Source: a virus
Taxonomy: Duplodnaviria > Caudoviricetes
Reading direction: 5' to 3' (one strand)
Length of the DNA: 64,000 bases
IMG/VR virus record: IMGVR_UViG_3300011868_000001
Location: 189,748 to 253,747 of that record
Shown here: piece after piece, positions 1 through 64,000 of the stretch
Layout: every line of letters begins with the position of its first letter
How positions within the stretch are numbered: the stretch's first letter is position 1
The notes under the pieces: model-generated
What the model was told of the DNA's origin: nothing
Seen by the model: the letters and a program-made list of their open reading frames with translations, nothing else
Databases searched by the model: none
Program-made: the position numbers and the translations under genes

Positions 1-72
1 GGTGTCAAAGAGACAATCCAAATCCAGCAACAGATTCAGTGCACTGGAAGTTGCCATCGCTGGCTCCTATGG

Positions 73-90
73 ATAATGTATTGCTGAAAA
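73..90 (-). promoter_or_regulatory. Putative early (virion-RNAP) promoter motif
   Basis: Minus strand TTTTCAGCAATACATTAT. Similar to motifs at 34241-34258 and 54755-54774 and reminiscent of the phiKZ early TATATTAC element. Confidence 0.4.
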
Positions 91-92
91 GA

Positions 93-578
93 TTACTGTT
101 TGACAACCGGCAATGACAGCAGGATCATGAAGACCAGCCAATGGTTCCCTTTGAGGATGGCCTTCATTTCCTCGTACGAGCCGACATGCTCACGTACGTC
201 GTCGGGCAGTGCAGTGGCCTGTGAGGCCCAAGCCAGGCTTGAAGCCAGGTGGTTGATGAAGCTGTCGTAATGCCCCGATGCGGTCGGATTCTGCAGCCAC
301 AAATAGGTCGCCCCATTCATGTAGAAATCGAACATCGAGTTGCGCGCTTCGCCTTCCAGGTCGGCATTGTCCACATAACGCTTCCACAACCGTTCGATGT
401 CAGCTGCGCTACGGACCCCGTACCAGCGCACCCGGCGCAGTTCAGGCAGGTCATTGCTGTAGAATTGATCCTGGATTAACGCAGCATTGACCTGGTCCTT
501 GAAAAACTCGGTCTGCCATGTCTTTAGTGCAGACTGGAGACTGTCCAGTGTCTGACGATCGTTTACTGCAAAGCTCAT
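93..578 (-). CDS. Hypothetical phage protein
   Basis: 161-aa ORF, co-oriented and tightly packed downstream of the vRNAP subunit. Confidence 0.75.
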   Translation of the reverse strand: MSFAVNDRQTLDSLQSALKTWQTEFFKDQVNAALIQDQFYSNDLPELRRVRWYGVRSAADIERLWKRYVDNADLEGEARNSMFDFYMNGATYLWLQNPTASGHYDSFINHLASSLAWASQATALPDDVREHVGSYEEMKAILKGNHWLVFMILLSLPVVKQ

Positions 579-581
579 GGA

Positions 582-1283
582 TTACACCTCATCCAAGTTG
601 GTGTCGATCATCATCCCACGGTAGAGCGTCGCCACCGTGGAAGTAGAATTGGTGACTTCACCCGATTCGGTGACGTCTTCAAGACTGGCTTCCCCATGCT
701 CGATCAGTTGACGATCGAACTCGACCTGTGCGGTACGGCTACCGCCGCGCACTTTGATCTCTTCGACCAGCGTTTGCTCCAGACCTTGAGCCAACTGGGA
801 TTGCAGTTCTGGGAAGGAAATCTTAGAACCCTTCGATTTACCCGTGACCTGACCGGACATTTCATCGACGTGTCGGGCGTTTTCAGGGATCGAGGATTTC
901 TTGGTGAGCATTTGTGCCTGACGACGCACGGTCATGTCAAGCACCAGGTATTTTTGCGGTGTCAGAAACACTACACCTGTCTGCGGGTCGGTGAGCCAGA
1001 GCCGCTCGAAGAAAGGATGCCCGATCTTATCTGCCACTGCCATCAAAGAATCCATGGTGATCCGCGGGTCTTTGAGGTTTGGGGAGTAGAACGGCAGGAT
1101 TTCCTGGGTGCTGCGAGCCTCTTCGGTTTCTGGCTTGGCCAGCGCCCGGATGTACTCATCGAACTCGGTATCCGACATGGCATCCAGACGCTGTTTGGTC
1201 AGCTCGGCATTGTAGCTGTCACCCGGAATAATTCCCGCAATGGCATCAACGATAAACGCTGTGACCTCTTGACGACTGGCCAT
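582..1283 (-). CDS. Virion RNA polymerase beta-subunit C-terminal fragment (phiKZ gp149-like)
   Basis: Start reassigned to MASRQEV (GAGGT RBS). The segment RRQAQMLTKK...VDEMSGQVTGKSKGSKISFPELQ parallels the RpoB C-terminal region. Lies near uvsX as in phiKZ. Confidence 0.75.
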   Translation of the reverse strand: MASRQEVTAFIVDAIAGIIPGDSYNAELTKQRLDAMSDTEFDEYIRALAKPETEEARSTQEILPFYSPNLKDPRITMDSLMAVADKIGHPFFERLWLTDPQTGVVFLTPQKYLVLDMTVRRQAQMLTKKSSIPENARHVDEMSGQVTGKSKGSKISFPELQSQLAQGLEQTLVEEIKVRGGSRTAQVEFDRQLIEHGEASLEDVTESGEVTNSTSTVATLYRGMMIDTNLDEV

Positions 1284-1293
1284 AACAAATACC

Positions 1294-1578
1294 TCAGTGA
1301 CGGACCGGAAGGTCGTGAGAAACGATGATCGGCAGGACCAGTTGGCGGAAGTGACGCAGCCAGTCGGTCGGAGCGATGTCATCGACCAAGCAGGTACGGG
1401 CCGAGATGGTCGAGGTGTGCAGGGCCGCAAGCTCATTGCGCCAGAAGCGATTGAGTTCACGGATTTCAGTGCTTTCGTCTTGCAGATTGCAATCAAACAA
1501 ACGTGCAAAGCGGGTGGCGGCGTTCGGGTTCTGGTCGGCGAGCAGATCGGCGACAGCAGAGGCGATCCGGGTAGTCAT
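1294..1578 (-). CDS. Hypothetical protein
   Basis: 94-aa ORF from MTTRIAS with GGAG RBS. Confidence 0.7.
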   Translation of the reverse strand: MTTRIASAVADLLADQNPNAATRFARLFDCNLQDESTEIRELNRFWRNELAALHTSTISARTCLVDDIAPTDWLRHFRQLVLPIIVSHDLPVRH

Positions 1579-1637
1579 GGAAGGTTCTCCAATGTGTCGA
1601 ATGGCCGGCGCGCCCAACGCACACCGGCCTCAGAGTA

Positions 1638-3200
1638 TTAGGTTGCTTTCTCCGCCTGTCTATCCTTGATCTTCATGATCAAATCAGCGGCAGTGAGAGG
1701 TTTCTTGGAATCGGTACCCGCTTCGGCTTCAGAAGCCTTAGCAATGGCGCCTTGTGCTTTAGCCTTGGCTTTGACGGCATCGTCGTACCAATACGGACGG
1801 TACGTTCCGGCGCGCATGTTCAGCAAGTCCATGGTGGACAGGAACGGCAGATCGGCGTAGGCTCCCTTCTCCTCCAGAGGCAGCCAGAAACCGCGCGTAT
1901 CAAGCAGAAGGTCCCAGTCGTACCCTGCGGCCAGGATATCGTCGTACAGCTCCTTAGGAGTGCACAGCAGGCCTTCTGGCAGGTCATGCCACAGGTTGCG
2001 CATCATGCACATCTCAGCCGTGATGTTCATGGCCCGTTGCAGGCGACTGTCCGTCTCAAACAGACCGCGTACCGACTTGCGGGTCAGGTTGACCGACGGG
2101 TACAGGTCCAGACGGAAGTTCGGCTTACCTTTGGCCTTGTTGCCATCCTTATCACTGATGCCGTAGTAGTCATAGCCCTTGCAGTAAACGAACTCGGTCA
2201 GCGAGGGTTTAAGTCCTTCAGACTGCGACACCACGACCTCGAACGGAATACCGGACGGACCCGACTTACCGCGCAGGTTGACCAGGGTGATGAGGATCAG
2301 GTCGGTATCACCTTTCAGATCATCTTCTTCATCGCGGGGGAATTCAGGCAGCTTGTCCGCATCGAGCAGCGGTTGCAGCGAGACGCAGTACCAGCAGTTG
2401 GCTGTCAGGAAGCTGAAGTTCTCGGGGACCTTCTTGAGTTTCAGGTCGCCTTTGAGGAATTTCAGTTTCTTGATGTTCGGCTTGTACATGTCAAGCTGAT
2501 ATTCCTGACCCACGTGAGCGGTCATCAGGATATTGAGCCCCGAGCCACCCGTAACCGAGGTGACCTGATCGATCAGCTGGCTCTTGGCGCTGGCGCCTTT
2601 CATGGCCACCATGTTCAGGTCTTTCGAGCCGACGTCACCCTTTTCGTACATGTTCATCACACCTTCGGTCTGCAGACCGGAGAGCGAATCCAGGAAGCAC
2701 AGGGTCGGGGACGGAATTTTGATCAGTTCACCGGTGGTCTCATCGACAAACGGCGTGGTGATCAGGATGGACTTGTCCTTGCGGCGCGATTCGGCATATT
2801 CGCGCATGACGTTCCACCACTCGTTACCGGTGTAGATGGTGGCGTCGGTAAACAGCAGGCGACCTTGCTCCACAAGATCGATACCGAAGAGTTCCGGGAA
2901 CTGACGGAACACGTTCATAATACGCCCCGGCGACAGCGTATTCTCTGAGTCATGTGCCATCATAATGGCCAGTGAGACCCGGTTCATGACGGAACCTTGC
3001 TGGAATAGCGAGATCACTGTCTTGAACATGTTAGGCAGTCCGGCAACGCCCGTGAAATGGTTCAGACCACCACACAGGATGGATTCGCCGTGCTTGCCCT
3101 TGTAGTACTTACCTGTTTGGATGTCGAACAGCGCTCCGATGTTCCACATCGGACGGATCGACGGAGCCTTCTTGAACATGGCAAATGGGTTGTTAGACAT
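1638..3200 (-). CDS. uvsX: UvsX/RecA-like recombinase (phiKZ gp152-like)
   Basis: Divergent Walker A GLPNMFKT, Walker B CFLDSLS, ILMTAHVG strand; synteny with vRNAP and RNase H genes. Confidence 0.75.
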   Translation of the reverse strand: MSNNPFAMFKKAPSIRPMWNIGALFDIQTGKYYKGKHGESILCGGLNHFTGVAGLPNMFKTVISLFQQGSVMNRVSLAIMMAHDSENTLSPGRIMNVFRQFPELFGIDLVEQGRLLFTDATIYTGNEWWNVMREYAESRRKDKSILITTPFVDETTGELIKIPSPTLCFLDSLSGLQTEGVMNMYEKGDVGSKDLNMVAMKGASAKSQLIDQVTSVTGGSGLNILMTAHVGQEYQLDMYKPNIKKLKFLKGDLKLKKVPENFSFLTANCWYCVSLQPLLDADKLPEFPRDEEDDLKGDTDLILITLVNLRGKSGPSGIPFEVVVSQSEGLKPSLTEFVYCKGYDYYGISDKDGNKAKGKPNFRLDLYPSVNLTRKSVRGLFETDSRLQRAMNITAEMCMMRNLWHDLPEGLLCTPKELYDDILAAGYDWDLLLDTRGFWLPLEEKGAYADLPFLSTMDLLNMRAGTYRPYWYDDAVKAKAKAQGAIAKASEAEAGTDSKKPLTAADLIMKIKDRQAEKAT

Positions 3201-3244
3201 GGTACTTCAGATTCCATTTAAAAGATGGGAGTCGGTTGTGCGCA

Positions 3245-3253
3245 AACGATATG
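3245..3253 (+). promoter_or_regulatory. Putative late promoter (AAnnnTATG)
   Basis: AACGATATG upstream of a structural gene. TATG is the known phiKZ late-promoter core. Confidence 0.4.
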
Positions 3254-3287
3254 AAAAACTACTTTCTTTTAACACGGAGTCATCCCG

Positions 3288-4145
3288 ATGAAACACTTCG
3301 AGGACATCTACGGGTCCTTTGACCTGGTCTCGCTTGAAGACCTTAATCGCCTGGCCACAGGTATCTCCATGGAAGCCTCGGTGGCAGGCCTGCCCCAAAA
3401 GGCGGGTGTTCGTGCAAGCCAATTCTTCCGCAGTGCAGCCAGCTTCTTCGGCAAGATGAAGTTCACTGCCCTGAACATGACTGGCTTGTCTGCTCGGGAC
3501 CTCGGTGGTTTCGTCGCCCAGGTTGGTTTCGTTGACGCTTCCAACAAGAACATCATCGTTCCTGAAGGTTTCGTGGGCCAATGGGTGCCCTACAGCGCCC
3601 AGCTGAAAGACACCATGGTCAAAGCCACCAAGCTCGAAGCAACGATCCTGGCCTTTAACCGCACCGTCGGTGAGATTGTCAATGACCCGAGTCGCCTCAC
3701 CGCAGCCTCTGGCATTGGTTTCACCAGCAGCGCCAGCCTTGGCATCACCGATGACATGAAAGCCATCGGCAAGACCTACTTCGACGGCCGTAGTAATCAC
3801 ATCACGCGCACGCTGGGTGCGGTGGTAGAGCGTCAGGGTGACATCAATACAACGATGAACGCCCTGAATGAAATCGCAGCGCTGGACAAAGCACATCCGG
3901 CTACCAAGTGCCTGAACGCCGTAGGTCGGACCATGGCCTTGGCTGACACACTGATGGCTACTGTCAAGCGTTTGGCCGAAGACAAGAGCATCTCCCACCA
4001 AGAGGTGTTGGACGTCGCATTGCAAGAACTGGTCGACACGACCCTCGTTCTGGCTACGGAAATGGAGTCCTACGGGGCCCTTCTTTACCGCGTACGTCAG
4101 TTCTCCGAGGCCATGAAAGACAGCCTCAAAGAGATCAAAAAGTAA
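3288..4145 (+). CDS. Virion head protein (phiKZ gp153-like)
   Basis: 285 aa. N-terminal S-x-E motifs (VSLE, ISME) typical of prohead-protease propeptides; strong codon bias. Confidence 0.6.
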   Translation: MKHFEDIYGSFDLVSLEDLNRLATGISMEASVAGLPQKAGVRASQFFRSAASFFGKMKFTALNMTGLSARDLGGFVAQVGFVDASNKNIIVPEGFVGQWVPYSAQLKDTMVKATKLEATILAFNRTVGEIVNDPSRLTAASGIGFTSSASLGITDDMKAIGKTYFDGRSNHITRTLGAVVERQGDINTTMNALNEIAALDKAHPATKCLNAVGRTMALADTLMATVKRLAEDKSISHQEVLDVALQELVDTTLVLATEMESYGALLYRVRQFSEAMKDSLKEIKK

Positions 4146-4153
4146 GGCACGTT

Positions 4154-4194
4154 GCATAGGGCGATGGGAGGGCACCAGTCCCTCCCATCTATGC
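4154..4194. terminator. Bidirectional hairpin (CATA...TATG family)
   Basis: GATGGGAGGG-CACCAGT-CCCTCCCATC stem between convergent genes, flanked by GCATAG/CTATGC. Confidence 0.65.
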
Positions 4195-4198
4195 TGTT

Positions 4199-4579
4199 TC
4201 AAGCCAATTGTTCGAGGTGTTGCGATTGTCGTAAAACATTTTCGACGTCACGCAACATGGTTTCGCGGTCCAGGTAACGCAGCCATCTTGGCATGGTCCC
4301 GTAAACCAACTCGACAGCCTGTTTGAAATCACCATGCTCACAGCACTCAACCACCTTGTCCACCGTCGGTCCTTTCCAGAGTACCTTCGCCGTCATGGCT
4401 GGGAAGGAAAGGGACCTTGGATCATTGACAAGGTAGAACAGCTTATTGAACTCTGCCAGCAGGGACTCGTCAGGATCATAGTTCCGGATCAATCGGAAGT
4501 ACAGACTGACCATGAACACAGTTCGCTTAGCCGAGACCCAAAATCCATGTGATTGGTTTATCGCAACAGATCGGTACAT
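4199..4579 (-). CDS. Hypothetical protein
   Basis: 126-aa ORF directly downstream of RNase H; start uncertain. Confidence 0.65.
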   Translation of the reverse strand: MYRSVAINQSHGFWVSAKRTVFMVSLYFRLIRNYDPDESLLAEFNKLFYLVNDPRSLSFPAMTAKVLWKGPTVDKVVECCEHGDFKQAVELVYGTMPRWLRYLDRETMLRDVENVLRQSQHLEQLA

Positions 4580-4589
4580 AGCGAGCCCG

Positions 4590-6128
4590 TTATTTGACTA
4601 ATTTGAAATTGCTGAACGGGTTTGCCCAAATACCAATGTCGTGTGTCGTCTCGATCACCGTTGCATAACGGATTACCGAATCCGACTCACGCCAGGTCAG
4701 GGCAGTCACCTGCTTGACAGAATCAGCAAGTGCCGACAGCGCATTCCGACCAATGATGTCAGAACCCACGATCAGTCGAACTTTCGTTCTATTGACCGGG
4801 ACCTCATCCATCGCCCTCAGCTCGCGGGCAAAGGCAGTGTTAAAGTTCACGCTCACATCGAGGTGTTTCACCGCACTGGTGATCTCCTTGCGAAGTTTAC
4901 GTGTCACCGCACCTTTCTTCTCCACGGCTTCATATAGTAGGTCGGTCAAATCGGTCCGAATGACAGATTTATCACCTTCTAAGAACTGGTCCAGGACGGT
5001 AGCCATGTTACCCAAGTTGTCCACGTTATAGTACGAAAGCCCAGTGGGCGTGACGTGATGGACGACTGGAACACGCTTCTCCGTCTGCAGGCTCCAGTTG
5101 GCCTTATTGCGACGGAATACAGACATACCAAACTTCAGGATGTCTTCGGAAACACTAGCACTGGTGATGTTGCGTAATGCACCAACAAACAGATGACCCA
5201 CCTGGTTACTGTCTTGTTGAATGAAATGTTCACGTACCTTTTCCAGGACAGTGATCTGTTCCTTAAGGTAGAGAACGGCGTTACTGGAGTCGGACTGCGG
5301 CTTGGCGATATCTTCATCATCCCCGTGCTGTCCTGTCCAGTATATGAATCGACCGTCTTTAGCCGTACGACACTCTTGTGCATCAGAGCTGAAGTACCAC
5401 TTGGGTTGATCCAGCATTCGGTTATGGTTGTTCACAGACTTCCAATAACCCTCCGGTTCTTGCTCCAGTTTGTAGGTCAGGTTGTATCCGTTCATGCCGA
5501 TACAATTGCCCTTTCCTGCCCACTGGTCGGCCATTTCATTCCCCGTATGGCCGTTATGTCCCTTGATCCAGGCGAGCATGACCTGGTTGTTGGATTCGCG
5601 GAACTTACCCAGTAGAGCGTCAACTTCTAGCCAGTCTTCCTTGTTGGCGACATCGTCCCCGTTACGATTGCGCCATCCGGTCTGCTTCCATCGGTCGAGG
5701 TATTTGTTCACGCCCTCGACGACGTACTGCGAATCCGAATAGATGATGGTGTGATGCAGGCCCTTTTCCAGGGCGTAGGTGAGTGCTTGCTTAGCAGCAA
5801 TCAACTCAGTGTGATTATTGCTGGTGGCCTTAGGCACACCGCCGAATGTATCAATGTAGTTGAGGACATTAACTGCCTGACTTTCGTCTTTGGTATCGGT
5901 ATACCCTTTGGCAGTTGGCGTTGCCTTAGGTGCTCCGCTTCCCTTAACCGGTAGGCTATCCGCGGTATACACGTATCCGTGGACTCCCCAACCTCCGGCC
6001 TTCTCAGAATTATAAAACCCACCGTCCGAGTACAACACCCCTTTGTACAGCGGAAGAGCAGGTTGCTCCTTAGTTTCCGTCATTACTGCACCTTCGACAG
6101 ACATAGTTGGCGTGACGGTCATGCTCAT
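4590..6128 (-). CDS. rnhA: Ribonuclease HI with C-terminal extension (phiKZ gp155-like)
   Basis: RNase H motifs LYSDGG, SNNHTELIA, IYSDSQYV, WIKGHNGHTGNEMADQWA. Start coupled to upstream stop (TAAcATG); alternative start at 6083. Confidence 0.88.
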   Translation of the reverse strand: MSMTVTPTMSVEGAVMTETKEQPALPLYKGVLYSDGGFYNSEKAGGWGVHGYVYTADSLPVKGSGAPKATPTAKGYTDTKDESQAVNVLNYIDTFGGVPKATSNNHTELIAAKQALTYALEKGLHHTIIYSDSQYVVEGVNKYLDRWKQTGWRNRNGDDVANKEDWLEVDALLGKFRESNNQVMLAWIKGHNGHTGNEMADQWAGKGNCIGMNGYNLTYKLEQEPEGYWKSVNNHNRMLDQPKWYFSSDAQECRTAKDGRFIYWTGQHGDDEDIAKPQSDSSNAVLYLKEQITVLEKVREHFIQQDSNQVGHLFVGALRNITSASVSEDILKFGMSVFRRNKANWSLQTEKRVPVVHHVTPTGLSYYNVDNLGNMATVLDQFLEGDKSVIRTDLTDLLYEAVEKKGAVTRKLRKEITSAVKHLDVSVNFNTAFARELRAMDEVPVNRTKVRLIVGSDIIGRNALSALADSVKQVTALTWRESDSVIRYATVIETTHDIGIWANPFSNFKLVK

Positions 6129-6129
6129 G

Positions 6130-6543
6130 TTATATCCCAGATCCTTTTTGAAAAACATCAGATACTTCCAGACGGCATTTTTGATTGTGCCGCAGAATAT
6201 CTTCTCGAATGAAGCGTTCCTCATCATCGAGGTATTTCTTCAGGTCCTCGGCATAGCTGAGGATGATGCTGGCGGCCTGTTCAGACGATGTGTGTTGCAA
6301 ATCCACCTTAGGTGGAGTCGGACGCACATGACCGAGGCGAGGTGACCGTTCGAATACACTGCAATGCGGGTCATTGAGCGTCAGTGACGGCAGTTCGGTA
6401 GCAGTATAGGTAATCGACGTATACCGGTTATTGATGGAGCCAACATACGCACAAGACCCGAGAGACACCGCGAGCCAGAACATGGAGGCAGCGCGGGTCC
6501 CTCGAAAAAGTTTAGGTATTAGCATGGGGACGTTCCTATTCAC
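6130..6543 (-). CDS. Outer-membrane lipoprotein, probable o-spanin
   Basis: Hydrophobic stretch ending in lipobox LGSC; Pro-rich middle; overlaps the end of the upstream TM/coiled-coil gene. Confidence 0.6.
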   Translation of the reverse strand: MNRNVPMLIPKLFRGTRAASMFWLAVSLGSCAYVGSINNRYTSITYTATELPSLTLNDPHCSVFERSPRLGHVRPTPPKVDLQHTSSEQAASIILSYAEDLKKYLDDEERFIREDILRHNQKCRLEVSDVFQKGSGI

Positions 6544-6988
6544 TCAGTCGCCTCCACCGTTCGGCAAGGTCTGTCGAAGGGGGTCGCGCTGGTAGGGGTT
6601 TTTCTATGGGTTGTTTCGGTCTCGGCCGTGAAGGCGGTTTAGGCGCCTGCGAAGGTGGGGTGGGCTGAGTGGTCTCCAGGGATTTCTTCAGCGCCTCGTA
6701 GCGCTCCTGATACAACTCAGCACGTTCAGTTAGCAAGGGGATCTGGGTGTCCAAATCTTTCTGTAGACGGGCTTGCACGCGTTCATAACGGCCCAACATG
6801 ACTTCTTGTTCTTTGACGATGCGAAATACATGCACGAAAAGCAATGTCATAATGACAAAGCCCACAGAGGTCACGATAAGGGCCAGGTTCTGGCGGACAA
6901 ACTGTCTGAAGGTGCGATCACGCAACCAGAGCTCTTTGACGAAGAGTCCCAATGCCTTAAGCAGCTTAGCCAGCGTCATAAAGTACAT
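6536..6988 (-). CDS. Inner-membrane protein, probable i-spanin
   Basis: Single TM (LALIVTSVGFVIMTLLFVHVF), then a coiled coil and a Pro-rich linker. Confidence 0.6.
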   Translation of the reverse strand: MYFMTLAKLLKALGLFVKELWLRDRTFRQFVRQNLALIVTSVGFVIMTLLFVHVFRIVKEQEVMLGRYERVQARLQKDLDTQIPLLTERAELYQERYEALKKSLETTQPTPPSQAPKPPSRPRPKQPIEKPLPARPPSTDLAERWRRLSE

Positions 6989-7074
6989 TGTATTCCCTAA
7001 AATGGTATGAACAATTCAAACATTATTGTTTAACGACTGTCATAAGTTACGTGGCAATCCGCCCGGAGAACGAC

Positions 7075-8433
7075 ATGTATAAACTGAAGGCCTTCTGCCT
7101 TATCGGCGCACTGATTGACAATACTCGGGCTGTGGTTGCTCCGGTAGGGGAGCTCTCGCCCCGTGCTATGACCTATGCGCGCGAAAAGGAATACCTCAAT
7201 ACCGCCGCTGCACCCGGCCATACCCTGGTGGTGTTTTCCAACCAGCGTGATGGCGTAGTCGAACAGACTGACCCGGTTGTGGCAGGCAAACTCCTGCTGA
7301 TCAACAAGTGGGTGTATGAACAAGCCCTGGCGGGTAAATTCAACACCAGTATCGAATCGTTCCGCACTGCCTTTATTCAGCAGTGGGGATCGCAATACGC
7401 CATCTGGTCGATCGGCGCCATGGTCGAGGCACAATCGAACGTCTGGATTCCAGGCGTCATTGAAGTGCGCGATATCACCGATGACAATATCCAGTACAAG
7501 CTCTGGTACGCCACTGAAGTCTTCGAGCAACAGTTCGACGAATACCAGATTGTGGTGGTCCCGCCGGTTGAAGACCTCGATGTCTTCTTCCTGGGCAGTG
7601 CCATGGTCAGGGCGGCACTGGCAGCCAGGACGCACGACCTGGTCATGGAAGATGTCCAGGCGGCACGAGAAGGTTATCCTGAAACCTTCGTCAGCGGTGA
7701 AATGTACGAGTGGTTCGATCCGGTCGACCCAACCGACAAAGCCCGCCGTATCGCCACCTACTGGACTCCGGTAATCTACGGCATCGCCGGGCGCAACGTT
7801 GACTCGATCAAAGAAGCGCTGCGTGATTACATCCTGGAAAACAGCACTCACAGTAAAGAAGAATGGGCAGCTATCTTCCCGGAAATCTTTACCTCCACCG
7901 AGTTTCTCTTTGTACCGCTGTGGGGTAATTATTCGATCACCAACCGTGAACTGGAAGCCGGTCTGTACAGCTCAGTGACCAATGTGCTGCAAGGACTTGC
8001 TCACCTGCAACGGCTGGTGCGTGGTGAGGGATATACCGAAGAGTACATCCAGAACAATGCCGAAGTCTTCGGTGCCTCTCACAAAGCCATCACTGTGATG
8101 GTAACCGGCGGCCCGTACAACCGAGATGGGGTGACGTCGTTCGTACAGCGCTACAGCGACTACATCAACGTTGACTCCAGCAGCATGGATTTCGGACGCA
8201 TGGGGCCCGAAACCCGTCGCATGGTCCTAGCATTGGCTGAGATGCTTGCTGTGGCTGAAAGTATGACGCCGGATTCGGCGGTGCCGGTGAAGTTCACCCG
8301 CTTGATCCGTGATGGGGTACTGTACGTCGCCTATACACTGGATCGCTTCCAGCTGATCGTTACGAGCAAGTACTCGTACACCGATCCAACGCTGGCAGGC
8401 GGTGCGGATGCAGGCGAGCCTGCGTTGGCATGA
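7075..8433 (+). CDS. Virion structural protein (phiKZ gp157-like)
   Basis: Start MYKLKAFC with GGAG RBS; AATGGTATG late-promoter motif at 7001-7009; synteny. Confidence 0.6.
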   Translation: MYKLKAFCLIGALIDNTRAVVAPVGELSPRAMTYAREKEYLNTAAAPGHTLVVFSNQRDGVVEQTDPVVAGKLLLINKWVYEQALAGKFNTSIESFRTAFIQQWGSQYAIWSIGAMVEAQSNVWIPGVIEVRDITDDNIQYKLWYATEVFEQQFDEYQIVVVPPVEDLDVFFLGSAMVRAALAARTHDLVMEDVQAAREGYPETFVSGEMYEWFDPVDPTDKARRIATYWTPVIYGIAGRNVDSIKEALRDYILENSTHSKEEWAAIFPEIFTSTEFLFVPLWGNYSITNRELEAGLYSSVTNVLQGLAHLQRLVRGEGYTEEYIQNNAEVFGASHKAITVMVTGGPYNRDGVTSFVQRYSDYINVDSSSMDFGRMGPETRRMVLALAEMLAVAESMTPDSAVPVKFTRLIRDGVLYVAYTLDRFQLIVTSKYSYTDPTLAGGADAGEPALA

Positions 8434-8440
8434 TGTAAAC

Positions 8441-8466
8441 ATAGCGAGGGGAAATCCCCTCGCTAT
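8441..8466 (+). terminator. Hairpin terminator
   Basis: ATAGCGAGGGG-AAAT-CCCCTCGCTAT. Confidence 0.6.
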
Positions 8467-8498
8467 TATTCCGATCAGCAATAGAGTTACTAAACACG

Positions 8499-9215
8499 AT
8501 GAATCCACTTCTCTTATCTGCCGCAATACAGCGTGCAAAAATCCCAGCTTTCGCCCTACTGGGCCGACCTCTACTGGTAGGTAATCCAGACCATGGCTAC
8601 TTCGGTGAATTCTCATCGACGGATGTCATACGGGGAGACACCCTGGCAACCCAAGTTGGTGTTAGGCTTGGAACTGCTATCCATGTTACTGACGGATGGC
8701 TCGGCTTCGCGCTAAACGGTAAGCGGTTATTAGTGGCAAAGAAGCCAATCCGCCATTCGATTAGCTGGGATGCATTATCGACCGCAGGTGTCGTTTTCGG
8801 TAAGGAAATACCGATTCAAAACACGCGAATGTTGGTGCGTCTACCTAAAGGTGTATTTTACTCGCCTGCTGCCGACTCAACAACCTTTGCGTTTGATGAC
8901 GATTCCATCCTCACTCACGGATCTGAATGGAACCGTCTACTGTACCATGTCTCTGCAACGGTTGATCCAGGGAGACCTTCTCCATGGGTATCGTCAGAAG
9001 GTATACAGATCGGTACTTTTGCCCAGTTCACGCATGATGAGTTGGGGATCAGTGGTTCGGCAGCCTGGCGCGCCAACTGGTGTCAGGAGCCACTGAAGTC
9101 CAGCACCGGTAATAAAATCATCCGCGGCAACGGTAAGGTGGCTGAAATTTCGTATACTACATCATGGAACACCGGTGGTGTTGGTTGGCGGCCAGTGCTG
9201 GAGTTGATTGAGTGA
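8499..9215 (+). CDS. Putative virion protein, GWRPVLEL paralog family
   Basis: Motifs GYFGE, WLGFALNGKRLLVAKKPIR, SEWNRLLY and GWRPVLELIE, shared with 37779 and 59435. Confidence 0.7.
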   Translation: MNPLLLSAAIQRAKIPAFALLGRPLLVGNPDHGYFGEFSSTDVIRGDTLATQVGVRLGTAIHVTDGWLGFALNGKRLLVAKKPIRHSISWDALSTAGVVFGKEIPIQNTRMLVRLPKGVFYSPAADSTTFAFDDDSILTHGSEWNRLLYHVSATVDPGRPSPWVSSEGIQIGTFAQFTHDELGISGSAAWRANWCQEPLKSSTGNKIIRGNGKVAEISYTTSWNTGGVGWRPVLELIE

Positions 9216-9223
9216 CATAGAGA

Positions 9224-9258
9224 CATAAGGGGAGGGGCAGCTGCCCCTCCCTGTATGC
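9224..9258. terminator. Bidirectional hairpin (CATA...TATG family)
   Basis: CATAAGGGGAGGGGCAGCTGCCCCTCCCTGTATG between convergent genes. Confidence 0.65.
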
Positions 9259-9262
9259 TGTT

Positions 9263-9655
9263 TCAACTCGATGGTAGGAAGTCAGTGTCACGAGGACATC
9301 CCAGCCAGTCGAGAATCTTGTCGCGTGATTCGGACAAGTAGGTCCCTCGCGTATGCTGAAGCAATTCCAGCACCAGCTCATCCCCTACTGAACTACACAG
9401 GTCTTTCACCGCCATTGACATCCATTTGTCATCGTCGATGTCTCGCATGACCACCAGACCAAACCGTTTCCACGTCTCAAGGTCGGGTTCAATCGAAGCC
9501 GAGGTATTGAGTTGGTACTTGCGTTCGTAAAGGAATTTCAAGTCCCGACCTGGCCAGGACCACTTCCCTTCACCTTCACCCGTGGTTGCTGCACCAATGA
9601 AAAAGCTGATCGAACTACGATCCACATTCAATGGCTTGCCGCCTGCTGCGTACAT
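9263..9655 (-). CDS. Hypothetical protein
   Basis: 130-aa ORF with GGAGG RBS, downstream of SbcC. Confidence 0.75.
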   Translation of the reverse strand: MYAAGGKPLNVDRSSISFFIGAATTGEGEGKWSWPGRDLKFLYERKYQLNTSASIEPDLETWKRFGLVVMRDIDDDKWMSMAVKDLCSSVGDELVLELLQHTRGTYLSESRDKILDWLGCPRDTDFLPSS

Positions 9656-9666
9656 TGGTTTCCTCC

Positions 9667-12135
9667 TTAGATGATTGTGACGTGTTCGTTGTAGGCTCGT
9701 TTGAGCGTTACGTGCGAGTCGTCAATCACCGCGATTTGACTGTTAGGGTAACTGTTCTGACTTTCGAACGAGTGACTGATGAAGAACACCTGTGAGTAGG
9801 TTTCATCCTCCATCAGGTCTTTGAGTGCAAGCGTCAGGTTCAGGCGATGCACTTCATCGAAGGTCCGCCCCAGCTCATCAAGATACAGCGGATAGCCTTG
9901 CAGGTTAAGGAACTTGTACACCACCAGCCTGAATGCCTGATTGACGATGTCCACCTGACTGTCCGACCCAAACTCGATGTCAGGGATCAGGTTGTCAGCG
10001 GTGTGGACATACATGGGGAATTTGTAGTTCAACTCCCCATCCTCAATGTTGCAGGTGTCAAGCGCCAGGTTATAACCCCAGACCTTGGAAATCACATCGT
10101 TGATGCTGGCGATGAAGGTGTTGATGAACACCATGATCTGCTCGGCGATGATTCCGTCTTTAGGCGACAGGATCTTCTCCAGCAGAATCAGGGCTTTCTC
10201 TTCAGCCTTGGCCTGCTCCAGTGATCGATTAAGGTCATTGACAATACCCATCTGCACTTCGGCTTCAGCCAGCGATTGTTCAAGCATCCCCAGTTGAACC
10301 TGATGCCGCTTAACCTGAGCACTGATTTCTTCGACGGCAATGTACTTCACCATTTGGTCCATCAGTTGGTTCAGACGATCCAGACTCTGCTGAACGGTCT
10401 CACCGATCTCACGTGCTTCGACCATCCGGTCGTAGAATTGCTCCACTTCCTTTAAGGTCTCTCGTGTGTCAAGCAGGTGCATCTTCAGGTCTACGACACG
10501 TTCGCTGAGCGAATGAGCCACATCTCGCAGGCTGCTGGATTGATCCAGCTGCTTGATGGCATTGAGTCGCTCAACTAGAGGGGCGACCTGATGATCAAGC
10601 TCATTCAAGGTCAGTTTGGTTTTGACATCGCTGATAAAGTCCACGCACAGCGGTACCAGCTCTCGACCACGCCCAAATCCACCTGCGTTGTGTAGCAGCT
10701 TCCACAATTCGACCAGATCAGGGTTATGGTCCCGCAGTCGTTGCAAGGTATGGATTACATCCCCAGCTTGATGGGCTTCTTGCAGCCAGTCACGCACTGC
10801 ACGAATCCGCTGCTCCATGGACTGCCGGAACCGCGTACCCTTTTCCAAAAGCTCTTTGATCGAACCTTCTTCATCACCCGAGATGCCTTCTTTGAACTGG
10901 TGATGACAAGCAGGACACTCGATGGTCGAGCTGTTGTGGATGTGTTCCAAACGGTATTCCAGCTCACCGATCTTGGAACTGCCAGCCATCATCTTTTCTT
11001 GCAGCTCGCTCAGTTCGCGTTGCTTGCTCTGCACCATGGCCCGATCCAGATAGGCCGTATCGATGCTGTTCACACCATGCAGAGTCTCAATGGTCTCTTG
11101 GATCACGGCAAAGCAGTACTGGTGATTGGGTAGCCGTGAAGGATCGCAATCGGTCTTGAATTGCTGGTTCAAACGCGCTTGCTCGGCCTTGATTTCTTCA
11201 AGACGTGCATGAAGTTCTGCCGGATCGATTTCTTCCAGCTCAGAAATGTCATGCAGTTGCTTGTCGATCTCCTGATGACGCTCTGAGACCTCGTGTAAGG
11301 CCGCCTCAAGCATTTGGGCGCGAGACCTGAGGTTATCCTTGAGTTGGATAACGGCGTCATCCTGCGTGTTCTTGACCGCCTTAGGGATCGATACCCGCAG
11401 GTACTTGGCACGGGCTAGCAACCCATCGACATCGCTGAGCAGTTCGTGGTACTGGCGGTTGTAGTAGTCGAAATTATCAGCAATGCCATCCCGTTTGGAA
11501 TGCTGGTGCAGACGGATGAGCTTTTCGGTGATTTCCTGAGACTGCCGGCGCAGGGTATTGAACGTAGCCTCATCGATCTTCTTGGCTGACTCTTGGACCA
11601 GTCGACCTGACTGATGCTTGATGATTGCCCCCGTATCACGCACGGCGCGTTTGACCCTGGCATGGAGCTTGATCACATAGTCAAAGTCAGCCGAGCTAAG
11701 CAGGGTGATCCAGTGCCGACGCTCCAGCGTACTCATCTTGGTAAACTGAACTTGACCAGTCAAAACCTGATGCAGTTCTTGGGTCATGCCAAAGTGCTCG
11801 CGCACCAATTCCTTCTGCACCGCCCCGGTGTGACCTTCGTTGAGTTCTTCGCCATCGCAGATAAAGCTGTGGGTAGGCGACTTACCGGTGATGTCGGTGC
11901 GCAGTTCGTAAGTCTTGCCGTTGTTCAGGCAATGGACCAGCTTATACCCGCCATTTTCATAATCGCTCTTTTCAGCAGGCAGGACGTTAAAGCCGATCTT
12001 CAACAAACTGGATTTACCCGAGCCATTGGTACCCAAGACAATCTGGGTCTTGAGCGTCGGGTTGATTTCAAAAGTCTCAATACCCTTGACATAGAACCGT
12101 TTGCACTTATGCAAAACGAGCTTGGTGATAAACAT
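9667..12135 (-). CDS. sbcC: SbcC/Rad50-like SMC ATPase (phiKZ gp165-like)
   Basis: Walker A GTNGSGKS, long coiled coils, central zinc hook CPAC, Walker B LYLDE, H-loop FISH. Confidence 0.88.
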   Translation of the reverse strand: MFITKLVLHKCKRFYVKGIETFEINPTLKTQIVLGTNGSGKSSLLKIGFNVLPAEKSDYENGGYKLVHCLNNGKTYELRTDITGKSPTHSFICDGEELNEGHTGAVQKELVREHFGMTQELHQVLTGQVQFTKMSTLERRHWITLLSSADFDYVIKLHARVKRAVRDTGAIIKHQSGRLVQESAKKIDEATFNTLRRQSQEITEKLIRLHQHSKRDGIADNFDYYNRQYHELLSDVDGLLARAKYLRVSIPKAVKNTQDDAVIQLKDNLRSRAQMLEAALHEVSERHQEIDKQLHDISELEEIDPAELHARLEEIKAEQARLNQQFKTDCDPSRLPNHQYCFAVIQETIETLHGVNSIDTAYLDRAMVQSKQRELSELQEKMMAGSSKIGELEYRLEHIHNSSTIECPACHHQFKEGISGDEEGSIKELLEKGTRFRQSMEQRIRAVRDWLQEAHQAGDVIHTLQRLRDHNPDLVELWKLLHNAGGFGRGRELVPLCVDFISDVKTKLTLNELDHQVAPLVERLNAIKQLDQSSSLRDVAHSLSERVVDLKMHLLDTRETLKEVEQFYDRMVEAREIGETVQQSLDRLNQLMDQMVKYIAVEEISAQVKRHQVQLGMLEQSLAEAEVQMGIVNDLNRSLEQAKAEEKALILLEKILSPKDGIIAEQIMVFINTFIASINDVISKVWGYNLALDTCNIEDGELNYKFPMYVHTADNLIPDIEFGSDSQVDIVNQAFRLVVYKFLNLQGYPLYLDELGRTFDEVHRLNLTLALKDLMEDETYSQVFFISHSFESQNSYPNSQIAVIDDSHVTLKRAYNEHVTII

Positions 12136-12200
12136 TGGGTATTCCCCTCCCCTAATTCTGTAGGATAGGTCTTGTAAGTTTCATTTTAATAGAGGTGGTT

Positions 12201-12998
12201 ATGTTTGATAATGACATCAGCCTGTTCCGTCGGGTGATGATCGGTGTAGCTGCCGAAAACAAGAAGCTCGGCTCCGACGAACTGTTGATCACGTCCCATG
12301 AGAAGCTGGGATTTATCGATGGTGAGATCGTCGATAAAGTCGACCCCTTGGAATACAACAGCACCGACATTGACGGCAAAGCGGTAGCCGGGACAGCGTT
12401 CGTCTCCAACAACATCACTGCCAAATGGCTACCCAGCACCAACCGCCGCACACCTCCTGATGTTCAGCGCGGTGAACTGGTTGAAGTCTACCAGTACGCC
12501 AGCAACGACGAGTACTTCTGGCGAAGTATGGGCAAAAGCGATAAACTGCGTCGATTGGAGACAGTGGTCATTGGTATTGCAGCCAACCCCAACATGGATC
12601 AAGACGGCCTCGATCTTGACAACATGTACTTCCTTGAGGTCAGCAGTCATCAGAAGACGATCACCCTGTCTACCAGCCAGAAGAATGGTGAGTTTTGTAC
12701 CTACGACTTTCAGTTTGACATGGCTAAGGGTAAGGTCGTGCTCCAGGACAATCTAGGCAACTACGGTTTCTTGGATTCACGCAACACCCACATCAAGCTG
12801 CAAAACCAGCTGGGTACGTTCTTCGAGCTCAATAAGCAAGATATCAAAGGTTATGCGCCACGAGATATCAGCTTGACGGCCGTCAACAACGTGGATGTCA
12901 AAGCCAAGAAGATTACTCTGAATGGCGGGGGTAGTGTATTCACGCTACAGGCCAGTGGCACAACATTGAAGACACCGAACTTCAAGGGGATGAGCTAA
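12201..12998 (+). CDS. Baseplate central spike protein (phiKZ gp164 / gpV-like)
   Basis: OB-fold-like N-terminus and beta-repeat C-terminus; immediately upstream of PAAR; GAGGTGG RBS. Confidence 0.65.
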   Translation: MFDNDISLFRRVMIGVAAENKKLGSDELLITSHEKLGFIDGEIVDKVDPLEYNSTDIDGKAVAGTAFVSNNITAKWLPSTNRRTPPDVQRGELVEVYQYASNDEYFWRSMGKSDKLRRLETVVIGIAANPNMDQDGLDLDNMYFLEVSSHQKTITLSTSQKNGEFCTYDFQFDMAKGKVVLQDNLGNYGFLDSRNTHIKLQNQLGTFFELNKQDIKGYAPRDISLTAVNNVDVKAKKITLNGGGSVFTLQASGTTLKTPNFKGMS

Positions 12999-13261
12999 TG
13001 GGGACCGTATCGCTAGTAGGAGCCGATAGTGCGGGAGCGGTCATTACAGGACCTGGGGCGCCTAATTGGACGTGGAATGGTAAACCTATTTCATTGTTAG
13101 GTGATAAGGTGGCAGGTCATGGCAAATCTCCACACAGTGCCCCGGTAATTGCAACAGCCAGCCCATGGATGACCATCAACGACATCCCTGTAACACGAGT
13201 GGGCAGTGTCGCCAGTTGTGGTCACGGGGCGACCGGTTCCAGTGACATGGACATTCCATAA
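12998..13261 (+). CDS. PAAR-like spike tip protein
   Basis: 87 aa with NGKPISLLGDKVAGHG..PH, INDIPVTRVGSVASCGH. Confidence 0.85.
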   Translation: MGTVSLVGADSAGAVITGPGAPNWTWNGKPISLLGDKVAGHGKSPHSAPVIATASPWMTINDIPVTRVGSVASCGHGATGSSDMDIP

Positions 13262-13264
13262 CGC

Positions 13265-13298
13265 ATAAGGAGGAGGGGCAACCGCCCCTCCTCCTATG
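13265..13298. terminator. Bidirectional hairpin (CATA...TATG family)
   Basis: AGGAGGAGGGGC-AACC-GCCCCTCCTCCT flanked by CATA/TATG. Confidence 0.65.
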
Positions 13299-13302
13299 TC
13301 GA

Positions 13303-14559
13303 CTAGCTGATTTTCACAGCACTGTGCGACCACTTGATGAACTCGCCGCGACTGAAGGTTTCAGGCTGATGGGAAACGCGCTTCTCATCGACCTTAGGTT
13401 GCCAGCGGAAGTTATAGGTGTTCATGAAGCGGTGTTGTTGAAGGTTGTTATCTACCCGCACCACCCAGATGCCTTTCTCTTCTTCTGAGAGGTAGGATGG
13501 TAGCAAGCCTAACTGAGTACGCAACGGCCACAATGGGCGCTGATCAAAGTAGAACCGTCCAGGCAGGTGTGTGCGAGTGGTCTGAACAATGTCAGTCACC
13601 AGATGGTCGACTTCGATCCCTACGATAAACGACTGCGACAATGTCAGCAATTCAAGCAAGCATTCGTTGCTGTAGAAGTTCTGCAGATCGTAATCGCGTT
13701 CGTTACTTGGCGCAACTTCATGAAAGCGCTCAAGGGCAGTCTGATCGATCAGATAACGTGAGGTCATATACCGTTCGAGGAACGGGATGCGTTTCATCTC
13801 GACCTTCATCGCATTAGGGCCAATGACTTTGAGGTCATGGGTTGCCAGATGCAAGTACCCGCCAATGACGATACCCATTACTTTATTCGTGGTATCGAAC
13901 GGCACTTTCAGGTAGAAGGTGTCGGCCAAAAGCTTGGTCGGATCAGGGCTGTAAATCATGTCACGGGTGATGCTTGCAGTCCGCACCCGTCCAAGGTTCT
14001 TAAAGCTGATCAATCCAACCATGGCATTTTCCGTCTTACGGAACGTAATGCCACCGTCTTTGATGTACGCCCCGTCCTTATCGGCATCGAGTCGATGAAC
14101 CAGTCCATTGACGGTCGCCAAGCAATGACGTTGTACATCAACGTAATCGGTGTTATCGCGCTTGAGCCACAGGTCTGTTTTGTCGTAATCCGTGGCGTCG
14201 TTGAAGGGTGAGCCTTTAGGTACGCACAGGTCCACTTTAAAGCCTGCCTGCCATGCATCACGCGCCAGCGCAGTATTGACCGTGACCTTGGGCTCGCCCA
14301 CTTGGGTTGGCAATGTGGTGTTGGCATTGTCGATCAGCCACTGGCTAACCGTAGTGCCTTCAAGCACCGCTGTCAGCAGGTTGACCGCATCACTCAGACG
14401 CAAGGTGACTTTACCGGTAAGCGCCGAATGGGTCAGTACGAGATAGACTTCTGCATAGTCGCGAAGGAGAGCCTTAACACTCAGCTGACGCACGTCCTTT
14501 TCCTCATAACGGACATTCGGCATCCGGTGTTTCACCAGTGCACGTTCATATTGGTACAT
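13303..14559 (-). CDS. Probable virion structural protein
   Basis: 418-aa ORF with GGAGAG RBS, among tail genes. Confidence 0.55.
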   Translation of the reverse strand: MYQYERALVKHRMPNVRYEEKDVRQLSVKALLRDYAEVYLVLTHSALTGKVTLRLSDAVNLLTAVLEGTTVSQWLIDNANTTLPTQVGEPKVTVNTALARDAWQAGFKVDLCVPKGSPFNDATDYDKTDLWLKRDNTDYVDVQRHCLATVNGLVHRLDADKDGAYIKDGGITFRKTENAMVGLISFKNLGRVRTASITRDMIYSPDPTKLLADTFYLKVPFDTTNKVMGIVIGGYLHLATHDLKVIGPNAMKVEMKRIPFLERYMTSRYLIDQTALERFHEVAPSNERDYDLQNFYSNECLLELLTLSQSFIVGIEVDHLVTDIVQTTRTHLPGRFYFDQRPLWPLRTQLGLLPSYLSEEEKGIWVVRVDNNLQQHRFMNTYNFRWQPKVDEKRVSHQPETFSRGEFIKWSHSAVKIS

Positions 14560-14698
14560 TTATCGACTCTCCCACGATAATGGTATGCCAGTTGTTTGAT
14601 ATTCAATATTAAGCACAGTTTATTTCGAAAAACGATTCAAGATTCCAGGCCCGTTTATCGGCGCCAGAACCGATGGAGATCCCCAACGGAGACCTGCA

Positions 14699-17098
14699 AT
14701 GAGTACTGTACTTCCACAATACCCTTTCGATCCGACGGGGCTCGCGACGTCGAACAAGGTGACCGAGACTCAGGCGATTGAATCGCGTGGGATGTTCGAT
14801 CATTATTACATCATTCCCCGCAGCGGTCCGTTTTATGCGGAGACGGTAAGGCTACGGCTATACCCTGCCGGTGCAAATATCAATAACCCGGCGGGCGGCG
14901 AACCGCTCGAAGAAGGACTGCATTTTAACTTCGGGTATCATTTCGCCCATGCATCACATACCATTGGAAAGCCGGTATACGGGGCGATTTCTTTCTATGA
15001 CCGTCAGTTGACCGGTCAGCTGCGCATGGAGTACCAGACACTCGGTGGTGACTGGGTCCTCGACGACCAGAAAATGACCGAGCTGTTGGGTAACGTGGCG
15101 TACAACCCGCGTACCGCAACCTGGGAACAAGTGGTCGAGTTGCCGCATCAATTCCCGGTGGTTAACCACGACTTTAACATCGACGATTTCGTCGGTATGA
15201 GTGAAGTGGTTGATCAGCTGGAAGACATCACCGATGCGATCAATCAGAAGACTGCAGGTGGTATGGCCGATCACGTCAATGCCAAGAACAACCCGCACGA
15301 AGTCAGCAAGGATCAAGTCGGTCTGGGGTTGGTGGATAACTTCCCCACAGCAGCGCCTGCTGAGGCCACTGGCGGCACGGCCAACAACCGCTTCATGACG
15401 CCCCTGCGTACTAAGCAACTGATCGACGCTACCGCAACAGTCGCCCTGAACAATCACATGGGCGATACGACCAACCCCCACGGTGTCACTAAGACTCAAG
15501 TAGGGCTGGGTAACGTTCAGAACTATGCGGGGGCGACCCAGGCTGAAGCGGAAGCAGGGGCCAGTAACGCCCGTTACATGACTCCGCTGCGTACCCGCGA
15601 AGCCATTGAGGCCATTGTCGGGGTAGCATTCAACGCCCACGTCAACAACAAGAACAACCCGCATGGCGTGACCAAGGCGCAGGTCGGTCTGGGCAATGTG
15701 CCGAACATCGGTGTCGCCACGGATGCCATGGCATTGCAAGGCCAGTCGGATGCCGGGATCATCACCCCGCGTTTGTTGTCCATGGTGCTGAGCGAAACGG
15801 TTGGCAGTGGGGTCACTGAGCACATTGCTGACTCCAATAACCCACACGGTGTAACAAAAGCACAAGTGGGCCTGAGCAACGTTCAGAACTATGCAGTGGC
15901 TACCGAGGCCGTGGCACGCGATGCCACCTCTAATGCGCATTACATGACGCCGTTGGCTGTCCGTTATGCTGTCGCTGCACTGGTCGGGGAAGGCGGCGTT
16001 GGTGATCACATTACCAACCTCAACAACCCGCACCGAGTGACTGCTGCTCAGGTGGGTACGTACTCTGCTGAAGAACTCGATGCACTGCTCAACGACAAAC
16101 TCGACGACACTGCAGCGGCTGCCGATGCCTTGGCTGTATTTGGCATGTCGCAAGGCGAACTGGAAGGGTGGATCGGAGGTCTGCGGGCAGGCAACAGCGT
16201 ACTGTTCGATAACAAGACCTACGCTCAAGTCAAAGAAGATATCCTGGCGGGTAAGGCTGCTGATGCTGCTAAACTCGATGGACGTACCTACGCACAGATT
16301 GTTGCAGCCATTGGTGAAGCCGTTGATGGCGGCAATACGCAGCATAACGTGCCACCGGTAGGTCCGGTTGAAGACGCCAACGGTGACTTCGGCGATGCCC
16401 CTCAGCATTGGTTGAAGATCGGCAAGTTCCAACAGCCGCTGGATTATCAATACGGTGACATGACCCTATTGATCACTGGCGGGCGCGATGAAGACTCCGA
16501 GACTGAACGGCACCACACCATCTTGCTGGAACTGTCGACCACCAACGACTACCCGGTCGATGGCCTGAGCTTCACGCCGCTGCTGGTGCGCGCCCCTCGG
16601 GTTAAGCACCTGACTCCAGCAGAAGAGCCGATCCGGATCGGTTATGTGGTCAACCACGGTGATGCGATCCCACGTCCGTGGATCGATATCTACATCCAGA
16701 CCATCGGTCAACGTGCAGGTTGGACGGTAACGGAGCTGTCGAACAAGTTCTTCGTTCCTGAAGTGTTCGATCCGATCAATGAGGTCTCTGACCTGCTCTT
16801 GGTCGAACCTGCAGGCATCGTCTATCCGCCGGTCATCTCCGATGGCTCTGCTGAGATCATTGCGCTGCAGGCATTCTCCGAGCGCAAGGACAACCCGCAT
16901 CAGGTGACGAAAGCGCAGGTCGGCTTGGGCTCAGTCCCGAACTACCCAGCTGCAACTTCCGCCGAGGCACTGGCCGGGACAGCCACCAACCGTCTCATGA
17001 GTCCGGCCACCACCCAGGCCAGCGTCGACCAGGCCATCAACAGTCTGTGCGATCACCTGTCTGAAGTGGTCGACAATGCTCTACCGCTGTTTGCTTAA
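14699..17098 (+). CDS. Tail fibre protein (phiKZ gp145/146-like)
   Basis: N-terminal YPFDPTG..N anchor domain; six NPHxVTKAQVGL repeats; AATGGTATG motif at 14579-14587. Confidence 0.8.
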   Translation: MSTVLPQYPFDPTGLATSNKVTETQAIESRGMFDHYYIIPRSGPFYAETVRLRLYPAGANINNPAGGEPLEEGLHFNFGYHFAHASHTIGKPVYGAISFYDRQLTGQLRMEYQTLGGDWVLDDQKMTELLGNVAYNPRTATWEQVVELPHQFPVVNHDFNIDDFVGMSEVVDQLEDITDAINQKTAGGMADHVNAKNNPHEVSKDQVGLGLVDNFPTAAPAEATGGTANNRFMTPLRTKQLIDATATVALNNHMGDTTNPHGVTKTQVGLGNVQNYAGATQAEAEAGASNARYMTPLRTREAIEAIVGVAFNAHVNNKNNPHGVTKAQVGLGNVPNIGVATDAMALQGQSDAGIITPRLLSMVLSETVGSGVTEHIADSNNPHGVTKAQVGLSNVQNYAVATEAVARDATSNAHYMTPLAVRYAVAALVGEGGVGDHITNLNNPHRVTAAQVGTYSAEELDALLNDKLDDTAAAADALAVFGMSQGELEGWIGGLRAGNSVLFDNKTYAQVKEDILAGKAADAAKLDGRTYAQIVAAIGEAVDGGNTQHNVPPVGPVEDANGDFGDAPQHWLKIGKFQQPLDYQYGDMTLLITGGRDEDSETERHHTILLELSTTNDYPVDGLSFTPLLVRAPRVKHLTPAEEPIRIGYVVNHGDAIPRPWIDIYIQTIGQRAGWTVTELSNKFFVPEVFDPINEVSDLLLVEPAGIVYPPVISDGSAEIIALQAFSERKDNPHQVTKAQVGLGSVPNYPAATSAEALAGTATNRLMSPATTQASVDQAINSLCDHLSEVVDNALPLFA

Positions 17099-17107
17099 GC
17101 ACTCTGC

Positions 17108-17130
17108 CCACTGCACTTCGGTGCAGTGGG
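17108..17130 (+). terminator. Hairpin with UUCG loop
   Basis: CCCACTGCAC-TTCG-GTGCAGTGGG followed by T-rich sequence. Confidence 0.6.
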
Positions 17131-17168
17131 TTCGTGTTTGAATTACCTTTTAACGATGGAGTTGATCC

Positions 17169-18743
17169 ATGAGTGTACCACCAATTATCCAGTACCCGCT
17201 CGATCTGTCGGGTACGTCGCCAACGAACCGAATCGTTGGTGAGCGTCGAGAAATCTCGACCAATGCAGAACGTGTGTTTGTCCCAAAGGCAGGTCCTTTC
17301 TACACCGAGTCGTTTGTAATCTACAACGATGAGACTGGCGAGCCGCTTCGGCCGGTAGACGACTACCTTTTGGTACAGCCGTTCGCCCAAGCATCGCTGC
17401 GCAGCGGTAAGGATGTTCAATCTGCCGTTGTTCTGAAGATGCAAGCCCCTGTTATCGTCCGCATGGACTACCGCGTTGTGGGTGGTGAGTACTCGTGGAA
17501 CCTGGGAGCGCTGGCTGACCTTATCGCGGAACTCAATCTCGATGAGCGCGCCGTTAAATGGGGATCGATCATTGGTCGTCCCACCATGTACCCGGCCGCA
17601 CCACACATCCATGACATCGGCGATACCTATGGGTGGGAATACGTGGTCTGGCAACTGGAGCGTGTCACTAACGCCATTCTGGTTGGTGACGAGGCGTCCC
17701 ACGAAGAACTGCGTCAACAGATGCTGTATCTGCGTGACCAGCTGCAGGCCAATATCGATGCAGTCGATGGCAAGGTTGACGAACATCTCAATGACTTCGA
17801 AAATCCACATCGCACAACGAAGGCGCAGGTCGGGCTCGGTTCGGTAGACAACTTCCCGACAGCCACTTCGGTCGAAGCCAACACCGGTACAGCCAACAAC
17901 CGCTTCATGACGCCGGCGACGACCACCACCTTGTCGACGCGCATCGCTCGTGAAGAGGTCAATGCCCACGAGGCGAAGAAGAACAACCCCCACGATGTCA
18001 CCAAAGCTCAGGTAGGGTTGGGTAATGTCGACAACTTCCTGACGGCTACTCAGGCACAGGGTGAATCGACCACGGTCAATGACAAGTTCATGACCCCGCT
18101 GCGCACCTACCAGGCCATCATGGTCCATGCCGGTACCTTGCTGAACGTGCACGTGAACAACAAGAACAACCCGCATGAGGTGACGAAAGCACAGGTCGGT
18201 CTGGGGCTGGTAGACAACTTCCAAACCGCGACCCGTACCGAGGCCATTGAAGGTACATCCAATGCACGCTTCATGACGCCGCTCAGGACCAAAGAAGCGA
18301 TCGACGCCATTGCCGGTAACCTGATTCAATCACACGTCTCGAACCTCAACAATCCGCACAAAGTCACCAAGGATCAAGTCGGTCTGGGTAATCTGCCGAA
18401 TGCCATCACGCGCAGCCGGACATTGAACTCTGACGCCCACCTGCTGACCGCCGGCGGTATGTTCGATCACGTGGCCTCGGGCGATCATGACAACCGTTAC
18501 GTGCGCTTGAACACCACCCAGAACACCAGTCTGCGGGTAGTGAACAATAAGCTTCAGTGCTATGTCAGTGGACAGTGGCGACAGATCTGGCCGGCGACCT
18601 GGACTAACTTTGCCGCAGAAAGGGCAAACGATCCGGTACTGGGTAACGACCAGCAAATCCAACTGCTGGTGGCCGGTGGTCGCCTATATGCAACGGTAGC
18701 TGGCGCGTGGCAGCAGGTCTGGCCTGCACTTTGGACAGACTAA
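17169..18743 (+). CDS. Tail fibre protein 2 (phiKZ gp145/146-like)
   Basis: N-terminal YPLDLSG..N domain paralogous to 14699; four NPHxVTKAQVGL repeats; duplicated C-terminal WxQxWPAxW motif. Confidence 0.8.
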   Translation: MSVPPIIQYPLDLSGTSPTNRIVGERREISTNAERVFVPKAGPFYTESFVIYNDETGEPLRPVDDYLLVQPFAQASLRSGKDVQSAVVLKMQAPVIVRMDYRVVGGEYSWNLGALADLIAELNLDERAVKWGSIIGRPTMYPAAPHIHDIGDTYGWEYVVWQLERVTNAILVGDEASHEELRQQMLYLRDQLQANIDAVDGKVDEHLNDFENPHRTTKAQVGLGSVDNFPTATSVEANTGTANNRFMTPATTTTLSTRIAREEVNAHEAKKNNPHDVTKAQVGLGNVDNFLTATQAQGESTTVNDKFMTPLRTYQAIMVHAGTLLNVHVNNKNNPHEVTKAQVGLGLVDNFQTATRTEAIEGTSNARFMTPLRTKEAIDAIAGNLIQSHVSNLNNPHKVTKDQVGLGNLPNAITRSRTLNSDAHLLTAGGMFDHVASGDHDNRYVRLNTTQNTSLRVVNNKLQCYVSGQWRQIWPATWTNFAAERANDPVLGNDQQIQLLVAGGRLYATVAGAWQQVWPALWTD

Positions 18744-18783
18744 ACCCGACATTGTATAACTAACAGTTGGAGGGGGTTTACAG

Positions 18784-19290
18784 ATGCTTAAGAAAATCGA
18801 TTTCCAGTTCCAAGGAATCACCGAAGAACTGCTGATGGTGGACCAGTTTCTGTCAAGCCCCCATCCCTATGAACAGGGGTTAGTCAAGTATGTGTTCAAC
18901 GATGCATCGTACGGGATCAACAGTCCTATGGAGTATCTTGAGCACAGTGACAAGCCAATCAAGGTCGAAGGCTATGAACGGTTGAATGCTGTTCTGTTTG
19001 GCGAGTGTCAACGCCTGGCGGCCTACTTCGGACACGCTGGGTATGTATCCTGTCACCTGTTCATCTCCCCTAAGGGATCAACGAGCTTCTCCATGCACAC
19101 CGATCCGGATGATGTGGTCGTCTATGTTGTCAAAGGTGGCAAAGAGTTCGAATCCATTGACCAGCTGGAATCTGTTAAAGCTGGTGATGTGTTATACATC
19201 CCGCGCAATCACCCACACCGTGCCATCAATACCGACAGTTCGCTTATGCTGAGCTTTGGGTTGGAGCTGTTTCTGGAGCAGAAGCTTTGA
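18784..19290 (+). CDS. JmjC/cupin-like Fe(II)/2OG oxygenase
   Basis: HxD motif (SFSMHTDPDDV) and GDVLYIPRNHPHRA with the distal His. Confidence 0.8.
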   Translation: MLKKIDFQFQGITEELLMVDQFLSSPHPYEQGLVKYVFNDASYGINSPMEYLEHSDKPIKVEGYERLNAVLFGECQRLAAYFGHAGYVSCHLFISPKGSTSFSMHTDPDDVVVYVVKGGKEFESIDQLESVKAGDVLYIPRNHPHRAINTDSSLMLSFGLELFLEQKL

Positions 19291-20327
19291 GCCTCAATAA
19301 AACCATTTACGTCAAAACCACAGGCACTTGTAACCTTGACTGTCAACACTGCTTTACCAACGGTAAGAACGGGGACAAGACCCAGTTTGACCCTGAGGTC
19401 ACAGCAGAGTGGGTTAAGGCGTTTATGGCCAAGTACCCAACCGATACTCACTACCACATGGAATTCCATGGCGGTGAGCCGTTCCTGGTGCCGTTGGAGA
19501 AGCTCAAGCGCTATGCCGATCAGTTTGTCGAGCACCCTCATGTGTCGATGTGTGCCAACAGCAACCTGACGTTCAAGTTGACAGATGCGCACATTGCGTT
19601 CATTCAGAAGTATTTCAACGGATACATTGGAACCAGTTGGGACCACTGGATTCGTTGGAGTAACGACAAGCAATTTCAGTTATGGAAACGTAATTTGGAA
19701 TTGTTGAAAGATAATGGTGTGACCATTGCACTTAAGGCGTCGGTAAGTCGCCAACTGCTGACGATGACACCTGACTGGTTCTTGGACCAGATGGAAGCCC
19801 TGGCAGTCGATGAGGTCTCACTGGAACGTCTGACCATGGACGGCAGTGCGCAATGTAACGTCGGTATCTTCCCGGACAATGAAGAGCAAGACAACTGGTA
19901 TCTAGCGCTGTATCAGCGCTATAAGGCTCGTCAAGGCCGCGTGCGCATCAAGACACTCGACATCATTGAAGACAAGCTTAAAACCAATCGGGTCAAGGTC
20001 GATACCAACTGCCGCAACTGCGAGCAGAATCTGGTGACCATCAACTCGGACGGTTCGCTGTCCGGTTGTCCAAATGCAGCAGCAGCACTGCATCATGCGA
20101 AGTTGGAAGATGGGGTCGATGCATTCCTCAGCTCCGATGGACTGATTCAAGAGATCACCTCAGAACTGACATGGGGTGACACCTGCCTTTCCTGCGATGT
20201 CTTTGACCTGTGTGGTGGCGATTGTCACCGCCTGCCGTGGCAGAATGGACGATGCGGTGGGTTGAAAAATACCCTGCGTCATCTGTCAGGCCGGAATACA
20301 CAATCCAATTTGATTTTGAAGGTGTGA
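19287..20327 (+). CDS. Radical SAM/SPASM protein 1
   Basis: CNLDCQHC, FHGGEP, C-terminal CRNC...GCP...CLSCDVFDLCGGDC. Confidence 0.9.
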   Translation: MSLNKTIYVKTTGTCNLDCQHCFTNGKNGDKTQFDPEVTAEWVKAFMAKYPTDTHYHMEFHGGEPFLVPLEKLKRYADQFVEHPHVSMCANSNLTFKLTDAHIAFIQKYFNGYIGTSWDHWIRWSNDKQFQLWKRNLELLKDNGVTIALKASVSRQLLTMTPDWFLDQMEALAVDEVSLERLTMDGSAQCNVGIFPDNEEQDNWYLALYQRYKARQGRVRIKTLDIIEDKLKTNRVKVDTNCRNCEQNLVTINSDGSLSGCPNAAAALHHAKLEDGVDAFLSSDGLIQEITSELTWGDTCLSCDVFDLCGGDCHRLPWQNGRCGGLKNTLRHLSGRNTQSNLILKV

Positions 20328-20328
20328 A

Positions 20329-20880
20329 ATGACCGAACAAATTACCCGTAACCGAATCGCGATGAATGCCAACAGCCGGATTCGCGATCGTTGCAACAGC
20401 GGTATCTCCTGGGGTACCAACAACTACCCGGCCAACTCTGATCCGGCCTGGTTCGGTGGCCCGACCAGCGGTCTGGCAGTATCCATGAGCCGCAATGACT
20501 TCTCCGGCGGTGAGCCGTCAGTATCGCAAGCGGTATCTGCCCTGCGTACATTCGCCAACCGCTTTGCTGCCATCCGCACCATCCGTATCCTGATCTACCG
20601 CAGCAAGTCGGGTTACTCCAGCGGTAACGGCAACATCCTTGAGTACGATGGTACTGCGGTAGCCCACTCGGCGTACTCGTCTGGTGCTCATGCCAATAGC
20701 GTTGCGCTGTCGGCGATGCGTGAAGGTGTGGAGATGGACCTGGACACGCTGAACAGTTCGCTGGACGAGCTGTGGAACGCCTACGTAGCCGGTGCCCGCA
20801 ACACTGTGCTCAACCGCGAACGTGTCATCTGCCATACCAGCTGTCACAGCAACTGTCACTGCGCCCGCGGGCGTCGTTGA
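20329..20880 (+). CDS. Gly/Ser/Asn-rich protein with C-terminal Cys/His repeat (candidate modification substrate)
   Basis: 183 aa ending CHTSCHSNCHCARGRR; codon usage resembles the capsid gene. The ORF is solid; the function is inferred. Confidence 0.75.
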   Translation: MTEQITRNRIAMNANSRIRDRCNSGISWGTNNYPANSDPAWFGGPTSGLAVSMSRNDFSGGEPSVSQAVSALRTFANRFAAIRTIRILIYRSKSGYSSGNGNILEYDGTAVAHSAYSSGAHANSVALSAMREGVEMDLDTLNSSLDELWNAYVAGARNTVLNRERVICHTSCHSNCHCARGRR

Positions 20881-20914
20881 TCACCCATCGTCCTCTTTAG
20901 CCGAGACATTCATC

Positions 20915-21670
20915 ATGAGCGAACAACCCACCACCCCTGCGGTAATCCCCTGCACTGCTCCAATCGCGGTCAGTGACCTGAAGCGCAAGTTCACCGAAGA
21001 CGTTGTGTTTGTTATCGACGTCGATGCCAGTAAGTTAAAAGGTCGTGCTCTGCTGACGTACCTGTCGAACCTCAACACCAATATCCATCTGCAATTTGGT
21101 AGTGTCGAGGCGACCACCGAACTGCTGCGTGATTACATGGCCTCGACGTTGCTGATCAGCATCGCTGAATTGGAAGACCTTGCTATCAACCTGCTACTGG
21201 CAGCCACTGGTCGTGCGTACACCCTTCCGTTCGAACCAGCGTCCTTCATTGAAGAGAACGAGGCGCTGATCGAGACCTGGCTCAAGCGACTGGACTCACT
21301 TCCGGCGTTTGCGCTGTACTGCCACCCGGCGCACAAAGAGGCCGTGGAGCAGACCTACCCAGAAGACACGGACGAAAGCATGGCGGGGCTTAACTTCGTC
21401 AAGCTGATCGAGCATGAGTTGTTCCCGGTTCTGATGGCGGGCGTGCAGGAAAGTGATTACAACTGGAACCGCGTGCTGTTTAACGAGTACATCTTCGCTG
21501 GCGATAATCTGTTTAAGTTCTTTGCCAGCAAGAACAACCCGTACTTCATAGCACTGCTCGCCGATGAATGTCCGGAGGAGTTTGGCCGTGTTCTGCCTAT
21601 CATGCAGACCCTGGTGCATAAAACGACCCAATGTGTAAAGGAAATCGAACATGTATCACATCCGCAGTAA
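20915..21670 (+). CDS. Hypothetical protein (rSAM cluster)
   Basis: 251 aa from MSEQPTT; overlaps the next gene. Confidence 0.75.
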   Translation: MSEQPTTPAVIPCTAPIAVSDLKRKFTEDVVFVIDVDASKLKGRALLTYLSNLNTNIHLQFGSVEATTELLRDYMASTLLISIAELEDLAINLLLAATGRAYTLPFEPASFIEENEALIETWLKRLDSLPAFALYCHPAHKEAVEQTYPEDTDESMAGLNFVKLIEHELFPVLMAGVQESDYNWNRVLFNEYIFAGDNLFKFFASKNNPYFIALLADECPEEFGRVLPIMQTLVHKTTQCVKEIEHVSHPQ

Positions 21671-22706
21671 AGCCTACGTCGAGATCGATTCTCGCGTAAC
21701 GCGCGACAATCCCTATATCTCGTTCGGCAAGCACGTCGGCTACGAGTACGTCCCGGTGGCACACGAGACTGCTGCTCAACAACTCACTTACGCCCAGTCC
21801 CTCGATGACCTGAGCAGTGATGAATTCAAAGCCGCCATGAATGCAGCGTTCACCAGCAAGGAAAAGGTGTTCATCTTCGCCGATGGCAAAACCTACCTGC
21901 GTCTGTACGCCATGGTCGTCAAAGCGCTGCTTCCATCGGTGACTCTCGATGTGTTCCGTTGGATCTTCCTGTGCAAGAAGGCAACCTTCAACGTCTCCTT
22001 GCTGAACATCCGCAAGCCGGCGTCGAACATTCTGGATGAAGTCCAGATCAATGCCAAGACCATCGAAGCACTGTTCAAGCAAGAAGACCCGCATCAGCAG
22101 GCGATGAATGAACTCATGGCAGCGGCGCCCGATGAAGTTTCGCTGGAATGGCGTATCCTGCGTCTGCTGACCTGTGACCGGGTCGGGAAGCTGCCCAAGA
22201 CGCTGCGCAACATCCTGCGGCGTATCGCCCTAGCCAATACCCACGACGCCCTCGACGTCTGGGGTCGGATGATTGCCGATCCGGGCATGTGGGAGTTTGC
22301 TGGGTGTGACATGGACACCCTGATGAACGGCAACAGTGTCTTTGAAGGCACCCTGAAGTTCCATTACCTGAACAACCCGATGTTCCTGCAACCTGGTGTG
22401 TTCGAAAACGAACCGACCAAGGACTGGATTGTTGGTCTGCTCAAGGAACTGGTGCAGGTGCTGGAGTTCTGTGACGAAGGTCCGACCGCCGGGCGTACTC
22501 GTCTGATCCTCGAGCTGATCAAAGACGAGACCAACCTGCAAGACCCGGAAGCTCTCAAAGCACGGGTTGTGACCATGTTCAAAGGCGCCAAGCGTTTGGC
22601 CCTGCCGAATGCCGATTCTGGCAAGTACGATGAAAACCTCATCCGCTACGTATTGAACGAGGACGTCGAAGTCCTGCGTCAGTGCGTCAAAGGAGCGCAG
22701 TGGTAA
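21651..22706 (+). CDS. Hypothetical protein (rSAM cluster)
   Basis: 351-aa ORF with AAGGA RBS; TAATG coupling to the next gene. Confidence 0.78.
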   Translation: MYHIRSKAYVEIDSRVTRDNPYISFGKHVGYEYVPVAHETAAQQLTYAQSLDDLSSDEFKAAMNAAFTSKEKVFIFADGKTYLRLYAMVVKALLPSVTLDVFRWIFLCKKATFNVSLLNIRKPASNILDEVQINAKTIEALFKQEDPHQQAMNELMAAAPDEVSLEWRILRLLTCDRVGKLPKTLRNILRRIALANTHDALDVWGRMIADPGMWEFAGCDMDTLMNGNSVFEGTLKFHYLNNPMFLQPGVFENEPTKDWIVGLLKELVQVLEFCDEGPTAGRTRLILELIKDETNLQDPEALKARVVTMFKGAKRLALPNADSGKYDENLIRYVLNEDVEVLRQCVKGAQW

Positions 22707-23701
22707 TGGAACTGATCCCCGTAGTGAACATCCTCCAAGAGAAGAAGGGTAAGTGGAAAGAAGCTCATCTGATTCTGTTTGAGTACTGTAATCTACGGTG
22801 TTCTTTCTGCCATCAAGACCACGACTCCAAGGTGGGGTTTGACACCATCGCTGAAAAGGTCGAGACGCTCATTGCCAACACCGACCCACGGCAACCGTAC
22901 GTGGTGAACATGACCGGTGGTGAGCTGTTCTTGGACGAGTTCCCTGATGAGCTGTTCGAGCAGTACTACCAAGCAGGTAAACGTATCTTCGAACACTTCG
23001 ACGATGCCTTGCTGGTACTGGGAACCAACCTGGTCTATCATCGGGTGGAGCGGTTGATCAAGCTGGTCAATCGACTCTCCACTCATGGTCGGGTCCAGAT
23101 CGCCACGTCGTACGATCCAGCGGGTCGTTTTGATCGCGTCAGCCGGATGCTGTTCATACACAACCTGCAGCGCGTGAAGGAATACGTCAAGACCATCAAC
23201 GTGGTGATCACCAAGCAGAACATCGAGGCGTTCCTGAGTGAAGACGAAGGGTATGAAGTCGCCTGGATGTGCGAACACTTCGATGTGTACTTCGACCACT
23301 ACATCCCCAGTCAGATGTATGAATACATCCAGCCGGATGAAGACCTGATCAGTCAGCTGTACCTCAAACTCAATGAGCGCTATCCGAACTCCTATCCGAT
23401 CAAGGACTGGAAGAACAATGCGTTCAACGAGACCACCTGTCGCTCGACCAAGATCGTCAACAAAGACGGGATTGTCAGCACCTGTTGGTCCGAGGCCGGT
23501 AAGAACGCCATCTTAGATGAAGCCGAAGGCCTTAAAGCCAAGGACGAAGCTGAGATGCGGTTCGTGGAGAAATACAACTGCTTCGCTTGCGAGTACTATT
23601 CTCGCTGCGGGATGCGTTGCTTCCTCCATCACTCGTTCATTGACGACGGAAATGATGTCTGTCAGATCAAATTGATGTTCGATAAAGTGGTAGAGGCATA
23701 A
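22706..23701 (+). CDS. Radical SAM protein 2
   Basis: CNLRCSFC, MTGGELF, C-terminal CFACEYYSRCGMRC. Confidence 0.88.
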   Translation: MELIPVVNILQEKKGKWKEAHLILFEYCNLRCSFCHQDHDSKVGFDTIAEKVETLIANTDPRQPYVVNMTGGELFLDEFPDELFEQYYQAGKRIFEHFDDALLVLGTNLVYHRVERLIKLVNRLSTHGRVQIATSYDPAGRFDRVSRMLFIHNLQRVKEYVKTINVVITKQNIEAFLSEDEGYEVAWMCEHFDVYFDHYIPSQMYEYIQPDEDLISQLYLKLNERYPNSYPIKDWKNNAFNETTCRSTKIVNKDGIVSTCWSEAGKNAILDEAEGLKAKDEAEMRFVEKYNCFACEYYSRCGMRCFLHHSFIDDGNDVCQIKLMFDKVVEA

Positions 23702-23705
23702 CAAC

Positions 23706-23737
23706 ATACGGGCTCCGGGCAACCGGAGCCTATATGC
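23706..23737 (+). terminator. Hairpin (CATA...TATG family) splitting the rSAM cluster
   Basis: GGCTCCGG-GCAA-CCGGAGCC flanked by CATAC/TATATG, followed by an AT-rich stretch and TATG at 23772. Confidence 0.6.
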
Positions 23738-23871
23738 CGTTTGCATTTAAATAAATACTTGCGTCAGCTGATATGAATGTTAGTCATGGGGAATTTGTCA
23801 CCATTCCCATGTTATGACCTAGACAGTAAGGTATCTTCCCTTACTGGACGATTACCCGAGAGGCTTTCCCC

Positions 23872-24048
23872 ATGAATGTACAAGAATTTCCCTTGACGCC
23901 TGAAGGCTATCAGCAGGCCATGCAATGGATGAAGGACGAAGGACTCGATCCAGTGGAACATGCTAACCGAGAACTGTCCACTGACGGTTACACCATTGTC
24001 AATCTGGTGAACCACCTGCGCCAACGTAAGGTCGCACAGACTGCCTAG
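23872..24048 (+). CDS. Small hypothetical protein (58 aa; not in the ORF track)
   Basis: MNVQEFPLTPEGYQQAMQWMKDEG...RKVAQTA; GAGAGG RBS. Confidence 0.65.
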   Translation: MNVQEFPLTPEGYQQAMQWMKDEGLDPVEHANRELSTDGYTIVNLVNHLRQRKVAQTA

Positions 24049-24061
24049 AAGGAATGTGTAA

Positions 24062-25150
24062 GTGGACTTGATCCTGAAGCCAACCCAGAAATGTAACTTT
24101 AAGTGCACCTTCTGCTCGAGCACCTACTTGAGCGAAGACAATCGGGAAATTGTCGATCTGAGTCAGGTTGCACTGTTCATCAAGCGTTTCCCTGAGACGC
24201 GTACGGTGATTGTCAATGGGGGCGATCCGTTGATGATGCCGCCAGAGTACTACTGGGACCTGATCGACATTCTCGATCAGTTGGGTTCTCAGGCCAGCAT
24301 CTCCTTTACCACCAACCTCTGGCCGTTCTATAAGAAACCTGAATTGTGGGAAGAGCTGTTCAAACACCCCAGAATTGGCGTGACCACCTCGTTCCAATAC
24401 GGTGAGGGGCGGCTTAAAGGTGACGGCACACCGTTGACCGAGGCTGAGTTCATTGCCATGAGTGATCTGTTTCTGGAACGGATCGGCTATCGTCCTGATT
24501 TTATCGCAGTGATCGACAAGGACAATGAACACACTGTCCTTGATACGGTCCGGTTGGCTAAACGCCTAGGGGTGGAAGCCAAGGTCAACTATGCGGTGGC
24601 CTCAGGACCTGTGGTGGTCAACAAAGGCATCACCATGGGACATGCTGAAAGCATGTACACCCAAGCTGACATGTATAAAGCCTACATCGAGATTTACGAT
24701 GCAGGTCTCATGCAGTGGGAGTTCAACACCAAGCAGATGGTCAAGCGCATCAAGACGCAGAACACCATCTGCCCATTGAGCCGGGACTGCGACAGCGGGA
24801 TTCGAGCCTTGCAACCTGGTGGCGGCTATTACTCCTGCGGGGCCTTTGGCGATGACCTGAAGTATCCCATCGACTTTAAGAAAGAGATGGCCGGTGAATT
24901 CTTCCGTCCCTTGAGCAATCAAGAAGAGCTGTGGTCGATGAAGGAGGCCTGTAACGAGTGTCCGATGTTCCTGATCTGCAATGGCTGTCGTAAGACCGTG
25001 ACCGACACCAAGCGGTTAGGTCTGGCTGAGCATCACTGCAAGACCATGAAGAGCATTGCACCGCGGATCATCGAACTCAACGGGATGCAGGACTACCTGG
25101 TCCCCACCCCTTACGTGGACGAGTCTGTCCAGATCATCGCCCGAGGCTAA
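24062..25150 (+). CDS. Radical SAM/SPASM protein 3
   Basis: CNFKCTFC, VNGGDPL, C-terminal CPLSRDC...SCG...CNECPMFLICNGC. Confidence 0.9.
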   Translation: MDLILKPTQKCNFKCTFCSSTYLSEDNREIVDLSQVALFIKRFPETRTVIVNGGDPLMMPPEYYWDLIDILDQLGSQASISFTTNLWPFYKKPELWEELFKHPRIGVTTSFQYGEGRLKGDGTPLTEAEFIAMSDLFLERIGYRPDFIAVIDKDNEHTVLDTVRLAKRLGVEAKVNYAVASGPVVVNKGITMGHAESMYTQADMYKAYIEIYDAGLMQWEFNTKQMVKRIKTQNTICPLSRDCDSGIRALQPGGGYYSCGAFGDDLKYPIDFKKEMAGEFFRPLSNQEELWSMKEACNECPMFLICNGCRKTVTDTKRLGLAEHHCKTMKSIAPRIIELNGMQDYLVPTPYVDESVQIIARG

Positions 25151-25152
25151 GC

Positions 25153-25395
25153 ATGGCGTATATCGATCCTTTTGAGCGCAGTCCGGTAGCCGACTCCCTG
25201 TCGGCTGAATCCGCCAAGCTCGATGAGCAGCTCAACGCAGTCTTCCAACGTGAAGCCGAGTTCTTTGAGCGTCAACTGGCCCATCGTAACATGCGTCTAA
25301 ACTCACGGGGAGTGGCTCAATTGGAAATGAACCTACGGGATTTTCTGAACAAGGCCATTGCTGACATCGAAAAGGACCTAGACGATGCTGGCTAA
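25153..25395 (+). CDS. Hypothetical helical protein
   Basis: 80-aa ORF with GAGG RBS between rSAM genes. Confidence 0.65.
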   Translation: MAYIDPFERSPVADSLSAESAKLDEQLNAVFQREAEFFERQLAHRNMRLNSRGVAQLEMNLRDFLNKAIADIEKDLDDAG

Positions 25396-25440
25396 CAAAT
25401 TGGCCATGGCCATCGCAATCATCATCCATGAGGGCTTATT

Positions 25441-26445
25441 GTGGGCCGACCGAAAATCAACCTCAGCCTGAACCCCACTTATTATTGCAACCTGCGCTGT
25501 GAGTTCTGCTACCTCACGCCAGAGCAGCTGGGCGATAAGACCCGTCTGGAGCTGGATAAGTTCGAAGAAGTGCTGCTCGATATCTTGCAGCATTACGATG
25601 TCGGTCATGTCGACCTGTATGGCGGTGAAGTCCTCTTGTTGCCCCCGGAATACCTGCGGGGTCTCAAAGACATCCTGCACACCTACGGGATCGATGATAT
25701 TGTTCTGGTGACCAACCTCACCCTGACCAATGAGATCACCGAGGACTTGGACTTCGATCTGTCAGTGTCGTATGACTTCGGGGCACGGGAGATGCATGAG
25801 CGGGTGTTCAACAACCTGCTGGCATTGCCCAGACCGTACACCATCCTGACCCTGGCCAGCCGGAAGTTTCTCGATACGGTGAGTGTGGATGAATTCGTCC
25901 AGACCATGAACCTGTTGAGTGGGGCCAAGGACGTCGAGATCAAGCCGTACAGCGCGAATCAGGCTAACACGCATGCAGTGTACTACGATGAGTTCGAACG
26001 CTTCGTATGGGCGGTTATAGAGCATCCTGACAGGCAGTTCTACTTCGAGAATGAACGCCAGATCAAAGAAGCGGTTGAGGGCCAACGTAACGCCTTCAGC
26101 GATGACCACCTGTACATCACTCCGACTGGCCAATTGGCCGTTTTGGAGTTCGATGCCAATGACAATGAGTTCTTCCTCCCGGTTGATGGAGTGGAAGGCT
26201 ATCTTGCGTGGTGTGCAAAAGAAAAGCAGGCCGTGGCCCAGAACGGGCATTGCGGGACCTGTACCTACATGGGACATTGCCTCTCCGAACATTTGCGGGA
26301 GGTGAAAGACTTGTCCCATTCCTGTAACGGTTTTAAGGGGTTACTTGACCTATGGACAACCCACACCTCGTCCAACACCGACAACGCCTGGAGATCACGC
26401 TTGATCTATTCCGAGGCTGTGCCAACCACTGCGCCGGATGCATGA
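25441..26445 (+). CDS. Radical SAM protein 4
   Basis: CNLRCEFC, LYGGEV, C-terminal CGTCTYMGHC. Confidence 0.88.
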   Translation: MGRPKINLSLNPTYYCNLRCEFCYLTPEQLGDKTRLELDKFEEVLLDILQHYDVGHVDLYGGEVLLLPPEYLRGLKDILHTYGIDDIVLVTNLTLTNEITEDLDFDLSVSYDFGAREMHERVFNNLLALPRPYTILTLASRKFLDTVSVDEFVQTMNLLSGAKDVEIKPYSANQANTHAVYYDEFERFVWAVIEHPDRQFYFENERQIKEAVEGQRNAFSDDHLYITPTGQLAVLEFDANDNEFFLPVDGVEGYLAWCAKEKQAVAQNGHCGTCTYMGHCLSEHLREVKDLSHSCNGFKGLLDLWTTHTSSNTDNAWRSRLIYSEAVPTTAPDA

Positions 26446-27380
26446 TCGACCGCACCATCGGTGGCGATGTCGATGATCTGCCAGAACTCAAAGCCCTGAT
26501 CGAGGAGATGACCGCCGCCGGTTATGTTGCTTTCGATCTGGGCGTTGGACCAACCGACTACATGACGGCCGATAACAAGGACGAAGTCATGGTCCATCCG
26601 GTTTTCCAAGCCATGGCACAGTTGTTTCATCAGGTGACCTTCAATGCTGCATTCCTGGAAAAGGACCTGACGAAATACACCCGCATGTGTCAGGAGATCG
26701 ATCAGTGCATCCCAGGCAAACCGATTCGTTTCCTGATCCCGGCTGCTCCCAGTTTCTTCAAGACCAATAAGTTCAGTGACATGATCAACATGAAACTGAA
26801 CCATGTCAAAGACAGTCTGCACGATGCCTTCCTCAACGAGGCGGGCTTTGTGGTAAACTGTACCAAAGACACGGTCGACGATGAATTTGAAGAGATGCTG
26901 GTCAAAGGGTTCGATGTCGAGTTTCCGGTCGATAAGGATGACATCCTGAACATCCCCTATGGTCGGGCACCGGTCAAAGACCTTCAGGTGGCGCAGCAGA
27001 TTCAGCGCATGAGTTATCGCATCAGTCACTATTACAAATTGCTCAATGGTACCGACGAGCGCCGGAAGAATCCTGATCTGTGCCTCAATACCGGGACCAT
27101 GACCAATCTGCTGTATACCGATGGCAAACTGTACTGGGTACCCTTCCTCAAGGACGATTGTCCGTTCCTTGAAGATGCGTTTACCGTGCCCAAGCCCTGG
27201 ACTATGGATAACCTGCTGGCGACGCGTCAGAAGGCGCTGGATGCCTCTCTGGAGTACCTCAAAGACACCCCCTGCATGCAGTGTCCTTACATCTCCAGTT
27301 GTGCTGAGAAAGGCATTACCAGCATCATGCAATTTATGGGTATCAAGGACTGTCTGGTAGGGCTTGACTATGCACAATGA
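26352..27380 (+). CDS. Divergent radical-SAM-like protein 5
   Basis: CANHCAGC near the N-terminus, GPTD instead of GGEP, C-terminal CMQCPYISSC. Confidence 0.7.
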   Translation: MDNPHLVQHRQRLEITLDLFRGCANHCAGCMIDRTIGGDVDDLPELKALIEEMTAAGYVAFDLGVGPTDYMTADNKDEVMVHPVFQAMAQLFHQVTFNAAFLEKDLTKYTRMCQEIDQCIPGKPIRFLIPAAPSFFKTNKFSDMINMKLNHVKDSLHDAFLNEAGFVVNCTKDTVDDEFEEMLVKGFDVEFPVDKDDILNIPYGRAPVKDLQVAQQIQRMSYRISHYYKLLNGTDERRKNPDLCLNTGTMTNLLYTDGKLYWVPFLKDDCPFLEDAFTVPKPWTMDNLLATRQKALDASLEYLKDTPCMQCPYISSCAEKGITSIMQFMGIKDCLVGLDYAQ

Positions 27381-28413
27381 ACGCGTCTCTCAAACCTTTA
27401 ACCTTGGGCTTGAAGTGCTCAAGGGGTGTGGGTACAGTTGTTCGGGCTGTACGGTCGACAAGAACTTTGCCGACTTCGATGTACCAGAAGATGATGCCCG
27501 CGCTATCCTTGGTCTGCTCGCCGATCTTAAAGCGCAAGACTGGCGAATGCTCGAGCTTAAGATCGGGCCGACAGACATCACCAGCTCCGACAATGGCTTT
27601 GCCGTGTTGCAGCACCCGGTGATCAAAGAGATCGCCTCGTACTACAAGGTGCTGACCTTAAACGCTGCCATGCTCCATGACCGTAACCTGCCTGAGTTGG
27701 CAGAGCTGGTCGACGAGTTGATGCCGGGCAAGTACGTTAACATCGGCACCCCGTTTACCTTGAAGAACGTGGCCAATGAAAAGTACATGGCGATGATGAA
27801 AGAACGCTTGGCGTACTTCCAGAGTCTGTTGAAGAAAGCGTCTTTCACTCGCCTGTATGCCACGATAAACATTGAGGAAGAGAACCTTAAGCAGTTCAAC
27901 CCTGAGTCGTTCAGTCTGATTCGTAACTATGACTTCGGCTCTGGGATCGATAAGGTGATTGAGTTTCCGTTTGTCAATGCTCGCCAAGGGTTTGACAACC
28001 TGCTCATTGCCGAACGCTTCAAGCGCGACATCAAGCAGTTTGCTGATTTTGCCAAGACGCGTATCAACACCCATGAGTTCGTGCCGTTGATCCCCGGTGT
28101 CAAAGAAGGCTATGAGTACACGTACCGTACCGGCAAACTGTACTCGACCATTGTGCTGGTTGAGAACCTGACGCTGTACAAAGACAAGTATGAGTTGGCA
28201 AGGCCATGGACGGGCGAGCGGCTACTCAAGCACCGAGAAGACGCCTACATCAACAACCTGGTCAAGTACAGCGAACATCCCCAATGTGGGACGTGTTGTT
28301 TCTTGGATCATTGCGCCCGGTGCGACGTCCAACATCTGATGGAAGAGACGGGCAGTGACACCTGCCTGATCGAGATGCATAACCGCTGGGATCTGGCTCA
28401 TGTAGAGCACTGA
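27370..28413 (+). CDS. Divergent radical-SAM-like protein 6
   Basis: CGYSCSGC, GPTD, C-terminal CGTCCFLDHC; apparent paralog of 26352. Confidence 0.7.
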   Translation: MHNERVSQTFNLGLEVLKGCGYSCSGCTVDKNFADFDVPEDDARAILGLLADLKAQDWRMLELKIGPTDITSSDNGFAVLQHPVIKEIASYYKVLTLNAAMLHDRNLPELAELVDELMPGKYVNIGTPFTLKNVANEKYMAMMKERLAYFQSLLKKASFTRLYATINIEEENLKQFNPESFSLIRNYDFGSGIDKVIEFPFVNARQGFDNLLIAERFKRDIKQFADFAKTRINTHEFVPLIPGVKEGYEYTYRTGKLYSTIVLVENLTLYKDKYELARPWTGERLLKHREDAYINNLVKYSEHPQCGTCCFLDHCARCDVQHLMEETGSDTCLIEMHNRWDLAHVEH

Positions 28414-28426
28414 TGAGGAACCGTCA

Positions 28427-28861
28427 ATGGACTCGTTATACACTATCGTCGACAACGTGGCAATTCCTGAGTGGCTTGTCGATGCTGCAATGTGCGAACC
28501 GAATAAAGGGTCCATTGACACGCCCGAGATTTGGAGCTTTGTAGAGAAACAGCTCCTGCCGCTGGTCATGCGTCAGACTCAGGCACAACCGACCCTTTAT
28601 GTATCGTCGAATCACGTGCACATCAGTGCAGCGGGCCTGACCCCGCACGATCATCTGCCCAACGCATTTACGTCAGTGCTTTATCTGGTAGATGCCGAAG
28701 GACGGTTGATCATCGACCCCGATGGGATCAATGAACGGGTCAAACCGGCGGCTGGTCGATTCGTCATTTTCAAAGGTGAAACCATTCATGCGGTGGAGAA
28801 ATCGCCGCAGAATGAATTGCGTATTTCGCTGGTGAGCAACTATGAATACCCTTCCGTATAA
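28427..28861 (+). CDS. Fe(II)/2OG-type oxygenase
   Basis: PHDH..FTSVLYL, GRFVIFKGETIHAV, RISLVSN. Confidence 0.72.
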   Translation: MDSLYTIVDNVAIPEWLVDAAMCEPNKGSIDTPEIWSFVEKQLLPLVMRQTQAQPTLYVSSNHVHISAAGLTPHDHLPNAFTSVLYLVDAEGRLIIDPDGINERVKPAAGRFVIFKGETIHAVEKSPQNELRISLVSNYEYPSV

Positions 28862-29273
28862 GGCCTTCCAACGACTCTATGACGAGCTGGTGCAAGAACA
28901 CAGCGACGCATTTGAGTTAATGGAGTTTGTCATTGATGATGAACTCGTCAACAACGCCATGAAGTATTTCGAGGCCGCGACCTTTCCGCTGATCTATCCG
29001 GCCAAGAGCTATGCAGTGGCGATCATCTATGCCCACAAGCTCAGTGAGATTTATGGTCTGGATATCCACACGGTCCTCGATGACAAGGACCTGTTCCTTG
29101 GCCAAGACCCGTACTTTGTCCCGTACAGTGAAGACCCGGCGACGTACGAGGCCATCCTTCAGCGCTTAAAGCACAAGCCCAACTGGCTGGAATCGGGGTG
29201 GGCTCCGAAAAGCGTTCAATACTGCTTGCTCGAATGCACCGAGGCAGGCATCCAATCATTGACGGAGGTGTAA
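28842..29273 (+). CDS. Hypothetical protein (rSAM cluster)
   Basis: 143-aa acidic ORF overlapping the upstream gene. Confidence 0.72.
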   Translation: MNTLPYKAFQRLYDELVQEHSDAFELMEFVIDDELVNNAMKYFEAATFPLIYPAKSYAVAIIYAHKLSEIYGLDIHTVLDDKDLFLGQDPYFVPYSEDPATYEAILQRLKHKPNWLESGWAPKSVQYCLLECTEAGIQSLTEV

Positions 29274-29831
29274 ATGGACACGCACTTGTTGTGGGCGACG
29301 CCGGTGGCGCGGATCAATGTGGCTGATCAGTTCGACATGGCGGCCTGGGCTGATGAAGTCTTTGCCATGTACACCATGACCAATGGCGAAGACGACCGGC
29401 AGCGGTTCATCGACCCGGATATCTTCCCCGTGATCCTGAAGATGCGTGATGAAGTCATCACCCCGGCGGTCAATGCCTTCTGCAAGGAACACTTCGGACA
29501 AGACATGGAGAAATTCTATGTCGAGACCAATGGCAAGTGGATCGTTGAAGGCGAAGGCCTCTACGCCCATCTGCATCCTGGCAGCGTGCTTTCGGCTATC
29601 TGCTATCCAGGTGACTCAGCCAATGGGTTGAACATGTTCGACCCCAGGCTCAATGCCATGCGAGGCTACCCGAAACGGATGCGTAATCATCACTTTGCCA
29701 ACTTCCGTATCAGCCCTAAGCAGGGGGATGTCTGGATCTTCCCGAGCTACGCGCAGCACAGTGTCTCGCACGTGACCGAGGAAGTCCGGCTGTCGCTGCT
29801 GCACGAATACTACATGACCGATAACCTGTAA
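29274..29831 (+). CDS. Fe(II)/2OG-type oxygenase (TIGR02466-like)
   Basis: AHLHPGSVLSAICY, FDPR, GDVWIFPSYAQHSV, RLSL. Confidence 0.78.
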   Translation: MDTHLLWATPVARINVADQFDMAAWADEVFAMYTMTNGEDDRQRFIDPDIFPVILKMRDEVITPAVNAFCKEHFGQDMEKFYVETNGKWIVEGEGLYAHLHPGSVLSAICYPGDSANGLNMFDPRLNAMRGYPKRMRNHHFANFRISPKQGDVWIFPSYAQHSVSHVTEEVRLSLLHEYYMTDNL

Positions 29832-29840
29832 GGATTTTCC

Positions 29841-30497
29841 ATGTCTGAACAATACCCTCTGTATCCAGGGGCTGATCGCGGCCAGTTCCGTGTAATGCGC
29901 CTACTGGACAACTCCGGTGTGCAATTGCGAGCCCATGCCCGCATCAAAGACGCAGTGGTATTCAACTACCTGTCAGCGATGCAGTACGCGATCATTGGTT
30001 ACAGCCTGGAATGGTGGAAGGATGGTGACCCGGCACCGTATGACGGTGGTGAGGCCTTGCCGTATATCCCCAAAGGCCGGCCCAACCTGAACAAACTGTA
30101 CTTTCGCGGCAAGACCACCCTGACCCCGAACATGCTGCACCTGGAAGATGCCATCATCAACGACTTTCTCAACAGCAAGGCATTGGCAGATCCTATGTCA
30201 CTGTGGTCGTATACCCAAGAGGCAGCTGAACAAGTTGCCAGTGCGGCTGAATGGCGTCCGTTGTTGAACAGTGCGTATTCGTTCGCCAACGCTGTCCATA
30301 TCACTCGTCTGGCTGCCACACCCAGCTCGCCACTGACGATCGACAGTGAGGGGATGCGGTTTGATTATCGCCGCACCAGTAGCCCCGATCAGGTCTTCAG
30401 TACCATCCTGCGGGACTACAAATTCGAGAAGCTCCGAGACTGCTATCCGGCAATGCTCGAACTCATTGAGAGTGAACAAAATGGCAGCAACCGTTAA
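29841..30497 (+). CDS. Hypothetical protein
   Basis: 218-aa ORF with AAGGA RBS, last gene before the endolysin. Confidence 0.72.
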   Translation: MSEQYPLYPGADRGQFRVMRLLDNSGVQLRAHARIKDAVVFNYLSAMQYAIIGYSLEWWKDGDPAPYDGGEALPYIPKGRPNLNKLYFRGKTTLTPNMLHLEDAIINDFLNSKALADPMSLWSYTQEAAEQVASAAEWRPLLNSAYSFANAVHITRLAATPSSPLTIDSEGMRFDYRRTSSPDQVFSTILRDYKFEKLRDCYPAMLELIESEQNGSNR

Positions 30498-31194
30498 CCA
30501 ACTGAAAGAACTGCAGCGTGGACTGAAAGCTATGGGCCTGTACGCCGGCAACATCGATGGTGCCTGGGGTCAACTGAGCCATGGGGCATTCATGAACGCC
30601 CGACGCATGACCGAGAAGCAGCGTAAGGATGCTGTTGCCCGTCTGGGCATCGATCCGATCCTCCTCGCCTACTGTAATTCAACGGCCTGGTCGGAGAAGG
30701 TCAGTGCTCAATTCGTTGAGTCGGTCAAACTCATGGTCGCCAACCTGGGCATGCCTGCCTCGGGGGCTGACGACATGATGGCCTGCATGGCATGGGAAAC
30801 GGGTGAGTCGTTCCGTCCCGATATCAAAAATGGTGCAGGTTCGGGTGCAGTCGGCCTGATCCAGTTCATGCCTGCCACCGCCAAGGCCCTGGGTACCAGC
30901 ACCGACGCGCTGGCGAAGATGACGGCTGAAGAGCAGTTGATCTACGTCTACGACTACTTCAAGCCGTACCGCAATCGCCTGAAGAACTTGGGCGACCTCT
31001 ACATGGCCATCCTTTATCCCGTGGCGATTGGCAAACCGGATGACTACGTACTGTTCAAAGAAGGCACGGTAGCCTACACCCAGAACAGGGGGTTGGATAT
31101 CAATAAGGACGGGAAAATCACCAAAGCTGAGTGTTGCGCAAAGGTGCAGCAAAAACTCGTAGCTGGCCTGCATCCTCGCATGCTGCGCGTTTAA
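30481..31194 (+). CDS. Endolysin: peptidoglycan-binding domain plus lytic transglycosylase-like domain
   Basis: LQRGLKAMGLYAGNIDGAWG (PG-binding), WETGESF, GAVGLIQFMP, DLYMAILYP, NRGLDINKDGKIT. Confidence 0.85.
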   Translation: MAATVNQLKELQRGLKAMGLYAGNIDGAWGQLSHGAFMNARRMTEKQRKDAVARLGIDPILLAYCNSTAWSEKVSAQFVESVKLMVANLGMPASGADDMMACMAWETGESFRPDIKNGAGSGAVGLIQFMPATAKALGTSTDALAKMTAEEQLIYVYDYFKPYRNRLKNLGDLYMAILYPVAIGKPDDYVLFKEGTVAYTQNRGLDINKDGKITKAECCAKVQQKLVAGLHPRMLRV

Positions 31195-31222
31195 GCAAAA
31201 AAAAAAGAAAACGTTTGTAAAA

Positions 31223-31251
31223 CATACTCAGGGCCAATGGCCCTGAGTATG
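31223..31251. terminator. Bidirectional hairpin (CATA...TATG family)
   Basis: CATACTCAGGGCC-AAT-GGCCCTGAGTATG perfect stem, with an A-tract upstream. Confidence 0.7.
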
Positions 31252-31257
31252 TCCGCT

Positions 31258-31905
31258 TCATCGTTTGTAGTCACGATTCGCTTGTCGCTTAGTAGCTGTC
31301 TCCTCAATAGACCATCCGTTATTTAAACGGTAGGCAACTGTATTGGGGTCAAGTCCTATCAACTCAGCAAATGATGCCAATGTCATTTCAACCCCTTCAT
31401 AGATCACCGTTCTGTTACTCGAACGATTGTTGGCCTGTACCTTTTCTGTGACCCAGCGGCAATTACCTGGCTCATAACCACCGTCGTTATCGCGCCGATC
31501 AATGCTCAATTCATCACTATATCCAGACGACATAGCCCATTGCTCGAACGCTTGAAAGCTATTAGCCCATTCGGCACAGACATGAATGCCGCGACCACCA
31601 TAGCGATCGTAGGCGCCATGTGTTTCTAAATCGCAGCGGCGATTCATCGCTGCCCAGATACGGTACAGGCGCGTTTGACCGCCGTTGGCTGCATGGCCGT
31701 GTATGGTTGCCTTTTGACGAGATACTTCTCTACGATGACATCCACATGACTTACTGTCACCACGTTTAACCGAATGTGCGGCGAGAGTCGTTACCTGTCC
31801 ACAATCGCATTGAAATTTCCAGTATGCGTTCTTCTGATGCGAGTGTGAAAATTCGAGCGCCACGAGTTTGTTGTAGCGATTTCCTTTTATGTCTGCAATT
31901 GCCAT
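31258..31905 (-). CDS. HNH-type homing endonuclease
   Basis: WKFQCDCG, SKSCGC, YGGRGIHVC, SIDRRDNDGGYEPGNCRW; more AT-rich than its flanks. Confidence 0.8.
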   Translation of the reverse strand: MAIADIKGNRYNKLVALEFSHSHQKNAYWKFQCDCGQVTTLAAHSVKRGDSKSCGCHRREVSRQKATIHGHAANGGQTRLYRIWAAMNRRCDLETHGAYDRYGGRGIHVCAEWANSFQAFEQWAMSSGYSDELSIDRRDNDGGYEPGNCRWVTEKVQANNRSSNRTVIYEGVEMTLASFAELIGLDPNTVAYRLNNGWSIEETATKRQANRDYKR

Positions 31906-31974
31906 GGAACACCTACTGAGAAAAATTAAATGGAGCAGAGGCGCCCTAGGGCGCCTCTCTATGCCGTCGAGTCA

Positions 31975-32346
31975 TTACCGGCCAGCGGCGAATGCCAACC
32001 GACCCATCATCGACATGATTTCTTCATTGGTGAATATAGCAAATGCGTACTTGCCAGATGCCGCTGTCATGCCATGAAAGTCATCGTAGTCGCTGTTCGT
32101 ATGGATGTAGTTGAAATCCAGTTTAAGCTCAGCCTTCTCTTTCAGTGACCGGTCCAGGGTTGTGAAGTACGAATCTTCTTCTTCATCGGTTTCGAAATAG
32201 ACGGGGGACAGTACCTGAAACATCCAGTCTCCATTAGCCACCATAGACCGTTTAATTTCAAACTCACCAAAGATTCCGGCATGATGCCGGCAGTAAAGAG
32301 TCCCTTCTGGTAACGAGCAGAATTCGCCGTAGGAGACAATGCGCAT
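31975..32346 (-). CDS. Hypothetical protein
   Basis: 123-aa ORF with AAGGA RBS. Confidence 0.72.
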   Translation of the reverse strand: MRIVSYGEFCSLPEGTLYCRHHAGIFGEFEIKRSMVANGDWMFQVLSPVYFETDEEEDSYFTTLDRSLKEKAELKLDFNYIHTNSDYDDFHGMTAASGKYAFAIFTNEEIMSMMGRLAFAAGR

Positions 32347-32360
32347 GAGGTAGTCCTTAC

Positions 32361-32495
32361 TTACTTAGCCTTACGGACGAAGGTCTTACCGAACACTGTG
32401 AAGCGGTCAGGTAGCGATTTGACGATCTTGTGGCCGATCACACCGCCTACAACAGCGGCACCAACACAGACAGCAGCAAAGGTAGCGTTATTCAT
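32361..32495 (-). CDS. Small membrane peptide (44 aa)
   Basis: MNNATFAAVCVGAAVVGGVIGHKIVKSLPDRFTVFGKTFVRKAK; AGGA RBS. Confidence 0.6.
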   Translation of the reverse strand: MNNATFAAVCVGAAVVGGVIGHKIVKSLPDRFTVFGKTFVRKAK

Positions 32496-32510
32496 GAGTC
32501 AGATTCCTAA

Positions 32511-32675
32511 TCAGTTAGCCAACAGGGCTTCGAGGTGATTGATTTTGGCTTCGTAGGCCAGGGCTTGTTTGCTGCGCACGCCATAGACGCGCATGGCGTG
32601 GGCGAACATGTGAGTGGCATGCGCCAGCTCCGACTGGAGGGCGCGGGTCTTGGTACCGAACAGTTTATTAAACAT
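32511..32675 (-). CDS. Small hypothetical protein (54 aa)
   Basis: MFNKLFGTKTRALQSELAHA...; AGGAGG RBS. Confidence 0.65.
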   Translation of the reverse strand: MFNKLFGTKTRALQSELAHATHMFAHAMRVYGVRSKQALAYEAKINHLEALLAN

Positions 32676-32700
32676 GATGCGCCCTCCTGTGGGCTAGGGT

Positions 32701-33201
32701 TTATCTGCGCTGGGCGAAGATGGACAAGCCACGACCCAGTATCGAGATACCGATGCTGACACGGCTTTCTTCTTGACGCTGTTTAGGTTCACGGCGATAA
32801 CCGCTGAGGGCTCGGTCTTGGGCCAAGGGCAGGTCGGTCAGATGCCGTGGTGCAGGTTCTTCAATCTCTTCAAGCGCCAACACCCGTGCTTCACGTACTT
32901 CGCTCTTCTGGGTCAGGACAATGAATTCATCATTGACATAGAACCCCCGCAGGCCGAGAAGATACGCGGCCGCCTTGGCCAGATCGCGATGAGCTTTCGA
33001 GAACTCTTTGAATTCAGTGCTCAGCCAGACACGTTCACGATCACCGTCCGCAACGACCACTTCCAAATCAAAGCGGTCGCCTTTACGCTTGAACTCCACC
33101 TCGTCCCTGTGACTCCATTTCACTTTACGACCATCACGGATGGTGCCGGTGCTGGCGAGGGCTTTGTGACGCTCTTTGATGCTGACTTCGATAACTTTCA
33201 T
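32701..33201 (-). CDS. Hypothetical protein
   Basis: 166-aa ORF with AAGGAG RBS. Confidence 0.75.
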   Translation of the reverse strand: MKVIEVSIKERHKALASTGTIRDGRKVKWSHRDEVEFKRKGDRFDLEVVVADGDRERVWLSTEFKEFSKAHRDLAKAAAYLLGLRGFYVNDEFIVLTQKSEVREARVLALEEIEEPAPRHLTDLPLAQDRALSGYRREPKQRQEESRVSIGISILGRGLSIFAQRR

Positions 33202-33218
33202 GGTGATCTCCTTAAGAT

Positions 33219-33311
33219 CTAGGGTATGGGTGCAACGGTGGACAGGTTGTTAAGGATCAAGAAGCTCATGAAGATGACGCCCAGTCCGACGTAGTACTGT
33301 GCCTTACTCAC
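33219..33311 (-). CDS. Possible 30-aa membrane peptide
   Basis: GTG start overlapping the upstream stop; MSKAQYYVGLGVIFMSFLILNNLSTVAPIP. Confidence 0.4.
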   Translation of the reverse strand: MSKAQYYVGLGVIFMSFLILNNLSTVAPIP

Positions 33312-33597
33312 CGAAGTGCTTCTTCAGGGCATCTTCGATCAGGTGGTACGTTAGCATAGTGGGCTCGACCACCCGCACAGGCAGGTAGTCGAACTTCACG
33401 CCGTCGTCGTGCATGAAACGGTAGTAACCTTCAGCCTTGATCAGCGCCTTGGCTTGTTCGACACTGACGCCGTCGCTAAAGCGCGCCAGTTCCCAGTGGA
33501 TGCCGTACTTGGTCTGCCGGCGGAAGAAGAAATGACCATCAGCATCGTGCAGGTCGTTGAGGGTTTGTTCATGGGTGTAGCGATGAGCAATTTTCAT
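33304..33597 (-). CDS. Hypothetical protein
   Basis: 97-aa ORF with GGAG RBS. Confidence 0.72.
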   Translation of the reverse strand: MKIAHRYTHEQTLNDLHDADGHFFFRRQTKYGIHWELARFSDGVSVEQAKALIKAEGYYRFMHDDGVKFDYLPVRVVEPTMLTYHLIEDALKKHFGE

Positions 33598-33627
33598 GGC
33601 GTACTCCGATCGTACTGGAGAGAAGGG

Positions 33628-33882
33628 TCAACCCAGATAGGTCATCATGTCGTTGTGGAACTGCTCGCCCAACTCCGGATGGCGTTGAGTGACTTGCATG
33701 CACTTGACAAAGGTGCCCATCGGGGTGCGGTAGTAGAAGTCTTTCAGGAATTGAACCACCGGGATCTTCTTGACATTGATCAGGGCTGCCGAGACGAACA
33801 TTGGCTCGCCCTTGACATCGATCTCAGTGTAGAAGGGGAATTCCATCATTGCGCCAATGGCGCTCACGTTCATGTTAGTCAT
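33628..33882 (-). CDS. Hypothetical protein
   Basis: 84-aa ORF with GGAGG RBS. Confidence 0.72.
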   Translation of the reverse strand: MTNMNVSAIGAMMEFPFYTEIDVKGEPMFVSAALINVKKIPVVQFLKDFYYRTPMGTFVKCMQVTQRHPELGEQFHNDMMTYLG

Positions 33883-33966
33883 GCTGATGCCTCCATTGGC
33901 ATGTTGGGGTAAGACAAGTTAGATCACGTAGAGGCTCTTGGGTAAGAGCCTCCAGGTTGATACAAC

Positions 33967-34071
33967 TTAGCTGTTCAGAACCTTCTGACGCAGCTTGGAG
34001 TGGTTGTATTTATCGAGGACGATGTTGGCCACGACGATGACAGCAACGGCGGTAACGACACGTGCAAACAT
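33967..34071 (-). CDS. Small membrane peptide (34 aa)
   Basis: MFARVVTAVAVIVVANIVLDKYNHSKLRQKVLNS; TAAGGAG RBS. Confidence 0.6.
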   Translation of the reverse strand: MFARVVTAVAVIVVANIVLDKYNHSKLRQKVLNS

Positions 34072-34240
34072 GGTAAAGCTCCTTAAGCTTAAGGGGATGA
34101 TGGGGGCCAGTTGCCTAGCCCCGGATGGATCACTTGTTGCTGGTCAGGATGCTGAAGATCTTGACCAGGTCTTCGCCGGACAGCGAACCGTTCGGTATCA
34201 CTTCGCAGAGCAGGTAGATTATTCTTCCTACTCACTGGTA

Positions 34241-34258
34241 CTATGTATCGTTGAAATA
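34241..34258 (-). promoter_or_regulatory. Putative early promoter heading the small-gene operon
   Basis: Minus strand TATTTCAACGATACATAG, just after a terminator. Confidence 0.45.
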
Positions 34259-34282
34259 TTTTCGAATCGAATTCGAGCCGAC

Positions 34283-34335
34283 AAAAAAAGACCCTCCTAC
34301 AAGAGTGCCCGTTCTGAGGAGGCACTCTTGTAGGA
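34283..34335 (-). terminator. Intrinsic terminator
   Basis: TCCTACAAGAGTGCC...GGCACTCTTGTAGGA stem, with a U-tract on the minus strand. Confidence 0.65.
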
Positions 34336-34407
34336 ACTGGCGGCACCAGCATGGGTCAAGGGGAGCAGGAGAGGGAGCTCCGATGCTAAACTCGTGTAGA
34401 CTCGATG

Positions 34408-34575
34408 CTATCGTTTAACTGGTTTGTCTTGCGGCGGTAGCTGAACCACAAGGGCCTTGGAGGGACTGACGGCATCGCCTAATAACCGCCGTACCAGGGG
34501 CGGTAAAGACGATGTGGATTCGACATCGGGCGTGGTATGATAACGCCGCGGCGGAACAGAAATAGCATCGTTCAT
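34408..34575 (-). CDS. Small Pro-rich protein (55 aa)
   Basis: MNDAISVPPRRYHTTPDV...; AAGGA RBS; lies downstream of structured element copy 1. Confidence 0.45.
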   Translation of the reverse strand: MNDAISVPPRRYHTTPDVESTSSLPPLVRRLLGDAVSPSKALVVQLPPQDKPVKR

Positions 34576-34604
34576 GGGTGAATCCTTCCAGTCGGAATAT
34601 TGGT

Positions 34605-34674
34605 CAGCCAGGGGCGATGGCCGATTGCCTATCGCACGCCTGAAGCTGTCCTAGGAGATTTGGTACCTTCTCCT
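34605..34674 (-). ncRNA. Structured two-hairpin element, copy 1
   Basis: AGGAGA-AGGUACCAAA-UCUCCU, then CAGC..CAGG..GCGAU-A-GGC-AAUCG-GCC-AUCGC..CCUG-GCUG; upstream GTAAAAAATAAC...TATA. Confidence 0.6.
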
Positions 34675-34721
34675 ATACTAGAGGTGAGCTTTGTTATTTT
34701 TTACCATTTACCCCATCAAAC

Positions 34722-34745
34722 AAAAAAAGAAGGAGGTCATCCTCC
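34722..34745 (-). terminator. Intrinsic terminator after element copy 2
   Basis: GGAGG-ATGA-CCTCC-TTCTTTTTTT on the minus strand. Confidence 0.65.
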
Positions 34746-34766
34746 ATTAAGTGAGGCGGCATAGAT

Positions 34767-34840
34767 GGCAGTCGGAGGCGATGGCCGATTGCCTATCGCT
34801 GCTCCGATGCTGCCCAGGGAATGTGTGGTACCTGTTCCCT
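34767..34840 (-). ncRNA. Structured two-hairpin element, copy 2 (stand-alone sRNA candidate)
   Basis: AGGGAA-CAGGUACCACACA-UUCCCU, then GGCAG-CA-UCGGAG-CA-GCGAU-A-GGC-AAUCG-GCC-AUCGC-CUCCGA-CUGCC; has its own promoter-like motif and terminator. Confidence 0.65.
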
Positions 34841-34843
34841 ATA

Positions 34844-34996
34844 TTAGATGTGGTCTTGGTTATTTTTTACGATTGTGTCTCGATCCTCGTCGATCTCGTG
34901 GTCATCGTACGTGATCGTCGCCAAAGGTTCAGGTTCTGAAGACGGCTCTGGTGGATACTGCATGATCAGTTGCAGGAAAGGATCGAGGGTGGTCAT
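34844..34996 (-). CDS. Possible small acidic protein (50 aa)
   Basis: MTTLDPFLQLIMQYPPEPSSEPEP...; follows the 35006 stop. Confidence 0.4.
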   Translation of the reverse strand: MTTLDPFLQLIMQYPPEPSSEPEPLATITYDDHEIDEDRDTIVKNNQDHI

Positions 34997-35005
34997 GGGG
35001 CTGCC

Positions 35006-35701
35006 TTAATCGAGCGCGTAGAGTGGAATGAGGTATTCGTGCGACATGTGTTCATCATGCATGCTGCCAAAGGCTACGCGGGCCTTACCGAACAGCGAGA
35101 GCTTGATATAGACGTGGTCAGCGCCTGAGACTGCCAGCTCCTTGCGATGTAACAAGGGTGTAAAGGCCTTGACAATCCGCTTGAGGTTGAATTCCTCCTG
35201 AATGGGAATACCGTCTTGATGCAATGGAATGATATCCATCAGATGCAAAGTGTCATCGTGATATTGCAGTGTCAACTGCGCGATGCCCCAGGCTTCAAGC
35301 ATGTCTGCCATGGCCACGATGGTCTTAGTCAGGTCATCTGTATTGTCCAGGATACGGCCCTTGTCCACCGGATGATCGGGCATCAGGGTAATCGCCACGT
35401 CATCATCGCGATTAGCGCCGATAAGTTTGCGCACTTCGCTGATCTCAACCAACCCCGAATGTTTAAGTTCATGCAGGCGACTGACTTTAGCCTGGTCAAC
35501 CAGCCCCTGTGTGATGATTCGATGGATATTGATCCGTGCTTCAAGCAACTCTGGCAGTTCTTGCAGATGTGGGCTCAGGCCCGGCTCCAGATGTCCGACA
35601 AACCCCAGATAGCCGTGCTCGGTCTCATCGGCCCCGAGGACAACGAAATGGCTGTCGATGCCTGGATCAGGATCGATATTGACGAACATCAATTGCGGCA
35701 T
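35006..35701 (-). CDS. Hypothetical protein
   Basis: 231 aa from MPQLMF with AAGGAG RBS; element copy 3 lies in its 5' region. Confidence 0.72.
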   Translation of the reverse strand: MPQLMFVNIDPDPGIDSHFVVLGADETEHGYLGFVGHLEPGLSPHLQELPELLEARINIHRIITQGLVDQAKVSRLHELKHSGLVEISEVRKLIGANRDDDVAITLMPDHPVDKGRILDNTDDLTKTIVAMADMLEAWGIAQLTLQYHDDTLHLMDIIPLHQDGIPIQEEFNLKRIVKAFTPLLHRKELAVSGADHVYIKLSLFGKARVAFGSMHDEHMSHEYLIPLYALD

Positions 35702-35751
35702 GTAGACACACTCCTTGGTTGGGGTAGACAAACGGCCGACTGACATAGGGC

Positions 35752-35824
35752 CATAGCCCGAGGGCGATGGCTATTGCCTATCGCACGCTCGGGGCTATGT
35801 AAGGGCATGGGTACCTGTCCCTTA
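35752..35824 (-). ncRNA. Structured two-hairpin element, copy 3
   Basis: AAGGG-ACAGGUACCCAUG-CCCUU, then CAUAGCCC-C-GAG..GCGAU-A-GGC-AAUA-GCC-AUCGC-C-CUC-GGGCUAUG; upstream GTAAAAAACTAC...TATA. Confidence 0.6.
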
Positions 35825-35902
35825 TACCATAATCCATGCCGGTAGTTTTTTACGATTTTACATCCTTGTAACTTAAAGGACGCGGTATCTAAGACAAAGA
35901 AG

Positions 35903-36547
35903 TTATCTGCGGTTAGGTCTTGCCAAAGCTTCCTCAATGCTCAAACCATCTCTACTAAGACGGCGCGCTAATGTAGACACCAAGATGTTACGTTCTTTAG
36001 CAAGCTGAGTGATTGTTTTCATCTCACCATCAACAAGGAACCGTTTGTTGGATCGTTTGTTGTTAGCTTGTTCTTCGCGAGTCGCCCAGCGACAATTGCC
36101 CGGCTCATAATTACCGTTGTTATCGATGCGCTCTATCGAATGGTCCGGAGATGGTTTTGGTCCCATATCCTCCAGAAATGATTCAAACGAATTTAACCAT
36201 CTGTCGCATACTTGAATCCCTCGACCACCATAATCGGGATAGGCGTCGGATTCGACATTATGACAACGAACCTTCATGGCGTGCCATGCTCGACATTCAG
36301 GGGTGGTAGAACCACCATGTGTCTTGTTTGATTTACCTAGACGAGCTACAGACTCACGATGAAGACATCCGCACGATCTAGTCCCATTTTCTCGTCTAAG
36401 AGCAGCCCCCGATACAGAAACTGCAGTACCACAGTCACACTCACATACCCACTTAATGCCGCCAGAAGACGTGCGTAGGCTAGAACGAAGTACAACTAAT
36501 AGTCTTCCGAACCGTTTACCGGTCAAATCTATCACTTCTCTCATCAT
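35903..36547 (-). CDS. HNH-type homing endonuclease
   Basis: DLTGKRFGRL, WVCECDCG, RSCGC, YGGRGIQVCDRW, SIERIDNNGNYEPGNCRW. Confidence 0.82.
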   Translation of the reverse strand: MMREVIDLTGKRFGRLLVVLRSSLRTSSGGIKWVCECDCGTAVSVSGAALRRENGTRSCGCLHRESVARLGKSNKTHGGSTTPECRAWHAMKVRCHNVESDAYPDYGGRGIQVCDRWLNSFESFLEDMGPKPSPDHSIERIDNNGNYEPGNCRWATREEQANNKRSNKRFLVDGEMKTITQLAKERNILVSTLARRLSRDGLSIEEALARPNRR

Positions 36548-36640
36548 GACACCATTTACAAATTAGCAGTACAGTGACTCACTATCATGTCAATGATGTA
36601 TGATCATTCCGGATTCGAATCGATTTTTTTCCATTGAGCT

Positions 36641-37015
36641 TTACAAGGTTAAACTAAAGCCTTTCGACGCCTTAAGTGTCGTTGACAGATACGCTAAGGT
36701 ATCGGCCTGACCCTTGCTAGGCGTGTACACTTCAATCAGGTCCAATCCCCCTTCTGGGGCGACCTTAAGCTCATGGATAGTCCACGCTCCATCTAGCACC
36801 ATGTACAGGTGCTCGTGGTCGTCCGAGACCATGACTTCATAGACCCATCCCGTCTCTTGGTCACCACTCTTGGCCAAGATAGGCAATAATCGCAGGTCTC
36901 GTTCGCAGTTGTTGATAACGCGCAGCACCGAGTCTACAGCCGTGGGGCACTGAACCTCCTGCCAAGCTGTAGCGTCGTACGAGAGTTTAACTGTGTCCAT
37001 TCCATGTTTCCTCAT
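36641..37015 (-). CDS. Hypothetical protein
   Basis: 124-aa ORF; may start at the internal MDTVKL. Confidence 0.65.
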   Translation of the reverse strand: MRKHGMDTVKLSYDATAWQEVQCPTAVDSVLRVINNCERDLRLLPILAKSGDQETGWVYEVMVSDDHEHLYMVLDGAWTIHELKVAPEGGLDLIEVYTPSKGQADTLAYLSTTLKASKGFSLTL

Positions 37016-37137
37016 CGTATTTCACGATCAAGGTATTTCCTTGACCACACCCATATACAGGGTTTGTATTTATTCACTGTTTCGCTTGGCAAATCCTATG
37101 AGGGTTCTTTCTATTCACTCTGATTGGTGCTTTCCTG

Positions 37138-37779
37138 ATGATTCATACCTTGATAATGGCCGCTGCGAGACGGCGTAAAATGACCCTACCGCCCCAAGCG
37201 ATTGGGGCTGGACAAATTAGCTTCACCACGCCAGGCACCCATAAATGGACGTGTCCCGAGGGTGTAACGCGTGTCTGTCTAGCTATGATGGGCTCTGGTG
37301 GTCGGGGTGTGGCGGGGAGTTCTTCGGCTACACGTTATTACGGTGCCGGTGGTAACTTGCGTTACATCAATGATGTTGAGGTCGTGCCAGGACAAGAATA
37401 CGAGATCGTAGTGGCTAACGGCAGCACGACACGGTTCTCCCTGCATTCTCAGGCATTGGGCTACTCCACAGCCAGCGTCCTTGACGAAACGGTAAAGGGG
37501 GCCGATGGCCAGGCCAGTTCCTACACCGGCTCCGGCAGTACCACTGGCGGGAACGCCGGTGGGGTCACCACATCTAAGTCGGGCTATGGCTTTAGTCTGA
37601 CAACCTTTTTGCGAGTCGACCGACCGACTGGCTCATCCTTCCCAGGCGGTATCCCTGGTGGCGGGGGCGGGGTTAACACCAGCGGCAGTCCTAACTATGG
37701 CCTAGGCGGGCGTGGAGAGGTTCGCATCATCTGGGGCGAGAATCGTGCGTTCCCCAATCTTAATATCGGTGATTTATAA
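37138..37779 (+). CDS. Glycine-rich putative tail-associated protein
   Basis: FTTPGTHKWTCPEGVTRV..GSGG...GGGGG...GGRGEVRIIWG, typical of glycine-rich phage adhesin domains; AATCCTATG late motif at 37092-37100. Confidence 0.65.
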   Translation: MIHTLIMAAARRRKMTLPPQAIGAGQISFTTPGTHKWTCPEGVTRVCLAMMGSGGRGVAGSSSATRYYGAGGNLRYINDVEVVPGQEYEIVVANGSTTRFSLHSQALGYSTASVLDETVKGADGQASSYTGSGSTTGGNAGGVTTSKSGYGFSLTTFLRVDRPTGSSFPGGIPGGGGGVNTSGSPNYGLGGRGEVRIIWGENRAFPNLNIGDL

Positions 37780-38450
37780 TGATCCATGCACTCATGTCAG
37801 CCGCTCATCAGGCTCGCATTCGGTACGGTAAACGCAAGACCCATTTTCTAGGTGAGGTCGCTGCTGCTGACTTTATTACCGGTAATGCTTTGGCGTCAGC
37901 TATTGGCCTGACGGCAGGCACGGCCCTGAACTCCAATGAACCTTGGTTGCATTTTGAGATAGACGGCAAGACGCTGTATGTCGCTAAAAAGATCTTTAGA
38001 CACACAGTGTCTTGGAATCATATTAACGCCAGAGGGGCGGTATTCGGTACTGCTACTGTAGTGATCCAAGGTAAAACCTATAAGGTACGCCTATTGAAAG
38101 GCGCTAATAGCGACCCCACTCCGGCAGGTGCAGGATACGATCAAGAAAAGACTTGGGGCTCGGAGTGGAATAGGCTCTTCTACCCTTTGGTACCCAACAC
38201 CGCCCAATCCGCCCAGATCCCCACTTATCCGATTTCTGGTGAGGGTATTCTGTTTGGGGGGTGGGCCAACTACACCGATGCCCAGTTGGATATCTCTAAT
38301 CGGTATATGTGGTGTCAAGAGACAAACGTCGATAGCGCTGGGCAACGTGTCCTCCGTGGTATTTATGGTTTGTCTTACTTATCTTTCAATGCTTCTTCTG
38401 TTGCGAATTCGAATTATGGTTGGCGTCCAGTTTTAGAACTGGTCGAATAG
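37779..38450 (+). CDS. Putative virion protein, GWRPVLEL paralog family
   Basis: FLGEV, WLHFEIDGKTLYVAKK, SEWNRLFY, YGWRPVLELVE. Confidence 0.7.
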   Translation: MIHALMSAAHQARIRYGKRKTHFLGEVAAADFITGNALASAIGLTAGTALNSNEPWLHFEIDGKTLYVAKKIFRHTVSWNHINARGAVFGTATVVIQGKTYKVRLLKGANSDPTPAGAGYDQEKTWGSEWNRLFYPLVPNTAQSAQIPTYPISGEGILFGGWANYTDAQLDISNRYMWCQETNVDSAGQRVLRGIYGLSYLSFNASSVANSNYGWRPVLELVE

Positions 38451-38460
38451 CGACACCCAG

Positions 38461-38494
38461 CATAACAGGAGGAGCCAGTGGCTCCTCCCTTATG
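38461..38494. terminator. Bidirectional hairpin (CATA...TATG family)
   Basis: GGAGGAGCC-AGT-GGCTCCTCC flanked by CATAA/TTATG. Confidence 0.65.
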
Positions 38495-38530
38495 TCGTCG
38501 GTCTTGGCACCTGTTCACTCGTGATCAACC

Positions 38531-38755
38531 CTATTGCTTCATCAAATCCATCCGTGCCAACCAGCTTTCAAGCCATACTTTACGGATCATAAGGGTATTG
38601 CGGGCTTCAGTAAGGTCATTGGATACATAATCGAGTACTGGAAGGTTGAGCTGTTCTTGTCTTAGTCTAGCGGCCTGTTCTATACTCTCAAGGACTGTGG
38701 TGATAAATTCAAGGTCTGCTTGTAGGACTGTCTTATTCGGTACTCGATTCATCAT
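38531..38755 (-). CDS. Hypothetical helical protein
   Basis: 74-aa ORF. Confidence 0.55.
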   Translation of the reverse strand: MMNRVPNKTVLQADLEFITTVLESIEQAARLRQEQLNLPVLDYVSNDLTEARNTLMIRKVWLESWLARMDLMKQ

Positions 38756-38950
38756 GGCTTACGCAGTTCACAGAAAAGAAAAGAAGAAGTCGGAGCTTCG
38801 CTCCTCCGCTTGCGCATTGTCTCCAGTCCCTTCCGACAATGCTTTTTATAGCATTTCGAATTTATTCAGAGAATTAGTCAGAGAAGGATTTATTTACAAG
38901 GCACCTAAACCAAGAGCATAAGGGAGAGCCCGAAGGCTCTCCGATATACC

Positions 38951-41900
38951 TTACTTAAGCTTAGGTGGTTCGATGTCTGGAAGCTCCAGATCATCTTCAG
39001 CCTCTTCAGCTTCTTTCTTTTGCTTTTCAGCATCCTTTTCGATTTCGTTAGTATCGATCTCTTCCTGCTCCTCTTCTTCCGGTTCTTGCTCGGAAGGTTC
39101 GGCATCAGGTTCTGGAGGGGTTACTTCCTCCTCCTGCGTTTCAGGTTCTTCCTCCACGTCCAACTCTTCAGTCGGGGTATCGGTCGACTCTTCTACTTCA
39201 GGGATCGTTACCTCCTCAGACTCTTCTTCAACCTCTGGTACTTCAGCGGTTTCAGGTTCGTCTGCCTGCTCTTCTTCAGTAGGCACTTCTGGCTCTTCAG
39301 TTGCAGCAGGTTCTTCTACTTCAGGCTCTTCAGCAGGTTCGGCGTCAGGTGCCTCAGGGACATCGACTTCAGCTGCCTGAGTATCGTCGGTCGAGACCTC
39401 GTCATCAACGGAAGCGACATCGAAGGTGTCTTCCGCATCAGTAACGATTTCACTGTCCGTTGAGTCCTCGGTTACTTCAGCCTCACCCCCTTCGACTTCA
39501 GTCTCTGCCGGGACATCGTCCAGGCCATCAAGGTCACCACCTTCAGCATCGAGTGCCTCGGTTTCACCTTCTGGGTTATCCAGACCGCTCAGGTCATCGC
39601 CCCCTTCCAGATCACCACCCTCGAGCTCACCGCCTTCACCACCTAAGCCATCATCCATGTCTGTCGACCCACCCTTAGCTTCTTCCAGCGCTTGCTTGCT
39701 TTGGGCGATCTTCTCAGCTGCCTTAGCACGACGCTTGGCTGCCTTCAGGACTTTCTTGATGTAGTCAGACAGGGCATTGTTCAGGCCATCCAGATGGTTG
39801 CCAGCCGCTTCCAGCAGATCGAACGCCGGTGCACCTTCCTCTTCCGAGACAGTGTTGAACACATCCAGTTCCGGCATGATGTTGTTGTTACGCAGCCAGC
39901 GACGCTGGAACTCAGCCTTGACCACAGCCTTGACGTTCGGCAATACCTCTTCCATGCCAATGCCAGTATCGGTGGCAAACATCTCCTCGCTCATGTAGGC
40001 ATCGATGACCTTATCCAGTGCGTCACTGTAGGCTTCGAAGGCTTCCGTAGACTTCTTGATGTCACCAACTTCAGGCGATGGCAGCTCGACGAACAGGGCT
40101 TCGATAAATTCATAGATGAACGTATCGACCTTCTCCTCGTCAGACAGCTTGGCGTCCTTGGCAATCTCATCTGGCAGGAACTTGATGTTGGCCCTGACTA
40201 CTTCACGCATCTCAGTCAGGAACACACCAGAGTTCAGTACGTAACGGCGCACGATCTCGGTCAGGAAGGGTTCAAACTTCTCCTGGTTCTGGATCACTCG
40301 CTTGAGCAGCATCAGGTTGTTCTGTACGACCGTGGTCGCAAAGTCCGTCTGATTGATGCCTTCCATCAGCTCCGGGCTCAGACCAAACATCTGGATGTGA
40401 CGCCTGCGCATCATCTCTTCGAGTTCAGTATCCACCGGTTTACTGGTGCCATCACGCTGCCCTACGTTGAACTTGGTTTCCGGATAACGGGTGTTACCGG
40501 TCACCACCACGTTCACGCCATGGTTCTGGATTTGATCTGCCAGTCCCAATGGATGGGTCGATCCAACGATCCTGCTGAAGCCTTGCGAATTGACCTTGGC
40601 GTGTTCTGCGAGCATGAACTCGACTGTCTCCACCGGGTTCTCATCTTCAGGGTCCAGCTCGATCTCGATGGTCTTGCCGCCCACGGCGTTATTGATGGTT
40701 GCCAGGGTGTTGGCCAGCATCAGTGCTGCACGGATCGAACCGAGGATCTTACCGTCTTCCAAGACCGACTTGCCCACACCGAATTCGTTATAGTCGAACG
40801 CAATGTAGGACATCAGTTCAGCCGGAACGAACAGCATGGTGGTGCGCTGCCCTTTCAGGTGACGAGCCAGCATGATGCGATTGATGTTCTCAGTCTTGCC
40901 CAGCTGATAGTTACCCGACAGAGCACCCGAGCGCAGGCGACTCAGCAGATCAACCTCAACGGCCTCGGAGTGAATCCGACTCATCTCATCGATGATTTCG
41001 TTGTTGATTCCACCCATACCTTCCATGCCACGACGCGCCTGTGCCAGGATCTGGCTGGAGTAACCATCGGCACTGCTCATCTGCGAACGGATGTCATCGT
41101 AATAGCTAGTCTGATCGGCTACACTGATGGGGTTGCCATCGATGTCGAGCAGGACGTAGTATCCGATGTGTTCCGCAGGGTTGCCCGGCACATGAATCGG
41201 GATCACCGACTCTGACGGCAGATGGATCACCAGCGGATGACCAAAGGTCTCTTGACCAGTTTGCAGATGGGTCATTACTGGCTGGACGGGAATGTGCTTG
41301 TAGCGCCGCTTGCTGTACAGACTCTTCTCGATGGCCGCCAGGTTACGCTGTGCGTTGACGTCACCGTTCTGCGCCCGACTCTCCAACGAAGCACGCTGAT
41401 GCAGTCGACCACCGTAGATGCGCCGCACTGCAATCTTGCGCCGGGTGTCGATCACCATGGGACGCTTAAGGATGTTGAGGTTGTCCGATACCTCAATTGT
41501 CGGCCCTTGCTCGGTGATGCGCTTCTGAAGCACATTGGCCAAGTCTTTCATGGCTTCTTGAGAGCCGTCATCGCTCGACAGCGATTCAAAACTGATTTTG
41601 ATCTTGCTGACGTCGACGTCCCGCACGTAACTGTTGTCACGCGAGTAGGTCAGGCTTTCAAACGACACGCCGGTGTAGGAGTCCACCCGCTGCTTGGGAT
41701 CGTTGGCAGGATTGCCCAGGATGCCCCAGGGTACATACCGACCGGATGAATCGGTTTCTTCTTGCAGGTGACCGTCAAGAATGTTGATGGCCGATTCCAT
41801 CGACACGCCAGAATAGTTGTCGGCGTTGATGATTCGGTCAATCGACGACTCCGGCATAATGAGCACTGGGTAGGACCCAGTTTCAAACATAACGTCGTTC

Positions 41901-42307
41901 AGGATCGGGTGGAGCAAGCTCCTAATCCTATAGGAATTATCGAAGAACTCCTGGACCTTCCTCAGTAAGGGACCGGTGAGGTTAGTGTCCAATGCGTCGT
42001 TCTTGATCGAGTACAGTACCTTGGTGTCTGTCAAGTCACCGGGTGAAATGGTGGCCGAGATCAGAACCTGCCGTGCATAATCCATGTCCGGCAATACTTG
42101 GAAGAGATTGCGCGCATCTTGGATATTGCCGATGGTCTGGTTGGCGATGTGTGCCATCACTCGGCCATCGGGCAGCCTCATATTCTCACGTTGACGACCC
42201 GTGCCGTTCGGATCAGCGCCGAGTTTCGCAATCGTTGCCTTGACCTCATTGGAAATAGAACGCTGGGTCAAGAAACGCGGAAATCGCCTTGTGGTTTGGT
42301 CGCTCAT
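38951..42307 (-). CDS. Portal protein (phiKZ gp129-like) with long acidic C-terminal tail
   Basis: NLFQVLPDMDYARQVLISATISPGD, HLPSESVIPIHVPG, YIAFDYNEFGVGKS; position among head and baseplate genes; several S-x-E sites in the N-terminal third. Confidence 0.7.
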   Translation of the reverse strand: MSDQTTRRFPRFLTQRSISNEVKATIAKLGADPNGTGRQRENMRLPDGRVMAHIANQTIGNIQDARNLFQVLPDMDYARQVLISATISPGDLTDTKVLYSIKNDALDTNLTGPLLRKVQEFFDNSYRIRSLLHPILNDVMFETGSYPVLIMPESSIDRIINADNYSGVSMESAINILDGHLQEETDSSGRYVPWGILGNPANDPKQRVDSYTGVSFESLTYSRDNSYVRDVDVSKIKISFESLSSDDGSQEAMKDLANVLQKRITEQGPTIEVSDNLNILKRPMVIDTRRKIAVRRIYGGRLHQRASLESRAQNGDVNAQRNLAAIEKSLYSKRRYKHIPVQPVMTHLQTGQETFGHPLVIHLPSESVIPIHVPGNPAEHIGYYVLLDIDGNPISVADQTSYYDDIRSQMSSADGYSSQILAQARRGMEGMGGINNEIIDEMSRIHSEAVEVDLLSRLRSGALSGNYQLGKTENINRIMLARHLKGQRTTMLFVPAELMSYIAFDYNEFGVGKSVLEDGKILGSIRAALMLANTLATINNAVGGKTIEIELDPEDENPVETVEFMLAEHAKVNSQGFSRIVGSTHPLGLADQIQNHGVNVVVTGNTRYPETKFNVGQRDGTSKPVDTELEEMMRRRHIQMFGLSPELMEGINQTDFATTVVQNNLMLLKRVIQNQEKFEPFLTEIVRRYVLNSGVFLTEMREVVRANIKFLPDEIAKDAKLSDEEKVDTFIYEFIEALFVELPSPEVGDIKKSTEAFEAYSDALDKVIDAYMSEEMFATDTGIGMEEVLPNVKAVVKAEFQRRWLRNNNIMPELDVFNTVSEEEGAPAFDLLEAAGNHLDGLNNALSDYIKKVLKAAKRRAKAAEKIAQSKQALEEAKGGSTDMDDGLGGEGGELEGGDLEGGDDLSGLDNPEGETEALDAEGGDLDGLDDVPAETEVEGGEAEVTEDSTDSEIVTDAEDTFDVASVDDEVSTDDTQAAEVDVPEAPDAEPAEEPEVEEPAATEEPEVPTEEEQADEPETAEVPEVEEESEEVTIPEVEESTDTPTEELDVEEEPETQEEEVTPPEPDAEPSEQEPEEEEQEEIDTNEIEKDAEKQKKEAEEAEDDLELPDIEPPKLK

Positions 42308-42341
42308 GCGTTACCTCATTATCCGTTTGGAAGCCTAAAAG

Positions 42342-44528
42342 ATGAGTACTCTTTATCAGATCTATCACGAGTCGGTGGTGAAATTAGCCGCTACGCTAGT
42401 GGTAAAGGATGAGGCGACTTGTGACATCATCAACAGCCGCCTGGCGATGCTCAAGCACAATGTCTCCGACGATCCTAAGACGTGGAAGTACTACCTGAAC
42501 CTATCGGGTCGTTACCACCCAACTGATACCCTCATGAAAGTCACCTCAATGGACACCCATGAGGAGATTGACTTTACACGCGAGAACATGGACATTCACC
42601 GGGCTACGTGGCGCGAGTACCAATACGGTACACGCTACTATAAAGAACTGGTGGCGCGATACCCCAACCAAGACATCCTGATTCACGGTATCCTGAATCC
42701 GGTCGACTTGGCTAAAGCCATCGAGGCGCCTGATCATAGTATTCTGTATTATGATGCCTCTCTGGTAGAAAGTCGGGAAACTAACCTGATCCCTGAGCTT
42801 CAACATTGGATTACGGCGCAGTTTGTGCGCTGGGCCAACGACGACTACCACATCAACAACAGCTTGTTTATTGCCGCGCGGCTGGCATTGCTTTTTATGT
42901 CGTTGCCCGCGGCGATCAAGAGCATCCGGTTGAGTAACTGCCGCACCAACCGTGCCCACAGCTACCACATCCGTCGCTACCTCGCCTCGTTCGGTCCATT
43001 GGATCAGTATTACAATGAGATGAACGAAGCGCAGCGTCTGTACTTCTACCGCAACATCCGTTACCTCATGCGTAACAATGGCAAGGCCGAAACCTTCCAT
43101 GAGCTGGTGAAGAAAGTCCTGACCGACCGTAACTTACCCCTGGCCCAGTACACGATCCAGCATAACGACAGCACCTTGCTCGATACCCTCGACCCACAGG
43201 TCCAGTACCTGCGTGAAAGTATCAACGGCATCGAAGCGGCATTGGGAGAGGACATCAGGGACACCCGGTCGATCTTGGAGCTGCAGCGTCCGCTGGCCCG
43301 CTCGAACTACATCGAAAACCAGGATGCCGAAACCTACATCCCGGCCTTGGTGCAGCGTAGCTTGAATTCCGAGGTGGAGACCAAGGTGCTGGAGTCAAAC
43401 GTTCTGGATCTTAAAGAATCCGAACCGTATACGCTCTCGGACATCCTGCTCAACCAGTGGATCTATTTGGCTGACATTGGGCGCTATCGGAGTATCCTCA
43501 CCCTGCAAATGCCCAACGGCGGGGACAGCTTCAAGCTGAGCATGAAAGAGGCATTCATTGTCTATCAGTATCTGTACATGCTGCGCTTGGGCGTCGACAT
43601 GGTCGAGATCCCCCGCATTCAGGCCAAGCGTGTCCGGCGTACTCCATTGCCGACATTTGACGAACTGCGCAGCATCACAACGACGAAGGTCACCTCCGAT
43701 GCGTTTATTCGTGAGGCGCTGCGTGACAACGTCACCATCACCAATTACGTTTCCGTCGATGCGTTCTTGAAGGTGTGTCAGCAGATCCAGACCCGGATGC
43801 TCCTGCACCGTGATCTTTACGTGTATCGTGAGGACATGCTCCAGTACGCTGAAATCCGGCAAATGACTGACCGTTTCTATGCTGACATCCCAGTTGACAT
43901 GGACCATGGTCAGAACTACGCCGAATGGTTGAGAATGCGCGGCCTGAGTTTTGAAGGCTACGCACCCGCCGTGCTTGATGAGATCATGATGTCGATCCTG
44001 AACCAGGCCACTGGCTTGGAACTGCGTACGTCACAGAGCCTCAAAGACATCCAGCGCGCGATGCTGAACATCATGACTCAGCTGTCCTCGTACAGCGTTC
44101 ATTTCATTCAGCAGATCAACGAAGATGCGGTGGTGATGTTTGACTGGCCTCATCTGCGCTGGCATAACCAGGGTGGTAAAGCGTTCCATCAAATGCGAGT
44201 CCCTGTAGTCCAGGCTGTGCCGATTGATCTGTATGGTCGAGCCAAACTGAAGCCGGAATTTAACCTGATTCCGACAACCGTCATGCAGTTCGATCATAAA
44301 GCCAGTCATGCCGTCAGCTTAGAGCTGGGCCTTGATGTGCAGATGTCGGGTCTCAATCAATACCTGGAACAGGGCATGGTCCTCGGGGCTATGATCGGCA
44401 CGCTGATCCAACCCGCGGTCGATCTCGACATACTGACAGGCACCCATCTGGATATTCCTGTGATTGAAGATAAAGCCATCATCGAGCTTTTTAACAGGAC
44501 CGAAAGTAATGACTTCACAAACCCTTAA
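42342..44528 (+). CDS. Virion structural protein (phiKZ gp128-like, probable baseplate)
   Basis: 728 aa with TWKYYLNLSGRYHPTD; divergent from the portal gene. Confidence 0.6.
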   Translation: MSTLYQIYHESVVKLAATLVVKDEATCDIINSRLAMLKHNVSDDPKTWKYYLNLSGRYHPTDTLMKVTSMDTHEEIDFTRENMDIHRATWREYQYGTRYYKELVARYPNQDILIHGILNPVDLAKAIEAPDHSILYYDASLVESRETNLIPELQHWITAQFVRWANDDYHINNSLFIAARLALLFMSLPAAIKSIRLSNCRTNRAHSYHIRRYLASFGPLDQYYNEMNEAQRLYFYRNIRYLMRNNGKAETFHELVKKVLTDRNLPLAQYTIQHNDSTLLDTLDPQVQYLRESINGIEAALGEDIRDTRSILELQRPLARSNYIENQDAETYIPALVQRSLNSEVETKVLESNVLDLKESEPYTLSDILLNQWIYLADIGRYRSILTLQMPNGGDSFKLSMKEAFIVYQYLYMLRLGVDMVEIPRIQAKRVRRTPLPTFDELRSITTTKVTSDAFIREALRDNVTITNYVSVDAFLKVCQQIQTRMLLHRDLYVYREDMLQYAEIRQMTDRFYADIPVDMDHGQNYAEWLRMRGLSFEGYAPAVLDEIMMSILNQATGLELRTSQSLKDIQRAMLNIMTQLSSYSVHFIQQINEDAVVMFDWPHLRWHNQGGKAFHQMRVPVVQAVPIDLYGRAKLKPEFNLIPTTVMQFDHKASHAVSLELGLDVQMSGLNQYLEQGMVLGAMIGTLIQPAVDLDILTGTHLDIPVIEDKAIIELFNRTESNDFTNP

Positions 44529-45495
44529 TGGCGCCGCCCTGACGGTTGCAGCACTTAAGGAATCTGATCAGGAGGCGTTCGCGCGCCTCCTGCGCGGCAT
44601 GCTCAAGTCCGGTATTGATCCGACTGCGTTCGAGCATGGGCCCATTGTGGCCGATCCGGAAAGTGCACAACACGCCGTCACCGATGTCAAAGTCTCCCGT
44701 AATAAAGCCCATATCAGCCTCTGGCCGTACCGTGATGCCTTGCCGATCCGTTATCGGCGCGTGCACCTTGATGCTGTCAAGACGCGCTTTGGTGCGGTGA
44801 TCCGTGCTGACTTGCCCAGCACTACCCAAGAACTCATGGCTATTTATTTCCATGAGAACCAGTTGCACGACCGGTCTGCTGCGGTGGTGGCTGCACCGGT
44901 TACACAGCTTGGCGCCGTTGAGATTGCCTTGAGCGAGCAACAGTTCTTGCTTTACGGCACATCGCAATTTACGGTCAAGCCCCTGCAACGCCAGCTTCAG
45001 GATGTGATCGCCACCACCACTGTAATTGGTTTCCGCAATACGGCGGATTTCGACGCTCCTGCCGTAGAACACCTTTTCGGTCAGGTGGCTGCCGCCAACC
45101 AGGCCACACTGCCTTATCCACTCGAACCTGATCTGTTGCGTTTGGGTCAGCCGGTGGTCAAAGGCGGTTATGCTCGAGACAACACCAGCATTGTGCTGAC
45201 TGCCTTCGGCGATGGCTATTACCTGGGCGATGTGGAGCTGACCTATACCCGCATGGATTTCGGCTGGGCAACCGGCGGTAATCAGCACTATGTAGAAGGG
45301 CCTACCAAGCCCACTACGGCCTACATGATCCAACGTGTAAGTGCCTTGACGGGATACCCCATCAGCCTCGAGGATGTCGAGACGGAGGTGTACAGTAACG
45401 TCCCGATTGGTGAACTTGAGACCCTGACGATCTTCTTCAAACCAGATAGCCTGCGTTATGTAGGCGAACTGACCATTGATTACAGAGCGGTTTAA
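44509..45495 (+). CDS. Virion structural protein (phiKZ gp130/131-type repeat domain)
   Basis: Start MTSQTLN; YRRVHL / YTRMDF and SLRYVG motifs shared with neighbouring genes. Confidence 0.6.
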   Translation: MTSQTLNGAALTVAALKESDQEAFARLLRGMLKSGIDPTAFEHGPIVADPESAQHAVTDVKVSRNKAHISLWPYRDALPIRYRRVHLDAVKTRFGAVIRADLPSTTQELMAIYFHENQLHDRSAAVVAAPVTQLGAVEIALSEQQFLLYGTSQFTVKPLQRQLQDVIATTTVIGFRNTADFDAPAVEHLFGQVAAANQATLPYPLEPDLLRLGQPVVKGGYARDNTSIVLTAFGDGYYLGDVELTYTRMDFGWATGGNQHYVEGPTKPTTAYMIQRVSALTGYPISLEDVETEVYSNVPIGELETLTIFFKPDSLRYVGELTIDYRAV

Positions 45496-45497
45496 AC

Positions 45498-45947
45498 ATG
45501 TCGAACTTTTCCTTGGAACAATTGCTTCAGTGGCCGCCTGTAGAAGCCCTGATGATCGCGTATAATGACAAGTTCGGCACGCAGCTCAACCCTCGGTATG
45601 TTGAGATCGTTCACGTCATTCCTGGTGATGATGGCCAGGCTGTTGTGAAGCTGAAGGCACGGGATGTACTTCCCAATGCTGAAGATCGGCGCTTCTTCAA
45701 CAGCGGTTCGTTCTCCATCCAACGGCTGGACCTGGGCGCGCTTTTCGATAACGTGTTTGTCATCGAGCAGCTCGATCGAATCATGAGCCGTGATGTAGCC
45801 CGCATCATCACCCAGCGCACAGGTGTGGTCTTTGATGCCAACGACTTTATCGAAGACATCCTCACCCCCGAGAACAATGTTCTGCGCGCTTCCCCTTACT
45901 CATTGCGCTGGTATGGTGAACTGACCATCGCCCAAGCCCAGAGGTAA
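45498..45947 (+). CDS. Virion structural protein (same domain family)
   Basis: QRLDL...SLRWYGEL motif. Confidence 0.6.
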   Translation: MSNFSLEQLLQWPPVEALMIAYNDKFGTQLNPRYVEIVHVIPGDDGQAVVKLKARDVLPNAEDRRFFNSGSFSIQRLDLGALFDNVFVIEQLDRIMSRDVARIITQRTGVVFDANDFIEDILTPENNVLRASPYSLRWYGELTIAQAQR

Positions 45948-45949
45948 TT

Positions 45950-46960
45950 ATGTACGTACGTCCTTTGCGGTATGATAAACCCGCTAACCGGCTCTTGCTG
46001 GACATTTTCAACTACACCAACAACATGGCCGTTGAGCCGTGGCAGATCACGTTCGGTCAGCCGTACCCGGTGGCCGATAATGAACCCCAGATCACCGTAC
46101 GGCATCTGAACGATTATGATCAGCAGCGCCCTACTCAGGGTACCCTGACCCGGATCGAAGTCAACCCTACGCCTGAATCGGGTTGGACCAAGTCCCAGCA
46201 GTTGACGTATCGCCGTCGGATCATCCAAGATGAGTTCATCAGCGTGCCGTTTGTCCTGTATGCCACCGAGAACACACCGGAGGTTATTTTAAAAGGACTC
46301 CACGAACAGTATGGTCTGTATCTTGATCCGCATCTGGTGGAAGTCAGCTTCCGCAAGGTCAAGTTAGGTGATGTGCTGTTCCAGACCCACATGGGCAGTA
46401 TCCTTGAGACAGATTACTGCAGCGACTACGTGCCGACGATTTCGTATAACGCAATCATCACGATTAAGGCTGAACACCCCATTTTCATGGGTGAGTTGAA
46501 TGTCTATATTCGTGAGGCGGTGCGGTTCCTCGATCGAGATATCAAGACCACACTTGAGGTGCACAGGTACCTCGGCCCAGGCAACCGAAACAAGATGCCG
46601 GCAGAGATGATCCTGCCCAACAACCGGTTTGTCGACCACGACCATTACATGCGGGACTTGAAGGTCGGTGACCTGATCGAGTCCTGGATCGTTGATGTGG
46701 CCAGTGAAGTCACCGGTGACAAATGGGTCTTCACCCGTGAGGCGAACCCGTTCAATCTGTACGCGTCCAAGGTCATCTACAACGGGGCGAATACCGGAGA
46801 GGTCTACATCAATGACCCGAAGGTTTCCAACCTGCTGATCCTGCAATTCTCCGATACGCACTGCACCAACATCCGTGGTCAGTGGATCATTGGGTACTAC
46901 AACCGTAACACTTGGGAACGTCGGCAACGTATTGACTACCTGCCGATTCAAGACCAGTGA
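45950..46960 (+). CDS. Virion structural protein (phiKZ gp131-family-like)
   Basis: LTYRRR, HPIFMGEL, C-terminal FNLYASKVIYNG...CTNIRG. Confidence 0.55.
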   Translation: MYVRPLRYDKPANRLLLDIFNYTNNMAVEPWQITFGQPYPVADNEPQITVRHLNDYDQQRPTQGTLTRIEVNPTPESGWTKSQQLTYRRRIIQDEFISVPFVLYATENTPEVILKGLHEQYGLYLDPHLVEVSFRKVKLGDVLFQTHMGSILETDYCSDYVPTISYNAIITIKAEHPIFMGELNVYIREAVRFLDRDIKTTLEVHRYLGPGNRNKMPAEMILPNNRFVDHDHYMRDLKVGDLIESWIVDVASEVTGDKWVFTREANPFNLYASKVIYNGANTGEVYINDPKVSNLLILQFSDTHCTNIRGQWIIGYYNRNTWERRQRIDYLPIQDQ

Positions 46961-47010
46961 CCAATCGTATGTACTGTTTTCTTTTCCCGATTGTTTAAAG
47001 GCTCCTCATC

Positions 47011-47883
47011 ATGCAAAAGATCGTGCCGACACAACTGTCGAACTTCCTTCAGGTCTCCAACTTCCTGGGAGTTCCATTCGAGCAGTATCCGAACACCACG
47101 CTTAACCAGAAGTTCGACATCCAGGCTTCGGCGGTGATTCCTGCCAACCGCATGCCGTCGCTGAAGTTCTTCACCATCGGTTACGGCGGTCATGGGTACA
47201 CCATGGGGGCAAACAACATCCCGCTGTCGGACATCATCGACCACAGCTCGGGGGATGCCGGTCTGTACAAACACCTGCCATTCGTCATTCGTCCCATCAA
47301 CGACGACCTGACCTCGGGTGAGCGCAGCCGTTACTGCCTGCGCAAGACCATCACCGTCGATGGCGTGAACTACTACGCCTACTACGGCAAGCGCCTGAAC
47401 CTGACCGGCGTCAAGCCGCGCATGACCAAGCGCACCATCGTCGACAACCAGACGGTGATCGAAGACTACGTCTACACTGAGAAGAACCTCAGCCCGACGC
47501 CCCCGGAAATCCCCAACACTGGGGCAGTGACCACCAGCAACGCCTACCTCGCCACGAGCGCCATCGTTCCGATGCCGTTCACCGAGAAGGACGTCGCTGA
47601 GCTGTACAACGTCGCTGAAGTGCTCTTTGGTGATCGCCGCATGGCCATCATCAGTGAGTTCGGTTTCTGCACCGCGGTTGATGCAGATGTCTCCATCAAC
47701 ACAGCCCAGGGTGCGGTAAACTTCAAAGAAGTCATCGGTGCTCAGATTGCCACCACCATCAGTGGTCATTATGAGCTGGTGTTTAACAGCAAAGGCTTTG
47801 ACTTCAGTCTGGAAGTCGGCGCGTCTCAGCCCTTGCTCGGCACCAACCAGATTCCGACGGTGACAGTGACCCTGAATCAATAA
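47011..47883 (+). CDS. Virion structural protein (phiKZ gp139-like)
   Basis: NTTLNQKFDI, IGYGGH, LYKHLPFVIRP, YYAYYGKRL; strong codon bias; AATCGTATG late motif at 46963-46971. Confidence 0.6.
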   Translation: MQKIVPTQLSNFLQVSNFLGVPFEQYPNTTLNQKFDIQASAVIPANRMPSLKFFTIGYGGHGYTMGANNIPLSDIIDHSSGDAGLYKHLPFVIRPINDDLTSGERSRYCLRKTITVDGVNYYAYYGKRLNLTGVKPRMTKRTIVDNQTVIEDYVYTEKNLSPTPPEIPNTGAVTTSNAYLATSAIVPMPFTEKDVAELYNVAEVLFGDRRMAIISEFGFCTAVDADVSINTAQGAVNFKEVIGAQIATTISGHYELVFNSKGFDFSLEVGASQPLLGTNQIPTVTVTLNQ

Positions 47884-47890
47884 CCCATGA

Positions 47891-48499
47891 ATGCCTAAGG
47901 TGACCGATATGCGATTCTCAGACGAGTCATTCATCTACCGCATTATGGCGATTGACAACGGGTCTTCATCGCTGGGGATGGTGATAGTCGAGCTAGACCT
48001 TAGGCAGGATATGTACCATGTGGTGCATACCGACACCTTTCTTGCCGACAAATTACTCAACGACCGTGCTGGGCAAGTGCCCAGCCATGGTTCTCGTTGG
48101 GCGCGACAGAACACCCTGCGTGATTGTATTGCCAGGGAGTTGCGTTTTCACAATCCTCATGCAGTTGCTGTCGAAACCCCATTCTTCATGCCGAAACGGG
48201 TACAGAGCTTCGAAACCCTGACCGAGATGATGATCTTCATTCGCCAAGCGGTTGAAGACTACAATCCCATGTCGGACATTTACCGGGTCTCGCCCGGCGA
48301 AGCTAAGCGTGCCGTACAACCGTCTAAGGACTTTAGCATGAAGAAGGCCGTGATCAAAGATTGCGTCCTACAACTGGAAAATATAACCTATAAAGAGGGA
48401 ATCTGTAAAGATGCCTTGTCGGAGCACGAATACGATGCGATAGCGGTGGCCAGGGCTCATGGTCAGGCGATTCGTAAGGCTATCGGCTTCGCAAGGTGA
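47891..48499 (+). CDS. RuvC-like Holliday junction resolvase
   Basis: IMAIDNGSSSLG, VAVETPF, SPGEAKRAV, HEYDAIAVA. Confidence 0.72.
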   Translation: MPKVTDMRFSDESFIYRIMAIDNGSSSLGMVIVELDLRQDMYHVVHTDTFLADKLLNDRAGQVPSHGSRWARQNTLRDCIARELRFHNPHAVAVETPFFMPKRVQSFETLTEMMIFIRQAVEDYNPMSDIYRVSPGEAKRAVQPSKDFSMKKAVIKDCVLQLENITYKEGICKDALSEHEYDAIAVARAHGQAIRKAIGFAR

Positions 48500-48518
48500 C
48501 AGCTTGCGAGGAAGCGTC

Positions 48519-48983
48519 ATGTTGATATCTGACGTGATAAAGGTATTGGGGAAGGCGCCTTTAAAGCAGTTCCCTTGGGGATGTTGGGTCAAAGACACAG
48601 TAAACCTGTTCGTTGACGAGGCCGCACGACTTACGGATGAGTCGACTGGGGAAGACGTCCTCAAATCCCTAGAAACGTTGGCTGAAGATGTACGCGAGCT
48701 TGTCCTATCTGCCCATCTCGACCCGGCGCACCATTGTGTGATTTCGCCAGTCGGAGGCGGTATGGTCGTCAAACATGACGAACCACCCTTGGCTACTGAA
48801 GCTGAGCTGGCGGCCCTGACCAAAGCCATGCAAAGCCCACCGGTACTGATTGCTGCGACAGTGGTATCGCTTGTGGTCTTCTCGGCTTTGTGGATGGTTT
48901 CGACACTATCGGTTCATGATGACGTAGATGTTTGGGGCGCGGTCATCATGTTCTTGAAAGTATTTGGCCTGGCCTTCGCCTAA
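48519..48983 (+). CDS. Membrane protein (two C-terminal TM segments)
   Basis: Start MLISDV with GAGGA RBS. Confidence 0.65.
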   Translation: MLISDVIKVLGKAPLKQFPWGCWVKDTVNLFVDEAARLTDESTGEDVLKSLETLAEDVRELVLSAHLDPAHHCVISPVGGGMVVKHDEPPLATEAELAALTKAMQSPPVLIAATVVSLVVFSALWMVSTLSVHDDVDVWGAVIMFLKVFGLAFA

Positions 48984-48992
48984 AGGTGTATC

Positions 48993-49199
48993 ATGGAATC
49001 GGACACGCTTGACACAACAGCAAAAAAGAAATGGGGCCTTAAAGCCTGGCTGATGCTGATCACCCTGGGTGTGATGCTCACTGCCTTTGCTATCGAAGTA
49101 GTAGCAGCCGTCAAGGAAGCACGGGGGATGAACCTGGAGCTGATCAACAAGCTCCTGGATACGCTTCTGACGCTACTTACTGCCACAGCTGTGGGTTGA
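48993..49199 (+). CDS. Small membrane protein (holin-like candidate)
   Basis: 68 aa; basic N-terminus, one TM and an amphipathic helix. Confidence 0.5.
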   Translation: MESDTLDTTAKKKWGLKAWLMLITLGVMLTAFAIEVVAAVKEARGMNLELINKLLDTLLTLLTATAVG

Positions 49200-49203
49200 T
49201 GCA

Positions 49204-49250
49204 CATAGAGCCTCTCCAGCGCTTCTAAGGGCGCTGGAGAGGCTCTTATG
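49204..49250. terminator. Bidirectional hairpin (CATA...TATG family)
   Basis: AGAGCCTCTCCAGCGC...GCGCTGGAGAGGCTCT. Confidence 0.7.
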
Positions 49251-49257
49251 CCGTATC

Positions 49258-49875
49258 TTAGTCTTTCTTCTGGTACTCAGGATTCGGTTGCTCGTACTTG
49301 CTGCTGAACAGCCCTCGTACAAAGTCCAAATCTTCCGCCGATTTCTTGCCCGGCTTGATCAACCGTGGGTTGTCGAGCTTGAACGGAATCACCACTTGGG
49401 AGATGTCCATGCCTTCTGGAACTTCCAGATCGATCTTGACCTCATTGAAGGGTTTGCCCTCCAGGTCTTGGAAGACGTCCACTTCAAGCACCAGCTCCGA
49501 ATTGGGCACTGGGAAGAAATAGCGGGTTTTGATCAGCCCATTGGCCACCAGACGTTTGAACATCAGGAAGGTCTCTTCAGAAACATCCATCTCGTTCTCG
49601 TCATTGCCTTCGGCACCCTTGATCTTAATCGTCTGGGTGTATTGCGTTTCATCGCCCTTGATGGTCTTGCGCACCCGGATACTGCCAGTGTTGGTGGGCA
49701 GTCCCCATTGTTCTTGAAATTCCTTACGCTCAGCAGTTTCCAGGACGCTGAGGTCCTCGATGCTGCCGTAGATTTCATACTCGCGTTCCAGTACAGTGGT
49801 ACCGTCGGCAATAAGGCTTTCCAGCGACACGAGCAGGTCACGTTGGAAAGCACTGAGTAGGATGTGTTTGGTCAT
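49258..49875 (-). CDS. CYTH-like (triphosphate tunnel) protein
   Basis: ExExE (LEREYEIY), IRVRK, KTRYFF, EVDVF, IDLEV. Confidence 0.65.
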   Translation of the reverse strand: MTKHILLSAFQRDLLVSLESLIADGTTVLEREYEIYGSIEDLSVLETAERKEFQEQWGLPTNTGSIRVRKTIKGDETQYTQTIKIKGAEGNDENEMDVSEETFLMFKRLVANGLIKTRYFFPVPNSELVLEVDVFQDLEGKPFNEVKIDLEVPEGMDISQVVIPFKLDNPRLIKPGKKSAEDLDFVRGLFSSKYEQPNPEYQKKD

Positions 49876-49960
49876 ATCGACTTGGCCTGAATAAAAGAAA
49901 AAAAGAACTCTGTCATAATAGATGGGGACCCGAAGGCCCCCATCCATCATGCGAGAGCCC

Positions 49961-51871
49961 TTAGGCCAGGCGAATGCCTACGATGTTGCGAGCACCGCTG
50001 ATCGGTACCAGTTCGAAGCAGATGTTGTCTGCTGTAACCAGGTACACGTGACCAGCACCGGCAGTCTTGCGACCGATGGCGTACAGCGACGTCAGCAGAT
50101 CAGCCATTTCGGCATCAGCGCCAACACCGGTGCGCACCGGGGTGCGGACTTCGTTGGTCACCAGGCCAAACTGCTCGGAGTCAACCTTGGCATGGATCAT
50201 CGCCACCGGACGGAAGAGCACCACGACGTTGTTACGGAACTGCTTGTAGGCTTCCGGGTCTTCCTCAGCGATCGGCAGGATGTCCGTGCATTCCAGGAAC
50301 TCCAGACGCTCATCGGCGTCAACCATGAAATGCAGGCCAGCCAACAGGATCGAGGTACGCGACAGGAACTGCGCCACGTACGCCTGACCATGCTTCTTGA
50401 ACGAGCCACAGTTGAGCAGATCACCGAAGTCTTCGATAAAGCTGTCGATCGCCAGACCGGTCTGACCGAACTGATCACGCAGGACGCTGTTGACCTCCTT
50501 GGTGTAATGCTTGTCCAGGAAATTCATGACGTTTTCCGCCATGGTGCCGCGCAGAGACAGCAGACGCTTTTGCAGCACTTGCAGGTCAGCTTCACCCGGA
50601 CTCAGTGCCTTGATCGATTCCAGCGCCTTGATGGTCGCCGGATCAGCCGCCAACTGAACGCCATCGATGGCATTGATGGTGGTGATGTCAGCGTCGTGCT
50701 TGGTGGCCATGCCGGCTACACGCAGGGCCGCTTCTTCGATACCGGAGATCGCCACTGCCGGGGTGTTGATCTGCGGGTTGGTCAGGTCCAGATCAGACAG
50801 CAGCTCTTTACGAGCCGTGATCAGGGTGTTGTTCAGGGCATCCAGGTCAACGGCATCGACATCGTCACCGATGAAGATGGGATCGTTTTCCTGACGTTCC
50901 AGCATGCTGCGGGGGCGGTTCGGGCGAACCTGGGCGCGAATCTCGTGCGCCGTTTCGACCAGGTCATCAGTCATTGCAATGAACTCCTCTCGGATGGTGC
51001 CGTCCTTGCCCTTGACCAGGAAGCAGACTTCTCGATCAATGTCATAGGCACGGCGGGTTTGTTGCTTTGGACTCCAGGCCCAAATCCAGTTGGACTTGTG
51101 AGCCAGCTGCCAGTGTTCGCCGTCGACCCAGAAATCGTCGTACGGACGTTCTTTGCTCATGTCAGGGCCATCGACCTTGGGCTGAGTGACATTCACTTCA
51201 GGCGCCTGGGTTTCACGCGACTGGTACTGGGGACGCTCGGCTTCCGTCGAGCCAGTGTAACCATTGCGTGCCGATTGGCCGAAACCCGTGGTGCGGGGTG
51301 CTCTGTCGGCAGGGCGATCGAACAGCGGGTGTTCGCGTTGCACGCCTACCGCAGGACGACCGGCGAACGGGCTGTTGCTGGCGCGGGTCTGTGCCGGTTC
51401 GTCACGGTCGAACACACTCCGGCGCTGGCCGAAGGAACGTTCTTGTGCGGCAAATACACTCCGACCCTGGCGACCGCCGCCATAACTGCTACGAGCACCA
51501 CGGGTACCGCCTTGCAGGCGGGTGATGATATCTTCCCACTTGGCAGCAGCACGCTTGAGGTCGTCGTAGGTACGATCAGGGACTGCATCGGCGATGCGAC
51601 GATCGCTCAGTGCGAAGGCACCGACGTTGGCATCAACCATGTTGACGACGATATCCTTGATCAGTTGCTCCGCTTCACGATCCGAGCGAACTGTGCTCAG
51701 TTCTGCATCGGCGATGGCCACGATCACATCGACCAGTGTTGCCATGTCATTGTTGTTGTAGTTCTGCGCCGACATGTAACGGTCGTAGGCATCACGCACT
51801 TCGTTGTCCGGTGCGCGATTCTGGATGTAGTCGATGGTACGGTCGTAAACGAAATTGGCGAGGTCGCTCAT
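49961..51871 (-). CDS. Conserved-type hypothetical protein next to the nvRNAP subunit
   Basis: 636 aa with an internal Arg/Gly/Ser-rich disordered segment; strong codon bias. Confidence 0.75.
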   Translation of the reverse strand: MSDLANFVYDRTIDYIQNRAPDNEVRDAYDRYMSAQNYNNNDMATLVDVIVAIADAELSTVRSDREAEQLIKDIVVNMVDANVGAFALSDRRIADAVPDRTYDDLKRAAAKWEDIITRLQGGTRGARSSYGGGRQGRSVFAAQERSFGQRRSVFDRDEPAQTRASNSPFAGRPAVGVQREHPLFDRPADRAPRTTGFGQSARNGYTGSTEAERPQYQSRETQAPEVNVTQPKVDGPDMSKERPYDDFWVDGEHWQLAHKSNWIWAWSPKQQTRRAYDIDREVCFLVKGKDGTIREEFIAMTDDLVETAHEIRAQVRPNRPRSMLERQENDPIFIGDDVDAVDLDALNNTLITARKELLSDLDLTNPQINTPAVAISGIEEAALRVAGMATKHDADITTINAIDGVQLAADPATIKALESIKALSPGEADLQVLQKRLLSLRGTMAENVMNFLDKHYTKEVNSVLRDQFGQTGLAIDSFIEDFGDLLNCGSFKKHGQAYVAQFLSRTSILLAGLHFMVDADERLEFLECTDILPIAEEDPEAYKQFRNNVVVLFRPVAMIHAKVDSEQFGLVTNEVRTPVRTGVGADAEMADLLTSLYAIGRKTAGAGHVYLVTADNICFELVPISGARNIVGIRLA

Positions 51872-51891
51872 GATAACTCCAGCTGGATATG

Positions 51892-53553
51892 TTAGGTGCG
51901 TTGGATCAGACGTTGTACACCGTCAAGTAGATCCTTGTGCTCAAGGGGTTCTAACGTGGTGTGGTTGTCCCCAAGGCGAACGCAGGGGTTGAATCGATTG
52001 TTACCAATCGGTGTCGACTTGGGCAGAACTCCAAACCCGGCAACTGCCGCGAAGGAGGAATCCAAGTACATGGTGGGGCCAATCGGCTTGGCATCCTGAC
52101 TTTTCCCGCGACCATGGGTGTCGTTCTGTTGAACGATCACGCTCGTGATCTTGAAGAACATGTTGTCACTCGGGTTAGAAACCGAGGAGACTTCTGGATG
52201 CTCAGCTGCAGAGCTGATGCCGTGAATCAGCCAAGGGTTGAAGTATTTACGAAGAATGTCCTCGTACTCCTTGCTGGTGAGGTTCTTCTTCGTGTTGCCT
52301 GTGATCTTGAAGAGGAATTCGAACATGTTGTTGTTGATGTTACGAAGCAGATAACGCAGCACTTCGAGACGCTTGTTGTACAGGCAGGCTTCTTTGCCCC
52401 GGTTGCTGTCCAACATGTTTTGCATCTCGCGCATGATGTGCGCCATCAGATCGTACAGATCTGAACAATACACTTGCACCTCTTGCAGGGTCTTGACCGT
52501 TTCCTGGTCAACATAACCGTCAAGCGATTTCAAGTGCGTTTCGACGTCATCGACAAGACGACCGTGGTTGTTGCCTTCACCCCAGAGTACAAACGCCATG
52601 AAGATGCACCACCACCAAGTGTCCCCAATGTCATCGAGGTTCTCAGTGTCGGCCAGGTACTCTGGAAAGTGATCAACGACGTAGAAGAATCCGGTCGCAA
52701 AACTTCTCGTCAGGTCGGTCCAATTGCCCCGATCCACCAGCAGGATCAAATCCGTCGCCAGATTGGTTTCGTAGCCGTTTGCACGGCGGGGATTTAGACC
52801 AGTGGGCGGCTTCCCAAGGGAAGTGACCTTGACCCAATGTTCAGGCGGATACTGCGCTGGATCGTAATCCTTCTCCCGCATGATCACCGGGCGTGTGCCT
52901 GTGTATTTTTCAAACGCGCCGTACAGTCCATGGCGGCAGAACAGGTAATGCGGCAACGAGCTGTGTACCCAACCCAGACGGATCAGATCACTGCGGTTAC
53001 GGCTTTTCTTCCCACCCTTGTTGTGCAGGGGCGAGTAGATGACATGTTCCTTTACCCGTACGCCATCAATGACCACCGTGTAGTTCTCACGGTTGAAGCT
53101 GATGGGTGCCCGAGGAATCCGAATAAAGACACTGTTCTCCTCGATCTCAAAGGCAATGTCACCCATTACAGGTGCCACCGCAAACTGCTTACCGGAGATG
53201 TACAGCATGCCCGCCTGACGCACGAATGGCAGGTACATGTACATCGGCAACAGTTCCTTGCCCTCGAAGCGGAACCGGTACTTCACCAGATAGACGTCGC
53301 TGCGTGCAATGTCGTAGATACGATTGTTTCCCGAGCGTGCACGCGTGATGACGTTATATTCTTCCAACGGACTGCAGCGTTCGCTACCGATGTATTCGAA
53401 TCCCTCGGGGTACTGCGACTCACCGCAACGGATGATATTATCCACGTACGCCATGGCATATGGAACGTCTTTGCAGGCGATCCCCTTTACCACATCGGTG
53501 TTAAACACCGGCGCACGCTTACGGTGCGAAAATTCGAATAGATTGGCATCCAT
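51892..53553 (-). CDS. Non-virion RNA polymerase beta-subunit N-terminal fragment (phiKZ gp123-like)
   Basis: EGFEYIGSERCSPLEEY, YLPFVRQAG..ISG, KRLEVLRYLL; position two genes after the capsid gene, as in phiKZ. Confidence 0.72.
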   Translation of the reverse strand: MDANLFEFSHRKRAPVFNTDVVKGIACKDVPYAMAYVDNIIRCGESQYPEGFEYIGSERCSPLEEYNVITRARSGNNRIYDIARSDVYLVKYRFRFEGKELLPMYMYLPFVRQAGMLYISGKQFAVAPVMGDIAFEIEENSVFIRIPRAPISFNRENYTVVIDGVRVKEHVIYSPLHNKGGKKSRNRSDLIRLGWVHSSLPHYLFCRHGLYGAFEKYTGTRPVIMREKDYDPAQYPPEHWVKVTSLGKPPTGLNPRRANGYETNLATDLILLVDRGNWTDLTRSFATGFFYVVDHFPEYLADTENLDDIGDTWWWCIFMAFVLWGEGNNHGRLVDDVETHLKSLDGYVDQETVKTLQEVQVYCSDLYDLMAHIMREMQNMLDSNRGKEACLYNKRLEVLRYLLRNINNNMFEFLFKITGNTKKNLTSKEYEDILRKYFNPWLIHGISSAAEHPEVSSVSNPSDNMFFKITSVIVQQNDTHGRGKSQDAKPIGPTMYLDSSFAAVAGFGVLPKSTPIGNNRFNPCVRLGDNHTTLEPLEHKDLLDGVQRLIQRT

Positions 53554-53565
53554 CGGTTAGGACCT

Positions 53566-54717
53566 TTAGCTTGATTTCAACTTCGACAGTATCCCGTAAA
53601 CAGTAACTATCGCCCCTAATACAGCTACCGCTGTCTTGGCCCATTCGACATAATTCCGCCTTGCGGCGGCCTCACGTTCTTGCTGGGTCTTGAACAGCGC
53701 AGCCTCGTTTCTGAGCCGCTGAAGTTCTTCTTCCTGCTCCAGCTGCCCGGTACGCATCCGCGCTTCGCCAACGCGACGCTCCGTGGTTTCGCGCTCGATG
53801 AGAATCTTGGCCATGTCATTAAGCGGGCCACCGTTGATGGCGTCTTCAATGCTACGGTGCAGACTGAATTTCTCATCGGCTTCTTCAAAGGTAAACGACC
53901 GATGGATGACATCGGAGACGGCTTCACCATTTTGAAGTGGCGTACGACTCACCACATGTATACCCGTAGAATATTTTAAATCACGTTCCACGGGCACCAT
54001 GAAGATGTCGCCACCCAGGTTAATGTAACGATTAGCTCGCTGAACCTGATGGGCATTGTCAACTGCCTTGATCATGAACACGCAAGTCGCCTCACCGATA
54101 CCCGGTGCCAGATTGGTCACCATGGCCTCATCGCGCTTGATCTTGTCAAACGGATGGATCGATCCATGGTCAGCCAACCACTCGACCAACAGATCGAGGT
54201 CCGGCATATAGCAACGCCCACCGGCATCGCAGATGTCTCGGAAGTAGACTACATATTCGACACTGGCAGACAGCGAGTCGTGGGTGTGGTTATGCAGGGC
54301 CGCTTCATACGCCCTGATCCAGTAATGGGTTTCACGTTCATCGACATTGGCACGGCTGCGCAGTGTATCGAGTGCTCGCTCCATGGCACCACGGCGCATG
54401 GAATGCGTGACACAGACGATAAACTCATCGGCTGCATATTTCCCAAGCGGCTCGACAACAACAGCAGTACCATTGCGCGAAGTCACCACAATTTCACGGT
54501 CGGTGTAATTGTAGTAGGACGTCGTTACGACTGGAGCACCCTTGATGCCGTTCTCATGTTGACGACTGGCATTGCGGATGCGGGTAGCAGATTTCTGCTG
54601 GAACGGGAGGGACGCTTTCGCGTAGTGTTGCAAGGTGTTTATGCGGCGTGGCTGATTGATATTATCGATGCGTGATAACTCGTCCATAGGGGTTGACTCA
54701 TTATTAAAATTTAACAC
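53566..54717 (-). CDS. Hypothetical protein with C-terminal coiled coil and TM
   Basis: 383-aa ORF (alternative start at 54687). Confidence 0.72.
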   Translation of the reverse strand: MLNFNNESTPMDELSRIDNINQPRRINTLQHYAKASLPFQQKSATRIRNASRQHENGIKGAPVVTTSYYNYTDREIVVTSRNGTAVVVEPLGKYAADEFIVCVTHSMRRGAMERALDTLRSRANVDERETHYWIRAYEAALHNHTHDSLSASVEYVVYFRDICDAGGRCYMPDLDLLVEWLADHGSIHPFDKIKRDEAMVTNLAPGIGEATCVFMIKAVDNAHQVQRANRYINLGGDIFMVPVERDLKYSTGIHVVSRTPLQNGEAVSDVIHRSFTFEEADEKFSLHRSIEDAINGGPLNDMAKILIERETTERRVGEARMRTGQLEQEEELQRLRNEAALFKTQQEREAAARRNYVEWAKTAVAVLGAIVTVYGILSKLKSS

Positions 54718-54754
54718 GAATACTTATTTGACAATTCGTGTTTTGTTCAATTTA

Positions 54755-54774
54755 ATAATGTACTGCTGTAAATA
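54755..54774 (-). promoter_or_regulatory. Putative early promoter for the nvRNAP-containing operon
   Basis: Minus strand TATTTACAGCAGTACATTAT. Confidence 0.45.
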
Positions 54775-54800
54775 GTTAGAGTTGACTTCCGGACAAACGG

Positions 54801-54831
54801 CATAGATGGGGGACCGAAGTCCCCCATCTAT
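54801..54831 (-). terminator. Capsid gene terminator hairpin
   Basis: ATAGATGGGGGAC-TTCG-GTCCCCCATCTATG on the minus strand. Confidence 0.7.
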
Positions 54832-54858
54832 TATTCACTGCAGGTCAGTCCTTACGGA

Positions 54859-57084
54859 TTAACCGTTAGTGCCAGCGCCGGTATCAGAGCCGGGAGCAGG
54901 TTGCTGAGCGCCACCTTCGGCCGGGGCTTCGGCGGTGCCACCGGGAAATGTGGCGACTGGGATGCTCCAGCCCTCCGACAGCACTTCGTCCAGACCGATC
55001 ACATTAATCTTGCCCATGATCGGCAGGTGGTTGACGTGGCGGTTACGCGGCTGCACCATGGCTTCGCGAATCTGGGTCTCGTCACGGGAAACGTTCACGT
55101 GGGAGATCAGCTCCGGAATCCAGAAGTGAGTACCGCAGTTCAGCGGATCGAGGCCTTCGGTCTGACGCTTGAAGGTCCAGAAGATCTGACGGCGAACGCG
55201 AGCGTCCACAGTGGTGACCTTCTCGAAGCTGATGTCGTCGCCCAGGGTGCGGCTGTCGCCGTCCTTCAGGATGTACGATGCAGTCTTCGGATCGGAACCG
55301 ATCAGCACGTTGACCTTCTCACCGGTGTAGCCGGTGTAGGCATCGAGTGCGGTCTTGTAGTTCGATTCCAGGATGGCGTCCTGGATGTCGCTACGCAGGA
55401 CGTTGGCCAGCGCGGCCTGGATGTCCTGTACACGCTCGTAGGAACGCCTGCTGCGAACCAGAGTACGCAGGTCGAGGTCACGCTCACGGAACCACGGACG
55501 CACCAGGAAGCGAGCGATACCTTCAACTTCCGGCAGGAGGTCGTCGGACGGCACACTGTCACTCAGGAACTTCCAACGGGCCAGGCCGTCGGTGAAGCGC
55601 AGCAGAGTGGTGATGGCGTTGTTGTCGTTACGCAGGCGAGCAGCGGTGACCAGCAGGTCGATGTCAGCCATGCCACGGGTTTCAGCCAGCGGGCTCGGGA
55701 TGGACAGCGGGCTGCCCAGCATGACCGGGTAACGCTCGGTGTACTCGGAGCTGTTCAGCTGCAGACCACGCAGACGACGGTTGGCGTTCGACAGGCGAGC
55801 GTTCGGCTCCCAGCCGATGATGGCCAGGCTTTCCAGACCACGAGCGATGTCACGGCCGACACCAGCTTCGGTCAGGCTCAGGCTTTCGCCAGCAGCGTTG
55901 ATCACCTTCTCAACCTGTACCGGAGCAGCGTTGACGGTGGCGTTGCCTTTCTCGGTGTCGACGTTGCCGGTCACGATCAGGCTCAGGGTGACGGTGTAAC
56001 CACCTTCCACGATCTGCTTCAGGATCGGGTTGGTCAGAGCTTCGCCCTTGTAGTTGACCGACTTGCTGTTGATCTGAATGGAGCTGGTACGGAAGTTCAG
56101 TTCCAGTTCACGAGCCAGACCTTGCGGGCCCTTGATGAAGGCAGCGCGCGGCAGGGTTTCGACGTCGAAAGCCAGCACGTCAGCGTCGCCCTGACGGACG
56201 TACAGGGACTTCAGGCCAACAGCGCGATCGAGCGCGTCAGTCTGGTTGGCTTGACCGGCGATCTTGACCAGGCTGTTCTGAGCCAGGCCGACCAGGTTCA
56301 CACGCTTGCCGACCAGCAGCGGAGCGGTGGTGACGGCACGGTTGCCCAGATCGACAGTGCGCGGAGCCACGACGGCTTCGGCAACGAACAGGTCCTTGTT
56401 ACCGTTGTGGACTTCCGGAACCAGAGCGGTCGACTGATCGGCCAGGATCTGGTAGTTGATCGCAGCTTCGAGCAGACGCTTCTGCTTGAAGTCAGCGTGG
56501 TCGCCACGGGTGTTGTGCAGGAAGTGGTTCAGCACGAGGTGCGAACGGATGGTGACGTCGGCGCCGCCCTGCTCAGGAGTCAGGATCACGGTGCGGTAGA
56601 AACCTTCAGCGAACTCGCCCTGCTTGGCGGCTTTCTGGTTGTACACCATGGACAGACCGATGAAGTCGGTCAGGTTGCTGTTGTCGAAAGCTTCCATCGA
56701 AGGAGCAGCTTTCTCTTGGTAGTCGAAGTCGCTCAGGGACTCGACGGAAACCACAGTACCAACAGCCGGGTTGGACAGGTTGGAAGCACCCAGAGCAGCG
56801 CGAGCGTACTTGGCCGGCTCAGCGGAAGCCATGGCGATGACGCCCATTGCATCTTTCTGAGCTTGGGTCAGGTTGCCCATGCCGTCGATGGTGTTTTCGA
56901 TACCGACGACAGCCGATTCCATGGAAGCGATCAGGTTCTCACGGTCAATCTCGTTCAGAGATTCCATGGAAGCTACGCCGCCCATGCCAACGATGGCGCC
57001 TTGGCTGAACTTGTTCTGAAGCTGCTGTGCCTGATCCGCCAGAACCTGCTGGCTGGTTGCGGCCTTTTTACCGATGATGCTCAT
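54859..57084 (-). CDS. Major capsid protein (phiKZ gp120-like)
   Basis: 741 aa with extreme codon bias; propeptide with repeated S-x-E (ASME x2, VSVE, PSME); QGEFAEGFYRT, MVQPRNRHVNHLPI; AATGGTATG late motif near 57179-57187. Confidence 0.85.
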   Translation of the reverse strand: MSIIGKKAATSQQVLADQAQQLQNKFSQGAIVGMGGVASMESLNEIDRENLIASMESAVVGIENTIDGMGNLTQAQKDAMGVIAMASAEPAKYARAALGASNLSNPAVGTVVSVESLSDFDYQEKAAPSMEAFDNSNLTDFIGLSMVYNQKAAKQGEFAEGFYRTVILTPEQGGADVTIRSHLVLNHFLHNTRGDHADFKQKRLLEAAINYQILADQSTALVPEVHNGNKDLFVAEAVVAPRTVDLGNRAVTTAPLLVGKRVNLVGLAQNSLVKIAGQANQTDALDRAVGLKSLYVRQGDADVLAFDVETLPRAAFIKGPQGLARELELNFRTSSIQINSKSVNYKGEALTNPILKQIVEGGYTVTLSLIVTGNVDTEKGNATVNAAPVQVEKVINAAGESLSLTEAGVGRDIARGLESLAIIGWEPNARLSNANRRLRGLQLNSSEYTERYPVMLGSPLSIPSPLAETRGMADIDLLVTAARLRNDNNAITTLLRFTDGLARWKFLSDSVPSDDLLPEVEGIARFLVRPWFRERDLDLRTLVRSRRSYERVQDIQAALANVLRSDIQDAILESNYKTALDAYTGYTGEKVNVLIGSDPKTASYILKDGDSRTLGDDISFEKVTTVDARVRRQIFWTFKRQTEGLDPLNCGTHFWIPELISHVNVSRDETQIREAMVQPRNRHVNHLPIMGKINVIGLDEVLSEGWSIPVATFPGGTAEAPAEGGAQQPAPGSDTGAGTNG

Positions 57085-57232
57085 TCACTTTCTCCGCGGG
57101 GAAATTGCTGCGCGCGCAGCGTTTAACTGCGACGTGTCGAGATCTCATTACCGTCCTTCGACACTTTCGCAAGTTTTGCATACCATTGCAGAAAACATCC
57201 GCAATGTCACTCAAATAAATACCGGGGAAAAC

Positions 57233-57778
57233 CTAGTACAAATTCGAGTTAATTTGAATTTCGTTTACATACCTTTTGAAGACACCCAGCTCTGCCACCT
57301 CATTTAGTGACAAGCGACCACGCAGCACACGAACCATTTTCGCTGCAACTGTGGCGGTATCTTCCCTCAGACTATCTGCAGCCTGCGGCGTGGAAATCAG
57401 ACGAATGGCCAGGACTTCACTGTCGGTCAGTTCGACCTGTACACAGAACCCTTGGCTCTTGACGCGCTCGCTGGTTGTACCAAAGATAAGGTTGTCAACA
57501 GCGAGCTGACCTACTTGAGTACGTTCCTCAAGAGTGGGCGCCGGCAGCGCTGGAATGAAGTCGCGGAAGACCTCATGGGCAGCACCAGCATCGTCTCCCA
57601 GAAGTCTGCCGAGGATTTCGGTCGCTTGGAAGTTGGCGATCTTGTAAATCAAAAGATCTCTGGGCGATAGTATGCCAGATAACTTTTCGCAGTTGGCAAG
57701 ATCATCGTTCGTGATACCCAGCTCCTTCGCAATGAGGTTGAGCCATGCGGGTACAATGACCAGTTTGATGTTGCTCAT
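57233..57778 (-). CDS. Hypothetical protein (phiKZ gp119-like position)
   Basis: 181-aa ORF between the capsid and helicase genes. Confidence 0.7.
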   Translation of the reverse strand: MSNIKLVIVPAWLNLIAKELGITNDDLANCEKLSGILSPRDLLIYKIANFQATEILGRLLGDDAGAAHEVFRDFIPALPAPTLEERTQVGQLAVDNLIFGTTSERVKSQGFCVQVELTDSEVLAIRLISTPQAADSLREDTATVAAKMVRVLRGRLSLNEVAELGVFKRYVNEIQINSNLY

Positions 57779-57820
57779 CGGATTAACACCCTCTATTTAG
57801 AGCCGTTTTGGGACACAAGA

Positions 57821-59386
57821 ATGGACATCAAGTTATTCCTAGTCAAGTCCGTCTCGCTTTTGTATCTCGAAAGCCAGATCGAAGGCTACCGGTCAGGCAA
57901 TGCTGCCATGATCCGTGACATTCTCTCCGACATTAAAATGCCGGAAAACATCGGCGAGCTCGGCGATGGACGCAACACGTTGTCGAACTTGCGCACCACT
58001 GTGCTGTGGATGCTGAATAACGGTGATTCACAAAGATATGAACCCGATACGCTCCTGCAACGCCTAAGACTCAATACGCAGAACGACGACAACACCTATA
58101 AGGCCTTCGAAAAGACCATTCGTCGTTATCCGGATGAGTCGGTGATCCGCAAGCATATCAACGACATCTCGCGTGAGATGCGTCGCTACAAGAATCACGA
58201 GAAGCTCCAGGAGATTATCAAGAAAGCGTCGTATGCCATCAACTTCAAAGAAGCCGAGATCGAGGACTGGGATTCGTTTATCCTTCAGACCGCGCAAGAT
58301 TTGCTCTCGGTGGACATGGAGACCGAGGAGCGTGCCGATCCGGCCTTTATCACCAGCGTGAACTTCAACGACCCCGAATCTGTTCGGGCTGCGTTCGAGG
58401 ACATGAACAAGTCGCTCAGCACCGACGGGATCATCAAGTTCCCGTTTAAAGCACTGAACCGCATGATGGGTGTTCAGGGCGGCGGTCGTCGTGGTGAGTT
58501 TGGTCTGGTCAATGCCTTGCCACACAACAACAAGTCCGGTACCCTGCTTGACCTGTTCATCGGCACCTGTATCTTCAACGATCCCTTCCTGTTCAACAAG
58601 GACAAGAAACCGTTGGTGCTGTTCTACAGCACCGAAGATGACGTGCCGGTGATCATTCAGAAGATCTACGTGATCCTGAAGCAGCTGGAACTGGGCATGG
58701 CGGTCTCGGTCAAGGGCATGGACATTGCCGAGGCATCGGCATACGTGATGGAGAAACTACAGGTCCGTGGCTGGTACGTGGAACTGCACCGGATCAAGGG
58801 CTCGGCCTTTACCTATGCCAAGTACATCAAGCACCTGGAGCAGTACAAGGCCAAGGGTTTCGAAGTCTGTGCCTCGTACATCGACTACCTGGCCATGTAC
58901 AGCAAAGACGGTTGTATCCAAGGCGCCACCGGGGACGATTTGCAAGACCTGTACAAGCGGGTCCGTGAATACACCTCGGCTGAGAAAATCCTGCAAGTGA
59001 CAGCGCATCAGCTCTCGACCCAAGCCAAAGAAGAGAAGCGCATGAACCCGACCAAGTTCATTCGTGATATGCCAGGTGGCGGTTACTACCAAGGCTGTAA
59101 GAAACTGGATACGGAAGTCGATTGGGAGTTCTACGTTAACAAGCAAACCGTCAACGACGGGGCGTATCTGGAATACCTGTGGGGCAAACACCGTGGTGTG
59201 GTGGAACCGACTCCTGAGTCTCACAAGTACTTTGTGATGAAGTTCAACGAGCATCCGATGTACGGTATTCGTTATGACTACGATCTGGAAGAAGACCTGA
59301 GCTACAAGATCGTTGGTGGACGACCTAATTCCCAAGGCGGTGGCATGGCCTGGAATGACATCGATGAGATGAACGAAGCGGCGTGA
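57821..59386 (+). CDS. dnaB: DnaB-like replicative helicase (phiKZ gp118-like)
   Basis: GGRRGE..ALPHNNKS Walker A, YIDYL, VTAHQLS, GKHRG. Confidence 0.8.
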   Translation: MDIKLFLVKSVSLLYLESQIEGYRSGNAAMIRDILSDIKMPENIGELGDGRNTLSNLRTTVLWMLNNGDSQRYEPDTLLQRLRLNTQNDDNTYKAFEKTIRRYPDESVIRKHINDISREMRRYKNHEKLQEIIKKASYAINFKEAEIEDWDSFILQTAQDLLSVDMETEERADPAFITSVNFNDPESVRAAFEDMNKSLSTDGIIKFPFKALNRMMGVQGGGRRGEFGLVNALPHNNKSGTLLDLFIGTCIFNDPFLFNKDKKPLVLFYSTEDDVPVIIQKIYVILKQLELGMAVSVKGMDIAEASAYVMEKLQVRGWYVELHRIKGSAFTYAKYIKHLEQYKAKGFEVCASYIDYLAMYSKDGCIQGATGDDLQDLYKRVREYTSAEKILQVTAHQLSTQAKEEKRMNPTKFIRDMPGGGYYQGCKKLDTEVDWEFYVNKQTVNDGAYLEYLWGKHRGVVEPTPESHKYFVMKFNEHPMYGIRYDYDLEEDLSYKIVGGRPNSQGGGMAWNDIDEMNEAA

Positions 59387-59389
59387 CAG

Positions 59390-59421
59390 CATAGAGAGCA
59401 GCCTCATGGCTGCTCTCTATG
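59390..59421. terminator. Bidirectional hairpin (CATA...TATG family)
   Basis: CATAGAGAGCAGCC-TCAT-GGCTGCTCTCTATG. Confidence 0.7.
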
Positions 59422-59434
59422 ACGTATGGTCAGT

Positions 59435-60091
59435 TTATTCAACAAGTTCCAGTGCTGGTCGCCATCCGTAGCCAATACCGGCGTTGCTCGTACCGACTGC
59501 ACGATAGTCAGTAATGAGATTAGTGCTACCTCGAACGATTCGAGGTGACGCAACTGGTCCATCCATTACCCAGCTGAGCGACCCATTGGTGCCGCCGATA
59601 CCCAGTTCAGCACTGGTTAGGCGCGCCCATTCACCGTTAGTTTGTTCGGCAATACGGTACATCAGCGCATTCCATTCACCGCCTGGTAATCCAGGGTTTG
59701 CAGTCACGCCATCAGTGCCTGTTAACAACCGCCCTCTGAATAACCGGCTCTTTCCAGCATGGCTAATGTAAATACCTTTGTCCCCATTGACCGCATTGCG
59801 CGATACAAGGCTGTCGTAAGAGATACCGTATCGTACCGACCGTCTGGCTACGAGTAACCGCTTGCCTTTGTGGGCGAAGCCAAACCAACCTTGCCCACTG
59901 GTTACCAGTGTGCCGATATTTGCTCCGAGGATGGCTGTGCTGACATCGGTAAATGACACCGATTCGGCAGCGGTGAACTCGCCAAAGTATCCGAGTTCGG
60001 GCGTACCTGCAATGAGGTTTCTACCGAGCAATTTAAAATCAATCGGGATAACTTTACGCTGCTTAGCAGCAGCTAACAACAGTGGATTCAT
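59435..60091 (-). CDS. Putative virion protein, GWRPVLEL paralog family
   Basis: MNPLLLAAA, GYFGEF, GEWNALMY, YGWRPALELVE. Confidence 0.7.
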   Translation of the reverse strand: MNPLLLAAAKQRKVIPIDFKLLGRNLIAGTPELGYFGEFTAAESVSFTDVSTAILGANIGTLVTSGQGWFGFAHKGKRLLVARRSVRYGISYDSLVSRNAVNGDKGIYISHAGKSRLFRGRLLTGTDGVTANPGLPGGEWNALMYRIAEQTNGEWARLTSAELGIGGTNGSLSWVMDGPVASPRIVRGSTNLITDYRAVGTSNAGIGYGWRPALELVE

Positions 60092-60105
60092 GTTCCGATC
60101 TCAGT

Positions 60106-60726
60106 TTAAGTGTTTTGTGATTCTACCAATGCTTCAATGACCGCTTCTTGTTCAGTCAGAAGGCGCTGTAGCCGCGCTACCTCATCCGAAAGCCTCTGAA
60201 TGGTAGCAGTGGTCGTCTCATTGACGGTGACGCCAGCAAGACGCGTTGCAGTCAGTTGTACGTGCTGCTGTTCGGTCATGTGGGTGCTGGTCGCCGCGCG
60301 AGTCAGGAAGATCTCAGGTTTGACCCCGAGTTTGGCTTCTACCGATTCAGCAATGGCTTGTTCGACATCCGACAAATCGCGGTAATCTGGCCACATGCCA
60401 AGCGACACTGCTGCGATCAGTCGACTGTAGGCGACACTGCCCATGTTCGGATACTGATCGATGTACGTATCGGGGACGTAGATCAGACTACCAGTGCTAT
60501 CGCGCAGACAGATCACCAGCGCGCCGGCTTGCTGGTCGGCGACATAGGCTGTCTCACCCAGACCAACGGGCTGATAGACCACCTTCAAGGGGTCTTGGCT
60601 ACGTGCCAGCATTTCCTTGAACGTACGGATAGCGATCACCGTATAGCTACGGTTGGAGTCGGCTACGAATGGTTGGCGCAGCAAGAATGCACCAGAGATA
60701 CTCATGGGGGGTGTCATGCGGGCCAT
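60106..60726 (-). CDS. Probable virion structural protein
   Basis: Start MARMTPP with GAGGA RBS; C-terminal coiled coil. Confidence 0.6.
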   Translation of the reverse strand: MARMTPPMSISGAFLLRQPFVADSNRSYTVIAIRTFKEMLARSQDPLKVVYQPVGLGETAYVADQQAGALVICLRDSTGSLIYVPDTYIDQYPNMGSVAYSRLIAAVSLGMWPDYRDLSDVEQAIAESVEAKLGVKPEIFLTRAATSTHMTEQQHVQLTATRLAGVTVNETTTATIQRLSDEVARLQRLLTEQEAVIEALVESQNT

Positions 60727-60816
60727 AGTGTCCTCGGACAAAAAAAAGAATGAGTCAGTCACAGGATACCAAAAGAAAAAATAAAGGGAGGGCCGAAGCC
60801 CTCTCTTTATGCTGCC

Positions 60817-61593
60817 TTAATGAATCCCCACCGGACGATCATTGCGATCGTAGCAGATCGGGTATTCGCAGTAGCCACCGGCAGCAACGATGTCATCTTC
60901 CTTGACCACCGGCAGGTAGTTTGACAGCTGATCGACCGGAACCTGTTTATTGTTGATGTAGCATTCATCGTCCATGCGCGGATTACACCAGGCTTCAGTG
61001 ACGGTGACCTTCTTCTTGCTGGCAGGTTTGGAACCGCCCTGGCTGTCTTTCAGATAGCCGTCCAAACCACCTTCGTAATGGAACGCGAATTCACTGCGAA
61101 TGTTCTCCTCGTTCATCCCAGTGCGCTTGTACAGATCAAGTAACATCTTCCCGGCTTCGGCATAGCCGACCATGGGTTCGCCCACATCCGGCCCGGTACC
61201 GAATTTATAGGCAACCGTTTTGCCATCGCTGCTCTGACCGATGTAATACCAGATCTGAACGATGAACGGGACGTTAGCCGGATGACTACCTAGTAACTGA
61301 CCCTGTGCATGGCAGGTTCCGCCGTTACAGTAGCCAGATATCTGATTCTTGTAACTGATAGTCATCTGTCGTTGACTGTCCCATATCTGCACTTGCCGTG
61401 GCTGAACCATCCAGCCACAATACAGTACCTGACCGGCACTGACATGTTTTTGCATCATGCAGGGTACGGCATCCGGGACATAGTCCTTGGTGGATTCGTC
61501 CGGCACCCAGTAGGTGGTGTTATTGGGATTGAGGTAGGCGTGAGCTTGAATGGCGCACAGCGACAGCAAAATACCAGCGATGAATGTTTTCAT
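60817..61593 (-). CDS. Secreted Cys-rich protein
   Basis: Sec signal peptide MKTFIAGILLSLCAIQAHA; paired Cys residues. Confidence 0.72.
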   Translation of the reverse strand: MKTFIAGILLSLCAIQAHAYLNPNNTTYWVPDESTKDYVPDAVPCMMQKHVSAGQVLYCGWMVQPRQVQIWDSQRQMTISYKNQISGYCNGGTCHAQGQLLGSHPANVPFIVQIWYYIGQSSDGKTVAYKFGTGPDVGEPMVGYAEAGKMLLDLYKRTGMNEENIRSEFAFHYEGGLDGYLKDSQGGSKPASKKKVTVTEAWCNPRMDDECYINNKQVPVDQLSNYLPVVKEDDIVAAGGYCEYPICYDRNDRPVGIH

Positions 61594-61635
61594 GATAGTC
61601 TCTCAAGAGTGATGAGGATTTACAGCTGAGGCGGC

Positions 61636-61665
61636 ATACAGGGAGGGCCTGAGCCCTCCCTGTAT
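61636..61665 (-). terminator. Hairpin (CATA...TATG family)
   Basis: CATACAGGGAGGGC-CTGA-GCCCTCCCTGTATG. Confidence 0.65.
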
Positions 61666-61673
61666 GGATTAGG

Positions 61674-62084
61674 TTACGCTTTTACTTGACCGAGCTTGGA
61701 GAACAGTTCGAAGCACTGGGCCGTAAGGTCTTCAGTGATCCGGACACGGGTTTCGAAGTCGGGCATTTCCTCGGCGTAGACTTTCCAGAACCCAGGGCCC
61801 GGCAGCCCACGGTCCCGGCCAGATTTACGCACCACCAACACAGTCAATGCAGGCAGATCGGCTGCGACACAGAAATCGAATACGTCGTACAGCACCGGTG
61901 AAATGGCACTGGCCAGCGCGTTGCCTTGACTGGGAAGACCGAGCATGATAGCCAAGGTCTCGTAGGTGACCGTTTGTCGTTGCACAGCCATCAACTGCAA
62001 CAGGTTAAGGCAGTACAGCGCCTTGATTTGGCGATCGGTCATGCCGTTGGTGACTACTGCTTCTTTACAGATATTGCTTTCCAT
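61674..62084 (-). CDS. Hypothetical protein, possible winged-helix DNA-binding domain
   Basis: Start MESNIC with AGGAG RBS; VTYETLAIMLG...LPALTVLVVRK..PGPGFW. Confidence 0.6.
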   Translation of the reverse strand: MESNICKEAVVTNGMTDRQIKALYCLNLLQLMAVQRQTVTYETLAIMLGLPSQGNALASAISPVLYDVFDFCVAADLPALTVLVVRKSGRDRGLPGPGFWKVYAEEMPDFETRVRITEDLTAQCFELFSKLGQVKA

Positions 62085-62151
62085 GGGAAACTCCTGACTA
62101 CATTGGTAGTCGTAGGGTTGATTAACCTGAACGGATGTCCAGGCAGATTGA

Positions 62152-62703
62152 CTAGGTTGAGGACACCGTGTTCTCAAACCCAGTATTGCGGTGTGAATCG
62201 AGGATGGTTTGCTTTTCAAGCGCCTCTATCCGCACCTCAATGGCGTGGTTAATGACCGGGTCGCCAGGGTTCCAGCGCGCCCAGAATTGCCTTACGTAAA
62301 TACCTAGCATTTCCATACCGAGTATTTCAACCTTGCGCATGTCCCGAGGAGTGATGAGGATATCGGGGTTGGCGCCGAGTTGCTTTAAACGTCCGGCATG
62401 GATAGTTAGGGCGTACAGGTCTGTCTCGTCGGCGATTCCATCTGCCATAAACGCTTCAGTCACATTACGGCTACAGAAATTGAGGATTGAAATCACACCG
62501 ATGATCCCATCCACCAATATCGGCCGGATGATAGCGTTGGTAGATGTCTTCTCCTTCATGGCATGACTGACCAAGTCACGCTGCTTACGCAGCAATGCTT
62601 GGAAGCGGTGCGTTTTACTGCTCGGGCAAAATTTCGTGGAATAATGCAGCCGGTCGTACAAGCACAGTCGGTGCTGAATCTGCTCGATCGACAAGGCGTT
62701 CAT
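62152..62703 (-). CDS. Hypothetical protein
   Basis: 183-aa ORF with GGAGGAG RBS. Confidence 0.72.
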   Translation of the reverse strand: MNALSIEQIQHRLCLYDRLHYSTKFCPSSKTHRFQALLRKQRDLVSHAMKEKTSTNAIIRPILVDGIIGVISILNFCSRNVTEAFMADGIADETDLYALTIHAGRLKQLGANPDILITPRDMRKVEILGMEMLGIYVRQFWARWNPGDPVINHAIEVRIEALEKQTILDSHRNTGFENTVSST

Positions 62704-62724
62704 GTCTCCTCCAAGGTCAGGTCG

Positions 62725-63024
62725 TCAATCAGATGACCGATGAATAAGTCGATAGATATGATCGCTGTAGGTCAGCGCCAGCAAGAACACCAGTGTGTAG
62801 ATGATCTGCAGGATGATCGCCAATCCGATACGGCCTGTGAGTTCCAGGGTTGCCACTATCGTCAGGGTCGACCCCAGCATATACATGATGATGGCGATGG
62901 CTGACGACAGTGTCGGCTTTTCATGATGACTGAGCGGGGTCAGCCAGGCGTTATTCGCCAGGTAGACGATCGTTGCTACCGTGATGAGCCAGGCCACATT
63001 GGCCAAGATTACCCAGGTTTCCAT
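62725..63024 (-). CDS. Membrane protein (about 3 TM)
   Basis: 99 aa, hydrophobic; AAGGAGG RBS. Confidence 0.72.
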   Translation of the reverse strand: METWVILANVAWLITVATIVYLANNAWLTPLSHHEKPTLSSAIAIIMYMLGSTLTIVATLELTGRIGLAIILQIIYTLVFLLALTYSDHIYRLIHRSSD

Positions 63025-63033
63025 CTAGCCTCC

Positions 63034-63414
63034 TTAAAACTTAGTCAGATCAAAGGTGATGAGTTCCGGCTGTTGACCAATGCCTCCAACCGCCCGTGTG
63101 CTGAAGGTCAGTTGGTCTCCCAAACCGCCTTTCAGTAACTGCTTGAGCAACTTGCCTTTAGCACCATGCGGCACTACGGTGCCATAGACTTTGCCGTCCT
63201 CACCGACGTGAAGCTCTGTGATTTTGGCACAGACATTGCTCTGGTCGATGTACTTATAGCGCTCCATCCGGCTCTGGGGCGATGCACCTTCTGGAACCTT
63301 AGGCGCTCCCAGCTCGACCAGCATCTGGCCACTAACCGCCTTGCGGATGGCTTTCTCAAGCGTTTGTTTGCTTAAGGTTTCCTCATCCACACCCAAACGA
63401 GTAACCAGTTCCAT
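63034..63414 (-). CDS. Short prohead-protease-like (T4 gp21/phiKZ gp175 fold) protein, probably inactive
   Basis: VELGAP, RYKYIDQSNVCAKI, VYGTVVPHGAKG, TFSTRAVG. Confidence 0.55.
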   Translation of the reverse strand: MELVTRLGVDEETLSKQTLEKAIRKAVSGQMLVELGAPKVPEGASPQSRMERYKYIDQSNVCAKITELHVGEDGKVYGTVVPHGAKGKLLKQLLKGGLGDQLTFSTRAVGGIGQQPELITFDLTKF

Positions 63415-63422
63415 ACAACCTC

Positions 63423-63644
63423 CTAGGTAAGCGCCAGGCTATAGGTAATCGCCAGCGCACAAGTGATGAATGACCCAATGATAAAAGTATCGATCAGGAT
63501 CAGCCAGAGTCGCCTGGGCAAGTACCGCACCCTGGCCACTCGTGTCCCGTAGCTATAGAGCTGCACCCGACCCATGCAGTGACGCAGAACCGTCAGGATT
63601 AACGCAGCGCCATAACCCAGTCCCATCAGCCAGAGGGGACTCAT
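63423..63644 (-). CDS. Small membrane protein (2 TM)
   Basis: Start MSPLWLMG overlapping the upstream stop (ATGA). Confidence 0.6.
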   Translation of the reverse strand: MSPLWLMGLGYGAALILTVLRHCMGRVQLYSYGTRVARVRYLPRRLWLILIDTFIIGSFITCALAITYSLALT

Positions 63645-64000
63645 ACGAGACGCTTCGTGGTAAGCGCCCACCAGATCAATTGCAGGCGTTGTTTCAAGGT
63701 GGGCTTGCCGAACGGGTTCTCGACGAACAGGCGACGAGGGGTATTGTGTTCGACAGTAAACGCTGCTGCACTGCCATGTCCGCCGCCTCCGAAGACTTCG
63801 GCAATCTCTGTCAGGTCAACCCCGTTGCCTTTATTGGACCTGAGGCTGAAGACCACTTGGTTTTTCCGTTGCGTGTAACACACCACGAAATCATAGCGGT
63901 ACTTAAGCGAATCCCCGATCCGATTGCGCAGATGGTGCGGGGCATTGATCAGTGCGTAGCGATGTCCATTCCACACCCCTTCCTGAATGTAATTGCGGCT
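63641..64000 (-). CDS. DHH/DHHA1 phosphoesterase, C-terminal part (truncated by window edge)
   Basis: FSLRS...VDLTEIAEVFGGGGHGSAAAF DHHA1 motif. Confidence 0.75.
   Translation of the reverse strand, partial: SRNYIQEGVWNGHRYALINAPHHLRNRIGDSLKYRYDFVVCYTQRKNQVVFSLRSNKGNGVDLTEIAEVFGGGGHGSAAAFTVEHNTPRRLFVENPFGKPTLKQRLQLIWWALTTKRLV

Follow-up and report, generated by a model that had tools for sequence, protein, structure and literature searches.

What purpose is served in a tailed phage by a run of radical SAM enzymes and oxygenases lying beside its fibre genes? The window, the whole 64,000-nucleotide stretch of DNA that was analysed, comes from a 254-kb phiKZ-like jumbo phage, and all the features discussed here lie on its + strand. 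The cluster comprises 16 co-oriented ORFs starting at 18784, 19287, 20329, 20915, 21651, 22706, 23872, 24062, 25153, 25441, 26352, 27370, 28427, 28842, 29274 and 29841. On one side are two fibre-type virion proteins: A (14699..17098; 799 aa), of the phiKZ gp131-like family, with homologues annotated as tail or virion proteins, and B (17169..18743; 524 aa), with a terminal WxQxWP module; both are assigned through PHROGs virion/tail families. On the other side is a lysin with PG-binding and SLT domains (30481..31194).

A preliminary description made from the letters alone had seen here an accessory insertion between tail fibres and endolysin. All 16 ORFs were found at the coordinates given and their position between fibres and lysin was borne out, as was the accessory character, the fibre N-terminal part occurring in 223 phage records and the cassette enzymes in only 15. 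The cluster is real; a chance arrangement is ruled out by the same gene order in Pseudomonas phage pPa_SNUABM_DT01 (35-78% identity) and in dozens of other lineages.

The enzymes and their helpers

Six proteins had been singled out for a CxxxCxxC motif and a Cys-rich tail. All six do carry the motif and a C-terminal Cx2Cx5C...C array, but only four look canonical. R1 (19287..20327; two auxiliary Cys arrays), R3 (24062..25150; 40.6 bits) and R4 (25441..26445; one auxiliary Cys array, 36.6 bits) exceed the Pfam PF04055 cut-off in profile searches, and R2 (22706..23701), with a canonical motif in the motif survey, falls just below it (27.8 versus 29.5 bits). On their motifs, R1, R2, R3 and R4 are the four canonical radical SAM enzymes. 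R3 is conserved best of all the cassette genes: it is present in 55/55 loci, with 55-70% identity across cultured phages. R5 (26352..27380; CxxxCxGC) has no significant Pfam match (E 0.04) and its paralogue R6 (27370..28413) has none at all. Both are accessory (23/55 and 19/55 loci, respectively) and carry GPTD where the other four have GGE or GGD; at the SAM-contacting aromatic position 53 of 58 R5/R6 homologues have Gly and none has an aromatic residue. R5 and R6 are possibly inactive as radical SAM enzymes. The proposed SPASM assignment was not upheld by the TIGR04085 model, which no cluster protein reached at cut-off (best 26.7 versus 27 bits), nor did any reach a named maturase family at cut-off. 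R1's nearest solved relatives are peptide or protein maturases, all of them weak matches.

J (18784..19290), named earlier as a JmjC-like oxygenase, is one by PF08007 (41.5 bits, cut-off 22) and conserves an H105-D107-H145 motif with K120. The product of 29274..29831 is a 2OG-Fe(II) oxygenase by PF13759 (47.4 bits); its suggested kinship to TIGR02466 stands as a resemblance below cut-off. At least one TIGR02466-like 2OG oxygenase gene is present in 50 of 55 loci. A small 2OG-Fe(II) oxygenase-like protein with an H-x-H...H motif (28427..28861), below the PF13640 and PF13759 cut-offs, differs in copy number between loci. Among the unknowns, U1 (20915..21670; 251 aa, phrog_20767), a core gene by gene order and conservation, shows no conserved Cys/His catalytic set in the conservation analysis and is possibly an adaptor or chaperone. 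U2 (21651..22706; 351 aa), near-core in 50/55 loci, has no family match in profile searches, and U3 (28842..29273; 143 aa, phrog_20737) is near-core in 47/55.

The CH protein and its tail

The proposed substrate is the CH protein (20329..20880; 183 aa), which AlphaFold models as a confidently folded body with a C-terminal tail of pLDDT about 50. The tail, CHxS-CHx[SN]-CHx[SAN]-RxRR in alignments, occupies residues 168-183 (20830..20877) and in this phage reads Cys-His-x-Ser three times followed by RGRR. It forms the extreme C-terminus of 192 of the 209 homologues, and nine of its residues are the sole invariant columns of an alignment with a mean identity of 23%: the body changes fast between homologues while the tail stays fixed. 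The third residue of each H-x-X triad is S, N, A, Q or D in all 816 triads of the CH homologues and never Gly, whereas Gly fills the middle position 102 times. This absence is as expected if a beta-carbon were needed, although it could also reflect structure or metal binding. Combined with the invariant RxRR end, the beta-carbon rule fits recognition of the peptide by an enzyme.

Radical SAM genes adjoin the CH gene in 70/70 viral loci with enough flank, covering 26/26 lineages. R1 lies immediately upstream of it in 77/78 loci and U1 immediately downstream in 78/79; J, R2 and R4 are each found in 53 of the 55 full-flank loci and, together with R1, R3 and U1, count as core genes. Conversely, of the conventional R3 loci, the 21 with sufficient DNA upstream all carry a CH gene, and one rearranged contig examined has two CH genes, further from R3. 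The order around the CH gene is fixed across the viral loci and recurs in phiKZ-like phages, T4-like phages and bacteria. The anticipated link to the Cys/His protein was confirmed, the cassette always travelling with it.

On this evidence the cassette would be a line for protein maturation that brings along its own single substrate, and that the CH tail is covalently modified we consider likely. R1-R4, J and one 2OG oxygenase would act on the 16-residue tail, assisted by U1, U2 and U3. A guess at the chemistry is that each H-x-S/N/A triad acquires a His-to-C-beta cross-link of the triceptide kind, or alternatively that Cys-to-C-beta thioethers form, and that J beta-hydroxylates His or Arg; the product could be a rigid tail end, possibly metal-binding or cross-linked between subunits. 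Four to six enzymes and two to three oxygenases are a great deal for 16 residues, and some may have other targets.

Virions, fibres and bacterial chromosomes

The claim that a virion protein is involved finds support in Atu_ph07, whose published virion proteome includes the CH homologue gp170 (8 peptides, 35% coverage) but not the cassette enzymes; gp164-169, gp171 and gp172 are not among the particle proteins (PMC6102473 Table S5). The homology is distant (HHalign 99.3%; Foldseek TM 0.59, E 5e-5), gp170 having 296 aa and the alignment covering the last 72 columns, and the particles were PEG-purified in a preparation that also contains some non-structural enzymes. At 32 kDa, gp170 peaks in gel band 1, where otherwise mostly proteins of 75-140 kDa peak, and is the only one to do so among 34 proteins of 25-40 kDa with at least three peptides (PMC6102473 Table S5). 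Disulfides alone could explain this, because the gel buffer lists no reductant. In the present phage, too, the CH protein is likely to be part of the virion.

Its place on a fibre is favoured only slightly. The last 84 aa of fibre 17169 find matches in no more than 15 phage records, every one of which has a radical SAM cassette, and in the cassette-less FLC4-3B and FLC9 the fibre ends in S74 instead; this coupling is drawn from three lineages of phage and from tblastn scores that are weak. Fibre 17169 is a candidate carrier of the modified CH protein. Natural fusion proteins encoded within intact cassettes combine the CH domain with either an S74 fibre chaperone or a Gly-rich fibre-type domain. 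The expected fibre linkage is strong but incomplete: in five of 28 viral lineages the flanks that were fetched contain no fibre-like gene.

The cassette also occurs in bacteria. Eleven of 301 Bdellovibrionota genomes carry the core gene of the cassette, which in 8 of 10 has an S74 fibre gene no more than 20 kb away (0.3 expected). No phage genes were recognised around these chromosomal cassettes, so the pathway is not only a virion one: the fibre link proposed earlier extends into bacteria, but its restriction to virions does not hold. Bdellovibrio MAT fibres are phage-like S74 trimeric fibres of predatory bacteria (Caulton et al. 2024, PMC10769870), in a paper without mention of radical SAM enzymes. 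The bacterial cassettes likewise adjoin S74 genes, although the proteins concerned are short (300-420 aa) and several start with a prepilin N-methylation motif.

The reading we prefer, and hold with moderate confidence, is that the cassette enzymes modify the CH tail on a fibre-associated virion protein. The finished protein would be assembled into the particle together with the upstream-encoded fibre, the likeliest site being on or along the distal end of that fibre, with a role in attachment or stability. Because the set recurs next to the fibre genes of unrelated phages and of predatory bacteria, its most likely task is the chemical finishing of a protein for surface attachment. Co-occurrence, gene order, the invariant tail, one distant virion homologue and fibre-end coupling support this reading, as does the bacterial fibre link.

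Known systems and alternative readings

The best reading of the comparisons is that the cassette works like the HXS system and triceptide maturation while belonging to neither family. The HXS antiphage system (HxsA/B/C/D, TIGR03976-03979; Li et al. 2026, PMC13128918) resembles it in that a folded protein, bearing His-x-Ser repeats amid basic residues, is matured by radical SAM enzymes together with a helper, and the product likewise remains a protein rather than a short peptide. HXS, however, relies on two enzymes (order D-B-C-A), places its repeats at the N-terminus, exports to the periplasm, has a peptidoglycan-binding domain and defends bacteria; the cassette has four to six enzymes plus oxygenases and three Cys-His-x-Ser units at the very C-terminus, in a virion/fibre context. 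Profile searches found no signal peptide or peptidoglycan-binding domain in the CH protein, the bacterial CH proteins inspected have no obvious signal peptide, and cassette proteins score 19-28 bits against HxsB/HxsC cut-offs of 268-370. Triceptide maturases, which form a three-residue cyclophane (HaaB, ScaB, YhhB, MscB/FxsB, ChlB), are SPASM-type enzymes joining an aromatic residue i to the beta-carbon of i+2, including His-C2 to Ala (PMC11002830). The H-x-[S/N/A] triads, never with Gly, fit this i/i+2 rule, and the top NCBIfam match of R1 is FxsB and its top solved relative ChlB, but the scores lie far below family cut-offs (49.6 versus 370), the substrate is a folded protein of 180-300 aa, an invariant Cys precedes each CH triad and no protease or transporter was recognised in the cassette. 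PapB ranthipeptide maturases and the anaerobic sulfatase maturase anSME, which are auxiliary-cluster radical SAM enzymes whose targets are Cys residues of peptides or proteins, give similarly weak scores, below cut-off (48.9 versus 340 and 48.1 versus 349), and the cassette has no CxxxD motif, sulfatase CxPxR motif or sulfatase.

Ribosomal oxygenase-type JmjC hydroxylases of the PF08007 family (ycfD, NO66, MINA53) beta-hydroxylate His or Arg in proteins. J shares their profile and H-x-D...H plus Lys set, and both target residues are invariant in the CH tail; it differs as a bare 168-aa domain that, against solved structures, gave weak cupin matches only and no ribosomal oxygenase.

The tail might be modified and yet not belong to a fibre, the product being a released RiPP-like peptide or a packaged or cytoplasmic effector, for example one that, like matured HxsA, keeps out the DNA of competing phages. 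HxsA requires two radical SAM enzymes and has H-x-S repeats rich in basic residues, the CH tail is flexible by prediction, and both the five lineages without a neighbouring fibre and the bacterial copies suit such a role. We consider it unlikely given the confidently folded, fast-varying body with its fibre-type fusions, the lack of a recognised exporter, protease, signal peptide or peptidoglycan-binding domain, the high-mass gp170 species in particles and the S74 neighbours in bacteria. Quite unlikely, in our estimate, is an unmodified metal-binding or disulfide-bonded tail, with the enzymes making a cofactor, metallophore or sugar-like group loaded on tail or fibre. Cys and His, three of each in the tail, classically ligate metals, disulfides can account for band 1, and the number of enzymes and their variable extras resemble a biosynthetic kit; against this, the core has no recognised glycosyltransferase, ligase or nucleotidyltransferase, R1 is nearest, if weakly, to peptide and protein maturases, and the tail follows rules that fit peptide recognition.

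It is improbable that the main substrate is instead a fibre (17169 or 14699) or a host protein, with the CH protein as a Zn/Fe-binding partner. In its favour, fibre 17169 has an end module that goes with cassettes, and two phages, Achromobacter phage JWF and Ralstonia phage RSP15, show a Cys motif on the fibre itself beside a radical SAM gene of another type. However, both window fibres are nearly free of Cys and have no repeated core motif, and the CH tail stays the same across phiKZ-like phages, T4-like phages and bacteria, whose upstream fibres are of different types. Least probable of all is action on DNA or nucleotides (base modification, repair or metabolic support) with the CH gene as a passenger. 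For the six genes the DT01 genome paper assumes a part in DNA repair and in the metabolism of the host (PMC8541153), DHFR-like genes lie inside the Chiangmaivirus block, and there are weak viperin and QueE matches; these span the shared N-terminal motif only and are far below cut-off where one exists. The fixed order around the CH gene in such different hosts of the cassette speaks against it, and in the 96% complete genome neither QueC nor a radical SAM gene outside the cassette was found. The earlier view that DNA is not the target agrees with this, no sign of DNA modification having been found.

The same cassette is carried by DT01 (gp57-66; PMC8541153) and phage S13 (gp70-82; PMC11898562), both noticed in print. 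Aeromonas phage 332-Vera has an eight-rSAM cluster among structural genes, termed highly unusual by its authors (PMC12390700), which may be a further instance of this cassette. The preliminary description knew of no characterised example: such clusters had in fact been remarked upon (PMC8541153, PMC12390700), but the three papers name no substrate and test no function, and to that extent the statement stands.

Around the core, content varies. A hairpin (23711-23730, stem found by scan) and the AT-rich gap after it, a putative terminator/promoter at 23711..23780, probably split the ORF run into two transcription blocks. The ORFs of 58 aa (23872..24048; only in a few close relatives) and 80 aa (25153..25395; rare among relatives and cleanly deleted in a near-identical strain) are, from their absence in many relatives, dispensable, and U4 (29841..30497; unknown, 7/55 loci), confined to close phiKZ-like relatives, is probably not part of the core. 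Extras elsewhere include a B12-dependent radical SAM protein, more oxygenases, and DHFR-like genes in RSL2, such genes lying within the block in Chiangmaiviruses.

The cassette and its radical SAM enzymes

The virus record is 253,747 bases long and 96% complete, the window covering its final 64 kb, and in sequence and gene order it matches Pseudomonas phage pPa_SNUABM_DT01 (DT01), a phiKZ-like jumbo phage. This phage and near strains of it occur as contigs in public wastewater, soil and gut runs. The cassette lies on the + strand at 18784-30497, behind fibre genes A (14699, gp131-like) and B (17169) and before a lysin gene (30481). The sixteen co-oriented ORFs of the preliminary description were all found. 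They include a JmjC-like oxygenase, J (18784); the radical SAM or radical SAM-like proteins R1 (19287), R2 (22706), R3 (24062), R4 (25441), R5 (26352) and R6 (27370); the proteins of unknown family U1 (20915), U2 (21651), U3 (28842) and U4 (29841); and CH (20329), a 183-aa protein with the C-terminal tail CHxS-CHx[SN]-CHx[SAN]-RxRR and the proposed substrate of the cassette. Searched as a whole, the record has radical SAM genes only within the cassette and codes for a single CH protein. J exceeds the cut-off of PF08007 and 29274 that of PF13759, with 28427 as a weaker member. Known members of the PF08007 family hydroxylate protein His or Arg. The CH gene has a codon bias of 0.75 (44 codons), only modestly high beside the genome median of 0.62, and this is given no weight; a sigma-70 promoter scan gave matches at chance level.

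Six CxxxCxxC proteins had been proposed, and the Cys triad is indeed present in all six; only R1-R4 are canonical by PF04055 and by motif, R5 and R6 being atypical. R1, R3 and R4 exceed the PF04055 cut-off, and R2 falls 1.7 bits short of it (27.8 against 29.5 bits). Among homologues of R1-R4, an aromatic residue precedes the third cysteine of CxxxCx(aromatic)C in 314 of 320 and GG[ED] is present in 317 of 320, features that place R1-R4 in the radical SAM superfamily. Homologues of R5 and R6 keep the triad, with Gly, Asn or Asp in the aromatic position in all 58; the two proteins of the window have GPTD where the others have GGE, and PF04055 gives an E-value of 0.04 for R5 and no match for R6. 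Possibly R5 and R6 are enzymes in altered form, or else scaffolds for Fe-S clusters. The impression that one homologue of R5/R6, RSL2 ORF71 (L002:11368-12753), lacks the triad proved wrong, as its annotated start is too late and the triad lies upstream in frame.

A C-terminal Cx2Cx5C...C array is conserved in all six R proteins, which may belong to the SPASM/twitch subclass. That subclass is marked by an auxiliary Cys array of the Cx2Cx5Cx3C type and by TIGR04085 (cut-off 27 bits), which scores 26.7 for R1, 20.3 for R3 and 16.8 for R2. No cassette protein reaches the cut-off of a named maturase family among the NCBIfam profiles. R1 comes closest to the profiles FxsB, PapB and YhhB and, among solved structures, to ChlB; every one of these matches is weak. 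Many T4-like and bacterial cassettes (L022-L033, L122, L153, L159) have an additional gene of 520-580 aa that is absent from the window and is annotated in L122 as a B12-binding radical SAM protein.

The CH protein and its constant companions

The body of CH is variable and its tail is not. In an alignment of 102 sequences, with a mean identity of 23%, no column is invariant except those of the tail's three Cys, three His and three Arg; the tail is the exact C-terminus in 192 of 209 proteins. The H-x-X triads (n = 816) end in Ser, Asn, Ala, Gln or Asp; Gly never occupies this last position, although it is the middle residue in 102. AlphaFold models the body with confidence (mean pLDDT 89) and leaves the tail uncertain. 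An invariant tail on a variable body is the pattern to be expected of a core recognised by enzymes on a variable carrier. One CH variant has the tail unit repeated about ten times (CHxS), and others end in GDGPGGG rather than RxRR, one of them running into an S74 chaperone (P0068, L050).

Searching the models of CH and U1 against solved structures gave best Z-scores of 5.1 and 4.8 and no Foldseek match at E < 0.001, from which a new fold does not follow. Three BFVD entries from Myoviridae sp. ctijX18 (A0A8S5USJ7, A0A8S5USJ8 and A0A8S5USV2; 500-660 aa) match the CH fold with TM 0.53-0.59. No longer CH-domain protein was found among 8000 candidates, which is weak evidence; the CH fusions described here were found by the CH profile search. 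Complex prediction with three CH copies and zinc scored 0.00 and counts neither way, and ESM Atlas scores for U1 and U2 were all under 0.9, the lead for U2 being of GAP1 type.

The CH profile search (669 representatives at 50% clustering) was the source of 80 IMG/VR loci, 55 of them with full flanks. Radical SAM genes adjoin CH in all 70 loci having at least 3 kb either side, bearing out the association with a Cys/His-tailed protein that the preliminary description had put forward for a neighbourhood check. R1 is immediately upstream of CH in 77 of 78 loci and U1 immediately downstream in 78 of 79, the order across loci being J-R1-CH-U1-U2-R2-R3-R4. Among the 55 loci with full flanks, R1, U1 and R3 are never missing; J, R2 and R4 occur in 53 each, U2 in 50, a 2OG oxygenase likewise in 50, U3 in 47, R5 in 23, R6 in 19 and U4 in 7. 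The reverse also holds: of the R3 loci in the conventional arrangement, all 21 whose upstream DNA is long enough carry CH, and the one rearranged R3 contig searched has two CH genes, farther away. Residual co-variation with CH is weak (J 0.40, U2 0.32, R1 0.25, fibre 0.21, U1 0.12) and, being confounded by physical linkage, was not used. The cassette is accessory, as had been suspected: it occurs in 15 cultured-phage records (DT01; the Chiangmaiviruses RSL2, RSF1, FLC6, FLC8, S13 and others; Atu_ph07; Phosso) against 223 with the N-terminal part of the fibre.

Literature support for CH as a structural protein of the virion comes from one distant homologue, gp170 of Atu_ph07, no virion proteome of DT01 having been found in the literature. 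The gp170 gene occupies the slot directly after R1, and the protein aligns with CH by HHalign (99.3% over the last 72 columns) and Foldseek (TM 0.59). Atu_ph07 particles yielded 8 of its peptides (35% coverage), and its neighbours gp164-169, gp171 and gp172 are absent from the particle list (PMC6102473, Table S5). By our count from that table, gp170 alone among 34 proteins of 25-40 kDa with at least three peptides peaks in band 1, where the other peaking proteins are mostly of 75-140 kDa. As no reductant is given for the gel loading buffer (PMC6102473), this position may reflect either disulphides or enzyme-made links. The particles were PEG-purified and the preparation includes some enzymes (PMC6102473), so that the virion evidence, good as it is, is not clean.

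Fibre genes beside the cassette in phages and Bdellovibrionota

Clustering of CH at 60% identity defines 28 viral lineages, and in 19 of them at least one member has a fibre-type gene directly upstream. In phiKZ-like phages this is the gp131-like pair, and in T4-like phages a protein with an ending like that of Atu_ph07 gp176, which is itself a virion protein and matches a tail-fibre PHROG. Two further lineages have a fibre-type gene within ~3 kb; in another a Gly-rich fibre-type domain is fused to CH; one is too short, and in five no fibre-like gene was found in the flanks fetched. Clusters unlinked to fibre genes and to the Cys/His protein had been named as counting against modification of a virion protein; these five would be such in part, as against the 19. 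In one lineage CH is fused to an S74 chaperone, a domain that is a hallmark of trimeric fibres and spikes. The lineage of L058, with no fibre gene nearby, has two tryptophan-halogenase-like genes and extra 2OG oxygenases before the cassette (L058:3301-6439).

Among cultured records, no more than 15 match the last 84 residues of fibre B (17169), and in every one of them the fibre is followed by a radical SAM cassette. Three of these (RP12 twice, and RP31) have another cassette, with other radical SAM genes, a DUF3050 protein and an unannotated 65-aa ORF that ends in CxCxCxC. In RP12 (NC_041911) this ORF (L126:15806-16003) lies between the fibre gene and the cassette, which has three annotated radical SAM genes. 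This cassette is unrelated to that of the window, an equal genomic slot being filled by another system. The virion table of RP31, a proteome of only 32 proteins, does not list the post-fibre gene by name. In FLC4-3B and FLC9 the fibre ends in S74 and is accompanied by one or two small genes, the cassette enzymes being absent; the first fibre gene of FLC4-3B resembles that of RP12. The end module appears coupled to radical SAM cassettes; the comparison is of three lineages with weak scores, and its controls agree.

The small gene after the S74 fibre of FLC4-3B and FLC9 was considered as a gp38-like adhesin and found no support in Pfam, PHROGs or the PDB. CxC-repeat fibre ends with an adjoining radical SAM gene are seen in gp28 of Achromobacter phage JWF (L131:6685-8136) and gp48 of Ralstonia phage RSP15 (L132:7263-8135). 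In JWF a Hint domain directly follows the motif and could cut itself off, exposing it.

The system is not confined to phages. Two Bdellovibrionota assemblies are among the direct CH profile matches, and U1 turned up in 11 of the 301 genomes sampled from that phylum; a match in Amycolatopsis (L117) was false, and L116 is probably a phage contig within a bacterial assembly. In the nine Bdellovibrionota regions read, radical SAM genes stand amid ordinary chromosomal genes, and the tailed protein is visible in seven. Genomes with U1 have just one to four S74 genes each, yet one lies within 20 kb of U1 in 8 of 10, where 0.3 would be expected by chance, a count whose weight is reduced by shared ancestry. 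Several S74 genes near bacterial U1 begin with a prepilin motif. These loci suggest that the fibre link is repeated inside a cell. Short genes combining a prepilin motif with an S74 chaperone in L153-L157 and L159 are, in most of these regions, paired with a gene of ~200 aa ending in a conserved GRHWVKV; the one such partner scanned has no Pfam family.

Known maturation systems and the proposed fate of the tail

The HXS system offers a close parallel. In HxsA an H-x-S repeat on a whole protein is matured in a radical-SAM-dependent way with a shift of +8 Da (PMC13128918). CH likewise carries three H-x-[S/N/A] units on a folded substrate, but the units are C-terminal and each is preceded by Cys. 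Orthologues of HxsB and HxsC were not found (TIGR03978 27.5 against 370 bits; TIGR03977 up to 27.5 against 267.9), nor were HxsA and HxsD, with CH, U1, U2, U3 and U4 having no NCBIfam match; the HXS order is D-B-C-A, that of the cassette J-R1-CH-U1-U2-R2-R3-R4. HXS is further marked by export to the periplasm and activity against phages. Triceptides are RiPPs with C-C links from an aromatic residue i to the beta-carbon of residue i+2, His-Ala links being known (PMC11002830). All 816 CH triads have the aromatic-x-(beta-carbon residue) motif, and this agreement of the H-x-[S/N/A] rule with triceptide links is offered, by analogy, for the mechanism. None of the described cyclophane families (FxsB, YhhB, AmcB, GrrM) is represented, the best score being 49.6 against cut-offs of 310-445 bits, and where triceptides have a short leader-core precursor with a protease and a transporter, the substrate candidate here is a folded protein of 183 aa. 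Profile searches gave no match to a peptidase or transporter family in the cassette, four of whose ORFs are of unknown family. The anSME and ranthipeptide maturases differ also, with scores under their cut-offs and no CxPxR or CxxxD in the CH tail, as do the prokaryotic viperins (NF038283 up to 31.7 against 180; PADLOC matches mainly on the first 120 residues). The cassette resembles HXS and triceptide maturation in its working but falls outside both by membership, and we read it as the maturation, by radical SAM enzymes, of a core borne on a protein, here serving a new role.

In the proposed scheme CH would be produced along with the late structural genes, with U1 or some other helper holding it; its tail would then be modified by R1-R4, J and a 2OG oxygenase, and CH would join the fibre. 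That the cassette modifies the tail and CH then joins the fibre is, as a whole, rather probable. It is unlikely that the product is instead a released peptide or an effector of DNA entry, and slightly less likely again that the tail is an unmodified metal site and the enzymes serve small-molecule synthesis. A fibre or host protein as substrate is improbable. DNA or nucleotide chemistry, assumed without a test in the DT01 paper (PMC8541153), is the least probable of these. The 96% complete genome has no match to QueC (PF06508), and QueE models score 16-23 against 260-300 bits; by these two genes the cassette also differs from 7-deazaguanine clusters. Its enzymes had already been listed in phage genome papers, including that of DT01 (PMC8541153), and a block of several radical SAM genes amid structural genes has been called highly unusual (PMC12390700). 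In the literature searched, most subscription journals being outside its reach, no characterisation of the cassette was found, nor any case of a phage's own radical SAM enzymes maturing a virion protein.

Explanations of phage attachment usually assume proteins without modifications. A modified tail would mean that host recognition or the stability of the particle rests on chemistry missed by sequence annotation, both in many uncultured phages of freshwater, marine and soil habitats and in the biocontrol phages RSL2, FLC6, S13 and Atu_ph07, as well as in some Bdellovibrionota; it would also make available new radical SAM enzymes, four to six in number, whose substrate is defined and can be expressed. 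A broader proposal, which we put forward tentatively and would sooner doubt than accept, is of a RiPP-like finishing of fibres common to phages and predatory bacteria. A small fibre-associated protein would receive a rigid, cross-linked and hydroxylated Cys/His end. This end would serve either as a receptor ligand resembling a natural product, whether a macrocycle or a mimic of a siderophore that holds iron, or to lock subunits together covalently, and enzyme-finished fibre ends would form a general, overlooked class. The generality is suggested by at least one unrelated cassette, with a CxCxC-tailed protein in the equal slot of RP12.

Several minor features concern the DNA in and around the cassette. 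At the start of R3 (24067-24092) a near-identical strain from a wastewater run has ~860 different bases, possibly the insertion of an intron or homing endonuclease. Two similar ORFs on the - strand (31258-31905, directly behind the lysin, and 35903-36547), of ~215 aa and with CxC motifs, look by eye like homing endonucleases of the HNH/AP2 type. In one relative (L007:16231-18820) the cassette end carries an insertion, before U4 and the lysin, of a second fibre-B paralogue together with a host-specificity fibre gene.

Follow-up and report, generated by a model that had tools for sequence, protein, structure and literature searches.

The Cys-His-tail protein gene (positions 20329 to 20880, plus strand) belongs to an island of 16 genes in the window (i.e., the whole 64,000-nucleotide stretch analyzed). 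Its translation yields 183 amino acids (aa) with the C terminus VICHTSCHSNCHCARGRR (final residues, ...NRERVICHTSCHSNCHCARGRR*; C-terminal peptide, VICHTSCHSNCHCAR). Two parts can be distinguished on the plus strand: a body (residues 1 to 167; 20329 to 20829), which is an alpha/beta domain with a conserved GISWGTNNYP loop (residues 25 to 34), and a C-terminal tail (CHTS-CHSN-CHCA-RGRR plus stop; 20830 to 20880), which is a conserved cassette and the proposed maturation site. The pairs Cys168/His169, Cys172/His173, and Cys176/His177 recur with a period of exactly 4 residues (codons 20830 to 20865), and the stop codon (20878 to 20880) directly follows RGRR. The translation bears out the first-pass annotation, which had reported a four-residue Cys/His repeat at the extreme C terminus followed by RGRR; the fourth cysteine (Cys178) is not conserved among relatives. 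The Gly/Ser/Asn/Ala-rich body described there is likewise real, with G, S, N, and A accounting for 42% of residues. Across all six frames, the window contains the pattern CHxxCHxxCH once (2e-4 expected), and no other protein encoded in the entire 253,747-bp genome contains CHxxCH or ends in RxRR.

The genes around it are all on the plus strand. Tail-fiber gene 1 (14699 to 17098) had no Pfam match and is designated a fiber gene on the basis of NNPH...VTKAQVGLG repeats common to gene 2 and of its conserved position before that gene in related loci; tail-fiber gene 2 (17169 to 18743) matched PHROG tail and virion structural families (phrog_2163, E = 2e-131). The head of the island is formed by a cupin/JmjC-like Fe(II) oxygenase gene (18784 to 19290; Pfam JmjC_2, 41.5 bits; Cupin_2, 38.8 bits), followed by rSAM1 (19287 to 20327), a radical SAM/SPASM enzyme gene identified by Pfam Radical_SAM (PF04055) and its SPASM cysteines. 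Downstream of the Cys-His-tail gene are two conserved genes, orf4 (251 aa; 20915 to 21670; phrog_20767, E = 6.5e-42) and orf5 (351 aa; 21651 to 22706; found in 36 loci by phmmer), and then five further radical-SAM-type genes in conserved order (22682 to 23701, 24062 to 25150, 25441 to 26445, 26352 to 27380, and 27364 to 28413). The island ends with two 2OG-Fe(II)-oxygenase-like genes (28427 to 28861, with subthreshold PF13640 and PF13759 matches; 29274 to 29831, with a PF13759 match of 47.4 bits) and, between them, a conserved 143-aa ORF (28842 to 29273); these three (28427 to 29831) recur at the island end in most loci. Altogether, there are up to six rSAM paralogs and three oxygenases. Pfam Radical_SAM matched three of the five further rSAM-type genes, and PHROG 1802 matched the same three and rSAM1; the last two (26352 to 27380 and 27364 to 28413) had no Pfam or NCBIfam match.

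Several other island members were considered individually. The predicted structure of orf4 was highly confident (AlphaFold2 [AF2] pLDDT, 94), and fold searches with it returned nothing above noise and no PDB fold. For orf5, which is also present in minimal islands (L088 and L094), there was no family match and no PDB profile match; a diverged rSAM was ruled out, as hhalign found orf5 to be unrelated to rSAM1. Two small ORFs (58 and 80 aa) situated among the rSAM-type genes (within 22682 to 28413) are shared by just 8 and 2 of the 85 loci, respectively, and are therefore unlikely to encode the true precursors. Pfam and NCBIfam recognized no protease or transporter in the island and reported no RRE (PqqD-like) domain in any island protein, the folds of orf4 and orf5 being unrecognized.

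The first-pass annotation had placed the gene start 1 nt past the rSAM1 stop, and this is exact (TGA, 20325 to 20327; 1-nt spacer; ATG, 20329). A Shine-Dalgarno-like GAAGGTG immediately precedes the ATG, and the two genes overlap in many other loci. Judged from the sequence, rSAM1 is translationally coupled to the Cys-His-tail gene. The radical SAM core of rSAM1 begins at about residue 10, and the CxxxCxxC motif (C15, C19, and C22) and GGEP (residues 62 to 65) are invariant in 41 sequences. So are the SPASM cysteines (C242, C245, C261, C300, C303, C309, C313, and C323), with the entirely invariant pattern C245-x10-G256-x4-C261, C300-x2-C303-x5-C309-x3-C313, and C323. The SPASM model TIGR04085 scored 26.7 bits (cutoff, 27). 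The best NCBIfam matches (FxsB, PapB, YhhB, anSME, AmcB, GrrM, DynA, and DarE) were all far below their cutoffs, and the closest solved structures were 8VPO, anSME, CteB, and ChlB. Each of these families and structures represents a SPASM enzyme that modifies peptides or proteins.

The Cys-His-tail proteins make up a phage family that is large (676 clusters at 50% identity) and has no annotation; its phages infect Pseudomonas, Ralstonia, Burkholderia, Agrobacterium, Sinorhizobium, and numerous uncultured hosts. The protein had no match to any Pfam or NCBIfam family, PHROG 35144 matched its C-terminal half only (E = 4.6e-5), and tblastn with a distant member (P0062) gave no match in the phage collection; homologs in isolated phages were found via rSAM1, not via the Cys-His-tail protein itself. 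An alignment of 45 relatives, with identities as low as 29%, shows C168, H169, C172, H173, C176, H177, R180, R182, and R183 to be invariant. The full tail (i.e., CHxS-CHx[S/N]-CHx[S/A/N]-RxRR) ends 188 of the 209 family members read, and the number of CH units is three in 192 of the 209. The residue at every fourth position is nearly invariant as well (position-4 Ser in 174 of 188, S/N in 182 of 188, and S/A/N in 188 of 188), and the third unit reads C-H-[G/S/C/N]-[S/A/N]-R across the family. The consensus of the last 16 residues is (CHxS)(CHxS/N)(CHxS/A)-RxRR, with V just before it. Since the Cys, His, and Arg residues are invariant in relatives and the full tail is kept in 188 of 209 proteins, chance does not account for the motif. 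The Cys-His motif noted in the first pass is thus real but is better written as (C-H-x-S/N)3-R-x-R-R, with Ser/Asn conserved like Cys and His. Among 71 distinct DNA tails, synonymous codons are mixed; the codons vary freely, and therefore selection acts on the protein.

Some family members depart from this plan. In the P0070/L020 lineage, the CH units are multiplied to 13. The variant P0162 joins the body and CH repeats to a Peptidase_S74 intramolecular trimerization chaperone (E = 1.5e-11), with the CH tail still at or near the free C terminus, and another variant (P0160) carries a Gly_rich_2 domain at its N terminus. In one subfamily, the tail ends in CHGDGPG... instead of RxRR, and all four of its loci contain a PF13640 (2OG-FeII_Oxy_3) oxygenase gene in place of the cupin gene. 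This covariation of oxygenase and tail is probably one evolutionary event. A strict rule pairing the cupin with RxRR fails at P0124, which lacks RxRR and keeps the cupin.

The gene order (i.e., cupin, rSAM1, Cys-His-tail gene, orf4, more rSAM genes, and 2OG oxygenases) holds across some 90 loci, with identities as low as 25%. With a single exception, the ~84 loci from IMG/VR and metagenomes whose upstream sequence is available (to 25% identity) have an rSAM1 homolog immediately upstream of the Cys-His-tail gene; many of these loci are closely related and not independent. Three isolated phages, pPa_SNUABM_DT01 (DT01; homolog gp065), RSL2 (homolog ORF068), and Atu_ph07, share this arrangement, and so do the variant loci. 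The cupin gene immediately precedes rSAM1 in almost every RxRR-tail locus, and orf4 is directly downstream of the Cys-His-tail gene in every locus with downstream sequence. Homologs found mostly away from rSAM genes had been named beforehand as a finding that would speak against the first-pass interpretation; as judged from gene order, nearly all have rSAM1 as their neighbor. The island usually follows tail-fiber genes, and the gene preceding the cupin gene in distant loci is likewise tail-fiber-like. In the Ralstonia phages RP12 and RP31, the radical SAM cluster is organized differently (a 537-aa rSAM, a MoaA-like protein, and MgoB) and has no obvious counterpart of the Cys-His-tail protein.

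An AF2 model built from the 45-sequence alignment gave a confident body (pLDDT, 89.4; pTM, 0.81), whereas residues 170 to 183 were predicted with a pLDDT of about 52 and were exposed and unstructured apart from a short helix at residues 171 to 177. A folded protein, as the first-pass annotation had envisaged, with a flexible C-terminal tail is therefore what the model predicts (pLDDT of 89 for the body versus about 52 for the tail). Searches of solved structures with the body found nothing above noise (Foldseek against the PDB, best E = 0.03; VIA-align [wide], best Z = 4.9), a search of the ESM Atlas yielded no useful lead, and profiles of the family, of orf4, and of orf5 had no match among PDB sequences. 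According to the model, the body is a compact alpha/beta domain whose fold is unseen in solved structures. Attachment of heme c (CxxxCH) was dropped as an explanation because the protein lacks a signal peptide and is a cytoplasmic phage protein.

The evidence from virions comes from Agrobacterium phage Atu_ph07, whose homolog is gp170 (P0213; C terminus, ...CHSSCHASCHNSR). In Atu_ph07 virions, 8 unique peptides covering 35% of this protein were detected (PMC6102473, Table S5), and its identity was checked by its computed mass of 31.89 kDa, which equals the value in that table. Three rSAMs, the cupin, and orf4 (gp169) of the same phage are absent from the virion list (PMC6102473). As judged from the homolog's proteome, the protein would not be missing from virions, and to this extent the structural role claimed in the first pass stands. 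The peak of gp170 was in gel slice 1 (top); the other 22 proteins of 28 to 36 kDa with at least 3 peptides peaked in slices 7 to 13 (PMC6102473, Table S5). Disulfides or an SDS-stable trimer could be the source of this high gel position, disulfides being possible because no reductant appears in the published loading buffer.

On balance, we lean toward the reading that the Cys-His-tail protein is a virion protein, probably fiber associated, whose tail is matured by the neighboring enzymes. The tail is nearly invariant in hundreds of phages and an rSAM gene precedes it; enzymatic modification is therefore probable. As far as these sequence comparisons indicate, a nearly unchanged tail encoded after the same rSAM gene is probably modified chemically by an undescribed enzyme pathway. 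Conservation of Ser/Asn, which a plain metal site does not obviously require, suggests modification, as does the predicted accessibility of the tail (low confidence and exposed on a confident body). The multiplied CH units of the P0070/L020 lineage resemble the behavior of a core peptide and may be counted on the same side. The fiber-type domains of P0162 and P0160 and the position of the island after the fiber genes would also favor the preferred reading. The coupling to rSAM1, the complete SPASM signature of that enzyme, the detection of gp170 in virions, and the covariation of oxygenase and tail point the same way. On the other side, Cys and His spaced i, i+4 might do no more than bind Zn or Fe, rSAM1 has no recognizable RRE, and the island has no recognized protease. 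Adjacency itself cannot tell a substrate from another component, because the genes of the island are inherited together.

The gene, its family, the protein-level invariance of the tail, the fold prediction, the SPASM signature of rSAM1, the gene order, and the homolog in a virion are observations, whereas we infer the modification, the enzymes responsible, and the chemistry. The protein would be a structural component of the phage particle, probably a trimer associated with tail fibers or the baseplate, with the last 16 residues as a flexible tail hanging off the body. Both the trimeric state and the location in the particle are probable assignments, and the evidence for a trimer comes from the fused variant P0162 and not from the window protein. 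Late in infection, the tail would become the substrate of cotranslated rSAM1 and probably also of the other island rSAMs and the Fe(II) oxygenases. The rSAM1 enzyme might take a hydrogen from C-alpha or C-beta at Ser/Asn/His positions, giving thioether- or cyclophane-type cross-links with Cys sulfur or the His ring; alternatively, it might oxidize Cys in the C-x-x-[S/A]-R context. The cupin and 2OG oxygenases could hydroxylate His, Arg, or nearby residues. The product would be a compact, covalently stapled knob, possibly metal binding or interchain linked, which would enter the virion while the enzymes are left behind. More tentatively, we suggest that this dedicated radical SAM/oxygenase pathway cross-links the tip of a virion protein covalently, and perhaps installs a metal or reactive center there, giving a knob that would be required for fiber assembly, host recognition, or envelope penetration.

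The main rival to this proposal is an unmodified metal-binding tail, which we consider unlikely. According to this explanation, the nine Cys and nine His residues of a trimer would chelate Zn or Fe, and the rSAM/oxygenase island would act elsewhere (e.g., on the fibers, on orf4/orf5, or on a small molecule). Metal ions lie on the three-fold axis in T4 gp37/gp12 and in the spike tips of P2 and phi92, and the invariant Cys and His residues are classic metal ligands. The presence of gp170 in virions, the trimerization chaperone of P0162, and the AF2 helix (residues 171 to 177), which would set three Cys on one face, are all in keeping with such a site. However, a metal site leaves unexplained the position of the gene directly after, and coupled to, that of a SPASM protein-modifying enzyme, the ligand-level conservation of Ser/Asn and of the terminal RxRR, and the location of the tail at or near the free C terminus even in the Peptidase_S74 variant. 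Metal binding and modification are also compatible and not mutually exclusive.

A long-leader precursor in the style of PQQ or mycofactocin, in which the 167-residue body is a recognition domain only and the modified tail is cleaved off as a cofactor, metallophore, or signal, appears improbable. A core at the extreme C terminus (as in MftA), several rSAM and oxygenase genes of the kind that cofactor pathways have, and the multiplied core units in one lineage (P0070/L020) would suit such a precursor. Nevertheless, no protease or transporter was recognized in the island, the body of the Atu_ph07 homolog is found in virions (35% coverage), and the body is conserved with invariant motifs of its own and is fused to fiber-type domains in variants. 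Metallochaperones often carry Cys/His-rich tails at the C terminus, and this resemblance, together with the island's need for numerous Fe-S clusters and Fe(II) centers, might make the protein an enzyme accessory rather than a substrate, perhaps a donor of Fe or Fe-S clusters or else a scaffold for six rSAMs and three oxygenases. Such a role is very improbable given that the homolog, unlike the enzymes, is packaged in virions, that metallochaperone tails usually vary in length while three units are kept here in 192 of 209 proteins, and that variants are fused to fiber-type domains.

Among known systems, the T4 gp37/gp12 His-x-His motifs and P2 gpV are metal sites of fiber needles and spike tips. 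These are short periodic metal-ligand motifs in trimeric phage adsorption organelles, which an unmodified metal-binding tail would resemble, but the His-x-His motifs lie inside beta-structure, lack Cys, and have no enzyme genes attached. Peptidase_S74 spikes and fibers are homotrimeric; P0162 ends in this domain, whereas the window protein lacks it and ends in RGRR. In quinohemoprotein amine dehydrogenase, the gamma subunit QhpC receives several Cys thioether cross-links from the SPASM enzyme QhpD and stays in the final assembly. It is similar to the proposed system in being a SPASM-modified structural subunit kept in an assembly, but its sequence is unrelated, its acceptors are Asp/Glu, and it belongs to a bacterial periplasmic enzyme; the QhpD model TIGR03906 matched rSAM1 weakly (E = 4.6e-6). 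Anaerobic sulfatase maturation also involves a SPASM enzyme (anSME) acting on a whole protein, and the third unit of the tail, C-H-x-[S/A]-R, agrees with C-x-P/A-x-R in the distance from Cys to Arg and in having Ser/Ala at +3. In the Cys-His tail, however, position +2 is G/S/C/N and not Pro/Ala, there is no sulfatase fold, and TIGR03942 (anSME) scored 48 bits against rSAM1 (cutoff, 349).

The RiPP maturases (PapB and CteB of the ranthipeptide/SCIFF type; FxsB, YhhB, GrrM, and AmcB of the triceptide type) have the same domain plan as rSAM1 and align with it end to end, although scores were about 49 bits against cutoffs of 340 to 445. Substrates encoded next to the enzyme, with Cys-rich or aromatic-x-(Ser/Asn) repeats, would be a shared feature; the tail contains three H-x-S/N units, and FxsB, YhhB, AmcB, and GrrM are among the best rSAM1 matches, far below cutoffs. 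Unlike in RiPP systems, no RRE or leader peptidase was recognized here, the "leader" would be a 167-aa folded domain of a virion protein, and as many as six rSAM paralogs and three oxygenases would take part.

The bacterial HXS system offers the nearest documented case. HxsA contains tandem His-x-Ser units and is matured by rSAM enzymes, and a +8-Da change maps to an S-H-R-S-S unit (PMC13128918). As in the island, a full-size protein (HxsA, with HxsB/HxsC and HxsD) with basic-rich His-x-Ser units is encoded with rSAMs (PMC13128918). HxsA differs in being bacterial and exported to the periplasm and in having a peptidoglycan-binding domain, a period of 3, and no Cys, whereas the protein described here is phage encoded, has a period of 4 and an invariant Cys before each His at the extreme C terminus, and has a homolog in virions. 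The Cys-His-tail protein has no period-3 His-x-Ser repeat and no peptidoglycan-binding or other Pfam domain, and the HxsB/HxsC models matched only the N-terminal core of rSAM1 (TIGR03978, 27.5 bits [cutoff, 370]; TIGR03977, 27.5 bits [cutoff, 268]). By analogy, rSAM maturation of HxsA may serve as a precedent for rSAM action on the Cys-His-tail protein. The first-pass description of periodic Cys/His-Xaa-Ser motifs as typical rSAM-SPASM cores was loose; HxsA has a period of 3 and no Cys (PMC13128918).

No published description of the Cys-His-tail family or its pathway was found in the literature. If the preferred reading is true, this would be the first phage structural protein matured by radical SAM enzymes, as far as the literature searched shows, and a phage-side counterpart to the bacterial HXS defense protein. 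A modified tail would also add a new and large class to the substrates of radical SAM/SPASM enzymes. Radical SAM clusters of giant phages have been tied to DNA repair or host metabolism (PMC8541153) and have been called "highly unusual" (PMC12390700). Clusters of four to eight radical SAM genes occur within structural modules of giant phages, and genome papers leave them unexplained. The Cys-His-tail family is a concrete candidate substrate for the clusters in these modules, and a cross-linked tip, if true, would account for them in many giant phages. The motif is simple to search for (i.e., CHxSCHx[SN]CH near a C terminus).

The 183-residue protein encoded on the plus strand at 20329 to 20880 (here, the tail protein; C-terminal end, ...NRERVICHTSCHSNCHCARGRR) carries three Cys-His pairs in an exact period of four (Cys168/His169, Cys172/His173, and Cys176/His177) and ends in RGRR followed by the stop codon, as the first-pass annotation had described. 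The fourth Cys that it counted (Cys178) is not kept among relatives. The gene begins, as had also been noted, one base after the TGA stop (20325 to 20327) of the radical SAM/SPASM gene rSAM1 (19287 to 20327), and its ATG (20329) is preceded by a GAAGGTG stretch, a layout typical for translational coupling. Over all six reading frames of the window, CHxxCHxxCH has a chance expectation of 2e-4 occurrences, and the tail protein is the sole CHxxCH or RxRR-stop protein of the entire 253,747-bp virus genome.

A word-indexed search recovered 66 relatives, none of which carries any annotation, and the family profile matched 676 clusters (E ≤ 1e-3) among 1.84 billion representatives. When 45 of the 66 relatives were aligned (identity down to 29%), C168, H169, C172, H173, C176, H177, R180, R182, R183, and A110 were invariant, and S171, G181, and a GISWGT loop were nearly so. 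Of 209 available family proteins, 188 have the exact ending CHxxCHxxCHxxRxRR; within these full-length tails, position 4 is Ser (174 proteins), position 8 is Ser or Asn (182 proteins), position 12 is Ser, Ala, or Asn (all 188), and the first Cys is preceded by Val or Ile (175 proteins). We consider the motif, placed at the very end of the protein, best written as V-(C-H-x-S)(C-H-x-S/N)(C-H-x-S/A/N)-R-x-R-R. Among 71 different nucleotide sequences encoding the tail, TGT and TGC, like CAT and CAC, are used about evenly, Ser codons come from both the AGY and TCN sets, and Arg codons come from both AGR and CGN; therefore, the constraint is on the peptide rather than on the DNA or RNA.

All ORFs of 80 IMG/VR loci retrieved with the family profile, and of the loci of distant metagenome members, were annotated with the proteins of the 16-gene island. 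Linkage to radical SAM genes, which the first-pass annotation had raised as a check, was borne out: an rSAM1 homolog precedes the tail-protein gene in every locus with upstream sequence, directly adjoining it in all except L073 (where rSAM2 is inserted), and orf4 (20915 to 21670) comes next in every locus with downstream sequence. The order cupin (18784 to 19290 in the window), rSAM1, tail protein, orf4, (orf5), rSAM2, rSAM3, rSAM4, ... 143-aa ORF, 2OG oxygenase is kept down to 25% identity, and a tail-fibre-type gene lies directly before the cupin in the window and in distant loci. Since some loci are near-duplicates, the independent observations are fewer than the locus count. The window comes from a giant phage that is a relative of Pseudomonas phage pPa_SNUABM_DT01, whose gp065 (44% identity; C-terminal end, CHTSCHTSCHSARGRR) is the same gene and lies within the same 16-gene block, behind two fibre genes. 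A search through rSAM1 showed that two isolated phages carry the rSAM1/tail-protein pair, namely RSL2 (ORF068; end, CHSSCHTSCHGSRGRR) and Atu_ph07 (gp170; end, CHSSCHASCHNSRSRR), and it revealed further rSAM1 homologs in RSF1, FLC6/FLC8, SURPRISE13, RsoM3USA, and Phosso. The Ralstonia phages RP12/RP31, relatives of RSL2, have a differently organized radical SAM cluster (i.e., a 537-aa rSAM, a 360-aa "arylsulfatase regulator," a MoaA-like protein, and MgoB), with no obvious Cys-His-tail counterpart in the supplementary tables (PMC5468394). A complete fibre/rSAM island of the Pseudomonas-type giant phage group also occurs in a contig (JAHLJO010000090.1; 241,743 bp; locus L005) of an NCBI assembly labeled Streptomyces sp. 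CHB9.2 (GCA_024105335.1), which likely represents not a Streptomyces gene but a phage genome that was coassembled with the bacterium.

Among 41 aligned rSAM1 sequences, C15-x3-C19-x2-C22, GGEP, and the full SPASM pattern (C245-x10-G-x4-C261, C300-x2-C303-x5-C309-x3-C313, and C323) are invariant. The best NCBIfam matches (FxsB, PapB, YhhB, anaerobic sulfatase maturase, AmcB, GrrM, DynA, and DarE) are all peptide- or protein-modifying SPASM enzymes, several aligning end to end and every one scoring far under its family cutoff; the nearest solved proteins are 8VPO, anSME, CteB, and ChlB. Thus, rSAM1 joins the protein-modifying SPASM enzymes as a new member, with a chemistry not readable from homology. 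The orf4 product has a fold predicted with very high confidence (pLDDT, 94), with no PDB fold match or family assignment; orf5 (21651 to 22706) likewise gave no fold or family assignment, and its relatives were detected within these islands only. Both lie in the minimal conserved core, and both are candidate substrate-presenting or assembly factors. The last two radical-SAM-like paralogs (26352 to 28413) match no Pfam or NCBIfam model and are kept in closer relatives (approximately 58 ORF matches each in 85 loci); many distant islands carry rSAM1 to rSAM4 only. The 58-aa (23872 to 24048) and 80-aa (25153 to 25395) ORFs between the rSAM genes, found in 8 and 2 of the 85 related loci, respectively, are not core to the system.

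We favor, with moderate confidence, the reading that the tail protein belongs to the virion, probably as a trimer associated with the fibre or baseplate, and that its flexible tail would be matured ahead of assembly by rSAM1 and probably other island enzymes. The Ser/Asn at every fourth residue would be the acceptor, a role that its conservation fits, either of a thioether from the adjacent Cys or of a His-to-C-beta cyclophane within the H-x-S/N unit. In the third tail unit, C-H-x-[S/A]-R, Cys and Arg are spaced as they are in the sulfatase motif. Ribosomal oxygenases hydroxylate His or Arg, and the JmjC-like cupin might do the same here; for this tail, thioether, cyclophane, and hydroxylation are all proposed chemistries. 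The main rival, which we regard as unlikely, is that the Cys and His residues form an unmodified metal site within a trimer and that the island enzymes act elsewhere; on that view, neither the coupling to the enzyme nor the conservation of Ser/Asn and RxRR is explained. Metal binding and tail modification could both be true together.

Residues 1 to 167 form a confidently predicted alpha/beta domain (AlphaFold2 with the family alignment; mean pLDDT, 89.4; pTM, 0.81), and the last 14 residues are poorly determined (pLDDT, approximately 52). No related solved fold was found by Foldseek against PDB (best E, 0.03) or by VIA-align in exhaustive mode (best Z, 4.9), and the matches among predicted viral structures are family members and a few uncharacterized phage proteins only. 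Pfam and NCBIfam hold no model for the protein; PHROG 35144 covers its C-terminal half.

The virion evidence comes from the ESI-MS/MS protein list of Atu_ph07, which includes gp170 (31.89 kDa; 8 unique peptides; 35% coverage) in gel slices 1 to 9 with peak abundance in slice 1, and which lacks gp165, gp168, and gp171 (rSAMs), gp169 (orf4), and gp172 (cupin) (PMC6102473, Table S5). The mass calculated from the translated homolog (L087:10044-10934) is 31.89 kDa, equal to the table value, and the numbering is secure because the neighbors gp176 and gp177 also agree. All of the 23 listed proteins of 28 to 36 kDa with at least 3 peptides, except gp170, peak in slices 7 to 13; therefore, gp170 migrates at approximately three or more times its own size after heating to 95 degrees C with SDS. 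No reducing agent appears in the loading buffer as published. The species could be disulfide linked, an SDS-stable trimer, or a nonreducible adduct. By analogy with this one distant homolog, the tail protein would be a virion protein. Two further rivals fit the virion data poorly: that the tail is cleaved off as a cofactor, which is improbable, and that the protein is an Fe donor, which is slightly more so.

The nearest documented analog is the bacterial antiphage system HXS, whose HxS-repeat protein HxsA is matured by two rSAM enzymes, HxsB/HxsC, and gains +8 Da on an SHRSS unit (PMC13128918). By enzyme scores and motif, the phage system falls outside HXS and sulfatase maturation and apparently also outside the named RiPP classes. 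Genome papers mention phage rSAM genes without explanation (PMC8541153, PMC12390700, PMC8066314, and PMC11898562), and literature searches on RiPPs and radical SAM enzymes in giant phages turned up no description.

Several variants bear on the preferred reading of a matured virion tail. The Peptidase_S74 domain trimerizes phage fibres and spikes and then self-cleaves. P0162 (L081:7962-8909; 315 aa) has the body and four CH units, after which a GDSPGTGDG linker leads into a Peptidase_S74 intramolecular chaperone domain (E, 1.5e-11) at the C terminus; self-cleavage would leave a new C terminus just past the CH units, close to the natural end, (CHxS)4-CHGDGPGxGGGV, of a related subfamily (P0137, P0140, P0169, and P0187). 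In that subfamily, a PF13640 2OG-Fe(II) oxygenase (PF13640 being the prolyl-hydroxylase-like group) rather than the cupin precedes rSAM1 in 4 of 4 loci with upstream sequence; the replacement, with a tail lacking RxRR, is seen in L088, L091, L094, and L081. These islands have only two rSAM genes, the minimal form being oxygenase, rSAM1, tail protein, orf4, orf5, rSAM, and 2OG oxygenase. The sequence that follows the CH units thus covaries with the first oxygenase of the island, probably through a single evolutionary event, and the pattern suggests that this oxygenase acts on that sequence; P0124 is another tail without RxRR, yet its cupin is retained. P0160 has an N-terminal Gly_rich_2 domain. 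In P0070 (L020:7992-8675; 227 aa), within an otherwise normal island, the CH units are multiplied in tandem to 13 dipeptides (CHTSCHSSCHSNVPVCHSSCHSNVP...CHAARGRR), an arrangement that resembles a multicore precursor.

Follow-up and report, generated by a model that had tools for sequence, protein, structure and literature searches.

The three copies of the element described here lie in a 253.7-kb genome of a phiKZ-like, nucleus-forming giant phage that encodes chimallin, PhuZ and a multisubunit RNA polymerase (RNAP), including an RNAP beta-like protein. An earlier sequence-only reading had placed the copies on the minus strand of the 64,000-nt stretch analysed (the window), and reading of the minus strand bore out these positions. 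The copies numbered 1, 2 and 3 in that reading are named A, B and C here. In the window, exact matches to the core GCGATAGGCAAT and to the box GTAAAAAAYWAC were confined to these three sites, and the whole genome contained three elements and no further copy. The features of the locus are as follows.

35842..35853, minus strand: copy C promoter box GTAAAAAACTAC (A-rich plus TAC), matching the phiKZ middle-promoter motif (PMC4666361, PMC8244752)
35821..35826, minus strand: copy C start-site box TATAAG, predicted +1 at about 35823 (15-nt spacing from the box; -22/-24 rule)
35801..35823, minus strand: copy C hairpin P1 (AAGGG.C/G.CCCUU) with AGGUACC in the loop (fold and alignment)
35752..35799, minus strand: copy C hairpin P2 with bulged-A apical stem-loop GCGAU-A-GGC-AAUA-GCC-AUCGC (fold and alignment)
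35735..35751, minus strand: copy C conserved single-stranded tail (CCUAUGUCAGUC...) (alignment)
35006..35701, minus strand: copy C cargo, a 231-aa clade-restricted ORFan starting MPQLMF after AAGGAG
34844..34996, minus strand: 50-aa ORF whose 3' end overlaps the copy B promoter box
34859..34870, minus strand: copy B promoter box GTAAAAAATAAC
34838..34843, minus strand: copy B start-site box TATAGG, predicted +1 at about 34840
34816..34840, minus strand: copy B P1 (AGGGAA/UUCCCU) with AGGUACC in the loop (fold and alignment)
34767..34814, minus strand: copy B P2 (fold and alignment)
34750..34766, minus strand: copy B tail (AUCUAUGCCGCCUCAC) (alignment)
34722..34745, minus strand: predicted intrinsic terminator 3' of copy B (GGAGG-AUGA-CCUCC plus UUCUUUUUUU), giving a ~119-nt RNA
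34693..34704, minus strand: copy A promoter box GTAAAAAATAAC
34672..34677, minus strand: copy A start-site box TATAGG, predicted +1 at 34674-34672
34653..34674, minus strand: copy A P1 (AGGAGA/UCUCCU), loop AGGUACCAAA (fold and alignment)
34603..34651, minus strand: copy A P2 (fold and alignment)
34590..34602, minus strand: copy A tail (CAAUAUUCCGACU), running into the Shine-Dalgarno (SD) sequence GGAAGGA
34408..34575, minus strand: small ORF of 55 aa with core LVRRLLxDAV, behind the element in 8/8 genomes
34283..34334, minus strand: strong terminator closing the A unit, a 14-bp stem CCUACAAGAGUGCC/GGCACUCUUGUAGG plus U7 (read from the sequence)

Each copy was laid out as the box, 15 nt, TATA(G/A)G, hairpin P1, 1-2 nt, hairpin P2 and a single-stranded tail, with a folded RNA of ~85 bases. 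The P1 loop consisted of A-GGUACC and 3-6 variable nt, and P2 was a long bulged hairpin, an irregular ~18-bp helix with internal loops and the apical part GCGAU-A-GGC-loop-GCC-AUCGC. The conserved tail 3' of P2, (C)UAU(G/U)(C/U)C, was missing from the earlier list of features. Single-sequence folds of the three copies, compared with shuffled sequences, gave z = -3.1, -3.3 and -3.5.

The suggestion that each copy is preceded by a box resembling the phiKZ middle promoter was in agreement, by sequence and by spacing, with both published forms of that motif, AAanTTACc centred at about -24 (PMC4666361) and an A-rich repeat plus TACT centred at -22 (PMC8244752). The middle motif drives PHIKZ054 in phiKZ. 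Among 18 copies collected from related phages, the boxes AAAAATAAC, AAAAACTACC, AAAAAATAC and AAATAAATACT covered all 18, and the distance from the A-rich plus (T)AC box to T(A/G)TA(G/A)G was fixed at 15 nt in every one. The published -22/-24 spacing thus places the predicted +1 on P1, no more than 2 nt from its first base. We infer from the DNA that the leaders are expressed, with the start sites and the copy B 3' end as predicted above. The same bipartite motif was found upstream of the chimallin homologue and of another gene (139229-), and the box alone upstream of a tRNA-like gene. One tRNA-like gene was scored by Rfam in this genome, in which aragorn detected zero tRNA.

The middle-type box was distinct from a ~35-nt AT-rich early-type motif, with about 10 intergenic copies in the same genome, and from TATG late-type sites, seen as TATG flanking palindromic terminators. 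No sigma70-like site was found at the copies. A T7-type promoter (TATAGGGA-like start) was considered and dropped for the phiKZ middle motif; the genome codes for a beta-like protein of a multisubunit RNAP. No T7-like RNAP was found with PF00940, but the control of that search was likewise without signal.

The 18 copies were distributed among 8 related phages, with 1-3 per genome and at the same locus throughout. One of the 8 is the cultured Pseudomonas aeruginosa phage pPa_SNUABM_DT01 (DT01), for which both vRNAP and nvRNAP sets are reported. In the DT01 record, MW735835, the start-site box T(A/G)TAGG lies at 41391-41395. DT01 was the sole match when copy A was used as a blastn query, and a megablast of the locus against phages returned no match. 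Part of the stretch was contained in 20 of 23 listed public runs, mostly from wastewater, all as contigs and probably DNA. In the four runs compared, the contigs carried the locus with a few variants but showed no starts, ends or strand, and one low-depth wastewater variant had GAUACC instead of GGUACC in copy C. Six loose-pattern matches on metagenome contigs (L018-L023) were rejected as chance, since 0/6 matched the covariance model, as was a viral scan match (L004) lying inside a coding sequence.

Across these 18 copies, 94.4% of paired cells were complementary, compared with 33-44% in slid-partner controls; 14 of 23 pairs showed double compensatory changes (0-3 such pairs in the slid controls), and this level of covariation was reached by 0/500 shuffles. 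The covarying two-hairpin fold proposed earlier was thereby upheld. Its core, described as invariant, was so within this genome but not in the relatives, where GCGAU/AUCGC was replaced by GCGGU/ACCGC and GGC/GCC by GAC/GUC, with compensation. The parts kept in sequence were the P1 loop AGGUACC (GGUACC being identical in 18/18 copies), the apical bulged-A hairpin of P2 and the short 3' tail; the stems and the neighbouring genes drifted. Type A RNA was 73-92% identical across genomes versus 54-79% (nucleotide) and 31-80% (amino acid) for the adjacent small ORF, and type C RNA was 85% identical versus 64-65% and 45-46% for its adjacent gene. In alignments, the copies clustered by sub-type (A, B or C) across genomes, so the three paralogues apparently predate the divergence of these phages, and all three appear to have been retained since.

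G-U pairs occupied 3/414 cells. Since they are nearly absent, the pairing pattern alone cannot separate an RNA from a DNA hairpin, and a function at the DNA level was weighed, in which hairpins, cruciforms or protein operators would serve, for instance, to signal recombination or replication or as a repressor site just downstream of the start. The compensatory changes are nearly all full Watson-Crick swaps, so that either DNA strand could form the hairpins; GGTACC and GCGAT...ATCGC are palindromes, and the copies do recombine. We nevertheless regard this explanation as very improbable. A double-stranded operator would not need covariation across 23 pairs of variable sequence; the element occurs in one orientation throughout, with a promoter-like motif on one side and an SD/ATG or a terminator on the other; the three U-G cells are all on the sense strand; and the recombination junction observed lies in the tail, outside the hairpins. 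GGTACC was also rejected as a genome-wide signal, with 70 sites seen and 70 expected.

A cmscan of positions 33500-37000 against Rfam 15 with permissive filters gave three chance-level matches (E 3.7-7.9), none on the elements. No Rfam 15 family therefore matches them, as anticipated when the element was put forward as a new family. The covariance model had zero matches in phiKZ, 201phi2-1, EL, Noxifer and the tested Xanthomonas, Ralstonia and Burkholderia jumbo phages. Judged from sequence, the RNA family is real and new, and its general kind, 5'UTR-derived phage ncRNAs and promoter-stem-loop cassettes, is already known in phages. In phiKZ, 17 candidate small RNAs derived from 5'UTRs have been reported, and 201phi2-1 has 11 sRNAs, among them sRNA005, which is conserved and precedes the gp182/gp277 tail gene (PMC10914365, PMC11512511). 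Those RNAs share with the element a phage-RNAP promoter followed by a structured RNA that is terminated within 250 nt or read through, and conservation among relatives. They are not homologous to it by the covariance model, and the element differs in being a paralogous family (1-3 per genome), known from sequence alone, with invariant loops and covariation.

Copies A and C had been described as lying upstream of ORFs, and SD sequences were found for both. An orthologous small gene of 55-65 aa followed one sub-type in 8/8 genomes, with its SD and ATG 20-47 nt past P2 in all eight; in the A unit this single small gene is followed by the strong terminator. The other sub-types headed variable cargo or none, and the cargo between copies differed among genomes. 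In the single-copy genomes (DT01, G003 and G004), only the leader form was present. The 231-aa cargo of copy C had no Pfam or PHROG family and no atlas neighbour and fell among 4 clade-restricted clusters; no family was found for the always-linked small protein, which was not obviously RNA-binding. Because a conserved sub-type heads one small gene in all 8 genomes, the element is primarily a cis leader cassette. The data suggest that it is mainly a 5' leader, and of the regulatory roles first proposed for the RNA, the one in cis finds its basis in this linkage.

Several specific roles for such a leader were discarded. If the P1 loop paired with the tail or with the loop of P2 as a pseudoknot, there would by eye be only 4 bp, including wobbles, and these were not preserved in type A. 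In a coarse comparison by eye, which weighs only weakly against a CRISPR-repeat mimic (Racr-like), the RNA showed no resemblance to the I-F, I-E and I-C repeats of P. aeruginosa. A leader peptide or attenuation was set aside: the 22-codon frame across the B terminator in three genomes lacks an SD, and its AUG is missing in type A; moreover, the phage nucleus should keep ribosomes out. Sequestration of the SD by the tail, through a UUCC/GGAA hairpin, was possible by eye in some type A copies only and is not general.

The interpretation we tentatively prefer, at somewhat below an even chance, is a clade-specific cis-acting 5' leader module that is fused to a phage middle-type promoter and would bind a factor. 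The units would be transcribed by the phage's own RNAP as middle-class transcripts inside the phage nucleus, where there would be no ribosomes, from a start no more than 2 nt from the first base of P1. Such a start would make P1 a 5'-terminal hairpin, which could protect the RNA against 5'-end-dependent decay. A sequence-specific platform for one putative trans-acting factor, most likely a phage protein, may be formed by the invariant loop, the bulged-A hairpin and the tail; this factor would govern how stable the downstream message is or how well it is translated. With a shared factor, the two or three units per genome would be a small co-regulated set. Copy B, with its weak terminator at ~119 nt, may titrate the factor or be read through into unit A. 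In the coat-protein operators of MS2, Qbeta and PP7, one bulged A separates a short lower stem from a 3-bp apical stem, which is capped by a small loop that contains A and is conserved in sequence. The apical hairpin of the element is like them in shape only and forms part of a longer helix.

A leader without a dedicated partner was also considered, in which P1 would protect the 5' end and P2 would be an RNase III/RNase E processing site or a stabilising hairpin. Phage RNase III sites of the T7 R1.1 type are irregular helices with internal loops, and such hairpins occur in T7 mRNAs. P2 is approximately of this shape, P1 begins directly at the predicted +1 and leaves no 5' base unpaired, and the chimallin leader, of the same promoter class, likewise opens with a 5'-terminal hairpin (GGAG-AUGUG-CUCC). 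Generic stabilisation, which we consider unlikely, leaves unexplained why the loop hexamer, the bulged-A hairpin and the tail are strictly conserved in all sub-types and genomes while the stems vary freely; the chimallin leader lacks the element's conserved motifs and was not matched by the covariance model.

The architecture and placement of the element also resemble HK022 putL/putR, which are about 70-85 nt long, with two adjacent bulged stem-loops 1-2 nt apart at or near the transcription start, and are paralogues of similar sequence behind separate promoters (PMC9378689). By analogy, the nascent leader would bind the transcribing phage RNAP, alone or with a factor, and resist pausing or termination, reading through the weak 5-bp terminator 20 nt after copy B and stopping at the long-stem terminator past the small ORF. 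Long terminator stems are reported to resist processive antitermination (PMC10325885), and a 14-bp stem closes the A unit. A phage nucleus, in which transcription is not coupled to ribosomes, would suit a mechanism that needs RNA alone. Yet a sequence relation to put is not apparent, and the target of Put is the beta' zinc-binding domain of host RNAP, whereas the polymerase here would by position be a non-canonical phage enzyme. Only one unit here has a terminator directly downstream; units A and C have no internal terminators to read through, the former being one small gene and its terminator. Antitermination of this kind seems improbable. Somewhat more doubtful still is the broader proposal of a recognition tag of nucleus-forming phages, with copy B tuning the free factor. 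The nascent leader might reprogram, as a put-like, protein-free antiterminator, a non-canonical phage RNAP without known elongation control, or might mark a few middle transcripts for export, protection or similar treatment at the phage nucleus.

Copy B was followed, 20 nt downstream, by a weak terminator with a 5-bp stem and a U-run (34745-34722), which gives a predicted length of about 119 nt for an RNA starting at 34840. A terminator less than 250 nt after the predicted start and upstream of unit A fits the layout of premature-termination 5'UTR ncRNAs, a layout not seen at copies A and C. The proposed free sRNA of ~120 nt is accordingly matched in anatomy, but the state that is conserved is not the free one. 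The copy B orthologue in L013 heads a ~140-aa ORF, and in L017 a copy C orthologue was made 'free' by a ~980-nt deletion between two copies, with ends in the homologous tails of copies C and B and not in the hairpins. Three genomes (G000, L012 and L014) retained copy B and its terminator, with no convincing ORF behind the promoter. The best reading of these arrangements is that copy B is a cargo-less or attenuated version of the leader; retention in three genomes could reflect a function of its own as a free RNA rather than a remnant. The copies recombine with each other, and one relative (L017) has lost cargo in this way.

PeSL (promoter-early stem-loop) cassettes of T4-type phages reportedly begin with a terminator stem-loop and carry a host sigma70 early promoter behind it. 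The element differs from these in that a phage middle-type promoter comes first, followed by a transcribed two-hairpin leader with conserved loops, and in its 1-3 copies at one locus. Both are repeated promoter and stem-loop modules flanking small variable ORFs, and both undergo inter-copy recombination that gives indels or shuffling, as reported for the T4-type cassettes (PMC2839356, PMC4122927) and as the C-B deletion of L017 illustrates.

A trans-acting RNA was considered, above all for the terminated copy B, which has a promoter, a fold and a terminator. Such an RNA could act by sequestering a protein of the host or the phage, as in the decoy first suggested, perhaps against a host defence protein, or by dimerising through the palindromic GGUACC loops; phiKZ-type phages produce abundant short 5'UTR-derived RNAs. 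In the HIV-1 DIS kissing loop, a self-complementary hexamer flanked by purines occupies the loop of a hairpin. GGUACC is likewise self-complementary and purine-flanked, and its duplex energy (-8.2 kcal/mol) falls between those of the two HIV-1 DIS hexamers (-7.9 and -10.9). The loop here is larger (10-13 nt), and the hexamer is predicted to be partly paired in several copies: the probability that all six bases are unpaired ranged from 0.00 to 0.93 among copies and was 0.00-0.07 in several B copies. The ORF of L013, the deletion of L017 and the exclusive leader form of the single-copy genomes also argue against a free RNA, as does GAUACC in the wastewater variant, and an invariant hexamer makes loop-loop covariation impossible. 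We therefore hold a role in trans to be rather unlikely.

If the element is merely a stabilising leader, it would be an ordinary entry in the growing list of phage 5'UTR RNAs. As a promoter-leader cassette driving accessory gene gain and loss, it offers an example outside the T4 group, and the analysis provides an in-silico three-class promoter map for a little-studied jumbo-phage clade. The element is a compact, strongly constrained RNA handle placed directly on middle-type promoters of phiKZ-type phages, with clear mutational targets in the GGUACC loop, the bulged A and the tail, and since it occurs in the cultured P. aeruginosa phage DT01, the question is directly testable. It bears on elongation control, RNA stability, transcript fate in the phage nucleus and middle-promoter recognition.

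The window carries a module in three copies, all on its minus strand (copies A, B and C, the copies 1, 2 and 3 of the sequence-only reading), and their earlier description as two-hairpin elements was correct. Neither the exact core nor the exact box occurred anywhere else in the window or in the whole genome, and each copy folded better than its shuffled versions (z -3.1 to -3.5).

Parts of the module, in order
Box GTAAAAAA(T/C)(A/T)AC, minus strand, 15 nt before TATA(G/A)G
TATA(G/A)G, minus strand, after the 15-nt spacer from the box
P1, a short hairpin whose loop opens A-GGUACC
P2, a long irregular hairpin 1-2 nt after P1, with the top GCGAU-A-GGC-(AAUCG/AAUA)-GCC-AUCGC
Tail (C)UAU(G/U)(C/U)C, short, single-stranded and conserved

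Copy A leads into an SD and the ATG of a 55-aa ORF, copy C leads into a 231-aa ORF, and after copy B come GGAGG-AUGA-CCUCC and then a U-run, which makes a ~119-nt unit; the two ORFs and the intrinsic terminator had been noted before. A 22-codon frame without an SD (window 34700-34768, minus strand) runs from the tail AUG of copy B through the terminator to a TAA inside the copy A promoter box; three genomes (the window and the relatives' loci L012 and L014) share its length of 69 nt, the terminator stems differing, and it probably arises as a by-product of the conserved spacing. Copy C is immediately preceded by an HNH homing-type endonuclease (window 35903-36547, minus strand; phrog_374, E 2e-75). 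The window shares the 30 nt in front of copy C with L012 and L017 and differs there from L013 and L014, so the HNH insertion is probably present in those first two relatives only. Two wastewater runs (low-depth contigs) carried G>A on the RNA strand at window 35814, so that the copy C hexamer reads GAUACC instead of GGUACC, which would be the sole hexamer variant seen. The public runs that carry the locus are contigs, in which no ends are visible.

The window is the final 64 kb of a 253.7-kb virus record, 96% complete. This genome (G000) codes for a diverged beta-like protein of a multisubunit RNAP, and its homologues of PhuZ tubulin and of the nuclear-shell protein of phiKZ mark it as a nucleus-forming, phiKZ-like jumbo phage. 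The closest named relative was the cultured Pseudomonas aeruginosa phage pPa_SNUABM_DT01 (DT01, MW735835; 73% aa identity in one virion protein), for which vRNAP and nvRNAP gene sets are reported. Some six-bp palindromes were strongly avoided in G000 (GGATCC 0, TCTAGA 0, GCTAGC 7, CATATG 8, GGGCCC 13 and GAGCTC 17, versus 53-92 expected), a shortage that suggests restriction-site avoidance.

Further copies were gathered by a pattern scan of viral contigs, from syntenic loci via a virion protein 2-4 kb upstream, and by nhmmer and a covariance model. Eighteen full copies were obtained from eight related phage genomes, two more copies were truncated on the short contigs L005 and L006, and every copy found sat at one and the same locus.

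Full copies by genome
G000, genome under study: 3 copies
G001 (locus L012): 3 copies
G002 (locus L013): 3 copies
G005 (locus L014): 3 copies
Contig of L017: 2 copies, within the fetched 19.6 kb of the contig
DT01, G003 and G004: 1 copy each

The covariance model gave no match in phiKZ, 201phi2-1, EL, Noxifer, Xanthomonas RTH11 and Xoo-sp14, Ralstonia RP12 or Burkholderia FLC9, and Rfam 15 held no match to the element, which had been put forward as a candidate new family.

The covariation claimed from the window held in this larger set. RNAalifold found both-sided changes in 13 of 21 pairs. The alignment fitted to the model had standard pairs in 94.4% of 414 cells, a share that fell to 33-44% with partners slid by 1-3 columns (the 18 aligned rows are three paralogue groups from few genomes, and independent events are fewer than cells). 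Both-sided changes were seen in 14 of 23 pairs, compared with 0-3 once partners were slid, and none of 500 column shuffles reached the observed values. Compensatory events occurred both between and within paralogue groups. The core, previously called invariant, was identical within the three copies of G000, but carried compensated changes elsewhere, from GCGAU/AUCGC to GCGGU/ACCGC in DT01, G003 and G004 and from apical GGC/GCC to GAC/GUC in two B copies. The two-hairpin fold is real. A hairpin or operator acting at the DNA level would fit the near absence of G-U pairs, but we regard it as highly improbable: the element's orientation, its context and how far the covariation extends favour RNA. 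Across genomes, type A RNA agreed at 73-92% versus 54-79% nt for its ORF, and type C RNA at 85% versus 64-65% nt. The aligned copies grouped by sub-type across genomes; the three paralogues therefore appear to be older than the divergence of these phages, each having been kept.

The phiKZ middle promoter has been described as AAanTTACc centred at about -24 (PMC4666361) and, with its centre at -22, as an A-rich repeat followed by TACT (PMC8244752). The element's boxes agree with both descriptions, and their spacing puts the predicted +1 at most 2 nt from the A of T(A/G)TA|GG, the base at which P1 pairing begins in each of the three window copies; motif and spacing thus support in silico the phiKZ-middle-like promoter proposed earlier. 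In G000, the same bipartite motif stands upstream of the homologue of chimallin (the phiKZ-type nuclear-shell protein) and of a 118-aa ORF, and the box alone upstream of a tRNA-like gene. In 201phi2-1, one tRNA is middle-transcribed. The phiKZ shell gene is likewise under a middle-type promoter (PMC8244752). The chimallin homologue (G000:C1:128422-130610, minus strand; L029) has a ~257-nt leader from the same promoter class as the element; this leader opens with the 5'-terminal hairpin GGAG-AUGUG-CUCC, contains one more hairpin and lacks the element's conserved motifs. The tRNA-like gene, outside the window (G000:C1:97791-97861, minus strand; L028:592-662) and just 3' of a GTAAAAAAGTAC box, scored 41.2 bits with Rfam tRNA, above the gathering score, and was missed by aragorn; its acceptor, D and T arms are normal and its anticodon arm is only GGCC-GUA-GGCC (3-nt loop). 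Two further promoter-like classes were found in G000.

Sites of the two further classes
Window 34244-34275, minus strand, and about 9 others, e.g. G000:C1 22737, 92889, 107302, 144463, 161086 and 164688: AT-rich motif
Window about 9245 and 61647-61654; genome 9740, 22765, 43060, 68708, 86102 and 148793: palindromic TATG-flanked terminator hairpins

The AT-rich motif (ATTCGATTCGAAATATTTTCAACGATACATAGTA, ~35 nt) is highly conserved in about 10 intergenic copies, all on the minus strand, with similar AT-rich words at equivalent places in DT01, and probably represents the clade's early promoters, those of the virion RNAP. The hairpins, CATACAGGGAGGGC-TTCG-GCCCTCCCTGTATG with TATG flanking on both strands, look like bidirectional terminator/promoter composites of late type, their flanks resembling phiKZ late promoters.

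In all eight genomes, type A or the single copy was followed after 20-47 nt by an orthologous ORF of 55-65 aa (core L-V-R-R-x-L-x-D-A/S), and unit A in the window was closed by a terminator with a 14-bp stem. Type C preceded a 231-238 aa ORFan in four genomes. Type B was followed by a terminator in three genomes and by a ~140-aa ORF instead in L013, and L017 had a terminator after type C. L017 and its close relative L012 were collinear (97%) through copy C to ...CCTCACCTAAGG; compared with L012, a stretch of ~980 nt with copy B and both ORFs is then missing from L017, which resumes at the U-run of the copy B terminator, and the word TCACCTAA(A)GG was found after C and after B alike. The deletion and the cargo differences indicate that copies recombine and shed or swap cargo, "free" forms arising thereby. 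Of the dual use as decoy and leader suggested from the sequence, a leader position was borne out by type A in 8/8 genomes; the free form was not the conserved state, with B heading an ORF in L013 and the "free" C of L017 produced by deletion. We consider a decoy or kissing-loop RNA acting in trans quite improbable; the accessibility of GGUACC is uneven among copies. Judged from sequence and context, the element is first of all a putative promoter-leader cassette.

The stems are free to vary, and the P1-loop hexamer, the bulged-A apical hairpin and the tail are fixed. This pattern speaks for a trans factor that recognises the RNA by its sequence, and not for a generic hairpin; a mere stability or processing element seems unlikely. 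An RNA that acts on the phage RNAP in the manner of put, which the same architecture and placement as HK022 put would suit, is likewise an unlikely explanation. Our leading reading, held tentatively, is a factor-binding cis-regulatory leader: a trans factor would recognise the fixed loop, bulged-A hairpin and tail, P1 would double as a protective hairpin at the 5' terminus, and copy B would be the module in attenuated form or stripped of its cargo, perhaps titrating the factor or allowing read-through into unit A.

Short structured RNAs just 3' of phage promoters are known, 17 in phiKZ and 11 in 201phi2-1, some conserved among genera (PMC10914365, PMC11512511), and promoter-stem-loop cassettes are reported to mediate shuffling in T4-type phages (PMC2839356, PMC4122927). 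The element resembles the phiKZ and 201phi2-1 RNAs as a structured RNA directly after a phage promoter; it is not homologous to them or to the T4-type cassettes, and it is multi-copy with invariant loop motifs. Its comparative support is much stronger than for most such phage RNA candidates. The general kind is already known in phages and the RNA family itself is new, and the existence of a cultured host-phage pair makes direct tests possible, which raises its interest.
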